This document shows positions 1 through 64,000 of a stretch of 64,000 nt of DNA, piece by piece; position 1 is the stretch's first letter; each line of letters opens with the position of its first letter. This DNA comes from Lingula anatina (Eukaryota; Animalia; Brachiopoda), in the NCBI GenBank assembly GCA_051362555.1, contig CM120640.1:69728788-69792787 (forward strand). Reading direction: 5' to 3'. Position numbers and translations under genes: made by a program. Below the pieces are notes generated by a model. That model worked only from the letters and a program-made list of their open reading frames with translations. It did not search any database and was not told where the DNA came from.

Positions 1-3000
1 TTTGAATTTGTCTAAAGTTTCATTGTACTCGTTATTTTGATACTGTCTTGTCTCTCATCAGCTCATTCTACAGGTGGTTAACTCCCTGTCCTTCCACCTG
101 ATATTGTTACCTGGTCCACCTTACACCTCTCAGCAACACTAGGAACACATTAAATGGTAATGATTTACTTCAAGACTGTGGACTCACAAAGGAGACCACT
201 GACCATTGGTCATTTGAGAACCTGTGATGTTATGAACTGAGGTGAAAATTAAGAGCAAATGAGTGTTTTTCGTGAGTCGGCAGGCCTTCTGATACCCGCA
301 TGTTGTGATGGCTGAGGTCTGTGAACGTGTCGGGGTGTCACGCAGACGCGGGCAGACAGAGGGATTATGCTGCTGTCTTATGGGGTCCACATCTGCTGTG
401 TCAAGACAAAAAGGGGTATCAAAGAGCTTTGGTAAAATTTGAGTTGACAGTTGAACTGGTGCTGTAAGTTGGAATCAATTACCCGGGGAATTTACACATT
501 TGTTGCTTCAATGTTGATGGTATTTGCACAAGATGGCTTTAAAAAACAAAACTTCATCAGGAACTGCTGTTGAAAAAACATCGAACGAAAGCCTGCCCCA
601 ATGGTTTGAAAGCTTTTAAAAGAAAATGTTGGTATTTTTGGTAAAGACCCCTATAGCAGGACTACCTGTGAAAGTTTTTGCAAGTGGTTTAAGTGGAAAT
701 TTAAGCACTTGTTGCACATTCTTAGTGAAACCCAACCCACTGAAAGCTGTCTAGGCAGAGCTACCTGCTGGGGAAGGCCTATGTATCTTCAGTAGAACAA
801 AAATGTCTCCTTTCTGTGACAAACTCTGCTGTCTGATGTAACAGACAAATGTCAACCATATACCTCACGGGTCATGATTTAAGGTCACAATGTTCCCCTT
901 TACTGTTTTCCTCCTTTCTGTGTATCTGTAAGTCCCATCGAAGTAGAAGAAGAAAGAAGTCTTGTTCATTACAAAGGTGTTTCAGAAAAAGTCAAGTGAG
1001 TTTTGAACAATGTATATCACTGCAGTCAAGTATGTACAAAACCTTGATATCACATTTGCTTTGATGACTTTTTCCCAGGCCTCATTGAACCATCACAGTT
1101 TACAAACCAAATAATAAATGTCTCTGATTAGTTTGGTTTAAGATATGCTCCACGGTTTATGAAAATATTTATTGGTGTCAAATGTAGACCGCATTTCACT
1201 CTTCATCTTCTGGCTGTAACATGTGTGGACATAAAATAAATTCTCCAAACTGGGGTGTTGAGGTTTTATGACAGTGATCAAGGGGCGGAACCATAGATAT
1301 TTTCTGACAGTCTTCCAAATTATCTTTGTCGATCCATCATGGCATCAGGCAGTTTCAAAAGCACCATTTTCAACTTGAAAATACATGAACATTCACAGCA
1401 GTGGAAAACGTTCTGGTGCATGTAGGTTTTGTGTCATTAGTAGGTATTATTTCAGATGTGTGATTATCACTGGTAGATTCAAAAGGGAAGAGGACATCCT
1501 GTTTTCAAAGCACATACCATACATATATATTTCTGCTGATTATAATTACGTAGTTTACACCTTTAACTGTACATGGATATAGGGATTATCGTGTACTTTG
1601 CACCTGGTCTCAGTCTGATGTACTGAGATATATAATAACTTAAATAGACATATAGAATAGTTACATAGCTTCCATTGTGTGGATAGAAGGACCATGCAGC
1701 AAAATATTCCACCATTTTTTCTTTTCTCTCTTACTTTTTTTTTTACCGACAACTTAATTTTCTCATGTTAATTTAGACATTCAGACAGAAGTATGACCTG
1801 TTGATGCTCAGTATGATACATGACGCTGCGTAGGTGTAACACCCACACTTTTCACAACTTATCATGATTAGTCCATGTCTTTTACAAGATTGGTTCAAAG
1901 CTGTGAGATTAAAATTTGAGCAAATCAGCTTAGCCTCGTGGAATGTTCCTTTCTAGCAAGCAGACTTGAGATTGTTCCTCTCTAAGAAGTGCTATGGAAT
2001 ATGTTAACATTATGATCCTCAGGCAGAGTAAACAGACATTAAAACTGGGATAAAAAGACATGGAGCCATTTTCTTTTTTTTTTCTTCTTTCTTTTCTTTT
2101 TAGGGAGTGAAGTATCTTGAGACCTTTATAAATAAAAACTTTAAGATATGGTATTATAAGTGAAAAGAGAATAATAGGTTAGGAAAATTTGATAAGAGGA
2201 TTCCAAGGATGTTGCTCTCTTTTCCTTTTTCTCCTCTCCTTGTTCATTTTACCACCAAAAAATTATCACAGGAATGCTTGAAGAACACTTAATAACAATA
2301 TGTAGCCTTTCAGGGGTGCATGCACCAAGTGAACAACTTTCTAGGTGCAAGGAGTATTGCTAGCTGTACTCTGACTTGCCCTTGAACTACCTTTTGCAGT
2401 TTGCGCAATATGTAAACATTTTGTCAAGCTATTACAGCGATCTGAAGTGCCGAGCCTTGTTATTAGTCATCTGGATCCAAACACTTTCATCAAATACAAC
2501 AGCCTGTGGATGGTTTTTCAGTCAGCATGGTGTAGAATGTTTCTGTCTGTCATCTCTTGTTTTTTTCCGTTTTCTCCACTGCATACTGTCCCAGTCATTT
2601 TGGTATTGCTGATGAGTTTTCCCAGTGTATTGGTGTAGAGTCGGTCTGCCGCAGGCCTGGGTAAATACCTATGATAACAGCCATTGTGTCACTGCTGTCG
2701 TCAGCAATTTACGTTTTGCTGTAAAAGTGACGTAGGTTGTGGTAATCAAACTGGGCAACAGAGCTCATGCCCCCCCTTCCTCCCTCTTCCCCCATGTTGA
2801 TAAAGTTAAAACCCTTTAGTTATACTTCAGAATATTCAGTATCATTCACTGAGCTGTAAAAAAAGATGAAGATACTTGTTTGATGGGCTGACATGTTTTT
2901 ATTAGAGTAAAGATAGGTGTCTCTGACACTGCGGCCCTTAAGATTCCATATATCTCTCTATCATGAATTGATTGTTTGATCTAAAAGTTTGACGCGGTTG

Positions 3001-4847
3001 GAAATAATAGGGCATTGTTTTGCGGACCTTTTGATTTACTTGTGAGATTGATCGCAGTAGGGAAAAAACAACTTCAAAAAGATGTCTTTTCAGAATCCAA
3101 ACTGTGCTGTGTAAATCGAGAGCAAATATCCATGGACAAGTGGCTTCAATTTCAAGGCACTATTCTGAGAGCTGGTTATGTTAGAGTAAATTACATGAAA
3201 ACCATTTGTTGAACATTTTTCCCACTGGGTTTAATGGTTAGTGACAACAGGCTGGGGTTGGCCAAGTGCATGCCATTATTTGTGTTTCAGAAGTATTGAA
3301 AGTAGAAGTAAGTTACAAGAGATCAAAGAGCAGGAGTTTGGAGGACAGATCAACTGTACTGGAGCAGTTAATAGTACAGTCACCACACCATGTAGTAGCA
3401 CTTCTTGGGCCTGTGATTTGCACAAATTTCATGTGTAGTTGTCATGCCTAGTTCAGCTTTTCAATCAAAATTACTCGGCCATATACGTTGAAAATATTTG
3501 TGATTAAACAAATATAGGTTAAATAATGATAGCAATAAAAAGAAAAAAAAAGAACAGATTCCCGACTCTCGTTGCTTACAATTGGATACATCCAGGGAAC
3601 ATTTTTCCACTTAATTGCATTTCCACTTAAAATTTACATGTCCAGAAATTAAAGTTTTTTTTTTGTTCTGGAGAACTTGGGTCATTAACGATTGCCATTG
3701 TAATTTAATTAAATGTACAAGTTAAAGCAACAGCTTGGTAAATCAGTGTTCAGACTTGGTAAGTTTGTTTTTGTCATTGAAACTGTTTGTTAAACAGTGG
3801 TATCCAGGGAATGACTCCTGACCTTTTTTGTTACTGTAACTAAAGGAAAACACTTGGTAAAAGCTACTTACCTTATTTGCCCTTAAATGTTTGCCATTAT
3901 AGAAAGCATGACCAGAAAGAAAGAAGAAATGTTGCTTAAATTATGGTGGTATAATTTTTTTAGGAAATATGCTTTGAAAAACTGGAAAATCTGAAAGTGA
4001 TATTCTTGAGAAATATCCGATGGAGCATTAACATGGGCACATCCCGTTAGAGATGAAACATCATGCAATTGTTCATTCCAATGCCTGACGCGTTTGGTAA
4101 AGACATTTTAGCCATACCTTTGTCAAGTTTTGAAAGGATATAAACTAGAAACCTACATATCAGTGGATGGAGTGTACTCTAAAAGAGAACAGAATGTGAC
4201 ACATTTGGTATTAAAAGTTCAGAAAATCACCACCATGGTTCACAGAGGGTTGCCATGGTTCATTGCAAACATGTCGACTCTGTCAAAGGACATTTGTGCT
4301 TGCCCAAAGAAATTTTCTCTCTTTCATTCCTTATATGATTTTAATGTTAAGTTTTAATGGGTTAAATTACACAATGAGCTTACTGGAATTTTGAATGCAA
4401 CTTTTTATTTAACTAAGGTTAGAAATATGACAAATATCCTAAAATTTGGCTCTTTAATCTGCCATGCAGCTAACCTTCTAAGTATACAACCCAAGAGATT
4501 TTATGCAGAATCATGGTGTGACATGGATCATTTGTAGCTCTCTATTTCCCTGAAGGCAGCAAACACCAATGTAAATGCTGGGGCACACGCCTGGTTCTTG
4601 CTGAGGGCCTACATCACATGAATGTTATCCTACATGGCAACAAGGCTTGAAACAAGCTCTGTAGATATACATGTTTATTAGAGATGTGGTGAGATTATTT
4701 ACCATACAAATGGAAACTGACAACACCTGCCTTGATAAAATTTACTATTTGCACAACATTCATATGAAGTATTGGTGAAAAAAAAAAACGTATGGTGTGC
4801 TTCGTGACAACATTTTTATGTTTTTTTATCTCTTTTACTCTTTTCAG

Positions 4848-7800
4848 TTTGAAGGTTGTAATAAAGCTTTCTCACGCCTGGAGAATCTGAAGATTCATCT
4901 ACGGTCACATACAGGAGAGCGGCCATACTTGTGCCAACACACGGGCTGTCAGAAAGCATTCAGCAACTCCTCGGACAGGGCCAAACATCAGAGAACACAT
5001 TTAGACACAGTAAGTACATTGGAAAAACAGGGTGTAAGATGAGGACAGCAGTAAGTATAGGAGATACAGGGATGGAAGATGTTTTTATATGCAGCTATAC
5101 ACCGGCCTACCCTGCCCTACACTACTCACTATTGTTTACAAAGAAAAAAACAAATGTGAACCCCCATTTAATCATTTGAAGCCTTCATCCCTTATCCTCA
5201 AATCATAGCCAGGTGGAACAAAGGCTTCTTTTTAATATCCATCAGTTATGAATTGTCAAACACAATGCCAGTTCTTAATTGAAATTCAATGGAATCTTAT
5301 ACTTTATTACTCTAGCCCTAGGATATAAACAGGGAACAATGGGGGTGCAGTAGCCCCCGGGGGCACATGGTGCCAAGAGTACTAGGGGCAACCTTCTTCA
5401 AAATATCAACAATAGTGGCCTTGATGAGGACAGGGCCTCTGTAATATAAATTGGACATGGGGATAATTGTGTTTTGGGACTGTTGAATAAGTCTGTAAGT
5501 TTGTATTACGCCAGCACAGCAAGGCTCTCACTGAATATCCAGGGAGTTGACTGAGATATCCTCCAGTATCCAAAGACCTGGCTATGAAGCTGCAGACGGC
5601 GGCAAATCTCAGATGGGTTTTGCAACATCAGTAAAACAAACATGATTTAAAAATGGTTAAACAAGGAACTTATCTCGAGATAAGATTAGAAAAACACTTT
5701 ATTCTCTGAGGCTATTGCCAGTCCTTGTACCGACAGCAGGTGGTTCAGATGTTTTATGAGAATTTTTTTTCACACATGACCTAAAATTAACTCTTTTAAG
5801 ATAATAGCCTAATGAATTGGGACATTTTTGACATTCCATTAATGGTGCACTTACACTTAAAAATCTTTCATTGTAGAAATTTTTCTGTGACTTGATGACA
5901 AACCCTACTGTAATGGTTTCTTTGGCTATCGTCACTGTTGTGGAACTGTAGAAAATGAGCTTATAAAGGGACCATAGAGAGCAAATTGTAAAAAACCCAT
6001 GTCAGGGGGGCTAGTCTAATACAGCAAGCAACGATAACATCTCTGCCATCGAGGTGTTGATAGTGTCGTGTTCAGTGAAATGTGGACTTTATTTGCATAG
6101 TCAGACTGAAGGTGAATGGGACTGTGGAATCAAGGCAGTGCCTTATTTCCCCGCCAGTTTTGCCTTTCTCCTGACTTTTGCCCTTGTGGTCAATGATCGA
6201 ATCAGTTTTTTCTTCCAGTTCAGCAGCTCTGCGACATTGTCTGAAAACACAGTTAACTTTGTGAAATAAGAATGAGTTTGGTTAACTTTGGGAGTCTGTG
6301 ACAATTTCAAGATTACAGCGCACAGGGGCAGGGGCAGGGGCAGGGGCAGGTGCACCCTATACATCACCGCGGCCGAAAACTAGCTTGAAGCTACTTTTTG
6401 TTGATCAAACTACACAGTTTGTATGTTTTAATAGAATAGCAGTTGCTCTAACCCATCTGGGCCCACATTTAGATTTCTTAAACTCACAATAGATGCTTTA
6501 TAAGCCTAACTAGTCTTGACTAGTGGCATGTAAACAAGAGCGTGCTTCATGTTGTTTACTTCAACATTTTTTCTGCGGAACCTATTCTTCTGTCCCATAC
6601 AACCTGGCACAAACTGCAGCATGTTTGATGTGTGCAATGAATTGAAACCTCTAATCAATTTGGAGACACATCTTGAGACCCCTTTCCTCACCTTTTCATT
6701 TGTGGAAAAAAGTTAAAAAGCAAATGGAAAAATGGCGAGATGTTTGTCTAGGAGAATGTGCCTTTGAATTCAGAAGAACTGTTCAGACCTTCGCGGGGGG
6801 AGGAGCGGCCATGTGCAGATGTCCTCGAGTTTTCTCAAGGATTTCTTTACAAGAATGCCATCAAAATTGCTTTTGGTTGGTACTAATGAAGCAAAAAATT
6901 GTGACACTCACTTCCTCTATTGCCCAATCTTTCCCCTCTTTGTATTTGTCATACTTTGGCAAGCTTTCAATATAATTGTAACTCTGCTCAGATTTTAAAT
7001 TGATTCAGAAGAACATTTTATCATCTCATGTTATGGGTTTTTGGTATTAAGGCACTTCACAGTTTTATCAAGTTTACAAAAGCTAAAGCTTGTCTTTTCT
7101 TTGACTTTATGATTTAAGAGGGTCCAGAAGTTGATACGTTGGCACCACATGGTACAGCTGACGGCTACAAGGCCTGGCTGGAGGACTGACTGGAATGCCA
7201 TTTCACCATTTAAAATTCTAGTGCTGTTTTTTTTTTTGTTTTTTTTACTTTTTGGGAAAAAAAAGAAAAAAGGAACAAACTGTAGGATAACTATACAGAA
7301 ATGCATTTTGTGATTTGAAGAAGCAATATCACTTTAAGATAACTCCTTTCAGGTTTTGAAACAACAAACAGTCTTAGTGGAGAAAAAAAAATAGAGGGAT
7401 TTCTGCACCATAATTTAATTTATTTGCATCTCATACCTTTTATAAAGATCAAGTTCAACAATGTTCAGGCATAGGGCAAGTTTTTGAATTGAAGTGGAAA
7501 ATGAGACGTATTTTTACTGGAAAAATCATGTGCCTTTGTCAGACCACCCTGACAACTTGAGCATGTAGAAAGGATAAACTGTGGCAGATAGGAGCACTTT
7601 GCCTGCTGTGGAGAACTGGGGGGTTTGATAAAGAACCTGTGAGAGGTATACTAGGCTTCCTGTTTGGCCATATCTAGAACTTATTATGTAAACTTTTCCT
7701 TCTCTAGATACTGATAATTGTGTTATGGAACACTAGCTTCAGAGAGTTCATAACCAGGGAACATTATAGGGGACATAGAATTGGGGGAGGGGGGGGGAGC

Positions 7801-10800
7801 AAGTGATGCAGTTTGTAATATCAAAATAATATATGTGTGGAGGAATTAAATGAGATTGGATATGCTAGTATGTAAATGGAACTGCTTGGTGTCTGTTTTC
7901 ACATATTGCCAATAGTAAACAGAAAAAGCTGAATAATCATGGAATTTTGAAATTATGTCATTACTGAGAAAAAGATGACCTGATACCTTTTGGGGCAAAA
8001 ATTTTTACTGAGTGAACAGTCTGTTTTGGTCATGTTACATGATTGTCTCAAGACAAACATCATGGCAGGGAGAAAGGTCCACCAGAGGGCACCAAAGGTG
8101 GTAAAACATTAACCTGTGGCATGATGGAAACAGACTGTTCACTGAAATAAGTTTTGTCATAATTGTTTTGCACCAGTAGGAATCAAATCACCCTTTTTTC
8201 ATGTGTTTAATGGTGCACAATAAAAGTTATAACCCCATATTATTGTTAATTTTTCCTTTCAGCATCCTAGCTGTCAAGGTCTTTTTAGCTGAACTTTTGT
8301 ACAAGAACCTAAAAAAATTAAAATAACTAAATAAAAAAAAAGGAGGAAAAAAGGGCAACAGGCATCAACTCTGTCAGGAACCTTATTTTTAGTTTTGAAA
8401 TCCGCCTAATGGACCCCTAGCCATACTTGTTCTCATTCATTAAGAAAATAAAAAGTATTTATCCTGGCTGTTCACATGGTGATCAGGACAATTTAGACCT
8501 GAGCTTTCACGCCTTGTGTCATGAGCCCTGTGTTAACAAACTGTATCAGGCTTCACTGCCACCCAAGTGTATGCTAAGGGGATAGAATTAAGAGCTTGGA
8601 GCTGCCCGACCATGAAAAAATACATTAAAAAAGTTATAATTAGTTACAGAAAGTCCAGTCCAAAGATCTTTAAGAATATTTTAAAAGGAGTTGAATCTAC
8701 AAAATTGAGTGTCAAAGAAAAATTACATTCAGTAATATCAAGAACATGGAACAATCTAAGCCTTACATCCAAACTTGTCACAAGATCTTAAACACATCAT
8801 CAATCAGCTGCGTCCTGAAGGTTGACAGCTTATGAAAACAGGACAAGTCAGTCGATTGCAACAACAGATTGCATAAGCTGAGGTACAAGATGTATTTTTT
8901 AGCTCCTTTCAAGTAGTTGTTGGCATGAATAGAAAGTCACAAAGAGTAACAATCATACAGAGAATGGTTTATTGATTTTGCCTCTATGATAGGGCATGAT
9001 CAAGTTTACAAGTGTAATGTAATGATGATGTAGATTTTAATGATAATATGATAAAAATAATATGATAAAATAAATTACAGATGGTCGATTTGAGAACTCA
9101 AACACTGTATTCTTAATTATATCTTAAAGAAGTCTTGTTTTAGACAAACAAATGAAAAAATTACACAAATGACAAATTTTCAACAAAACTTTGATGAATG
9201 GACAAATTTGCACAGATTTTTTTTTTCATTTTCTAAGTGAATGAAGATTTTTCCTTGACCTCTAAAATGTGTATATGCTAACAGATAGCTTTAACAGTCC
9301 ACTTTTCCAAATAATTGTCTATCATAGCCGCCAGGGCTGCTCAGGACTTGGAGAACTTTCACTTCATGCCTGTCATTTACACCAACACAAATGTTAAGAT
9401 TGTATGCTCTCCATCTGTAGTGTTTCTCTCATTCTAGATATATTGGACGTGTAATTAGTCTTTATCTGTATATTAAATAAGTCTGGTGAGAAGTGCCTGG
9501 ATCTATGCACCCTGAGTTTCACTGACCTCATTGTGATTGTTGTCTAAACCTCCTTTTGTTCTCTGTCACTGCTAAGCAAATTTGGAAACTTAATTTTTGG
9601 TGGTAAAAATCCCTCTAATAACCTTTATAGTCGTGGTTTATTAACCAATAAAATCATCCTAATTAGCCTGAGTTAGAAGTTAGAGTATAGATATACTCTC
9701 CACACAACATAAGTAGTTCTCTTCAACACAATGATGATTGGGGAGGGGGGAGTTTCTAGAAGATCCTGTAACTCGGGGCGATCAAATGTTATTGATAAAT
9801 ATAAATACCATTTTAATTTTTCCTTCCAGAAACCGTATGCTTGCCAGATCCCAGGCTGTACTAAGAGGTACACGGACCCCAGCTCTCTCCGCAAGCATGT
9901 CAAGAATCACACACAGAAGGAGCAGCAGGCTCGAAAAAAGGTACTACACCGAATGTCATGGGCAGTATTTGATTGTCATTTATTTGAATTAAGGCCTTTT
10001 TTATTTTACAAAAATCCCTGTCACCTTACAGATATGTACATATCATATTATAGGACATGAGGGAGCACAGCATGCACTGAGGTGACCGTTGCTTTTAATA
10101 CTGTATCAGACCGTTCAGAACAAGTTATGTTGACCTAGCTGATGCACACTAACTACACAGGGACTCTTGCTGAATGCAGTCAGATTAACAGACTAACACG
10201 CATCCTCGAGCAGCTAGGGGGTGATTAACTTTCATGTGTACTTGTCTTCTGGAAGCTTTATCACTTCATTTTCAGGGTGAAAAGTGTGTATGTTCGTCCA
10301 GGTAGTTTGTAGTGTGTTTGTAGCTAGACCAACATAACTCTCTCATTGGCAGTCATAACTCTCATATATATCTTGTAGGAGGAGGGAAGGAATTCAGCTC
10401 CTTTTTTAGGGCTAAATGAAAAGATAGATTTTTATGTGTTAGATGTAAGTTAATCTTTCATAGGAATTGAATGAAAATGAAGCCAGCATTATAAGTAAGA
10501 GGATATGACAAGTCTTACTGTGAACTTATCTCTGGACTGCTGATTTAGACATTGGAGATAAGCTATGAATGGTAGCTTTGGTCATTTGATAGCTAAATAT
10601 TTGCTATTGATAGATTGAATATGTGAAGAATTTGAATAACAGGCTCTGGGTTGTACTTTGTACATTTTGGGTCAGTTTAGTAATGTTTGAGCTGCCACAT
10701 GTTTTCACACATTTAGCAAAATTTTACTTGTAACCTAGCAGTTTTTATCTCTGTTGCACTTGTCTCAATCTCGTCTCACTTTCGTACTTGTGCACTCAAA

Positions 10801-13800
10801 TTTGATGTCTTTACCTTTAGTACAGTTTGTTTATATGTCTGGATTCTGGACTGATGACAGAGTATAAAATCAGCTTTTTGTTATAAATATATATATACAC
10901 CACGTTGTCATATGATTTTTGGTGCATGTTTTCCAGAATTTTCGCCGTGTGATAGTACATTGTTCTGGGCGAAGATTAAATCACTTAAAATTTATCATAG
11001 GCTAGGATCGTCACATGACCCGACTGGAAATTGTCTTAAGAAGTGACACATACAATACATTGTTTGGAATCATTGGTGGCATGCACATTTTGGGACTGTC
11101 AGCAGACATGATTATTTCCAATTTAAATCTGAAATCTGATTTTTTTCTTGGAAGTTTTTTTTTCCCTTACGCAATAATTTCCAGACTGTTGGCTGTATGG
11201 CCACTGATACATTTTTTCCTATTTTTTTCTTACAATCTACAGTCTTTGTCACTGTCTGGCGCTGACAATGCCAAGGCATACAATACTTCTGCTCATGTAT
11301 TGGTATGTGTATAACTGTATGGATATAGGATACTTTATAGTCATGTGCTTGTTTGAAGATTGGAAAATATCATTTCTGGAATTCACATTTGGATATTAAG
11401 AACATGCTTTAAGGTATATAAACAGTTGTGGTTTAACATTATTTTACAAGGAAGAACTTTATTTGCAAGGTCTGGTGAGCAGAGCGTAATTGTTAACTTA
11501 AGAAAAAAAGTTCTCAATACGCTGTCAGATATACAGCATGTGATGTGGAGCGGGGGTCGCGGGGGATTGACCTTGCCAATTACCATCTCAAAGAGATCAA
11601 AGGCAGAACACATTTATCTTTAATATGCCACAAAATTGATGCAGCAGTCCAACCTAAAATAGATCCTCTGTGATCCCCGCTCTTGATAACGCTGTACAGA
11701 ATTCCTGGGGTGCCTTGAACATGCCTGGTAATTGCAGCATTTGAGACAAGGACATGCTCCATAATGTGGACCTGGGTTGGGGGGGGGGGGCTGCGGGGGG
11801 CATTTGCAGTAGTTGTGTAAGAGCACATTTAGAACAGCGGACTAACAGATCTATGGATCAAATATGGCCGACCCACTTGAATGCTTGTTGTGTAATTCCT
11901 GCGGGGCATCCACTCAGCATCAAATGTCGCCATGTTTGATCTGTGGATCTGTTAGCCTGCTGTTCTGAATGTGCTGTAACATGATGTTGCCATCTGCGTC
12001 CCTCATGTGACAAACACATGGAGAGAGGGAGAGATGGAACCCAGGACAAGGACTGAATAGCTAACATGTTATGTTGATAGCTTCCTGATGCTATGTCACA
12101 AGGCGTTTTTTTTTATTCCGGAAATGATAAGTTTTGGTTTCAGCCACAAGTATTATGTTTGGTTGTAAGAAACTGTATTTGCAATATGAATACATTGTTC
12201 TTTATCACTTTCTATTTTTCCTTTACCATGAGAGAGAGAAAAAAAATAGGGAGGTTGAGTTTTCCAATCTTTTCTTTAAAGCACTGTTTGCTCTTATTGA
12301 AATGTGTGTCAAATGGCATGCCTGTTCTAAGATAAGACAGTAGCCATACATCAAATGCAGTATTTTAATCAGTGTTTCATTTCCTCCTATTTTTCAGATG
12401 CGCAGTGCCAACAGTGCAGAGTACGGCTCAGAAGATCTCAATGGCTGCCTCCAAATCTCGCCAATCAAGCCACGTGACTCCCCCATGGGGGATCACCACA
12501 ATGACAGTGGCATTGGTAGGTGGTCGTCGTACGGCTCGCTCCCAGGCACAGCGTCCGGCCACTCAGCAGGTGATCTGAGATGGAGATTTAGATGTGGAAT
12601 CTTTCATTTTGTTTTTATCCACTGTTTTTTTTCCTCTCTGGCACAATTGGCTGACTGAATTTTTCTTGTGGCTTGATTTAGTTATAGTTGTGTCTGAATT
12701 CTTGTAGAATTATTTTGAGTTGAGACTTGCTATCTGCATTTGGAATCTAATGAAGTTATTTCCTCCAAGTTGCTGCAAAGCAGAAAATTGTCATTTCCAG
12801 TGCAGATATTTAGTTTGGATGCTGTGATATTAGATTTGGTTGACTTCTCTCTATCTTCCACCTCCTGAGTGCAGTGACGTGTGCTTCATCACCACTTTGT
12901 ATTAGAATGTCACTAGTCATGATTTCAGTGGCAAGTTTTCCATCCTGAAAGTTTGTCGATTCTGTTTTTTTTTAAGTTAATTCCAGTTCTCTACTTTAGT
13001 TTGGTTTTATGGATGTCTGAAAATCCCTACATAGCATGAATTCAATGATTTACCAAACTATTCTCAGATACTTTTTATACCTATATTTGTAGCCGCATAT
13101 ATTTTGAATCACACTTTTGTATCATCAAATAAAAAGTAGAGCTGTATTTAAAACTCCTGAAAACACTAATTATAAACATTAATTTTTCTTATACTTTGAA
13201 ATAAAGAACAACTGTCAATATGGTAACTGAAAAATTAAGAGCATTTCTATGTCATCATTTAGTGAAGGTAAGTATAAGCACCCATCAAAATTATGCTCTC
13301 GAATCACATAAAATATTTTTATTGATTTGTTTTGTTGTATCCGCGCAGGAACCCTGTATTCCAGCACCCATTCTAGTCGCAGTAACACAGCCAACTACAG
13401 TAACCACCAGTCCCCTGTGAGCATGCACGGCAGTCCCATGATGCCGCACATGAGTGATGATGGGTACGGCTCCGCGCCTCTGTGGCACAAATTTTCATTT
13501 GTAGTTGTCTTAATTTGAAATGCCTTTGGGACATGAGGTGAAATTATGAGGGTTTTTTAAGCACATATCTATTTTATTTGTTAAATTGTTTTCACCTTGT
13601 TTTTTTTTTCTAGCATTCTTATTTTTGAGTTAATTTCCCTTAGCTAGGAACACATATATTCATTTGGTTGGAAATATCAGTGTGATCACATCCATTTGAA
13701 CTCTTGAGTTGATATAATAGTAGGTATAAAAGTTTCTTATGCACTGATATCTTTGGTTTCAGGATGAGTGGCTTCTCCCCCAACCCTCATCACCAGATGA

Positions 13801-15809
13801 GCCCTGGCGCACCCCAACCCATGACGAACATGACACAGCAGCAGAGCATGACAATGGTGGCCCAGCAGAACATGCCCCTGCCCCAGGGGAACATGACCAT
13901 GCAGCCATCACCCCAGCAGAGTATGGGGATGCAGCCCCAGCCACCCCAGGGGAATGGCATGAGCTACTCACCCCCAGACTCTTCACTGAACCCACACCCC
14001 AAGTTACCGTCCATTGCCAGAGTGCCTCCACAACAGATGGCAGCACCGCAGGCTCCTCCTCCACAGTACCCTGGATATCAACAGCAGTATCAACAACAGC
14101 AGCAGTACCAGCAGTTTAACCAGCAGCAGATGCCCATGTCTAATGGTAAGTTATCATTGGAGTGCCAGGTTGATTGCTTCATATGCCCACAACTACAGGC
14201 CTACCAAACTACCAGACACGGCACCGAACGATCCTGAATTCACCAGTAAATCGGACCACACTACCCGTTTTCAAGGTGTGTATCAGTACGCATTTCACAG
14301 TATCAGACGCGACACCGCTCTTGCCTAGTATGCGATGTGATAGTGACAATTCTGAGCCGGGTTGCATTGCATTGCATTGCATCACCACTCAAAATTTGTT
14401 CAGGGTATGATACTGTGTAATGCGTACTGACTCACACCTTGAAAATGGGTAGTTTGGTCTGATCTACCGGTGAATTCAGGATTATTCGGTGCTGAGTCTG
14501 GTAGTTGGGTAGGCCTGAACTACTTTTGTTTAATGTTTTTATTTAAAAGATTAATTTTCAGCAATGTAATAATATTTCTTATCGCACATGTGCATGCAAA
14601 GTAAACAAGCCAATTAGGGAGATGTATAGAGAATAATAAAGCATAAAGAACACAATATTAGACATTTTGAACCTAAAATTTGTAAATTGCCTCTCTCTTC
14701 CTTGTGTGTAGCTTTGATAACTAAACACTGCTTGTAATGACTCGATCTTTTCAGTGGGGAAAAATCAAATTTTCATATATGTAATTGTAGAATCATTAAA
14801 AATGATAGGAATGTTTGAATTTTAAGAATATATGACTTAATAAAATACAAAATCTGTAAAAATCACTATTTTCCCCATGAAAAGATCGACTCGTTACATT
14901 ACTCGATGTATTGAAGTCTGATTGGGTTGTGTTTGCGCTCTGTCCACTGCTTTGTACTGACCGGGAACAGGCCGCGGTCATGCCTGTCCTAATGTCCAGT
15001 GTACGTCTCTGTTGCAGTGAACAGTGGTGGAGGCGGGCAGTACATGCAGGTGCACACCTCCTACCAGAACTCCATGACACAGCAGGACACCGTCATGAAC
15101 CAGCAGGCCAGCATGAACGCCATGAACATGGCTGCCAACAACATGAAGGTCATGCGCCAGCCGAGTCCGCGCAGCATGGTCCCCATCCCAGCTTTCGAAG
15201 ACACTATTGCCAGTTTGACTCTGGAACAGAAATCAAATGGTATGTAGTTCTCTGTAAACTCTCAGACTCATTTCATTTGGCCTAGTGTTTGTGGGTGTTA
15301 AATGGAAACATGTTGTATACACATATGGCAAAATTAAATATTTTTTTAACATGGTGACTGAAAATATGATTTGTTATTGTAGTCATAAGTCATTTTTTTG
15401 TCTTGACTTACAATTAAATAATATAATTGTGATGTACTTTTGGCCTGCAAGCCTGCAATACTGAGTAAATAAACTTTGAATTTTCAAAATATGATAAACT
15501 TGATAATTAACAACTTCATTGGTCTTTGTTACATATCTTATTTTGAGACAGGTACATATCTTCTTCATTTGATATATTTTGTTGTAGTAAAGTTAATAAA
15601 GTAAATATGTAAAAGATGAACGTGGATGGAATAAAGTAATTGTGTAAGAATTAACAGACTTTCTTTTGTTTGCAGGCTATGGTGACTGTAGTCAGGGTGG
15701 TTTTGATGGGATGGGTTACAGTGAAGAATCCAATCAGTTTCTTCAGCTGAATGCTGTGGACAGGTGTAACAGCCAGCTCTCTGCAGTCTTTGCTGATGGG
15801 TCTTCATAA
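4848..15809 (+). CDS. GLIS3: Glis1/3-family Kruppel-like zinc-finger transcription factor, 5'-partial (N-terminus and first fingers lie left of the window)
   Basis: GT-AG exons in continuous frame: 4848-5009 ([54 protein letters not shown]), 9830-9940 ([27 protein letters not shown]), 12398-12569, 13349-13463, 13763-14145 (Q/P/M-rich, PPQY motif), 15018-15239, 15676-15809. The last exon ends [23 protein letters not shown], resembling the vertebrate GLIS3 C-terminus. Finger sequences are Glis1/3-type rather than Gli-type. Confidence 0.93.
7968..8200. repeat. Degenerate inverted repeat, probable MITE relic
   Basis: Perfect 16-bp core AGTGAACAGTCTGTTT / AAACAGACTGTTCACT with weaker flanking complementarity; ends are uncertain. 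Confidence 0.5.
11822..11975. repeat. Imperfect inverted repeat (~50-bp arms), old MITE or RNA hairpin
   Basis: AGCACATTTAGAACAGCGGACTAACAGATC... pairs with ...GATCTGTTAGCCTGCTGTTCTGAATGTGCT. Confidence 0.75.
14196..14517. mobile_element. MITE, hAT-like CAGG termini with 5-bp TSD
   Basis: About 110-bp imperfect TIRs CAGGCCTACC...GGTAGGCCTG, flanked on both sides by AACTA, in a Glis intron. Confidence 0.85.
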
Positions 15810-17538
15810 CACTGACGTTTTACTAATGGCTCCATAGGCTGCTCCCATTGCAACAGGTTGTCCACGGCAACAGACTGCAGCACAAGTGCCTTGAAGTTTA
15901 AAATTTACATTCTGCAAACTGTGTCCATTGTACTATTTACATGTAGTCCATCCAGCTTGATTTTTAAGTCAGAAACATTTTCAAAAACTATTGTCATGGA
16001 ATTTCTTTTTGCACTGTCACAAGTTCAGCATGGAGAAAGTAAATGATGTATGATCAGGACAATGAAGATGCCAGGCATACTTGGTATGATCGCAGCAGAA
16101 GACAGCAGTTAACTTGAAGGCATTGTAACATTTTACCGGTGGTTTGATTGTTTACTTTGATAGAGGATAGTCTTTCCATTGAGGGTTGAACAGGTATATG
16201 AAGAGGTGCCAGATGTATGGAGATTGAACAGTTGGCTGCTGTTGATAGAAAAGTGCATTTTTGAAAGATTCATGAAAGAAGATACTACTAGATATTATTA
16301 TGGTGGAGTGGGCAAAATCACTCTTAAGTTTAATTACAGTTTGGTTTTGTAAATCGTATTATATTAGACCCACATGCATACATGTTTACACATTCATGTG
16401 CCGGCACGTGCGCGCACACACACAGACACACATAGATATTCTGTTTTATTGTGCAAGATAAATGCATGATGTATATATATTTTTGTATGTGCCATACAAT
16501 TTGAGCTATAGTGATTAGGTATTCCCCTTCAGTGGACATAATCATTTTGATATAAGGGGAAATCAAGCTCAATGCTATGTGAAGCAATATGACTTGCTTG
16601 CAAGAGAAATTCCGTCCTAACTAGTATTGTACTTCAACAATCAAGTAGAACAATCAAATTTTTTAAAGACTTTAAATATAGCACATTTGTCTCACTGTCT
16701 TATTATTGTTTCATTGTGACTTCAAAGGGAGTAGCACATGAAACGTCTGCATTTATGTCTTTTTCCAAACACAATGCCATCCATCTTCTGTCAGCCAATG
16801 AAATTATAAAATGTATCATGAAGAATATTGGTAACTGACAGTTGAATGACTATTTATTATTTACATTTGTTTGAAGGTTAATTTTATTCAATTTGTGTAA
16901 TTTCTAAACTCACTTAATGTAGATAAAGCACGGCAGACGTTGAAATGGATTTGACAAAGTCAGATGACCGATAGCTCGACCAGGCCCAAGTATAGCAAGC
17001 TTCCAGTATATAGTTGCACTCAGAGAGAGTAGAGCAGTAGCATAGCAAGGCTTTATGATATACAGGCAATGTGTTTAATGTAAACAAATTGACTAAATTA
17101 CTTAACTGCCATTTTGGTGTATATAAATATATATATATTGATTAAAAAAAAAAGCAATTAATGTGATTACTAAGAAGGATGAGTAAGCAGCTAGTGCTGA
17201 AGAACAACCATGACGTGATCGATCAGTGATGATTGGTTCAAAGTTTGCTATGTACAAGCATAGGGGATGTAGAGGCTTAAATAACGCAGTAGTGTACCAT
17301 GGCTTCTGGCTGTCCGTAGCTTCAGTGTCAGATCAGGACAGACCTCTGGATCAGAGAACAACGGTGTTGTCAACTCATACTGTACTACTGGTGTGGATTG
17401 AAGGCACTTCAACTCTTATTTTATCATTTATAGTGTGTTGCAATTGTGTGCCTGTGAATGTGAACTTGTTTAATATTATGAATATTATTGTGTTTATTAC
17501 TATCATTATGTGTTTTCTTTAATTATCATTAATCTTGT

Positions 17539-17563
17539 TATATATATATATATATATATATAT
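17539..17563. repeat. (TA)n microsatellite
   Basis: Uninterrupted TA run. Confidence 0.9.
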
Positions 17564-18283
17564 GTCATTATTTTGACTAGTTTATTGAAAATGATAACTC
17601 TAGTTTCATGTGCACCCACACGTCCACGTGACACTGTTTTGTAATATATTGTTCACTGTACATGTCAACAGTTCTCAAAAACAAAGGTTTATTTTGAAGA
17701 GTTAAATATAGTTTAGTCTAGTTAGGGAGTGACTGATATATTTACATATAATACCGTCCAAAAAGAATTTTGAAGAAAAGATATATTTTGTAATTAAAAT
17801 AAATCTATGATTGCAGGAATCCTATTTTTGTGTATGTAAAATGCTGAGCATATATAGGAATTGAGAAAAGATGCATTTATATTAAATCATTCCTTTATTC
17901 TTTGTATGGTTTAAGGTATTTATGATCACTCAAAGTGCTTGGTTTATTTAACAATCGTGTGGCCAAACTTGATTAAAACACATTTCATAATATCTAGTCA
18001 GTTCAGTTATAGTTTTAAAATAGACGTAATTAATGTACAAAGGTAATGTTAGGCAGTAAAAACAAAATCACATCTGATTGAGTAGATAAAAATAGAGCAA
18101 GAACAGGCCAAGTTTCATTGAATGCCAAAGTTTTAATATAATATTTTTATGAAAGTTGCACATTTTAGAAAAAAAATGTAGATTTAGGTGATACAAACAC
18201 ATTTTTGTACAGAAAACTAAGTAGTGATATGCCAAATGCTGTAAAGTTTATAGCCTTTTTCATGTAGTGGTGATCAGAGCAAT

Positions 18284-18300
18284 GGCGCCATCTAGTGTTG
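18284..18300 (-). promoter_or_regulatory. CTCF-like motif between Glis and Tax1bp3
   Basis: The minus strand reads CAACACTAGATGGCGCC. Confidence 0.4.
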
Positions 18301-21300
18301 GTTTAGTCACACGATTGTTGAATGCTGCATGGTTGAAGATTTCCCAAATGTGTAAAGCCAAGACATATATGAAGGAAATGGTGCATGACTCTTTGCCAAA
18401 GCAAATGTTTCTTTTTTTGTTTCAAACTTTGAAGATATTATATTTCTTGGTATGTAATACAATTTCTTTTCTTTGCAAAATGAATTATGTTGGAATATTA
18501 TTATTGCCACAATTACAGAATTTTATATTAACGTGAAAAAATGTATGTTATATTTGATTGATCAAAGTGCACTGGTTTTAAACTGTAATGAGCTTCACAA
18601 AGCGAGACAGAAGTTTCATTTAATTAAGGTGACCATTTTTGCCCCAAGGGGTTTAAGTGAAGTTGAGTTGCTAACCGTAAGGGTAAAATTGATTTTTAAT
18701 TTCCTTGTAATATTGAGGCTTGTAAGGACCACTACTTTCTCATAACTCAGATAAGGTTGAAGAACTAACAGCTTACTGTAACATTTCTAGAAGGTGAAGT
18801 AAGGAAAAACTGAGTGCTGTGGATGTAGTTGGAAGCCAGCATAATCTAACAGTTTAGGTCTTTGGTTTCATGTGCCCATTTTGGAAAGTATTCCTTTAAG
18901 ACCATATCATAAACTTGTTTGTCAATAAATCATTATTTATTCAATGCAAGTTTTTTACGTTTTTCTTTCCTTCATATAGAACTGTTTGAACTGAATAAAC
19001 CTAAGACAATCATAGATTACATCTTTCAGTTACTCCTTTGTACCAAGGAACTTTTAATATGGGCGTGTATTTTTGCGTTTGTCTCATAAAAGCAAAGAAA
19101 ATAATTATAGAAATTGGATTTCCTGTTGTTTCCCCAAGCAAGCTTAAAAATAAAAAGCCAGAATAACTATAGAAGTACTAGTTACAACTCGACTTTTCCA
19201 TTTATGAAATATAAGTGATTATGTCTGGGTGTTGCCGAGATATTGTTTGCTCTTGTATGTGGCAGAGAGTGGATGGCAAGTACTAGTAGTTTTAACTGAC
19301 TTCCCATCCAAAAATAGGATGATTGCACTTGTGTTTCTCTCAGAGAGCAATTTATTAAAATACAGGCGCGACTGTAAGCAAAATACAAGTGTAAGAATCC
19401 TACTGTTGGAAGCGCCGGCCATGGTACTTTACCAGTAGTACAGAAAAGAAAGAAAGAAAAATAAAAAGTTTGTTTCTTTTCTCTTTTTATTGCTCCCCTT
19501 ACTAGTATGTAATATTTACAGAGAATACACAGAGATCAATACTGTACATGTCACCCATCTCATCCTCTAGTTCCTCAACACGTTAATAAGCCATTTTAAT
19601 GTGAAGAGCTTGATCTGACAATTATCTGACTTTCACTTTCACTATCCACATGCATTGTAGAATCAATTGCCATGAAGTTTTGACTTGGGATTAGTTACCC
19701 GTTCTCCAAATGATTAAATACTGCTCTGTTTGTGACTGGAACAACAATGTATCTCCAATGCATAAAGGTTACAAATCTTGAATGCACTCTACACATACAA
19801 AATACAAGATGTTCATATATCTAAAAACCATTAAAAAATGCACCCTTGAATATAATAGAACAGCATTGTCTCTACAGCAGCACCATACAGATAAATATAG
19901 AACAATTTCTAGACAATATCTAGATTTAACATGCAATCTTTACACTAATGAAAAAAGGAGATTCTACTCTAGACATGACATATTTACCCCGACCTACCAA
20001 ACTGGTGACATGAATTGGTCAAAGAACAGGTGTTTCATGGTCTGGAAAATACCCTTTTGTTTCACAAATACTTGGAAAATGTCTGAAGATATATATACTA
20101 TATATAATATATATACATGTATAAATTTAAATGTTGACAAGATGCACAACCTTTCAGCAGCTAAATTAGACCAGCACTACAGCTAAATATATATATAAGT
20201 CAACTGCAGTCCTTTTCACATTGAGCAGTACAGCATATGATACAGCACCACTTTGACTGGTCCTAACATAAAGTTCTACTCACTTCCACAAGCCTCAATG
20301 TAGAAAACAAAATTTATGCCATAAACTAGCAGTGTCGAGTGCTCCTTTTAGATGACTCTCTTCCATAACAGCCAGCTGGCTATCAAGTTGTCCATCTGTC
20401 AAACTGGAGAGTTATAATTTACTGTACTGCTCGCAGTGAAAAAGGTCCCAAGCTGGTGCAGCTACAGACGACTAGCCTACAAAATTGCACAACCTTTCCC
20501 CCTGTATTGACTCTACAAGTACAGATTTCAAGATACGATACACATTATTTTAACAAGTTCTAGGAGTAAAATACATACAAAAGTCCTGTGGCAAGTATTT
20601 TTCCTAAATGCTCAATCTATAAATTTTTATTTTCATTTGTTTTGGTCATAATTCAAACCGAGAAAAGGGTTTACACAATATCTCATGTCTTATTACCATA
20701 TGGAAAAATGCAGTTGGCCATATAAAAGTATATACAAATTATTGCCAAGTTTAATTTCTGTGACCCTTCTTGGATATAAAAAATTGTGCCCATGACGTAC
20801 TTCTTCAGTATGAAACAATGACTTTTCATGAATACATTCAATATAACCAGATATGTGACAATTTCAAATCTTCAGGGATAATTCTAGATCTGATTTTCAG
20901 AACTAAGAAATAAATGATCCTTATTAACATTATCATTCAGCAGATGTCAGTTACTCTTAATAAATCATCTGCTTAAAAAATTGATAACATTCACACTGTC
21001 ATACTTTCAAAAATTAAAGACAATTGTGTGGATCAAGATATCTCTTGAAGACATGCAAAATAATATATGTTCTATATTCATATAAAATAATATAATTAGG
21101 AAGACTTTGCATAAGCAGCATTGTGATAACATTATCTAAAATTGGAAGCAAATAACAGACTTCACTGAAGCATCTATGTGTATTATATAACCATGTATAT
21201 GGAAAAAGTATTATGATATGAATAAGTGTTTTGAGACCGTTAGCTTAGTGGAATAGATTTCTAACCCCCCAATATAACTGCAAAGTAATCAATGTTAGTC

Positions 21301-21927
21301 AATGTGTTACCAAATGAAAAGATTTGAAATTTGAATTGAGATTTCTTTTACCAAAATAAATGAATACATGCTAAAAATAGAAGAGAAAAAAATTTGGGAA
21401 CTTAATTATCATGGCACATAAATAATACAATGAGCAATACTACATCTTACCCTTGCACAGCATCAAGTGTGAATGAACAAGCTACTGCAGGAATTCAGCT
21501 TCCTTAATCTCAAATATGATAGAAAATGGCTGTCAAATTATGACAGTTCACTCATGCAAACTACACATGTATTGCACCTAAATTAGTATTATAACCACAG
21601 AATGCATTATTGAAAGAAGAATTCAGTTATTACTACTATGAACCAAAGTGCAGATGGCATTAATATTTCCACTCCTACATAAACATTTAGCTCATCATTA
21701 TTTTTTTTATAATCAGACGACTGATATAAATGGCATTCTTATAGTTTAAGACAACTGGATAAAAAAATTGACAAAAGTGGTGCAATGTAATACAGATGAA
21801 ACGTTCTTATAAATCCTAATGCCTTGCACAAGTAAATATGACTGACTGGACGCTCTGACTAATGCCCATACATTTTATACATGCTGAAGATGGTGTGTGA
21901 CCCCCCCCCAAGGTCTGTCCCCAGGGT

Positions 21928-24900
21928 TCAGTACCCCCTCTGATACTGTGGCTGTGGCTGGTAATTCTGCTGTGGATATGCCTGGAACTGGGCCTGGGGA
22001 CCTCCTGACTTCTGTAACCTGGGCACCCCAGGCCGGAACACCAGCATGTTGAGGACGGGTTTTCTCTGGATGTAGTCCACTGCCTTCTTGTGGGTCACTA
22101 CTGTCATGTCATGGCCATTGACCTGCAATGGAAAATACAAGTTGATTAAAAGACCATTCCCAGAGACTATCGTACTAACTTTGGATCGAACTATCTCTGA
22201 GGGAATTCTAGCTTAACTGCAATGAAGTTGGGCGGCTTCGATGTCTGTCACGCCTGCTGAGGCTGATAGGGGTAATTAACTATCGTTTAGCAGCTTTAGT
22301 GGGCGTCCCAGACATTTAAGCCACTTGGGCTGAGAGCAATTTAGCGAGGTACCCTGTGGAGATGGACTGATCCTGTTAGATCAATCTAGGGATGGGAACC
22401 TAGGGTGTCCCAAACAAGGCAGCAAGGCTGTAAAACGAGCAGGCATTAAACAGAAAAAAAAAATTGAAGCACAAGAAAAGCAGTTTTTCTGGTCAATTTG
22501 ATGCAATATCATATATTAATGCTTTTAAGCAGCATACGGTAATGTGCCATGAATTTCGAACAGTAGAAAATAATTAAATTTGGGAAAAGATCGTTCTGGC
22601 TGAAATTCATGAAATGGAGGTGCTCAGAACTTCCTAAAGTTCGAATTTCATGGAATTCTGTCAATTTTGACCAGAAGTTGTCTGTTCGTCGCTAGGCCTT
22701 CTGTTATCTTCTCCCGACGATCTATTTAGAGTTACCATAATGTATGATGTGTGAGTGTCGGTAATTGCGACCAAAGGTATACACAAACTTTCACCCGATC
22801 ACTGTGTATGGCCCATAGATAGAGCGGTACTGTTGTCTAGGGCCGCAAAACAGCATCGTTATCAGTAGTGTCGTTTTTCAAAAGCGATTCTGGCAGCCAG
22901 AAACTAGTGTCGTTTTTCAAAAACGATCCTGGCGCTCAGAACGGGAGTGGACGGAGGGAGAGACGGCCAACGATTAGCGTCTGCCACGGCCAGATAACCT
23001 TAACTATGGAAGCTTAGTGTTACCGTTGCTCCTTTCCGTGCACTGAAACCGAGACGACAGCCGATCAGTGTCTATGGCGCACGTGCAGGTAGCCTTCATC
23101 TGCGATAAGTGTCTTCCGCGACCAGGTTCGTTGCCTTTACCGTTAAAGTCGGGCGGAGCTTTACGCGCGAATGCGTCCTCATCTCGCCGTTCGCGGGTCG
23201 GTGTCTCCGACACATACGTAGCCTTCCCTGCAGAAGCCGGCCTTGGCACTACGGCCTCTCCTCCGTGCGGGGAGGCCACTACGACCGCAGATCGGTATGT
23301 GCGGCGCACAGGTAGCCTTCGCCACGGCAGCCGAACTGTGTATTACGGTCTCTCTCTGTCGTGCGCTGCGACCAAGATGACCGCTGATTGTTGTCTGCGA
23401 TCAAATATACTAGGTGTGGGGGGGGGGTGCAGGGCCGTTTTTTTTTTTTTTCCGCTCAGGCATTTCAATCTTAACCAGCAGCACCAACTGATTTCCTGGC
23501 GCATAGTTGCGTCAATGTACGCATTTGAAAAGCGTGTACGTTTTGTCATTGAAACCATCTTCAAACAAACGCGAGAGATAGGTAATCTAGAGTAAACCGA
23601 AAAGGCAGTTTTTATATTTGTTCAAGGGACTGGAAGATCGTCAATGGGAGATAGTGAGCGATCTGAGCGCGACAATAAGCCAATTTCCACACTAGTTCAA
23701 GGGACTTCGTTACTATATTCGTCAGCAAGAGATCGTCAGCGATCCGAGCAAGCATAGAAGCTTGGACTTTTTGTCCATGCTAGAAGGCAATTTTCATGTA
23801 GTCAGCAGGATATGGTTTGCTGGTTTGCAACAGGGGCGTAACCAGGCATACGCACGGATACACTGTGCGTATATAATTTTTTGGCCAACCATGACAATAT
23901 TCTCTATAAATCTAGTGTACTTTTCAAGGAATATTATCGAAAATCCCCTTCGATTATAAGTTAATGTCACCTGAATGTACAAATTCTCTGTATGATTTAT
24001 ATATGCACCATTGTTCTGACACCCTTCTCGTTTGCTTTCACAGAACTGAGGTAAACAATACTAGTTACCATCTGAAGTCCGATCTTAATCGTCCATCTAG
24101 CTGGAACTTGCTTTAACTCTTAATTAGAGGGTAAAGTGCCCTTCAGCTCACAGGAAGCTTTTGTCTTGAGTGTATCGAACGCAATATTTATCTCAGATAA
24201 AAATCTACCTGTGTGTTATTTTCAAAGAGCTGCTCCAGCAGACCTGGGGGCACTAGATGATTCTGATCATCGGGCTAAACAAGGAGCCAGAGAAACAAAG
24301 GAAGATTGATTTTTCATGCAATGTTTCAAAGAATTTGGACACGGACTTGATCCAGCTTAACCCTCCAAACTAACGGGGTGGCATGGGCAATTTTTACAAA
24401 ATTTACAAACAATTAAACTTAGATATATTACAATTTTTAGACAGCTTGCGACTTTTTTTATGACGTCTTGGCTTGTCGGGACAGCCGTGGACGTTGTAAG
24501 AAATTTTCTTAGAGTAATTTGACGTACCTAGCTTTTATGATGCGTCACAGATGAATGGTATTACTTTGTAGTGTACGCTGATATTCAGTCACGACGAAAC
24601 TACTTCCTAAAGCTTACAAAACACAATAAAATGTTTCTATGAACTTTAAGATACACATTCCACGCCGTATGCAGCAGTGACAAGAGTGACCTTCATGCGG
24701 TACAAAACACTAAGCAAACTACAGGCCAATTTGTGAAAGGGGACACCTTCCGGACCTTCATACGCACTGCCCACTGACAAAGCTGATTGACAAAAAGCAA
24801 AATTTCAAATTTTCAGCGAGAGATCGTTCGCAATCCGAGAGAGATGAGGCAATTTTCATATTTGTTAAAGAGACTTCGTAAGCCAAAGGGCGAGACGAGA

Positions 24901-27900
24901 ACGCAATTTTCGTATTGTCAGCGTCGCAATCCGAGTGAAATGAGAAAGCTCATACTCGTTCAGTGGCTTTCGTTTGCGGCAGATCGTCAGCCGGAGATCG
25001 TTCTCGATTGTTTTTAACCCTCCATCCCTCCCCTTTAGAATTTATAATTTTTAAAAATATTTTTCATTTCATTTGTACATTTCAAGGGACTTCATTAGCG
25101 AAAGATCGTCAGCGGGAGATCGTGAACGATCTGAGCGAGACAAGAAAGCAATAATGGTAATCTTTATTGCAGCTCTTAATATTACTCTTGTGTTCTGTTA
25201 CTGAAGTCTCTACTGTTAACAATGCTATTGTGCGCCTCAGCAAAACTACCGATCGCCATCTCACACCGAATACTGCGGTAAAGAAACAACAGCCCGACAG
25301 TACAACTCTTAATAGATTCTCCTGTTATCTGAATGAATGGATATGACGATGTTGTTTAGCGTCCTAAACTAACTGTACTGATCGTTATCTTGCACCTTGG
25401 GACGCACACGTAGTACTCAGGTAAAGGTACGCTAGGGCAACATTGCCGACTGTTAGATCTTTATAAGCGCAAGAATAGCCCGGTGGCCGATTTTAAGGTG
25501 TACGAAATTCACGAAATCAAGATCGCGCAAAATTGCTTACTGGCCGAAATTCATGGTCCAGAAAAAACTCCAGACGGCCGATTTTAAGATCGTTCGAAAT
25601 TCAAGAGCCGTTCGAAATTCATGGCACTTTACCGTAATTACCATGATTCTAAATATGTACTACTGTTACTGTTGACTTTCACAAAATAAAACTGGCACAG
25701 GGCTTTGTTATGTTAACTCTTTGTTAAAATAAGTTTATCAGTTTGCACATTATAATTAGTATAGAGTGAAGATATCAGATTGATGTTAACATATGTCTGT
25801 GAGTATCATAAAACATTAGTTCATAACAAAAGAACATCAGCAACCTTACATGTTAACTTATCCAAGAATATCATCAGCTTCAAGTCTACAGTAAAGTGTG
25901 ATATCTAATACGCTGCATTACCTGTAATATTTTGTCGTGAACTTCCAACCCACATTGAGCTGCTGGTCCATTTTCATAGATAAATGTCACGTAAATACCC
26001 TTAAAAATAAAAATTGTTTTCTGTTTATTAACTGAAGGCGTAGCAAATCTGACATCTGATCTTTTATCTCTGGACACCAATTTCAAAACTCCGTGTCAAA
26101 ATATTTTTTTAAAGTTATTCAATTTCTTCATTACATTACTAGTATGTTGCTTGACCCCAATAAAATGACATCTTACAGTGTCAGGGAAACACCAATTCAT
26201 ATTGCTCTTCCAATGCTGTTTAATACGAGCTTAAGCCATTTATCATCTCACACCTTATCTGGATAACCCTGTGGACTCTTGGAATTATCTTGGTCAATTC
26301 CACCACCAATCTTAAAGCCGCATCGAAACCTCTGCTTGCCATCTTGGTCATAGACTGGGTTGCCGTGCTGGTCTCGGTCTGGCTCTTTGTGTAACACGAT
26401 TGGAATCTACAAAATAATTGCTTAATTTTCAATTGGATTTTCAATCTTTCTCCTCTCCCACAATAAAAACCATTTAATGAGTATTACATGGCTAGACTCA
26501 GGTTTTTTCATTTCCATGGATGCTTGCTGTGAATGATTTACCAATTAATTTTGCAGAGTAATTTGACAACTTGAACTTCCTTGAAGAAATAACTAAGTGA
26601 TTGGGACATATGAATACGATCTATGCCTACTGTTAATCCAAATGTAACTTAAAAACTCAATTAATCAAACATTTGGCTTGCAAATCAATTACATAATTAA
26701 CAGGGATCATTATTGTTAATCTTTTCTGTTACTCTTTTCCAGTACAAAAAATATTTCAAAATCTGGTGACAGACTTTATCATGATTTCCCTTAAAACATA
26801 GCATGCTTCAACATCACATTGCAGAAAATGTAGTTTATTACAAAACTCCACAAAAGGTTTAGATTATGATGTGGATGTTTTTGTAACACAAACCAAGATC
26901 TTTTTAGCCCGACTGCAGCTTTAAAACTGCTTCAATAAAGTGGATGACAGCACAAAGAAAGGTTAGTTCTTTGATGTACAGAGCTATCATATAATGGCTC
27001 TTTCATGTTTAATGAGTTGTTCGCAGGTTATTGCTATCTGGGTTTATTTCAAAGGGTTATTGAAAAGTTGTGCATTAAGCATAAATACAGGAATGGCTGT
27101 ATTCAACTTCCCAACAGCATAATAAACCTTTATCTAAAACAGAAATATCACATAAAATCCAATGAAAAAAACCCTGCTATACAGATTGCTGTTTTATTGA
27201 TACCATATTCTCCAGTATAAATCTGAAAGCAATGTTTAAATGTTTAATGGTAGTTGTAAACCTCATATAAAAAGCGACTTATGTATGTGTTATGAAACAT
27301 AAATGATAATTGCTTCATTACAAATTTTTCCAGATTAATTTCATTGATGCGGTTGCTCTCTGTGAAATAGTTCAGACCCCCACCCTTTTCCAAGAGGGAA
27401 ATATGCCTGATTGCTTTTCAACCTCTAGCCAGGGGCCCTGATTTGTAAATTTCAGCTTCACAGTCAGCTTAATAAGAAGCATGTAGAGTGATGTAAGAAA
27501 ATTAGGAATACACATGTATACTAGTAAGCTTTGACCTGTCACATCTAGACTGCTGCTTTGAAAACAGACATATTGTGTTTTTATGACCAAGGTGATTTGA
27601 CTTGTTATCAACATGTTGAAAGTAGAGTTAATATTATGAGCTACAGCCTAATCATATTTATTTATTATATAAACTAAAATAATTCAAAACTAACAATTTT
27701 GGCACACTTTAAGTTTAATAAAAATTGCATGCTTTCATCTACTATGAATTTGTAAGGTAATATGGTAATAAGAAGTAACCAATAAACACACCAAATATGT
27801 ACTAGCAATATAACACCTGATACTTTTCCTTGCACAAATTTTTAATTTCCTTCATCTCTGATGTTTTTTATCTTCGTGTGTCGAGGGTAGTTAAAGTCAT

Positions 27901-28830
27901 AGTTTATGACAAACATGGAAGAAGAATGTCCACATAGGATGGCTTTCCCAAGCTGTTAAGCTATGTTCAAGCATTTTGTAGACTGGCTCCATAAGTGTCA
28001 CAATGTGACTAGTGCAAGCATAAATTAATTCATAACACCCTCCTTTCTACTATATACATTCTTTAGAGTATAGCAGGCTTGTCTAGGTTGACATGTGGCT
28101 AAGTGGTCCTTGACATAATCAATATTAATGTTATATTTCTAACCAAGGAATAGTGACAAAGGTGAAGTTAAATAGTCATTTTCTCTTCTTGACATAATCA
28201 ATATTAATGTTATATTTCTAACCAAGATCAACCAAGGACTCGTGACAAAGGTGAAGTTAAATAGTTATAATTTTCTCACTGACTTCTCATTTAAATTTCA
28301 CTTTGTTGCTTTTAAAAAAGTGGAGTGTGACACTGAGTTATTGGTCACAGGCTAATTACAATAAGATTTTGGTCTCAGGCTAATTACAATAAAAACGAAC
28401 CGCACAGTCCCCCGTGATGAGAGAGAGTATATTTTTAACAACGCACCACAAAGGCGTACAGGTGTGAATGATGAGTGTGTCACTTGCAACAGATCTAAGT
28501 TTGGAACTGAAAACAAATCAATCATACAAAACGATGCCTTCTTTAAAATGTAACGAGTTGTGATAAAAAAAGCTACTTAGAAAACTGGAACTTGGTACCC
28601 TCCCGTCAAAAGTACAGTGAGTAATTAGACTTGACAGCGCCTTCAGGGACGGCGGAAACTATCGCTGCAAACTTGGGCACAGTGCCACCGTCAGAACATA
28701 AACGCCAGGTATTCCAATGCCGTGGAACTACCTTGGCATAAGGCTTCATGTAAAACGTGATCTTACAAAGAGAATACACACTTACGCTGTAACATTCCAG
28801 AGGTTCCCCCGCATTGTGTTGCCCAGCCAT
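21928..28830 (-). CDS. TAX1BP3: Tax1-binding protein 3 (TIP-1) single-PDZ protein, about 156 aa
   Basis: Minus-strand exons, all phase 0 with GT-AG: 28830-28786 (MAGQHNAGEPLECYS), 26406-26254 (..RCGFKIGGGIDQDNSKSPQGYPDK), 25999-25922 (GIYVTFIYENGPAAQCGLEVHDKILQ), 22122-21928 (VNGHDMTVVTHKKAVDYI...RGY*). GFxIGGGIDQD and VNGxDMTxVTH are TIP-1 hallmarks. Confidence 0.93.
22537..25634. mobile_element. Non-autonomous TA-TSD DNA transposon (~3.1 kb, Tc1/mariner-like)
   Basis: TA|CGGTAATGTGCCATGAATTTCGAAC ... GTTCGAAATTCATGGCACTTTACCG|TA, with repeated subterminal GAAATTCA motifs and a CpG-rich interior. No transposase was recognised. Lies in Tax1bp3 intron 3. Confidence 0.8.
28109..28277. repeat. 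Tandem duplication of ~80 bp in Tax1bp3 intron 1
   Basis: CTTGACATAATCAATATTAATGTTATATTTCTAACCAAG...GTGACAAAGGTGAAGTTAAATAGT occurs twice. Confidence 0.85.
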
Positions 28831-29141
28831 CGTCGGCTTCTTACAGTGAAATGCATCATGGGTAAAAGAGTGAAAAAATGATTACAGACATCTAGTTGGA
28901 GCAGGAAGAGGGCAAAAACATTAAATTATACTTAATTTAAAATCATTTTTAATTTTGAATAAAAATATTGCACTCATACTTCAATATTACGCATAAATAT
29001 TAAATCACGCTTGATCGGTGATATTAGTTATCAAGCATGGCGGCATCATTCAAACACGTTTCCCCTTCGCTTTGAAGAAGTGCTCCATTCAGCTCTCCTT
29101 TGTGTTTTTGAAGCAGTACTAGAGCTGTACCTTTGCTCATT
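28831..29141. promoter_or_regulatory. Bidirectional promoter shared by Tax1bp3 and Ndc1
   Basis: Divergent ATGs are 311 bp apart. There is a ZNF143/Staf-type motif TACCCATGATGCATT on the minus strand (28850-28864) and a YY1-like ATGGCGGC at ~29037. Confidence 0.65.
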
Positions 29142-32100
29142 ATGAAAAGCATCGTGTACTGGTATACATCAGAGGTAACAGCCAAATTAAAATAAATACA
29201 GATCATAAAATAAACATAAAAAAATAAGCAGCAGTGCGTGGACTGGAGTGTCTCGCTGTCTGTTGACACTGGAGTTGGGCAGTCTTGGGATGTTTGAAAC
29301 AATAAGCCTTCAAAAGTATATAGATTCAATAATTGTAAAGTTCAAAGGCAAGGTTGTATGTAATTGATGATCAAAAGAAAAAAGGGAATAAGGAAACGTG
29401 TTGTTGCTACTTTATTACTTTTATTGTCAGGTTTTCAAATGGAGGACAGGTGCAGCAGTTGCTTGGCTCTTGATTCTCCTTCCAACGCTGGTTTCCATCT
29501 ACATCACTGCAGCTAACTTCTGTATACTGCATCCTTTTCTCTGGATATCTAGTAAGTCATGGTAAAATGGAAAGGCAGATATGTTGAACACATTTTGTAT
29601 CCCAAACATTTTGTTGTTTTTTTTGTTGTTGTCTTATTGCATTGATTAATTGGTACATTCATAACTAGTAAAGTGTTTTTTCTTGATGGTTTTCATTAAC
29701 ACTCAGCATAATTCCCAGCTTGTGAGCAGGGGATTATTTCAGATCACTTAGAAGGAAAAACGTTTTTTTGAATAACTCCTATTTTTTAGTATTGAATAAT
29801 TTGTTTTCCCAAAGTACAGTCGAATAGTCCGTAGAATGATTTAATTTACACTCATTATATTCCTTACCTAAATAATACTGGATCTCATTTGGAAAGTTAT
29901 TTATTTGGCAGGTACCCTCGGATGTATCTTGAAGCTGTCTACATGGGGCTATATTATCCTCTTGTCAGTGCTCACAGCATTAACTGTAATATGTGATTCT
30001 GCATACTATACAGGTAGGATAGCCAGATTGGTGTGCAATAAAAATTGAGGAAGTACAATTTATTTTATGTAATCATATGGTCAGTAGCCAGAGTCTTCAT
30101 ATAATGGTATTTTTGATATTAATATTTTAAAACAAGAAATATGTTTAGTTGTCAAATGTTTTTATATTTCATTATACATCATTTTATGTAAACATTTTCC
30201 TTACATTTTTATTTTAGTCCAAGGCAATGTTATAGGTAACAGGGCAGGGTATCTGTGGACTCTGGTCCAGCTTTCCCATGTATTCCATGGAGCTGTCCAT
30301 GCTGTGGCTGGAGGAGTCATCACTTGGTGCTGTGTACAGATAGTGGGAGGAGGCTACCAGGACCTCTCTGTACAGTGTGAGCCAGCAAGGTGGGCAGGCA
30401 GTGTTATTTAGACTTTTTGGTTAGGTTTAGATATGAGATGATCCAACTTCTTGTCAGATATTGTTTTGGAGAAATGTTTTTGGAGCTTCTTCTGTTTGAT
30501 GCAGTAAAATGCAAAAAAGGGTATGATATTATAACATGCTGTAGGACTGTACAATTAATTTCCCTGTAACCAAAAAAAAAAAAATAAAGCAATGCAATAA
30601 TGTAATTAAATCAGCAATAGAAATACTTTTATTTACAAGAATGATAAGAAAAAAGTCACAAATTGAGGCACATCTAGACATCTGCCACAGTATAATAAGG
30701 TTTACTATTGGGAATATGTTGTTATTTCAGGACTTCTGCCTGTCTGAATGAACATCACCTCTTCATTGTCTTTCATGGAGTATATGCAGGATACTTCTAT
30801 TCAGTTACCTTCTTTTTGCAGAACAAGAATTACTTAGAATTCCCTGTTATACAGGTATTGTGAGGCTTTTGTGCATACAGCAGCGTGATAAATTTGAAAA
30901 TGTTGTAAAATGTGATGCTGTTACTTTTTGTAATGTGGCTTAATCTGATTATTAATGTAATACACAAAATGCCCATTGTTTATTGCTAGCATTGGATAAA
31001 TACATTTTTCATTATATTATAACTGTTTATATTACAGCAAGCCAAATTTTTTCAAGTGAAATCTGGTATAAGTCCACAGTTATTAGAATCCACAGTTACA
31101 ACGCTAAAGTTGATGCGTTTTTACTACTTAGTATATTTTCTCATAGGTAAGTTGTCAGTGAAATCAAGTTCATTTTTGTTTTTTTTTTTATTTGTAGTTG
31201 ACACATTAATTCCTTTTCCGTGTCATTACTGTCATACATTTATTTTTATGAAAATATTAAGTAATTGGTGTACTTGATTTTTTTTTTTTTTTTTTTTTTT
31301 TTTGGGGGGGGGGGATTTCTGGACTTAATTGGTTGAAATGATATTATATCTTACAGGTGCAATACCAAAGGAGTGGATAATTTATACTTTAAATCTTGAG
31401 AAGAGGTTAGTATGTTTTGTTGATTTCTTTTTCTTTTCTTTTTTTTTTTTTTTGCTCTGAAATTGATTATAAAATATGCAAGATTGTAGGTGATGTATAA
31501 GACCACCTTATATATTTTCATAAAGGTTCTATTATTTATTCAAGTTGATTAAGTTGAAGTCATGAAATTGAAAGACATTTATTTCCAAAACTTAAAAAGT
31601 ACACTTTCTGTCATCAGTTAAACATAATTTAATATCTGATATCTGTAATTATTTTATACATGAGCATTGAAATAACATTACAAAGCACATCTAATTTTAT
31701 ATATAATTATCTAAATCTCATATCAGCCCTGTAGCCCCTCTGAACTCTGTATTTGGTTTGCTGGACATTTCTCTGTTCTGGCAAACCTTGGTGACTGGTG
31801 TGTTCCTGCATTTTGTATGGAGCTTAGGAGTGGTTCTCTTCAAAGCATACAATACTGAGGTAAGTCTATTGTAGATGATCTAATCATCTAATCTAACCAA
31901 CCAGTAGAAAACTAAACAATTTCTCATGCTTGGAGCCATCGTGGTCACTGACCTTCTGCACACTGACTGATGATATTTGTAACAGAGTATTGACTAAATA
32001 TCTTAATGGTGAAGGCCATCCACCATCATGGCCACTAATAAATGTATGTTGGTTGTGTTTAGATAACTTATCATGGATAACATGATGTAAGCTGGTAAAC

Positions 32101-35100
32101 TTCAGTATGATGGTAACTTCATACTGATGAATAGAGAGAAATTATAAATAACAGAAATAGGTTGTTAAAAAATGCTTACATTTTTAAAAGTACCAAATGC
32201 TTAATTTAAATAAAAGTGTTATTTATAAAAGTCATGTTTTGGATGTTGCAGCCTTTACAATTACCCATAGAGTCTTCTTTTGGAGAAGAAAGCAGCAGAT
32301 GTCTCCATCATGCCCTGTCTTGTAAACTGTCCATTTTACAGGTAATGTATAGGTTTATTATTTCTAAGCAGGTTAATATTATCAAATGGTTCAAGACAAG
32401 CAAGGTCAAAATTCAGTAACAAAGTTTCAGGACTGGATTATTGCAACAATATTGTTGTGTAAATTATTCCGCTGCTAAATGGATCCTCCTAGAGCCAGAT
32501 TGGATGAAAATTGAAAAGTTCCAAAAATAATCACGAATCCTTGGTGCAGTCAGTTTTGAATTATGTATCTTAGGCTTCATTCACATGCAATGTCTATTTT
32601 CTAAATTCTATTTTCTATTCGCGCTATCTTATGATCACGGTCTGTGCCCTGAATATCCCGCCGCGTAATTACTGGCAGCGCGAACCAGTTACTTATAGTA
32701 ACTTATAGTAACTGGCTCGCGCTGCCAGAAATTACGCCGCGGGATATTCAGGGCACAGACCATGATCATAAGACATACCGCGAATAGAAAATAGAATTTA
32801 GAAAATAGACATTGCATGTGAATGAAGCCTTAGTGTACTGTTACTGTGGAGGTAATAATGCTTGGTCAAGAGTCTATTTTTTGCCTCCCATGTTCATCAT
32901 TCTCTTCGATGCTTGTATACAGTTATCTTTTGCAAGGTTGTACCCTGTCCCACCAACTTGTACAAAGTCGTTGACGGTCTTTCTTCCTCCAACATCCACT
33001 GATCCCTTAGATTGCCATTTGTCAGACATGTGGCGGGCGTCAGTGACCACAGTTTGGTTAGACACACCATAGTTCTTTCCTTTGTGGACTAAATACTGGT
33101 TGCCTTTGTCAGTAGTAACCCTGGAATATTGCAAAATCTCTTTCATAAATATGTATAAATCCATTGCCAAGATGGAGTGAATCTAGACCTTTAATATTAA
33201 AGGTAGAAATGCACTTTAACTACAAGTTATTTTAAGCTATTTTCATGGTCATCAAAATAATAATTGGAAAAAGTGTTTCTGTTTAAAGTAAAATTTTGCT
33301 TTTTAGTCCTAAAAATCAGTGAGAGATTAAAGAACTGAAAACTTAATTACTTGACGCCTTCATGGTGAATGCCAACCAGGCTCCCGCTGCCGCCACCCCA
33401 GCTGGGCATGGGGCGCTTCATCCTCTCAGCACTGACCACTTTCTCATTGAAGATAGACGTCAGTCCACTCTGGGACTTGACATCATGAGGGGGGCGTGCT
33501 CCTGCCATGATACTCTGGAACTCTGGACAACTGCTGCCTGACGATAGAGATATATCTGAAATAAGACAATTGTCACTTTATCAGTGTCAGAAATTGGAAT
33601 TAAGTTGTGGTATTGATAATTACAGTTGTTTTAGTAATCACAATTCGAAAATCACATGCCAAATGGTATAAATATAATATAAGCAATATCTAGATCTCGA
33701 GAAAGGTTAGAGGATTCTGACAACAACAAGAAAAAAAAGATATTTTTGTTCAATATCTTATCCCCTCTTTATGCTGCCTGGTTAAAGTGAGAAATACATA
33801 CAATAAGTGTAGAAAAAAAGCACATATAAAAAGTCTGTGGTATATTAATATCAAATATCAACAATATACAGTCAACAATATTAATATCAACAATTCTGTT
33901 AAACACTTGTGGATGCTACAATAAAGTATTTGGTCTTAATAGCTGAGTAAAGAAAACGTTATATTTTATAGCTATCTTATTTTATAGCTATCTTACCTGC
34001 AATAAGGTGTGAGCTCAACAAGGATTCTTTGTCACAGTTTGATGTCAGCAGATTTTAGCTCATTTTATACCTGGAAGTGGGAATTTTATGTTGATGTTTT
34101 ATTTTCGTTCCTGGAAATACCCTGTTTTATTTTCGTTCCTGGAAATACCCATTTGTCAGCATAGGTATTTTAATGGCTGGTGATTCAGAGTCACAGGCTT
34201 ACTTTCTGTAATGTCTGATTACAAGTTTCACTTTGTGTATGTTGACCTACTTATGGACCATTGTTCTATTTTGGGATTTCCCCAACATGTATGTTACAAA
34301 AACGAAAGTTACAATACAAACTGATGCTTTACAATACAATACAAATATAATAGCTGGTGATTCAAATACAAAATGACAATACAAAATACAATACAAAATT
34401 ACAATTACAATACAAAATTATGGAAATTTTTGTAGTTGTATAGTATACTTACTCAGCCAGTAGTCCATTGTCTGACTGTTTACCTGGCATGGTGGTAAAT
34501 AGGGAGATCAATAGTCAGGTGTCACAGGCTTATTGATTACATATCACCCTTATGTTGACTAATATTAGACATTTTCTTTAAGTCTGGTTTTTCCCCAAGT
34601 TTCAGTTTAAAAATATGAGATGTTTGGGGAAATTTTAGTTGTTGTAAGTTTTTTTGACAGTTGTTATTTTGAATGTGGGCAGTTTGTTTATTTAGGCACT
34701 AGCCTGATGACTTGGTTTTTACTTGGCACTTGGTGAAATTCACCAGCATTATTTGAGTGATTACGGAATTTTAAATGATGATAGGGAATTTTTATAGTTC
34801 ATTTTCCAGTAAGCCACATTTTTCAATAATTTGAAGTTTGTTTTCCAGCAAGGCACGTTTTACGTGTATTTTTGTAAGAAATAGATTATAGGTACTTGTT
34901 AACAGGTATTTTGAATTGATCTAGAGTCTATAATTTGATTGCCATCATAGTTCAGGGCCTTGGGCTGTGGTGGAAGGGGGCGTGGAGATAGGGGGGACCT
35001 GCCTGCTTCAAAGATTAAAAAAAAAAAGAAATTTCGATCTGTATAAAGTACTTCCTGTGTCCTCTATGAACTTCAACAGCTGCCCCCCCCCTCCCCCCTA

Positions 35101-38100
35101 AAAAACTACAGCCCTGTTATTTACAGATTAGGCCACACTTTTTTAATTTTATGGATGACATCCTGCGCGCGCACCGATTTTCGTCCGTTCTCAAAAAAAA
35201 AAAAAAAAAAATCCCCCCCCCCCCCCCCCAAGGAAGTCGGTTATCGCAAACGTCGTTATTGAATTTGCCGGAAAATACAATCGGCAATCCTCGGCTAATT
35301 CCGCAAGCTCCATGCTGTCATTGTCGACTGCGGAGACATCCGAGTAGTTCCGAGTGCGGAAAATGAGCTTTCTGCGCATGTGTACTTATCACCACGTGGA
35401 AATATGGCCGCTTTGCCGTCAAATTCATCTCTAGCATTAATTTCAAAATACACGACAATTAAAGTCATAAAGAGAACGGGGGCCGTCGTTTTGGATTGGT
35501 TTGCCATTGATATTGGACATGGAGATATCACCTTTTTACAATTATACGAAAGGCTGTCCAAAGCAGCACATAGGCTTACCAGGGTTTTTTTTTTGTACCG
35601 AAAAAAGGGTCGACAAGAGCGTCGTGGTATTTGGTGGACTGAAGGTCGGACAGGCCACCCAATAGTCGGCTGCTACGTGTGAGTCGAAGTAGACAAAATG
35701 GCATCGACCGAAATTACCTTTTTTAGATTTGGTAGTAGGAAGCATAGGCCTATCTTTGCTTCATTTTTTAACAATTCTGTGAAGTGTTCACAATGCTTAA
35801 ATTTTCTGAGAGTACAAATAAAGACACGCTGTTTATTTGATATTTGTTTTATTGATTGCTATACCAACAGAATGCATGAAATAACCTTAAATAGATTTGG
35901 TAATATGCAGCATATATATATTCATGACTTTTTACCTTTCTACGAAGTAGGCCCTATTCACAATGCTTTAATATTTTGAGAGCATGGATAAAGACATATG
36001 TTGTTAGTTTGATACGTGTTTCTGTGGTAAATTAGTGTTTCCAGCTGTGTACTGAAAACATAACTTTTCTTAAGCATTTTTTTTTTTTTTTTGGACTGTT
36101 TTTTTTTTTTTTCGCCCGCTCGCACCGATTTTGGGGTCCCCAGAGGATGTCATCCATAAAAATAAAAAAGTGTGGCCTTAATGGCAATAAATGACTGAAA
36201 GAGTGGGGGAGGGGAGCATAAATCACATGAAAGGATATTCCTAGATTGTATGTAGCATTTGTTTGACTACATAAGATATAGTGCATATAAAATGTAATTG
36301 TGTCTCTTCTTAATATTTTCAGTATTTGGGTTACCTAGACTTGTATTTGCTGTCCAAGTTCTCAAAAGAAAGAAGAAAGCAGATTTATAGCCTCAGTCAG
36401 CCAGGTAATCTGTATAGAATTATGGAGGCCTTGATCCAGTTTAGACAGGCTTGCTAGTTTTTCTGCAGTTTTCTTTGGATAAGAAGAAATTAGTAAATGT
36501 ATCGTATCATTGAATATCTGTTATTACAAAGCTTATTTATAATAATAATTAATAAGTGCCAGAACCTGGTTTCAACTTCTCTAAAAAACAGCACAGATAT
36601 ATTTTTATTGACTTCCTCTGAAAATATATGCCTATGTCTATCACTGAAACTATTTCAATGGGCTGTATCATTTACATCCTGCATCCCATGTTAGGTGGTC
36701 ACCCCCACAACTGGACCAGCCTATGTACACAGTGCTTGACCAGTATAGATGCCTTGACCAGTGCAGTGAGGCAGCACAATGATAATACAGTGGGCAATGG
36801 GGCCCTCCCATTAAGACAGCCCAGTGGAGAGAGAGCAACCAACAGAGATAAAGGTAAGTGTATTCATGAAAATATATCTAATAGATTTGATGCTCTCTTA
36901 AGTGTTTTATTTTGGCATATTTATTTTGTATTTCAGAGGACTGGTGGTTTATGTTGTACAATGATTGAATAATGAAGTTGGTAGAATAAATTGAATCAAT
37001 TTTGTTGTATTTATTTACAAGTGTTTATCACATTTAGTACCTAAAGATTGTACAGAGGAGATGTTTGAGGCTGTAGAAATTACTCCACTGTAACAACATG
37101 TTGATAAGTCAGTGTTGTAACAACATGAAACTCACCCAGGATTTATTCAGAAATGCAGATATTTGGGTGTTGTATTCATGACCCCATGCACTGTGTCTTG
37201 CCTTTTAAAGAAGTCTCTCATCTCTGTTTATAGGAAACTTTTTGGGTTTTAACCCTGCTATGACTTCGATACAGAATCATACTTCCCATGTGTCACGAGG
37301 TATTGCATGTACCTGTATGTTATAGCTTACTATGCTGCCTTGTCTTCCTGGGGTGATACATTGCCTGTTTGTTTGTATTTATATACCCTAGCTTGATACC
37401 TTGATAATTCTATTTTTCCTCATACACTGGTCTCTGCAATGTAGTGTCAGTGTATACACCAGTGTATACCAGTAAGTTTCTATGTTCACCTGTGACTTGA
37501 CATCTTTTTTACCTAACACCTTGCTTTGTCTGTATCTTGCTATCTGCCTGAATATATCATGAGTTATAAAAAGGGCAATCTATTTTTATGAGACTTGGTT
37601 TAGAATCAATTGGCACTTTTAAAGTATGATGATAAATGAAATTTTACAATTATGTCTGATGATTTATTTCAGTATTGTTATTTTAAGGTTGATAAAGTAA
37701 AATGCTTTTTCTAAGATTCTCTGCTTGTTTATCTTTAATCTATCAAAAACAAATAGCATATTTTTGAACTAATATATATTTTGAGTAATTATCTCAATGT
37801 CCAGAAGTGAGTGATTAAGTAGCATGATCCTGTTTCGTTAATGATAAAAAAAACATGTTGACGCTCTTTTAAAATCTTTTAGCTCTTCATCTCCAAGCTT
37901 TCTTTGAAAGATGATTTTTATAAACTATTGATCTATCTTTCAGAAAGACAATCTGTTACATTAATATTCCCTTTACATATCAATCATTAACTGTCACCGC
38001 CACTCTTTGCCCCGCCATTCTGTTCATTTGTCTGTGATTGTGAAACGGGAACTGTTGATGTTCTACAAATTCATCTTCTGAAGACAGCTACTTTATATTA

Positions 38101-41100
38101 TAGATTTTTTTATTATTGTATTTGGGTTTCATGTGTCATTTTGCTTACACCTGCTTTCCTCCTGCTCACGAAGTACCACGAAGTACTTTAGACTATGAAA
38201 TTTTGGTAAAGTGTCATTATTAGAAAAGTACATGCTCAGTAAGTTACCTACTAGAGCTGATATGATTGAAATGGTGAGATCACTTAAAATGTGCTACTGC
38301 AGTTCTAATAAAATGTTTAGTCAAATAATAGCAGAACGTGTTCCTCTTAGATTTTATATGAAGGTGCTTTTGTCAGAAATGTTCAAAATAGTTGTATTAC
38401 AGGTTTTGATATATTTTCAGCATAAGTCAGGTATGGGCTAACTTAGAATCAATTAGATTTTGGTGATGATACATTAATTAATTGATTGATTAATAATGAC
38501 GATTGAGCAGCCTTGCTGGAGGTCAGCACTTTCTGAATACCATTCTAGTTTTATAAATGTTTTGAACTGATTTCATCTTTGTCCAGATTCGCCCTATGGA
38601 ATAATGGATGTTACAAGTCCATCAGTCATATACAGGGGACCACAGGTGAATGGATTTAAAAGTCCAGCTTCAGGTATATTTTTATTTGAGAATGCATGTT
38701 TTATTTGGATTTTTGCTGCTGTGTTAGAATAATTTTCAACATGTGTTATGTTTTTGTTAAGTTTCTGAAGTTTCTCTGATTTCTCAGATGTAATTTCATG
38801 TCATTTTCATTCGGTCAACATTCAAGTTTACATCTTAATTGGTAGTTCAAAATTAATCTTTTTCAAAAGAGTTAATTTTCTAAGGAAATGAAATATAGGT
38901 TAGGATTTTTTGGGATCTCTTGAATGTTGTATATAATCTGTTACATACAGTTCATGATTTGGATAAGGCAATTAAGTGGTGATTTTCATGCAGAAAAATA
39001 GCTCTCTGGGTAAATTTGATTGCCTTTTTTTCTCTATTTTAGGTCCAGCTCCACTTCCCAAACAGCCATCAATAGCAGATAAGGTATTTAAGGAGCTTTA
39101 AAAACAAATAGCCATTAGTGATATTGTATCCTTAGTATATGGTCTTATTTGCAAGGCTTCTTATATAGGGTACAAGGGAAAACCTCCAGTGTATTAAGGG
39201 GCCCGCACACGGTGAGCATTTGGCGCGCACGGGGGTATTTTGGTGAGATTTTTGCCTCTCGCGCGGCTGAGCAAAATTTCTCACGTGTTTGATTTTTTTG
39301 GTCTCTTGAGGCAAATGTCTCAGCGTGTGCGGGGTGCAAGTGCCGATTGCTCACGCCATGCCAACAATGCGCATGTGCCGGTAGCCGGAAACAAAGAAAG
39401 ATGGCAGCCCCCAGCGAAGTAAACAAAAATGTACACAGTTATAGTTAGTCTGATTGATTAACGTGGTCACCATTTGCCATTACTTTCAGAAATATGTAAT
39501 GTTTCCTTAATCACATGATCCCACAATTTACGGTACGTCCGATAGGGGCGGGTCGGGAGGCACCTTTGCTGAGGAAAGAGCGCAGCGTTTGCAGGGAGCT
39601 GAGGAGCGTGAGCATTTTGCGCAGTGCAAGTGGCGCGCGCCAAATGCTCACCGTGTGCGGGCCCCTTAAAATGTAAAAAAAAAAAATACATTTTTTGCAA
39701 CTTTTTATAAATATACATTTCATCTTTTTCTTTTAGATAGCAGAATATATCAAAAAGAGAAAAGCAGTCTCGTACTTTTTGAGTGATTTTCCAGAGGCTA
39801 AAAGCCAAAGGCTGTTTGCTGATTGCAAAGTTCAGATTTGGGCAGTGGAAGGTACTTAACATTTTCCCTCAGACTACTGACTTAGATATAAATGTGTAAT
39901 TTTTATTAGATATTGATCAAGTATTTATATTTTAATTGACCAGAAGTCATATATCATAACAGAAATGCAGTATTTGTTAAGATGTGATAAATACATCAAT
40001 TTGAACTGCAAAATACGTCTATCAACATCCAAATACTTGCTAACTTGTTGTGTAGTTCTAATAAGGTTGTATCCCTGGTTGGGACTGAACATATTTTTAT
40101 ATTACTGCTTTTGTAGCATTGTCATATTTGGTCGCATCTTCCTATCATGAAGATACATTTGGAGTTGTGCAGAAGTCCTTGCCTGCTATCTTAACTTCTA
40201 TGCTTAGTTTACAAGAGGTGAGACTTTCCTTTTTCTTAGTTACATTATTTTTCACATTCTTACCCAAGTATATAGAACAACGTAATTAAAGGGAAGTAAA
40301 TAGGTAAACCAACTTTTATTAAGCTGATGGCTACTTAAGTCTACTAAGGACTCATTCCCAGTAAAACTTGTTCTACATAGATTAATATGTGTCTTGTTTC
40401 CAACATACAAGTATAATCACCAACCTTTCTGTATCCCACTCAATGCCAGGAGGAGGGCTGTAAATATTTTAATCTGATTGCATTTAGTTGGATTGATATA
40501 TGTACATGCAGAACAATAGCTTCATTAGGAATGATCCCAAACTGTACAGTTTGTCATGTGTGTGTTGATTGGTTTATGTAAACATTTTGCAATGATTTTG
40601 GTAAATGATTTAACAATGTTATATGTTTTCCCCCAGTCAGTAGAAAAATGCTTCAAGTTGTCAACAGGAGCCAGCCGCAGGGTGCTGAGGGGTCAGAATG
40701 ACCCAGATGGCCTCCGGTTTGCCTTGAAAGCTTCATTGAGGACATCTCTGTACAGGGTGGTCAATAAGTTTAAAGATCATTTAAGGTAAGGGATAATGAG
40801 TAATATTTCTGCACAGATTTGAGTGCATATTCCTAGGTTTGTGTGCATGTATGCACGTCTCAACAAAATCAGTAATTTGTAATTTACATTCCATAACAAT
40901 CACAAGAAAAATTGAGAACGTACAGAAAAAATGAAAATGTACAAGAAAAAGACTACCAGACAGACCACTATTATATAAAGATATCACTAGCAAGACCGTT
41001 CTTGTGATCTTGTGATATCTCATCTTAACTTCTGTGATAGATTAATATGAAGCTCTTACTGCATAAAGATATTCATAATAGTGTCTTATCACCAAAACTT

Positions 41101-41190
41101 TAACTGTTATTACTTTTTTATTGCAGCATAATGCAGTTGCCCCCTGATCAGACAAGAAAGCTGAAACAGTTTATGGAGTACAAAGAGTGA
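29142..41190 (+). CDS. NDC1: Nucleoporin NDC1 (TMEM48), transmembrane nuclear pore anchor
   Basis: 17 frame-consistent exons: 29142-29174, 29431-29551, 29912-30013, 30218-30389, 30731-30854, 31038-31146, 31357-31405, 31727-31859, 32252-32341, 36323-36404, 36695-36853, 38587-38673, 39043-39083, 39737-39851, 40117-40217, 40637-40785, 41127-41190. Motifs [53 protein letters not shown] and [10 protein letters not shown] match vertebrate NDC1. The start exon is the least certain. Confidence 0.93.
32573..32829. mobile_element. Near-perfect palindromic MITE (PIF/Harbinger Tourist-like)
   Basis: TTA|GGCTTCATTCACATGCAATG...CATTGCATGTGAATGAAGCC|TTA; the two arms pair over almost the whole 257 bp. Confidence 0.9.
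32874..33508 (-). CDS. Nested antisense gene: 134-aa small protein with permuted papain-like (LRAT/PPPDE-type) His...His...NC arrangement
   Basis: Two coding exons 33508-33351 (AA|gtaatt) and 33120-32874 (ttccag|G) join in frame: [134 protein letters not shown]. There is an upstream acceptor at 33556 and a probable 5'UTR exon at 34070-33997. Confidence 0.8.
34096..34150. repeat. 28-bp tandem duplication
   Basis: GTTTTATTTTCGTTCCTGGAAATACCC occurs twice. Confidence 0.8.
35131..36177. mobile_element. Non-autonomous DNA transposon, 34-bp TIR, TTA TSD (Zator- or Harbinger-like)
   Basis: TTA|GGCCACACTTTTTTAATTTTATGGATGACATCCT ... AGGATGTCATCCATAAAAATAAAAAAGTGTGGCC|TTA, one mismatch, with a CpG-rich interior. 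Confidence 0.87.
39198..39665. mobile_element. MITE with TTAA TSD and GG termini (Kolobok-like)
   Basis: TTAA|GGGGCCCGCACACGGTGAGCATTTGGCGCGC ... GCGCGCCAAATGCTCACCGTGTGCGGGCCCC|TTAA; perfect 31-bp TIR in an Ndc1 intron. Confidence 0.9.
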
Positions 41191-42759
41191 CACAGAAAAT
41201 GAAGAGGATTACCTGTGATGACTAATCATGAACTGTGGGAATTGCTATAATTGATGTGGATGTCTGGCTCCTATGTTAGTTTGTTATCTGTTCAGTTTTC
41301 TTATGAAGGCATGAAATGGAACCAGTGGTTACTTTCCAAGGAATACCATACTTTATTTTATTTGTAGTACAGATCCTTGTCAATAGAAAAAGCACTACCA
41401 GAACTGACAAAGTATCAAACATGTCCATTTATCATGTCAGATACAAAACTGCTGCATCTTGCAGGGAAATGGGAGAAGTTCCCCGTTACTACATTATCAG
41501 CAAATGGGTTTGTCATCACCTGCATGCACTCTTACTACCAGCATACCTTGGAGCTATAAGTACATTAAGTTGCATTTAACAGCAGCCAATAACAATGTTT
41601 ATAATATGAAGAATTAAAAGGGCAGTTTTTGTTCCATTTGATTCTTGTGAGTAATAAAATATAAAATGCTTCAATATAGTTGCTGTCTGGGTTAATTGTT
41701 AATTACGGTTGCAATTCACAAATAAGGTCATGGTTCAAATTTGTCGTACTTCTGGAATATTAGGAAGTAAAACTTATATCTGTCAGTAGGCCTACATTAG
41801 CAATTCACAATGAGAGATTTTTGGATGGAGACATTCATGTTGTATATTATTTTTTATCTCACGATATTGATCTTATCAACCTGGTTTGGGCCTCTTGTAA
41901 ATTTTTGGATTTAAACCTGTGATAACTATTTTTTTTACAATATGGCATCCTTTTCTAGGGCTATGACCAAGACAAATATTTTGAAAATAAAGAAGTCTTG
42001 TTACCATTAACTACCCTTTTAAACTATTTTTGTCTTCAGAAATTTTTTTGAGCTAATTGTCAACTCTGTCTCATATTTTAAAAATACATTAATTGTACAT
42101 TGGCAAACTTTTTAAATCAATTCCCCATTTAGAACTAATCTCATTTCAGTGTTTTTCTTCAAATAAGCAATAATTTTTCCAAAAAAACTATGCAGATTTT
42201 GTGATAAATTTCCATTTTATAAATTTTCAATATTTAAAATATTTAAGTGCACTTTTTTTCACGCAAAGAGGCTAAAATGGCAGAAATGTCAAAAAGTTTC
42301 AATTATGTAATTACCATAATTGACTGAAGTAGGCAAATGGCAGTAGAGAAAACTGCTATTAAAATCCCTCTACAACGCATTTGGAATATTTCACAAAATA
42401 TAATTAGCATGCTAGAGTAAAGGCATGTTTAAACATTGAATTTTTGTAAGTCACATAAGGCTTAGAAACGTTTTATTGCTAGTTGTAGTCTACTGTTATA
42501 CCTAATGTGAAACGACAAATATGTTCAACCGTAGACTACTGCTGCAACTACTGGTAAATCTAATAAATCATGACCTAAAAATTAGACCAAACTAATATTA
42601 ACAACTCAAGGCGTGATAAAAGATAATATATTAGTAATAAATGCATTCGTAAGAGTATCATTCCAATTGGAAAAACTGAAATGAACTAATTTGTCGTTGT
42701 TTCATTCCGTGTCCTCATGTTGCCCCTATCCTAATCTCCCTTCAGAGGCCTCGAAACAC

Positions 42760-42960
42760 CGGCGAGCACGTGATAGGTGGATCTACTTGGAAAGGCATTA
42801 CTGAGGCAAGCGGCTAAAATATCAGTTATATTTCAAAGGGAAAACAAGAGCCAATAACACAGGTATATTAGACAACCTATATTAAAAACTTATTTTCTAA
42901 ATTCGCATTTTAGAGTCAACTGATAATAGTGACGTCAGTCTTCCATGAGCAAGATGGCGT
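42760..42960. promoter_or_regulatory. Promoter-like region upstream of Rfx
   Basis: E-box CACGTG (~42766), CCAAT (~42851), full CRE TGACGTCA (42930-42937) and YY1-like AAGATGGCG (42951-42959) in a CpG-enriched patch. Confidence 0.45.
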
Positions 42961-43189
42961 CTGAGTCGCAGTGCAGCGAATGTTTGAAAAAATTTCATTC
43001 ACTTGGACTATTTTTTTATATTAAATGAGTATATAGATCGTAAATGTAACAAATATCTTAATACTAATATAAAAATAACCATATCATAAAAGAAATGTGA
43101 TAGGTGTATCTTTTTGTGAAGATATAAGACATAATTTTAAGATAAATTTTCTTAGCAGCGTCTTAATACATTAGAAGTGACTAGGCAAA

Positions 43190-43269
43190 GCGTCTGGCAA
43201 CAGTTGCCGTAGGAATAAACGCCATAGCCACCGTAGCTGTGACGACTGTTACCCGCCAACAAGTCTAAG
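43190..43269 (+). other. Probable non-coding first exon of Rfx with X-box-like motifs
   Basis: CpG-containing stretch ending AAG|gtgatt, downstream of promoter-like motifs. The acceptor at 46651 precedes the ATG exon. The TSS position is approximate. Confidence 0.5.
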
Positions 43270-45243
43270 GTGATTTTCCTTTCCATTTTAGATCTTACCC
43301 TGTGTGATATCGTGTGCTAGATATTTTAGTTGTATTTCATTGGTATTGGGAGATATTAACCGTTTTAGGGAAAGGGGATGAATTTGCAAAGGATCACACA
43401 AGTGTTTCTGCATCAAAGCGGTTGAAAATGGCGTACAAAATGTCTGAAATTAAGATTTTAACGAGCCTTGGGTTTAGAAACAGAACTGAATCAGACATGC
43501 ATCGGTATTCTCGAAAAGTGGGGACATCACATCAGAATAGTTTTCAGTTTTAGCTCCTTAAATTGAGATGACATGTAATATGAGTGAAGACATTTGAAGT
43601 TTTATAAAAATCTGATGTCTTAAATCGACCAGTAATTACTGTGTTGTTAAAGAAACTCGTTGATTGGAAGTTCAAAACCACATATGACTCATCAGTGAAT
43701 ATTTTTAGTGACCCATCGCATAGTTCTTTTAAAGAAGCAGATGAATTTCACGTGCATTATTATATAGTACTAACAAATGTAACTGGTCAAATAATAAATA
43801 ATGATATACATTTTTAATCACAGCAATAAATGTTTTTGTTATTGCTTAGGTAATATATTTTGTCGTACAGGATAGAAAGTGGAATGAAAAGAATGATAAC
43901 TGTAGTAAATGTTCATGCTTGATGACATTGTTATTTTTTGGTAATGACCCACCTTGGTATCAGAAAGTCCACTGTTTCACAGAAAGTGTGCCAACTTCAG
44001 CACTTACTGGCACATTAATTCTAAGCAAGAAGAGGATACCTTTTTCTAAAACCATGATTGTTAATGTACAGTCATTCAAAGTATTTTCAGGTCTTATTCT
44101 TTAATCTCATTGACTTTAATTTAATTTAAACATTTGAACTTATCTAATTCTTTAGCACCCCTCACAACATTGTACTACTCTTTCTTAATGACATACTATA
44201 AATTTATTTATCCATGTCTGTCATGGTATAATCTTGTTCACTATTGTGTTAAAAGATACACTTTTTACAAGTATAATTGTCAACCTTGCCCTAAATTACT
44301 TTCCTTGATTGGGAAAAGATTACAGTTGCTTTCAGGAACTTTTTATCATTAGCATTTAAGTCATGAAAGTGTTCAGAAAAGGGAATCAATGACAATAAGA
44401 TCTGTTGGCTCAGCAGCACCACCCTATCATTTTATTAATTATTATTTTGAAATCAGTATGACCTTATTTGAGCTAATAGTATCACTGTCAGGTCAAAAAT
44501 TTTGGATTGGTTCCTAGATCCTGTTCTGTGCACAGGGTTCTCAAGTCGGGGTGTAAACCTGTGCAAGTTATTTTGTCATTGTATCCAGCACACCAAAGTT
44601 GATTGAAAATCAAATTTCAAAGATTTTTCAATTCTTCTTGCAATACTTAAGTATTCTTTGTAAATGGTTAAAAAATAAATTGCTTCTATAAAGTTCTTTC
44701 TTACCTTTGAAAGGCATTCAAATGGATTCAGTGAATTCTTTATATATAGAGGTTGTCCACCACATTCCTTATGCATGCTCTGTTTGAATCGGGAGCATTT
44801 CACCAATATAAATATGATGATGGGCTAAAGACTTGATAAGAACACAACCTTCTCGTCATAGTACTTGCTGGTAATTGTAGCCCTGATGAAAGTTTCAGAA
44901 GGAAACAAGTCAAACATTCAAAAACGTTATACTTTTTTAAGTTTGAAAAGAGATGATATGTGCTGTATCACAACATAGTTTTAAAATATGTTTTATTGTG
45001 TTTTTCATTATTTGACATTCATTTTTGCAAACTCATCAGTACCTAGGAAAGGAATGTACAAAAACTTTGGTTTGATGTTTTTTTTCTTTTGTCCTCTTTT
45101 CTTGCATGACAATAAAATCTAAAAGTAATGTGGATAAAATTGTATAAGTTACTCATATTGATGTATAGCGCAAATGAACGCTAATGAAAACTTGTGTGAC
45201 CTTTAGAACTTCTTATTATGGAAATTTCTGTCATTAATTTTCT

Positions 45244-45596
45244 GTTTGCCTAGCAACCTATAACCAAATAGACTTTTAAGCTGACACCTGTGGATGAATC
45301 ATTATCTTTTCAGTTTGGGGCTTGTTAGTTTATGTGAAGTTACTAAGGCAACAAGAGCATGCTAATCAAATGATACATAAATAATACTGCTCATTAACTT
45401 TTTAGTGAACAAGTATATTGTAAGGTAATATGAAAATGGATGAACATAGGACTAATTAGCACATTATAGGATGACAATTTATATGAAAATGTGAACATGG
45501 TGTTCTTGTGGACACAAAGCCAAGTTGGCATGAGCAAACAAGAGACTATCCTTATCGTCTGGGCAACTGTTATGTACACATTGGTTGCCAAGTTAC
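45244..45596. promoter_or_regulatory. Cluster of RFX X-box motifs in Rfx intron 1
   Basis: GTTTGCCTAGCAAC (45244-45257), GTTACTAAGGCAAC (45339-45352), GTCTGGGCAAC (45557-45567), GTTGCCAAGTTAC (45584-45596). Confidence 0.55.
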
Positions 45597-46675
45597 TTCT
45601 ATGTTACTCTGGGTTTGTTAAACATGCATATCAAGTAAATTTATTGCAAACTTTTGTTCCCATGTTGATAACTGAATTCTGTGGCTTTTTTACTTTGAAC
45701 ATATTAATTCATATACCTACACTGTAGATTGGGTAGACTTTAAACATTTACTTAGCCAACAAGATTGCACTTTGAAATAAAAAGGTATTGGGGAAGAGAA
45801 GGCAACTAGGCACTTTTGTGTGTGTGTTCCTTCAGGAAGGATGGGTAGGTTTTCATTGGTGAAACTTTAACTAAGATCATTACTGTACAATGATGTTCTG
45901 AACTTGTTATTGATATTGGAAGTTTGGTAATCACAACCTGGTTCAGATATATAGATATTTATTGATCTGGCATTGAGGTAAGAGGGTAAGCATAGATGAG
46001 ATGAAAATTTGATTGCTAACTTAAGAAATGAAGCCATCAACTAGTGGAGAGGGTTTGTATTGGTAGCAGATACTGCTGTTGAAGAATCATTTTTTAAAGT
46101 ATATCATGTTAACTTGGAGCTGCAATTTACTGGCATAGAAGTTTGAAAATTTCATATAGTATGATTGAACTGTTCAGCCAGATATTTCACATGTCATATG
46201 TAGCTAGAGTTCACTACTATATAAACCATACAGATTTCTGAAATACCCTTTGGTCATCAGGTCTGCATAATTTTTCTTCATAGGACAGGGTGATATGTTA
46301 AATTATCTTATTCATAAGCATGTATAATATCCAATATGCCAATCAGAGGTGACTCAGGTATCTAAGATGTCAATTTATTTTGAATTTATTGACCTACCTA
46401 ATATAGCTCAGGGGTGTGCCACTAGTTTCACCAGCTTCCCAAATAAAGGGGACACGGCCATTCAGTCAAGGGTAGTTTGAGGCAAGATGTTATCAAGATT
46501 GGCCATGAATCTCTGGTTTGCAAAAAGCCTTCTTCGTGAGAAAAATAAGTGCAGCAGTGTTGAAGTAAACCAATATAGAATAGGTCATTTTTAGTTTGTG
46601 TATGTTAACTTTTCATGTATATATTTAAAAATACATTGTTTTACCTTTTAGTACCACTTTCTCCTGTGTGTGGTG

Positions 46676-49600
46676 ATGGCCACACAAGCCTTCACAGTGA
46701 CAAATATGCAGGCATTGGGCAATAATGTCCAGCAGGTGAGAATGCCCAATGTAAGTATGGGAAGGAATTCTGTAAATGTTATATACTAGTTGCAGGTTTG
46801 ATTAGAACCACTTTGACTTACTGCCTTAAAACTTGTGTTGACTTTAAAATTGAAGTGGGAATGTTAAAATGTGGATAAAGTTTAAACTGACTTCCTAGTA
46901 AAAGCGGTGACTAAGTTTTAATTAACTTAATGCCAATTTTCTGAAATAAGAAGATGAGACTTACATAAATTGATAATTCATAAGTCTATGCCTTCTTGTT
47001 ATAGAGCACAAACAACGGGCAGCAAGGACAGCAAAATCAACAGAAACCTCCTGTGCAAACCATTATTCAGCCACATGCTGGACAGCAGTTTATTGTGACA
47101 AGTCAGTATTCTATCTATACTATATCAAAAAATGTTTGATGTCTGTAAAGGAAAAAATTGGCAATAATATCATTTTAGTAAAAGAAAAAAATAATCACTT
47201 TGTTAAAAGAAAAATAAAGCAAGATCAATCACCAGAATGACTATAATTGTGTTACAGTTAAGAATGTTAAACTATTATCTCTGTTTAGCAGTGACTTCAG
47301 AAGGAGCAGAGCAGAACCACAATCCTGAGAGTTTGGCGTTACAGGGCACACAGGCAGTATATCCAGCTCATGTTCAGTACGTAGACAGCACTGATCCTGC
47401 TCTCTACGCTGCTTCCAATGGACAGATGTAGGTTCTAACCCACTAACAAGGCTAGGTGTACCCAGAGTTGATGTGATGACCTTATGATGCTTGCTTTTGT
47501 ATCCCTTTTTTCTCCTCTGGTGGCTTGTGGTGGTTGGGCATGTTGTGTTACTAGTATTTGTAGCAATTATTAATCAGTAACAATCCATAATAATAATATT
47601 TGAAATGCTTTCAATTGTCGCTACTTGTAGATTTTAAAGTGTACCTAGGTATTATCAAAGTAAATAGATCAGAACTACAATTTAATATTTTAAGAAATTC
47701 CCTCTCTTTGTACCTAGGTCCACTTTGAATTTTAGATGTTTTTCCCCTAATTTATTTTAAATGGGTTTGATTAATAACATGCATTATATGAATAATTGTG
47801 GCCTGCCTCTAATTCTATGAAGATAACCTTGCAGATTGAGTTTAAATGGGCAAAATTATACTGAAAAATTTATGGCTGTGTATTATACCAAAAAGAACAC
47901 TGAAAATACAGCTGCAAAGAACATTGAGAATTAATCTGCAAAGTTATCCACTTGTTCACATTCTGAGCACATGAGGCATTATTGTTATCTGCTGTTATGG
48001 TGTTGTCTGTTTGCTTTTCTCTACCTTCTTTAATTTTTATCCCAATCCAGTTCATGTGCTCAAAATGTGGCTGCAACTTTATATAAAAGATACTAACTGT
48101 ATGTTTTTTTACAGACAAACTTATGACTACAGCCAAGCCAATATGTATACTCCTGTTTCTGGAGCATATTACCAGACAGTTTCTGGAGCACAGGTAATTT
48201 TGATATAAGCACTGTCTAATTTTATATATTTTATTGTAAGTTGTATGGGTTTGTCACAGGACAGGTGTTTATTCAGATTCATTTAATATTTTAACAAGCT
48301 GAAGAATCCATATCAGTAGCTGTTCTCATATAATCAGGTATTGTCTAAGGTCAGATCCCAATTGGCCTCTGTCCTAGTATATATCAATGTTGGCAAGTCA
48401 GTGACTGGCTTGAATACACATTTGTCCTGTGATACATATATATAAATGATTTATCAAAGTGTGGAAAATTGAAAATCATTTGTTCTTCAATTTCAATTCA
48501 TTTTGTAGTTGTCTCAAGTTGGAGGTCTACCACCAGGCATGCAAGGACAGTTTATTACACATCAAGGGGGGACTTATTTGGTCCAAGGAGGTGCTATGGA
48601 TGGAGAAGGACATCCCCTCACACACACTACCAGGGCATCCCCAGCAACAGTAAGTACTCCAAACTAAACCACCTATTTGTGTTCAAGTTAACAAACATAT
48701 AATAATTTTACAGATTGTAGATAAAGTAAATAATAACATATGTTATAATTACATGTCTGTTTCTTAATTAACAACTGTGGAACATAAAAATAGTTAAGAA
48801 AAGCAAAGTTTGGGGTTTCTTGTCCCCTAATGTGTCTGAAAATAAAATAAAGAAAAGCTTGTGTTTTAATGAATTTCAAGTATGTGGGAACTAAGTAAGT
48901 TTGCTTCAGACTTGAAAAGAATTTATAGTTTTTATTTTTTCTGTGCAGCAGCAACTGCCTACTCTGTTATTAGCTGGGATTACAAATGTCTAGGATTGAT
49001 TATCAACAATGGTCTTAATCCATGGTTATAAATAAGTTAGGGTCTCATCTGAAAGATTACCTATTTAGATGTTATTGAAAAGAAGCATAACATGGTCCAT
49101 CTTTTCAGCTTCAGCTGAAGGATGCTTTCAGTGGAAATGCAAAGGAGGCCAAAGGGGTAAAAAGATACTTATGAGATTATCTAGCTTTCAATTATTTTCA
49201 GTGTATCTCTGTCTTTTTTTTATCAATTATGCTACTTGCATTTGAGCAAGTCTGTTAAAGGTTGATTCTAGTGAGGCATTTTTTACCATGTACCAGAAGC
49301 ACAAATTTGTTATGGCACTCCAGTCAGGTGGACTATCCTAGATGTAATATAATGAATTTAGCATGATGAATGTTGTACATATGCTTGCTTGTATTGTGTA
49401 TAACTCTCTTAGTTTTTCTTGAGAAGTTTCAAAACAGACCAGCATTGTCAGAATTAGCAAGGTCCCATGCCAGGAACAGTTGCTGTCAATATGGGCACTT
49501 AGATTTTTTAAAGAAATTGGTGGCTTTATTCCTAGCTGAGAGAAAAAGGGTCATTTATGACTGCAGAGGAGCAGAGAGACTATAACAAAATGTTCTGACA

Positions 49601-50334
49601 GCATCTATGATAGATGTAAATATGGGGCTCTTGTTATTGAATTCAGGTGCAGTGGTTAATTGACAATTATGAAACATGTGAAGGAGTAAGCCTTCCCCGT
49701 GCCACCATTTTCAACCTGTACATGCGCCACTGTAGTGAAACCTCCCAGGATCCTGTTAATGCTGCATCTTTTGGGAAGCTTATACGCTCTGTGTTCTTGG
49801 GTTTACGCACCAGGAGACTGGGCACCAGGTATTAGTAATTTGGTCTCTATGTACTGCCTTTTCTCTCTGTCTGACCCTAACTGGTTTGCTTTTGTGTGTC
49901 CTCACTCTAGGTTCAGTGGCTGATTGATAATTATGAAACTGCTGAGGGGGTGAGCCTTCCACGATCTACACTGTATAGTCATTATATGCATCACTGTACA
50001 GAGAGTAAGTTGGACCCCATGAATCCAGCTTCCTTTGGAAAGCTGATTCGCTCAGTGTTTCTAGGTTTGAGAACAAGACGCTTAGGAACCAGGTAAATAC
50101 AAAATAGCAACAGAAATTGAACAATTCAATTGGTGCAATTTTTACAATCAAAAGTTTGCATGGAGTCCAACTTGAAATCAACAAGAAAACATCTACTAAC
50201 ATCATTAGTATTTCTTTTTCTGAAATATTATACAATAATTGTGAATGATTTAATGAAATGTTATAAATAGATTTAAAGAAAATAGTGATCCTTGATTATA
50301 TTAGTAAAAGCTAATAGGATATTTTATTGAAAGA

Positions 50335-50366
<32 letters not shown>

Positions 50367-53300
50367 CTTGTATTTTAGGGGTAATTCAAAGTACCATTAC
50401 TATGGCATCAGAATCAAGCCCACCTCTCCATTGAACCAATTCACAGATGACCAGACTATGGCCATGAGGCAACAACCAGTGAATCAGGGGAAACGGTAAG
50501 CAAGTCTTCTCTCTTCATATGTAACTTAAAGTTACATATAAACTTATAAATAGAGGGTGCATTCACTTTAATACATAAAAACAACTTTTGCTTGTTTCTA
50601 ATATGACTCAAATAAGGTCAGTGTGCCTAGGAATAACCCAAGTTAATCAGTTGATCAGCCATAAAAGAGCTATAAAACTGCACCTTCAAATTTCTGGTTG
50701 TACACTTGAGCTACTTATCTGTCTCTTCCAGTTGTAAAAAGAAGTGATGTTCAGGGAATTAATGTTCCTCACACAATTCCACCATTATTCAATGCCAAAA
50801 TTGGCCAAAACTAATTATTATATATATAGCAAAGGAAAAAGAAGAAAATTTGTGTAAAAATATAAATTTTGATTAATATAAAACAATGCTCTATTGTATT
50901 TTTTAAGCTATGCTGTTTGAAACCATATCGTGGCATTTGGTCAGTTTTTTAATTTCACTTTCAAATTTCAATACATTTTTAATCTTGTCATGATCAGTGG
51001 GGCATAAATAATAATAATATTTTTATGTGGAATGTATGTTTACATATTTACCACATATATGTGTATGTGTTTTTTATCAACAGCTTTAAGTCAGCAACGA
51101 CAGGTATTGATGGTAAAGATATTGATACTTCACGGGATCAGAATTCTCAAGGATCAGATTCCCAACAGCAACAACATCAGCAGTTCCTTGGGGATGCTTC
51201 AGGGGCCATTCCAAACTTTGGAGATGTTCAGGAAGGAAATGTTTTGCCAGAAGGGCTAACAAAGGAACATATTCGTAGTTTTGAAAGACTATATAAAGAG
51301 CATTGTGAGGTAAGTTTTGTTGTGATATACAGTAAATGAACATCTGAAACTGTCATTCTGCTGAGTAAACTGTTTTATTATACCTATTCTTGTTGTTTTG
51401 TCCACATTAGCTCATGTCCGTTTCAAAAATAAAAAATAAATTAAATGAAAGATAAAAAATGATGATAATAATGAGGATACCATTTTTTTTAAATAGGCAA
51501 TGCTTGATGTGGTTGTGAATCTACAGTTTTCACTCTTTGAAGCACTTTGGAAGTCATTTTGGAGAAACCCAACAGATCTCCCCACGTAAGACTTGCTTTG
51601 GATATAATTTATTATAGAATAAAATGTACTCTAGATGAGTAGTTTTGATTATGATTTATATTTACTTAAAATGAAACTTTTTAAACCTAGATTTTTTATC
51701 ATAATGAGATAAATTAAAAAATTATAATGATTTTATTTTAGTGCGGAAAGTGATATTGAGCGAAGGCTCCCCAAAGAGAGGCTTTATTCTCTGTGCAGAT
51801 TTGAGCCAGTTCAAAAGTGGGTCAGGAGATCAGACTATTGCTTTTACCAGGCACTTGTGGAAGTACTTATACCCGATGTTTTAAGGCCCATACCAGGTAA
51901 ACAAAAAACAAGACCAGTATTGCAATTCTGTAAAATGTATCTCTCGATATACATCATAACATTAATATCTCATGAATATATTGATTTCTGTGTTTTGATA
52001 TAACACGTTTTTATTCAGGTTCTTTGACTCAGGCCATCCGTAATTTTGCCAAAAGTTTAGAGGGTTGGCTAAAGAGTTCCATGCAGGGAGTACCTGAGGA
52101 AATGGTTAAAGCAAAGGTATACACCAATTTACACTGTGATTTATCATTTTTTAAAAAATTTAACTTACTATTGGTTTGTTATAAAAACTTGGACATGAAT
52201 CTTCCTTCCCATTTTTATATACCGAAATGCAAGTGTATAGTCTATTGTTAAGAATAAAATGATATACATATGCACTGCAAAGTGTAAATGACTTCAGACT
52301 TAAAGATTATACTGTAACTGGTATAATACCTAGGTTGGAGCAGTCACGGCTTTTGCCCAGACATTGAGGAGATACACTTCATTAAATCACCTGGCCCAGG
52401 CTGCTCGCGCCGTCCTACAGAACACGTCCCAGATAAACCAAATGTTAAGTGACCTTAACAGGGTGGACTTTGCAAACGTACAGGTAGATTTACTTGCCTT
52501 TACCTTGTTATCTAAAGCAATAAAGTGTTGAAAGGGCTTAGAATATCTTAATTATTACTTATTTCATCAATTAAGTTTAAGCAAACCATTGCTATAGTAG
52601 GTTCATGGTAAAATATTTTTTTTAAAGGAGCAAGCTTCCTGGGTGTGCCAATGTGATGATGCAGTAGTGACACAGTTGGAGCAGGATTTCAAGAAAACTT
52701 TGCAGCAGCAGAACACTCTAGAACAGTGGTCTGTGTGGCTGGAAGGGGTAGTCAACAAAGTACTGAAGCCACATGAAGGCACCGAGAATTTCCCAAAGGC
52801 AGCAAGACAGTTCTTATTGAAATGGTCTTTTTACAGGTGAGATTCTTTTTACATATGTGTGTACACTATTGATAAAATCTCAATGCTTAAATGGCTCTTT
52901 TACATGACATGAACCAAATATGATCTATGCCAGTGATACAGATGCTATTTTTGTCTTGTATTTTCATCAGGCATAGTGATATGATAAATACTTGGTACAT
53001 ACAGTAAAAAACATGATGGTAAAAATAGTTAAAGATTTTAGCAACATTTAAGTAAATGATGAAAATCTATGGTAGCTGATTATTTTTACCTTTTTGTTTT
53101 GAATTAAAGTTAATGACAAGCACTCATTTCTGTTTAAGCTCAATGGTTATACGGGATTTGACTCTGAGAAGTGCTGCAAGCTTTGGCTCATTCCATCTCA
53201 TCCGTTTGCTGTATGATGAATACATGTTCTACCTGGTAGAGCACAAAGTGGCTGCTGCTACTGGGGAGTCTCCCATTGCTGTGATGGGAGAGGTGAGTGA

Positions 53301-54144
53301 TGCAGATAATGGTAAAACATTTGTAACGTTGAAACACTAAATGTATACTTTAACTTATTACGTGGCTACACATTTTGTAGCTCGCTGAATGGTCATGAGT
53401 CAGTATCATGCAGTCATTTATTTTAGTGAGTTGACCTTTTAATTGGATCAGTCTTCTCCTTCTTTGATCTCCACTACATGAGATAGGTCCTTCACCAATT
53501 AGTTGTCCATGTGTCTTAATTATTTTCAGTTATCTCAAAAGTTTGTGATCACTTAACAAAGCAGTTATAAACTTTGTGCTTCAGTCTTGGTTAGGTTCTA
53601 CCTGAAGCTTAGATGCTGAGATGATTGACCTCCACCTTCAGTGTCAGCCAGCTTTGGGTTGAACCTTACAAAGAGGCTCAAAGTGTTATCATTCAGTAAA
53701 ATAAATCTATGTTCTTTTACTCTGTGTTAGTTATTGTTGAGAAGCTCCTTTGTCATTTATTTATGAAGATGCTTCATTGAATAATTTTAGTTTATTGATC
53801 TTGGTGGAGCCATCACTCTTGGTACTCTGGAGAACCTGAGTAGCAAAGCAGCCACAACTACCAACACATCCTCGTCATCTACTCTGAAATCCCTGCCTAC
53901 TATCACAGTGACCCCAGCAACCACGGGACTGACCACTACCCCTGCCAAGGGACTGGCCACTACTCCTGCCACAGGGCTGGCCACTACACCTGCCACTGGG
54001 GGCAGCACCAGCACAGCTAATACCACAGTGACAGTACTGACATCAGGGACAGGTGCTTCAGGAACCAAGACCATAGTGGTGGTACCTGTCACTTCAGCTG
54101 GTTCTGGAGATGGACATGCAGCAAAGAAGTTTAAAGTTGGTTAA
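46676..54144 (+). CDS. RFX3: Regulatory factor X (RFX1/2/3-class) winged-helix transcription factor
   Basis: Exons 46676-46750, 47005-47101, 47289/47292-47427, 48115-48193, 48509-48649 (HTTRASPAT), either 49647-49828 or 49911-50092 (DBD), 50379-50495 (GNSKYHYYGIRIKP), 51084-51309, 51497-51585, 51742-51896, 52019-52116, 52334-52483, 52628-52836, 53139-53292 ([33 protein letters not shown], dimerisation domain), 53791-54144. Likely pro-orthologue of vertebrate RFX1/2/3. Confidence 0.95.
49647..49828 (+). CDS. RFX3: Rfx DNA-binding-domain exon, alternative A
   Basis: attcag|GTG...ACC AG|gtatta; 182 nt; VQWLIDNYETCEGVSLPRATIFNLYMRHCSETSQDPVNAASFGKLIRSVFLGLRTRRLGT(R). Confidence 0.9.
49911..50092 (+). 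CDS. RFX3: Rfx DNA-binding-domain exon, alternative B (not shown in the ORF track)
   Basis: ctctag|GTT...ACC AG|gtaaat; 182 nt; VQWLIDNYETAEGVSLPRSTLYSHYMHHCTESKLDPMNPASFGKLIRSVFLGLRTRRLGT(R). Confidence 0.92.
50338..50366. repeat. (TA)n microsatellite next to the acceptor of the exon following the duplicated Rfx exons
   Basis: Uninterrupted TA run ending 12 nt before the exon that starts at 50379. Confidence 0.9.
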
Positions 54145-56329
54145 GAGGTCCCTTCTGTAGTCTGAGCTTTGTTGATGGAATTAGACATGTATGAGCAGCA
54201 AGTACTGGTCAGCTTTGTAAGGCAAACTAGAACAACAATTATGCAACCTGTTACCATGACATTTCTCATAACTTAATTTCCAAGAGATATGTTCTGTATA
54301 TACAGCTTACACCCAAAACAGTGAGGTTTAATTTGTTGTTGTATTAAAGAAAAAAAAGGCCTTATAATAAATTTGATTTTATTACTTTGCCAAAATTGCA
54401 GTAGAAGTAGTAGATGTGTGTTATTTGGCATAAAAAAGTGACACCTCACCAAAGAACACTTGCATCCAGTTTAGTTGTAAATAAGTATTACCGAGTGCCT
54501 ATGCCTATATACATAAATAGTCATTTTCCATTTTGTGTGGTATAGTGATGTTCAGCGTAAAAAAAAGCTTTTATGTGGTCTGTATGAATCTACTTTGTGA
54601 ATAAAATTTGTAATGACATTGTCAGTTATCAAAAGAACATGAGCTGTGACCACATCGCCAATGGAGCATGATGAAATCCAAATATGCTGCAGTGCAGCAT
54701 TGGTAGACACTCTCTTGACTTATGTGCTGGGATTTCGAGAATCTTTACATCTTGCACACGGCTGAGCACCTTGAGATGTTTTGTTGTAAAATGTGACATT
54801 GTTGTTACAAGTTGTGCCTTAGATTACAAATGGAGTTGACGTGCTGTGATGCACTTTGTGATGTAGTGAGTACAAAAAGAAAAAATTTATATGTAATGTT
54901 TTTTTTTTCCTTGTAGGAATCTCAAAATAGCTTAAGGGTAGATTTAAAAATATTATATTGATTATTATTAAGAGTGCTTGACATATGTATAATACCTAAA
55001 TGTACAAATCCAGAGTCAAATGATCTATATTTTTCTGATGTGATACTAATAAGAATTGAATCTTGTAACTATATTTTACACTGTTTGTTAGGGTTTGATT
55101 TTATTTATTTTTTTTCAATTTTCATTTAATTATTTATTTTTTTGTGAAAAATTAGATTAAATTTTAGGATTTGCATATTTCATCTCTTACTTAGTTCGGT
55201 TGATGTAGTGTTTATTGTCATTGTCATTTTCAGTCATTTAAGTTTTTTTTTTTTTTTTGTCAAATTCTTTTTTAATTAATTAGAAAGTGTGTGTGAAATG
55301 TATTGTGCTTATAGATGTAGGATATCCATACTAGAAGACGTATAACTATTATATAAGGGGGTCTGCAAGAAACTACTATATTTTGCAGTATCAGTAATAA
55401 AAGGTTTTAATAAAAGTGATATTTTCATAATTAGATGTAGTATGGTGATGGATTGCCATGAAATTTACTTGACTGACTTGAAACCATTAGTTTACTATTT
55501 ATTTGTCTTACATAAGACATTGAGCAGTCATTGCTAGAGGGAGGGGAGGCATATAAGCATAAACCAGTAGATATAATTTGAATGTTTAATTCATTGCCTT
55601 TGGGGGAAGTAATTAAGGGTAATGAAACAAGTAATTTTAAGTTGATTTTATGCCATAATAGCTTCAAATTAATTGACATAATAAGTTGTTTTGTAAACCT
55701 GTTGTTTATCTGAAAGTCAATATGACAACTAAATTTTAAGTTTCTTTAAAAATATTTAATGGTTTAAATTATTTGAAGGGCAAAAGATTGTATTTATTGT
55801 TTTTTCTGACATTGTTACCTTTTAGTGCACTTTTGTTATATTTTGGTTCTGATTATAAAGGCCCACTCAAAATTTCATGTCAAAATGTCACAAGATGTGA
55901 ATAAAAGAAGCTTTTCTGTGAATGTGCATTTGTCTGTGTATTTTATCCCATATAATCATAATGTTTGACTTTACAATTTGGAAATTTTGTGTTCCAATCA
56001 TGTGGGTGCTAGGATAAATACACCTGATGGTAATTTCAACAGATGTTTGATGAGGTTCTAATCTACTGCAGCTTTATTATTATTTTCATTACCCAACATT
56101 TGTTAGAGCAATCGCTCTCGCAGGCAATTTTAGTGGAATCCTTTTTTAATTAAAACAAGCTTCAAGTTTATACTGTAAGCACCAGTTTATACTTGAGGTG
56201 ACCGATATTCTTGAAAGCTGGTACAGCATCATTTTATATATCAATTTACTTGTATTTAACCTCGGGCAAGACCATTGGGTTTTTCCATGGAATTCCCTTT
56301 TAGCCTCGATTTCGATTTGGAGTCCTTAG

Positions 56330-56450
56330 TGATCACGTGACTTCTAAAAATGGCGGCCAATCTTTTGAAGTCGAAGGATAAAAACTTCCGAGATAATGTT
56401 ATAGTTTACATTTGAGTTGAAGCCACTGTGAACTATATGTACTACATAAG
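56330..56450 (+). other. Promoter and probable first exon of a downstream unidentified gene
   Basis: TCACGTGAC E-box/CLEAR-like motif and YY1 motif AAAATGGCGGC, followed by a perfect donor AAG|gtaagt at 56450/56451 and a CpG-enriched flank. No downstream coding exon was recognised in the window. Confidence 0.5.
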
Positions 56451-59400
56451 GTAAGTTTAATGTCTTGTAGTTTCAGTTATCACAGATTAGTCCGAAAAAT
56501 GCCTAGGACTTAAACTTTTATGCCTTACTTTACCATGCATGACGAACACGTACTCGCGTTGAGCGGATACTGTCAGTGTCATTGTGCAAGTGTGTCGAAT
56601 CAATACCTCATGTCTTTTTACTTCAGACATCATATTATTTCGTCGTAGATAGTGCTGTTAGGGCTTATTCTCGATTTCCATGTTTTATTGTTCCTGTTTC
56701 ATCTTGCTACAACTTGAGCTTGAAATCGACTGTGACCAAAATTATATACATCGTCTCTAAAAGGCAAAGACGTTTCGCACAAATAACACAATTTGCCATT
56801 GCTCTACCTAAGAGGTATATCTCATAACGAATGCTGTACGTTATTTAACAAAGATTATTAACAATTTTTTTAAATATGAAACTATACATACTAGTACTAA
56901 CGTTAATGTTTTTCGTGATTACTTGCTAGAATAAACCTAAATCAGTAAATATTTTTCTTATACATCTTGATATATATTTTAGTTTATCTAGGATGGTTGG
57001 AATCATTTTATTTTTTATTTTAATAATGTCTGAAGTAATATCAGAAAAAACAAGGATATTGCTGCATCAATTTCTTCTGTCAGGTCAGGAATTGAGACTG
57101 ATATGAAAAAAGAACAAAAAATACCTTTGGCTTTTTAAGGCTGTGAACAATTGTAATTAGAAGCAACATAAGGAAGTTTATTCTGCAAACATTGACTCTC
57201 TAAAATATTTAATCCCTGTCTTTAACCCGCTAGTGTGCCACTTCTTTTACACATGTATGTCACACAATAGGAAACTTGAGCTGACATTTACCTTTTGGGG
57301 TTGGTCATCAAAGAAGAACTGAAGGTATATCCTGCAGTGTTGTATTCAGTCAACAAAGGCAGTGAATAGAGTATTGGGAGCCACTGCATAGTTGGCAGTT
57401 GCTTTGCTGTTTGCAATATGAAGATAGGTTTGAGTTTGATCTTGAGTCTGTCAAATGTTATGTAGACAAATGATTGGCGTTCTGAACGTATTTTTGTTAT
57501 AAGCAACCTGAAGGTATATATGATTTCTATGGGACTTTGGACTGATTTTATGAAGTTCTAACCTATTTTTAAAGATTATGTCCAAATTATGATTGAACAT
57601 AAATGGTAAGTTATATTCTAACTATAAATTCAGACCAGTTTTCTTTTTCTGATATTAGACCTTTGGCTTTTTTCCTTAAAAAGACTTTTAAAACATACCT
57701 GAAAATATGAGAATTTGGTATTGATGTGCATCAAAATAACCTGAAGTTTTACTCAAGACTCCTAATTATCATATGCAGGTGTATAACCTGTAACAGCATG
57801 GCAGAGAAGGGACTGGTTTGTCATCAATCTTTTCAGATAAAAATGACTTGATTTCTCTCTGTACACCCCCCCCACCCCCCCACCCCCCGAGATAACGGGT
57901 GTTAGAGAGCACTTAGATGCAAGAGGTGATGGAATTTTACATGACCTAAACTGAATCTAAGAGTTAAATATTATATAATTTAAGAAGAAAGAACTATAGC
58001 TGTCTTGATGGGATGTCTCTGAAGGAAATGGCCTACATCTGTCAGAGGGAGAGGGGAAGTGTGTGTTTGTAGTCTATATATTGGTGCCAGAGGAGATGTA
58101 GCTGAGAGTACTGGTTTGACTGCAGACAGCTGGGGTCTATGGCTTGTCCTAGGCTAGTTAATAGTGGTGGCAGGTGGGAAGATACTTAACAAATGGGAGG
58201 AGAATCACGCCAACCACTATTAGAACATGCTATGCTATTTTAGAGCTGTTACACAGGCACTTGGAAAACCATGCCTGAAGAAAGCCAGGGCATGGGCAGC
58301 TGTAAGTTGTGGCCTTTTTATGATGTAACACAAAGTGAAAAATTGTGTTTAAGTGCATATTATCAGAATATTGTAGGAGATCAAACTAAGTTATAAATTT
58401 GATGTTTATCATCTAATATACTATTACTAATGATACTTTTTAAACAAAAAAATTGGATTTTCCAAATTTTGCAACACCTGAGCTTAGTCCAGTGCTTTTA
58501 TTGTACATAAACATTTACTAGTACTTTGCTCATTACCAGAACTAGCAGCTAAATATATATGTTATTGAAAAATGCATGAAAATCAGCCACTTAGTCAGGG
58601 CCAGTGCCATGGATAAAATTATTATTATTATTTTTTCTTTGCTGGGGTACCTTTCCACCAATGATTGAACTTTGGATGTTTTTAGTAAATTAATAATAAA
58701 TAAAATAAATCATTTGGACCAATAATGCACACCCATAAAAAGTGAAGTGGGTTTTACTTGCTGCCCTTTGGTAAACTTTTGGTTCATGGTGGTTCCTCAT
58801 TTTGTTTCTTATCTTCTGTGTAACTAGGAGGAGTCTCCTCATTATACCTCTCTGATGTACATTAAAACCCCATATAACTGTCTCGTCTGAATCTCAGGGA
58901 GTCATATTTTATATTGTATATAACTGTTTAACAAACCATAAATAGACTGACTAATTGCTCATTTTAGAATTTTTAGTCCAAACTATTTGAGATCTCTTCC
59001 TTAAGTGACATTATATCAGGCTGTGTTTATTATCTTCAATGATTCCTTTTGTTGAGTAAAAGTTAGAACATTCATTGCTTGATCCATGCTAGGCTCCAGC
59101 ATTTAACTTTTTGTGAAGTCTTTTTTGTAGCGTTGCAAGACAAAATTAAAAATTGATCAAAATTGGAATTCTTTGTTAGAGTTTGATTGCATTTTCATGA
59201 CATTGGAATGCTCTATTCATATGTCCAAAATTATTTATATAAATTATTTATACTACATAAACTGAAATATAAACAATAATTTTAACTTTTGGTATGAATG
59301 GCAAATTCAGATGTTTGACTGCTGGAAGCTCATTAGTTTGAAACACATTGATGGAGTAACTGGATTGCATACCATAGTCTACGGTGTCACAGTGTGGAAT

Positions 59401-62400
59401 AATGAGCAATCTGAGGCGTATTACGTCATGCAGAGCTGCCTGCTTGATACTTGTTTTTAAAAGTCAAGAGAAACCAAGTCAACACCTGAGGTTATTAACT
59501 GTTTTGGATTTTGAACAGTTTCAGTGAAGAGACGGGATGTTGTTTATGTATAATGTATGGTTAGTGTGACTGTCCTACATAGCCTGAAGTACATCTGATA
59601 GCTGGGAACACACACAACACTTTATTGCATCCCATTTGAAAAAAAAACAAAAAAACTTAGGATGAGCAAAATATTTGACCAAAAGGAAAGCTGTATTTCC
59701 AAGTAGGTTTGAAGCTGAGAATACTATCACTGTGGAGAGAATATGTCTACAATTTTCAGATTGTATAAATTTGGTTATCAAGTTGAGGAGATACGGCCTC
59801 CATACGTCACACGCCTAGAAGGCAATTCTACCTTCCCTATATGTATCCTTATCTCTGGAGAACTATGTGGTTAAAGAGATTAAGATACCTTTATCTTTGA
59901 AATTATTATCCAGTTTGGGCATTGTAGAAGAGGGGTAAATTTTTTTCCTGTTTTCCTCCCGACTTTCAATCACTTCAAACTTTAGTTGAATGTAATGTAA
60001 ATCTTATCCCTACATTATTCATACTATCCAATTTTCTGTTTGACAATGTTTGGACAGTAAATGTTATTAACATCCTTATAGTGATATGGCTGCTACAAGT
60101 TCTTAGTCATGTATCTATACAGACTCTTCCTATGTGTTACTGTTGATAGTTGTAACATTGTTTGTTGTGTGCCCCCCCCCCCCAAAAAAAAAAAAAAAAA
60201 AAAAAACACTATCTAACTACTTGGCACAATAAAGCTCATTTTTACAGGTGTCCATTCCACCATAGGTGGAGTTTGACCAGAAAAACATAATTAATATACA
60301 GTCCAATTTTTAACTTGGACTTGTTTACTTTGACTTTGCCATTGTTTGTCAGCTCCCTACTGGACCTGTTCTACATTTGGTCAATGAGATTTAGGAAAAG
60401 TTGGTTGTCTTAAATCCTCTTAATCAAATAACTTAATGGATTTCCTCCTCTATTCAACTGGCCCTGTTTCCCTGTGACCCACCCCTCGGTTACCTGAGGC
60501 ATTTCTCAATATAACACTAAGTCGATTTTGCAGTCACACACGTATTGATTTTTACAAGGGCATTGAGCAGTACAGGAATTTTAGGGTTCAGTCCTGAGCT
60601 CTTGTGTCTAAGCTGTGGAGTCGACCGTTATTCAATAAATGATTAATGACTAATTGACTTGGGATTTAAACAGTCACTGTCAAGGTATACAGGTATACAG
60701 GTGTGTCTGATGGTGGTTACTTTACCTGTGTGAGACCTGCTCTACCTGGTTTATCGATAAACTTTTTTTGTAATTTATAGGCACAAGAAAGATGATTTGT
60801 GGTATTGTAAAGCGAGTGAACGTTTGAAGAAGAAAAAATTAGAAAATTTAAAGTTTGCCAATATGTTGTCATTGAAAATATAAGGAAAAGAGGTATTTAC
60901 ACATTAGATTGCTTCAAATTTGGAATTTTGTCCATAATGTTAATTCAAGTTTAAAATTACTTATCCCAGAGGGCAACGGAGACCGACCTGGACCCTGGAG
61001 ATAAATTAGAAATTAATGAAATTTTATTTGATTTGAACTCTATATTGGGTGAATTAAGTTATGTGAAAGCAGTTGATAATGCAGGCGAATGCTGAGGTTC
61101 AGGCAGAAGTTTTTATTCAAGAGCGTGGAGAATTTAGCGGGGCATTGACTAAAGTCAATAATTGCCTGCTATGATTGGGATTAAATTACAGGCAGGCAAA
61201 CTTTAGATGTGACATTTAAAAATTTAGGCCAGTTATTGCCTGTCACCTTTCTGTGCAGTAAATAAACACTAAACACGCAGAGTGTTAACTTTGCTGCACC
61301 ACAAGGTATTCAAAAACTAACATGGTTTTCCTCCTTCTGCTACTGTTATCTATACACTGTTCTTTGTAAGCGTCTTTCTGGATCAAGATACCTGCTAATG
61401 TCAACACAGGAAATTGGGAGAGGAATTCTGAAACATAAAACCTTTAAAATGGGACTCATGTCACTGTGAAAGCTTGTGTGTCAATGTAAGCTAGGTTTAG
61501 TCAGGCTTAGTGCATGCTTAGTGCTCCCAAATTAGCCAGCCTCTCCTCTCTGCTTGTGTGCACAATGTACATATTCCATGGTCAAATGCTTTTATTTGTT
61601 GACTGAAAAAGAAAGTTGACAAACTAGGCTGGAATAAATCTATTCAGGAATTCAATTACACTGCAGTTTTCACCTTTGCTGGCCCACAATGCTCAGGTAT
61701 AGAAAAAAGCTGGTCTTGTGGAATTATTTGGTCGTAATATACAATCTGTAATAGATCTGGTGAGCACTGAATTGGTAGTAATGTGCTGTTGACCACTGAT
61801 AGTAATCCTTGCTGTGTGATATAGAAGAACTTGTCACTATTGAAGATTTAATCTATGTTTTGAAATGGGCCTAGAGGTTAGGATTATCAATTTTGTTAAC
61901 CAAATAATAGGTAGGGGGTTCTGTCATTTCTGTCCTGTCAATCACTCCAGACTTCAACTTTAAAGAATACTAATGAAGTATGGCCTTTTTTTGAAAATCT
62001 AAGATAGATTTCAGATTACACACATGCACCATCTGAAGCTTTCAACTTTTTTTACCCTTTCAAAATGAGAGAAAATCCATACATTTTAAACTCTGTTTTG
62101 ATCATTATGCTATTTTCGTGGCAATTAAGTCATGCAGACCACTTGCAGTCAGGACTGTAATCACAAACTGTATAAGAAAAAGATGTATAAAATAAACAGC
62201 TCTAGTGCTATCTCCTAGTGTTTGCCTTCATTGCAATTAAATCACTGGTATAAGACCACTGAAATAAGGGTCATTTTGAATTGTTCTGCTAGGATACCTA
62301 GCAGCCATTACTGACTGTTTTGTCCAGCTTCTTGGCTGACTTGATCAATACGATTCACTCATCAAGCTAGCAAAGGCATTCTGTGCATCTGTTCAACAAT

Positions 62401-62573
62401 AATTTTCTTTTTGGTATTAATCAATAATAACCAACGAAGTTATGTGGACTTGTGCTGTGACATAGCTGAGGCCCATGGGCTTTTGTTGTGAGGCTCACTG
62501 TCATATATAGCTAAGGCACAGGGATCGTGTTTTAAGATGGGTGAAGTTTAGATTCTGGCTCGTATTTGTACAG

Positions 62574-62598
62574 ATGGAGGCCACCTGGTGGCAGCTGG
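62574..62598. promoter_or_regulatory. CTCF-like motif
   Basis: GGCCACCTGGTGGCAG; the reverse strand reads CTGCCACCAGGTGGCC, matching the CCASYAGRKGGC core. Confidence 0.45.
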
Positions 62599-64000
62599 TC
62601 AAAAGATTGGTTCATACTTTTATCAGTATGACTTTTTTCACCCAGAGAGTGTCATATAGGTACTGACCATGTTAACGTGTCCATAACCAGCCTGGTTTCA
62701 GTCTGCAATGTAAGCCACTGGTCCTACACTCGTGGCTTGTAAAATTTTTATTTGAATCAGTGAATCCTGATTTGGACTAGTAGATTTTCGGAAAGCGGTG
62801 GTACGCGTGGCCAGTGAGCTGAAAAGTTCATGGCACTGCCACACAGACTGGTGGTGTATTGTCTTATAGGGCTACTTACCACAGGAAGTCAGATGGAAAG
62901 ACCCATGTCCAAACTGGTTCATTATTGTATAACAAGGGGAAGTGTACCTGCTAATAATAGGAATTAAGTATGCAAGGTGTCAGCCAGATATGAAAATTGG
63001 CAGCTTCATTTGGAAGATGTTTTTGTATCCGTTGCCATGTTATTCAAAACTTTATTTTTTTGGTCTTACACGAAAGCTGATTGTGCCAAAAGCTTTTTCA
63101 GTGGTGATGTCTTTCATAAGTTGATTTATTAAAAAATCCAATATTTGCAAAAAATATTGAAATATGTTGGTGTTGTTTTTGCAAGTTGCTTATTTAACTG
63201 GGTGACACAACTGCTATATGACTGTTGAAGAGATATATCACGCAATTGTGCATGAATGTGTATGCATTTATGTTGAGCAATTAAATAACACTGAAATATG
63301 CCTGTCTGGAAATGCTCTTGCTTTATCCTTGAAATGCTAAAGTTCTGTAATTTGACTCTAAATGACTAATTACTTCACATTAATCTCTCTTTGTTGTTTT
63401 GAATTGTTTGGCACTCATTAAAACTATTGCAATGTTAATTAGTTCATTTTCCATTGGTCAGGAATTTCAGATAATTGTCTAATTACCCATTCTAACAGGG
63501 AAGTAAGTTGGGATGAAGCTAGCTTTGACTCTTTCACCCTGCTAGCAAAAATATTGTTTTTATTGACATTACTTTTCAACAGCTGTATTGATGCATTGCC
63601 CTGTATTGATTTTATACAGATTCACCTGGATTTTAGTCCGCGTTCAGCAAAGCACAATGTCTTATACCAATAGCTAAACATAGCAGGGAACATTGGAGTG
63701 TGATTAAAGATGGGTGAGGCAAATGACCTCTGTTCATTCATGAGGCTGTTAGTGTGGCTTATTAAAACATACTTGGCACGTACTTGGACTGGATGATCTA
63801 TAAAGTGTGGATTGTTTTCTCCCTGTCTGGATGTCTGTCTGTCTGTCGAGAAGAGGTTGTTGTGACAGCACAAGTTTGTGCCTGTCTGTAGAAGATAGGC
63901 TTGATAAATTACTGGACTACTTTCACTTAGGTAAATGTAACAGATGTACCAGAATTATCCGATTGTTTGTTTTCAGACAATTTTCCTATTTAAATACTAC

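What the first reader, a model, noticed from the sequence alone, without database searches (positions are those of the whole stretch)
49647..50092. Rfx has two tandem, mutually exclusive exons encoding alternative DNA-binding domains
Seen: two 182-nt exons (phase 0 in, phase 2 out), 82 nt apart, each with intact AG/GT sites and an open frame, each encoding the RFX winged-helix core. They differ at 13 of about 61 residues, all between positions 11 and 39 (TCEG..RATIFNLYMRHCSETSQDPVNAA vs TAEG..RSTLYSHYMHHCTESKLDPMNPA). SFGKLIRSVFLGLRTRRLGTR is identical in protein yet recoded: 7 of 9 codons of GLRTRRLGT differ synonymously. That argues for an old duplication under purifying selection on both copies, not an assembly artefact. 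Including both or neither shifts the frame. Established: in RFX1 the wing reads the major groove and helix 3 the minor groove. Inference: one gene makes two RFX isoforms with the same wing but different helical surfaces (including A/P at the start of helix 3), tuning X-box affinity, cooperativity or cofactor binding. I do not recall a described mutually exclusive DBD switch for RFX genes.
Basis: partly seen in the sequence, partly recalled or inferred. Interest (0 to 1): 0.92.

Follow-up and report, generated by a model that had tools for sequence, protein, structure and literature searches.

The report
Lingula Rfx twin DNA-binding exons
In the brachiopod Lingula, the Rfx gene, a likely regulator of cilia genes, carries two old tandem copies of its main DNA-binding exon; RNA is spliced into both and both are under selection, and they are likely used one at a time, so the minor copy would make a protein predicted to bind the same DNA sites with altered strength.

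Summary
Confirmed. Exons A (49647-49828) and B (49911-50092) are tandem 182-nt copies of the RFX DNA-binding exon in the Lingula anatina RFX1/2/3 gene: 13 of 60 residues differ, synonymous sites are saturated. RNA reads join the upstream exon to both (7 to A, 23 to B, three runs); A is minor. A related organism keeps A with 6 silent changes and 1 replacement, so A is under protein-level selection. RefSeq already models A-only (2 of 8) and B-only isoforms. Not shown: A spliced to the next exon in reads; the relative's contig shows A followed by a retained intron, so a truncating role stays open. All differences lie before the wing; A replaces near-invariant Y22 and H24, so altered affinity is likelier than a new motif. 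No second copy in any other animal examined; no paper found. The design is known (FOXP1 18/18b); new for RFX. The scan had no earlier RFX note but noted twin DNA-binding exons in other factors.

The parts
46676..54144 (+). Coding span of the RFX1/2/3-type gene (Lingula anatina 'DNA-binding protein RFX2', XP_013412046-55)
   Evidence: RefSeq isoform X2 maps exon by exon to the window; Pfam RFX1_trans_act, RFX_DNA_binding, BCD_RFX
48509..48649 (+). Common upstream exon U, ends in phase 0
   Evidence: Spliced to A and to B in reads
49109..49156 (+). 48-nt frame-keeping cassette exon K in front of the DNA-binding domain
   Evidence: In 5 of 8 RefSeq isoforms, with A or with B; zero depth in 4 of 4 runs laid
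49647..49828 (+). Exon A: divergent, minor copy of the DNA-binding exon
   Evidence: Junction 48649>49647 in X2 (6 reads, 3 starts) and X8 (1 read); X1 contig depth 30.9; RefSeq X2 and X6; 6 silent to 1 replacement change against X1
49829..49910 (+). 82-nt A-B intron; in-frame stop two codons after A's donor; candidate branch points at 49874 and 49880, 46 and 52 nt from A's donor
   Evidence: retained in X1 contig 2, where it has three insertions (10 nt), 4 listed substitutions, and keeps only the 49880 motif
49911..50092 (+). Exon B: canonical, major copy of the DNA-binding exon
   Evidence: Junction 48649>49911 in X2 (12), X5 (2), X8 (9); spliced to the next exon in X1 contig 3; 6 of 8 RefSeq isoforms
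50379..50495 (+). Common downstream exon C, completes the wing
49030..49044 (+). Possible 5' arm of a stem with 49873-49887 that would loop out K and A (weak lead)
   Evidence: 1 of 300 shuffles; pair probability 0.03 in a 2-kb fold
50159..50173 (+). Intron arm complementary (14 of 15) to 50007-50021 inside exon B, enclosing B's donor (weak lead)
   Evidence: z -3.37; 0 of 300 shuffles; pair probability 0.11 in a 2-kb fold

Best explanation
Exons A and B are an old tandem duplicate of the Rfx DNA-binding exon, both spliced to the same upstream exon and likely used one at a time, giving a major canonical isoform (B) and a minor full-length isoform (A, roughly one transcript in five to ten) predicted to bind the same X-box with altered, probably lower, affinity. 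Shown: duplication, saturation of silent sites, use of both acceptors, protein-level selection on A, early stops in every non-exclusive product. Inferred: that A is spliced on to exon C (database models only); that exclusivity comes from the short donor-to-branch-point distance in the 82-nt intron plus decay of frameshifted or intron-retaining products; that the retained-intron form is the by-product of this jam; and that the effect is on affinity or cooperativity rather than base specificity, because the wing, helix 3 after its first residue and R18 are unchanged while S19A, L21I, Y22F and H24L hit near-invariant positions at the start of helix 2. Since the dimerisation domains are shared, A would also act through A/B heterodimers.
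For: Junction reads 7 to A and 23 to B over three raw-read runs, no A>B joint listed in 4 of 4 runs. RefSeq: 2 of 8 isoforms carry A joined to exon C, 6 carry B, none both. Against run X1, exon A has 6 silent and 1 replacement change (S33A), P 0.0009, or 0.003 if the one unlisted difference is a replacement; a pure decay exon would not need this. 31 codons outside 11-39 keep the same residues in A and B at saturated silent sites. A's donor and phase are intact. The A-B intron has at most 5 substitutions in 82 against 24 listed silent changes in 118 silent sites of constitutive exons (p 0.004). Among 192 distinct non-Lingula segments Y22 is in 190 and F in 1, H24 in 176 and L in 0, C11 in 0. 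Helix bounds; wing-major-groove and helix-3-minor-groove binding from PMC2533330 and PMC6137059 passages.
Against: No read joining A to exon C was seen: the tool dropped joint rows beside the TA repeat before exon C, and reported only 1 dropped joint. The only contig that follows A (X1, record 2) continues into the intron and B without a break. In X2 depth is zero at 49742-49811 although six reads enter A. Counts are small, 6-25% of each run was read, and human-like reads are removed, so the ratio is rough. The silent-only comparison of A+B with constitutive exons is not significant (12 of 84 vs 24 of 118, p 0.35). The surviving branch point lies about 62 nt from the donor in X1, above the <50 nt criterion. 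The figure marking the nine contact residues could not be seen, so Y22 or S19 being a direct contact is not excluded.
Confidence: 0.68

Rival explanations
1. Exon A is mainly an unproductive or truncating switch: splicing into A jams the 82-nt intron, the intron stays, a stop follows two codons after the donor, and the transcript is held or decayed (or gives a short protein lacking the last wing strand and the dimerisation domains), lowering Rfx output.
For: X1 contig U-A-intron-B at depth 30.9 with no break at A's donor; low sense-strand intronic depth upstream of A in X2 and X5; no A>C read seen. Early stop shown.
Against: 6 silent to 1 replacement change in A, including silent changes in wing codons 54 and 55; RefSeq X2 and X6 join A to C; contigs drop rare branches, so the contig cannot show absence of A>C; the retained form fits a partly spliced intermediate.
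Confidence: 0.2
2. A is a true specificity switch like FOXP1-ES: it reads a different motif or half-site spacing and drives a separate target set in one stage or tissue.
For: Four near-invariant helix-2 positions and the first residue of helix 3 differ; precedent in FOXP1. Compatible with the splicing part of the best explanation.
Against: Wing and helix 3 after position 39 are identical; A's residue at 39 is the one in RFX1 itself; A was minor in all four runs, none showing a switch.
Confidence: 0.08
3. A is a decaying leftover of a duplication, spliced only by noise; or the pair is an assembly or haplotype artefact.
For: A is minor and departs from the family at conserved positions; no A-like copy outside Lingula and run X1.
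Against: Saturated silent sites with 31 unchanged flanking residues; purifying selection against X1; A-intron-B contiguous in an independent organism.
Confidence: 0.04

Closest known systems
FOXP1 exons 18/18b (FOXP1-ES; Gabut et al. 2011, as reviewed in PMC11701043, passages read)
   Same: Mutually exclusive exons that exchange part of a winged-helix DNA-binding domain while the rest of the protein is shared
   Different: FOXP1's exon changes residues that shift the motif and is stage-regulated; here the base-reading wing is unchanged, regulation and binding are untested, each exon is not a multiple of three, and the gene family is RFX
RefSeq automatic models of Lingula anatina RFX2: X2 (XP_013412047.1) and X6 (XP_013412053.1) vs X1, X3-X5, X7, X8
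   Same: The very same exons and isoforms
   Different: Unremarked automatic models, with no comment on domain swap, selection, abundance or the retained-intron form
Tandem-duplicated mutually exclusive exon clusters in general (PMC5740500, PMC9013439; passages)
   Same: Homologous equal-length exons, frameshift on joint inclusion, short donor-to-branch-point distance, possible competing RNA pairing
   Different: Neither text mentions RFX (0 hits in both main texts; 0 in 10 supplementary files of PMC5740500); the distance here is borderline and the pairing unproven
Human RFX1-8 isoforms (PMC5838959, 12 of 26 passages)
   Same: Same family and domain order as RFX1-3
   Different: Described human variation is in start sites, N-termini and loss of the DNA-binding domain; no passage seen describes a swapped domain

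Membership tests
RFX1/2/3 transcription factors | RFX DNA-binding domain, activation region and B/C/dimerisation domains | tested here: met
   Both isoforms pass PF02257 (A 111.2, B 114.9 bits), PF04589 and PF25340
RFX1/2/3 transcription factors | Nine DNA-contact residues conserved | tested here: inconclusive
   The residues are marked only in figures that are not held. The first (Arg, Lys in RFX5) aligns to R18, same in A and B; positions 40-60 and exon C are shared. That the other eight lie there is recalled, not checked
Mutually exclusive tandem exon pair | Adjacent homologous exons of equal length and phase with intact splice sites | tested here: met
Mutually exclusive tandem exon pair | Each exon spliced to the common upstream exon | tested here: met
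   A in 2 of 3 raw-read runs plus the X1 contig; B in 4 of 4 runs
Mutually exclusive tandem exon pair | Each exon spliced to the common downstream exon | tested here: inconclusive
   B>C in X1 contig 3; A>C only in RefSeq models; X1 shows retention after A
Mutually exclusive tandem exon pair | No spliced A-B joining | tested here: inconclusive
   No 49828>49911 joint listed in 4 of 4 runs, but A is rare and rows need 3 reads
Mutually exclusive tandem exon pair | Enforcement by frameshift | tested here: met
   Both-in and neither-in products stop early; decay itself is inferred
Mutually exclusive tandem exon pair | Enforcement by steric clash (<50 nt donor to branch point) or competing RNA pairing | tested here: inconclusive
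   46 or 52 nt here, about 62 in X1; stems beat shuffles but not real-sequence or wide-context controls
FOXP1-ES-type specificity switch | Isoforms prefer different DNA motifs | not testable with these tools
   Needs binding assays; the unchanged wing argues against
FOXP1-ES-type specificity switch | Stage- or tissue-regulated exon choice | tested here: inconclusive
   A minor in 4 of 4 runs of unknown tissue

The most novel reading that the evidence does not exclude
Exon A is a survivor from before the spiralian radiation: it keeps V37 and A39, the state of the named arthropod, echinoderm and vertebrate proteins, while B has M37 and P39 like every named mollusc, annelid, nemertean, bryozoan and flatworm hit. 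Lingula would then retain both the old and the new RFX domain in one gene and switch between them to tune the ciliary programme, with the old copy lost or overlooked in other spiralians.
Probability: 0.15. Interest if true: 0.72.

Novelty: new member of a known kind. Interest (0 to 1): 0.46.

Why it matters
The RFX domain is among the most invariant DNA-binding domains in animals. A gene that keeps a second, selected version with changes at near-invariant helix-2 positions is a natural experiment on what those positions do, and would be a way to tune RFX output by splicing in an animal that feeds and moves water with cilia. It adds RFX to the short list of factors with swappable DNA-binding exons. 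It does not introduce a new mechanism, and so far it is confined to Lingula and one close relative.

Tried and rejected
No whole genome is held for this window. No indexed RNA holder listed; raw-read runs were laid instead. A deeper look at the A>C junction in further runs was not obtained, so that junction stays open. Searches with exon A found no A-like protein outside Lingula: best 83% among 120 listed of 3891, 80% among 120 of 178, 83% among close matches in 150 of 1047; clustering hides isoforms, so this is weak. 18 of 18 metagenome loci hold a single domain exon; some are short. Among 329 proteins in 164 groups with the same downstream 60 residues (38 groups with more than one protein) only the Lingula group has two domains; cluster lists show at most 15 members. 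Docking-site idea (49036-49051 pairing with either exon's upstream stretch): 0 of 60 shuffles, but 17 plus-strand and 19 minus-strand loci of the window score as well and its probability is 0 in a 2-kb fold: rejected as evidence. Both stems were picked before testing; 8 of 10 pairs tested were unremarkable. Tree of 35 segments, 60 columns: 1 of 32 branches well supported; A and B grouped in 0% of 200 bootstrap trees, but well-supported branches do not force them apart: age unresolved. The fold of the A isoform left the wing unmodelled (pLDDT <50 at 232-299); used for helix bounds only. Three literature searches for residue-level RFX contacts gave nothing usable.

Full report
Observation. The two exons are as described: 182 nt each, AG/GT ends, 82 nt apart, 121 of 182 letters alike, 13 of 60 residues different, all between positions 11 and 39. 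By Nei-Gojobori counts silent sites are saturated (pS 0.99) and pN is 0.14; 29 of 47 same-residue codons are recoded. Either exon alone keeps the frame; both, neither, or A with the intron retained stop early.

Identity. Exon B is 100% identical to Lingula anatina RFX2 isoform X3, and isoform X2 maps exon by exon onto 46676-54144. It has the activation, DNA-binding and B/C/dimerisation domains of RFX1-3. The RefSeq cluster has 8 isoforms: X2 and X6 carry A joined to the next exon, six carry B, none both. What support NCBI had for that join is not shown; that such models usually rest on aligned RNA is my recollection.

RNA. Four runs were laid on 48080-51320. The upstream exon is joined to A in X2 (6 reads, 3 starts) and X8 (1), and to B in X2 (12), X5 (2) and X8 (9); six more X2 loose ends point to B. 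X1, contigs of a differently labelled organism 90-95% alike, gives depth 30.9 for the A path and 235.4 for the B path. So A is used and minor, about 10-25%, a rough figure since only 6-25% of each raw run was read and human-like reads are removed. No A>B joint is listed. Joints into exon C were not listed for any run; the tool says it dropped one joint row beside the repeat there. B>C is visible in X1 contig 3. A>C was not seen. The X1 contig that carries A continues through the intron into the first 29-30 letters of B, and X2 has no depth over the second half of A. These results count against a clean either-or and keep the truncating rival alive, although contigs drop rare branches.

Selection. 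Against X1, exon A has 7 listed differences, 6 silent and 1 replacement (S33A); P 0.0009 under neutrality, 0.003 if the one unlisted difference in that contig is a replacement in A. B has 3 listed, all silent, of 5. Over all letters A+B differ at up to 13 of 364 against 55 of 545 in four constitutive exons (p 0.0002), but the silent-only comparison is not significant (p 0.35); the A-B intron has at most 5 substitutions in 82 plus three insertions. A therefore behaves as translated, selected sequence.

What differs. In the model of the A isoform helix 2 spans exon positions 18-32 and helix 3 starts at 39: eight differences are in helix 2, three in the turn, one at the start of helix 3, one after helix 1. 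Among 192 distinct segments from 503 of 514 non-Lingula proteins, A's C11 and L24 occur in 0, F22 in 1, I21 in 2, A19 in 5, while B has the majority residue at all five. RFX1 reads the major groove with its wing and the minor groove with helix 3 (passages of PMC2533330 and PMC6137059); that part is shared. The nine contact residues are shown only in figures I could not see. I infer altered affinity or cooperativity, not a new motif.

Age. V37/A39 (A's state) is in 145 of 192 segments, M37/P39 (B's state) in 39; the named carriers of the latter are molluscs, annelids, nemerteans, a bryozoan and flatworms, of the former arthropods, echinoderms and vertebrates. That hints at an ancient copy. Against it, A and B share M26, found in 2 of 39 M37/P39 segments, and small hydroxyl residues at 30 and 32, and no second copy turned up in 18 loci or 38 multi-protein groups. 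The tree is unresolved. A duplication within the brachiopod line with two reversions is the safer reading.

How exclusivity is likely kept. Frameshift and early stops are shown; decay is inferred. Candidate branch points lie 46 and 52 nt from A's donor, near the <50 criterion of PMC5740500; in X1 only the second survives, about 62 nt away. Poor splicing of this intron would explain both the lack of A>B joints and the retained form. Two stems around B beat shuffles (0 and 1 of 300) and appear in a fold of 49020-50185, but fall to 0.11 and 0.03 in a 2-kb fold, and a docking-site model failed a real-sequence control. They are leads only.

Prior knowledge. FOXP1 18/18b is the closest described case (review passages). 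Searches for an RFX case (listings and abstract starts) showed none. In papers opened by term search, RFX has 0 hits in PMC5740500 (main text and 10 supplementary files, which may not hold every data table), PMC9013439 and PMC4595640; PMC5838959 (12 of 26 passages) and 10.1101/2024.03.12.584681 (4 passages; supplements closed) describe other RFX isoforms; PMC6984359 (12 of 16 passages) places Lingula rfx3 in a ciliary gene cluster without mention of isoforms in those passages. Subscription journals are not covered. The scan's own notes hold no RFX case.

Verdict. A real, expressed, selected exon pair; most likely mutually exclusive isoforms (0.68), with an unproductive role for A the main rival (0.2). 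A known design, new for RFX, already implicit in automatic models. Interest 0.46.

Noticed in passing
window 49109-49156: Cassette exon just before the DNA-binding domain. Unrelated short inserts sit at the same place in vertebrate, spider, chiton, abalone, clam and annelid RFX proteins, so the position of the cassette may be conserved while its sequence is not.
   Followed up: partly
P0355 vs P0359 (Lineus longissimus RefSeq isoforms X1, X2): Isoforms from one contig differ at a single wing residue (Y in 4 isoforms, H in 2), which suggests a separate alternative short exon inside the RFX wing of a nemertean. No DNA was available to check.
   Followed up: partly
window 4779-15285, 40089-40789, 46676-54144: GLIS-type zinc-finger exons (Pfam C2H2), a probable ndc1 piece (my recollection; no Pfam hit on the fragment) and Rfx lie together, matching the glis1/3-ndc1-rfx3 ciliary cluster described for Lingula in PMC6984359.
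   Followed up: partly
window 21816-26483, minus strand: Short exons that look like a small PDZ protein gene (Tax1BP3-like by recollection; the fragment tested had no Pfam hit), between GLIS and ndc1.
   Followed up: no
window 49170-49605: Low read depth (0.9-2.9) in the intron just upstream of exon A in X2, X5 and X8, while the earlier part of the same intron has none: slow splicing at A's acceptor or an unannotated start or extension.
   Followed up: no
window 50657-50949: Short intronic stretch that collects partly fitting reads with many different loose ends in three runs: probably a dispersed repeat.
   Followed up: no
P0416, P0418, P0435, P0441: Unnamed proteins of about 1000 residues with 4-5 divergent RFX-like domains each (about 30% identity), an unusual multi-domain layout.
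   Followed up: no
window 53791-54144: Last coding exon is a Thr-rich tail with a short repeated unit; it differs from the RefSeq protein at one residue.
   Followed up: no
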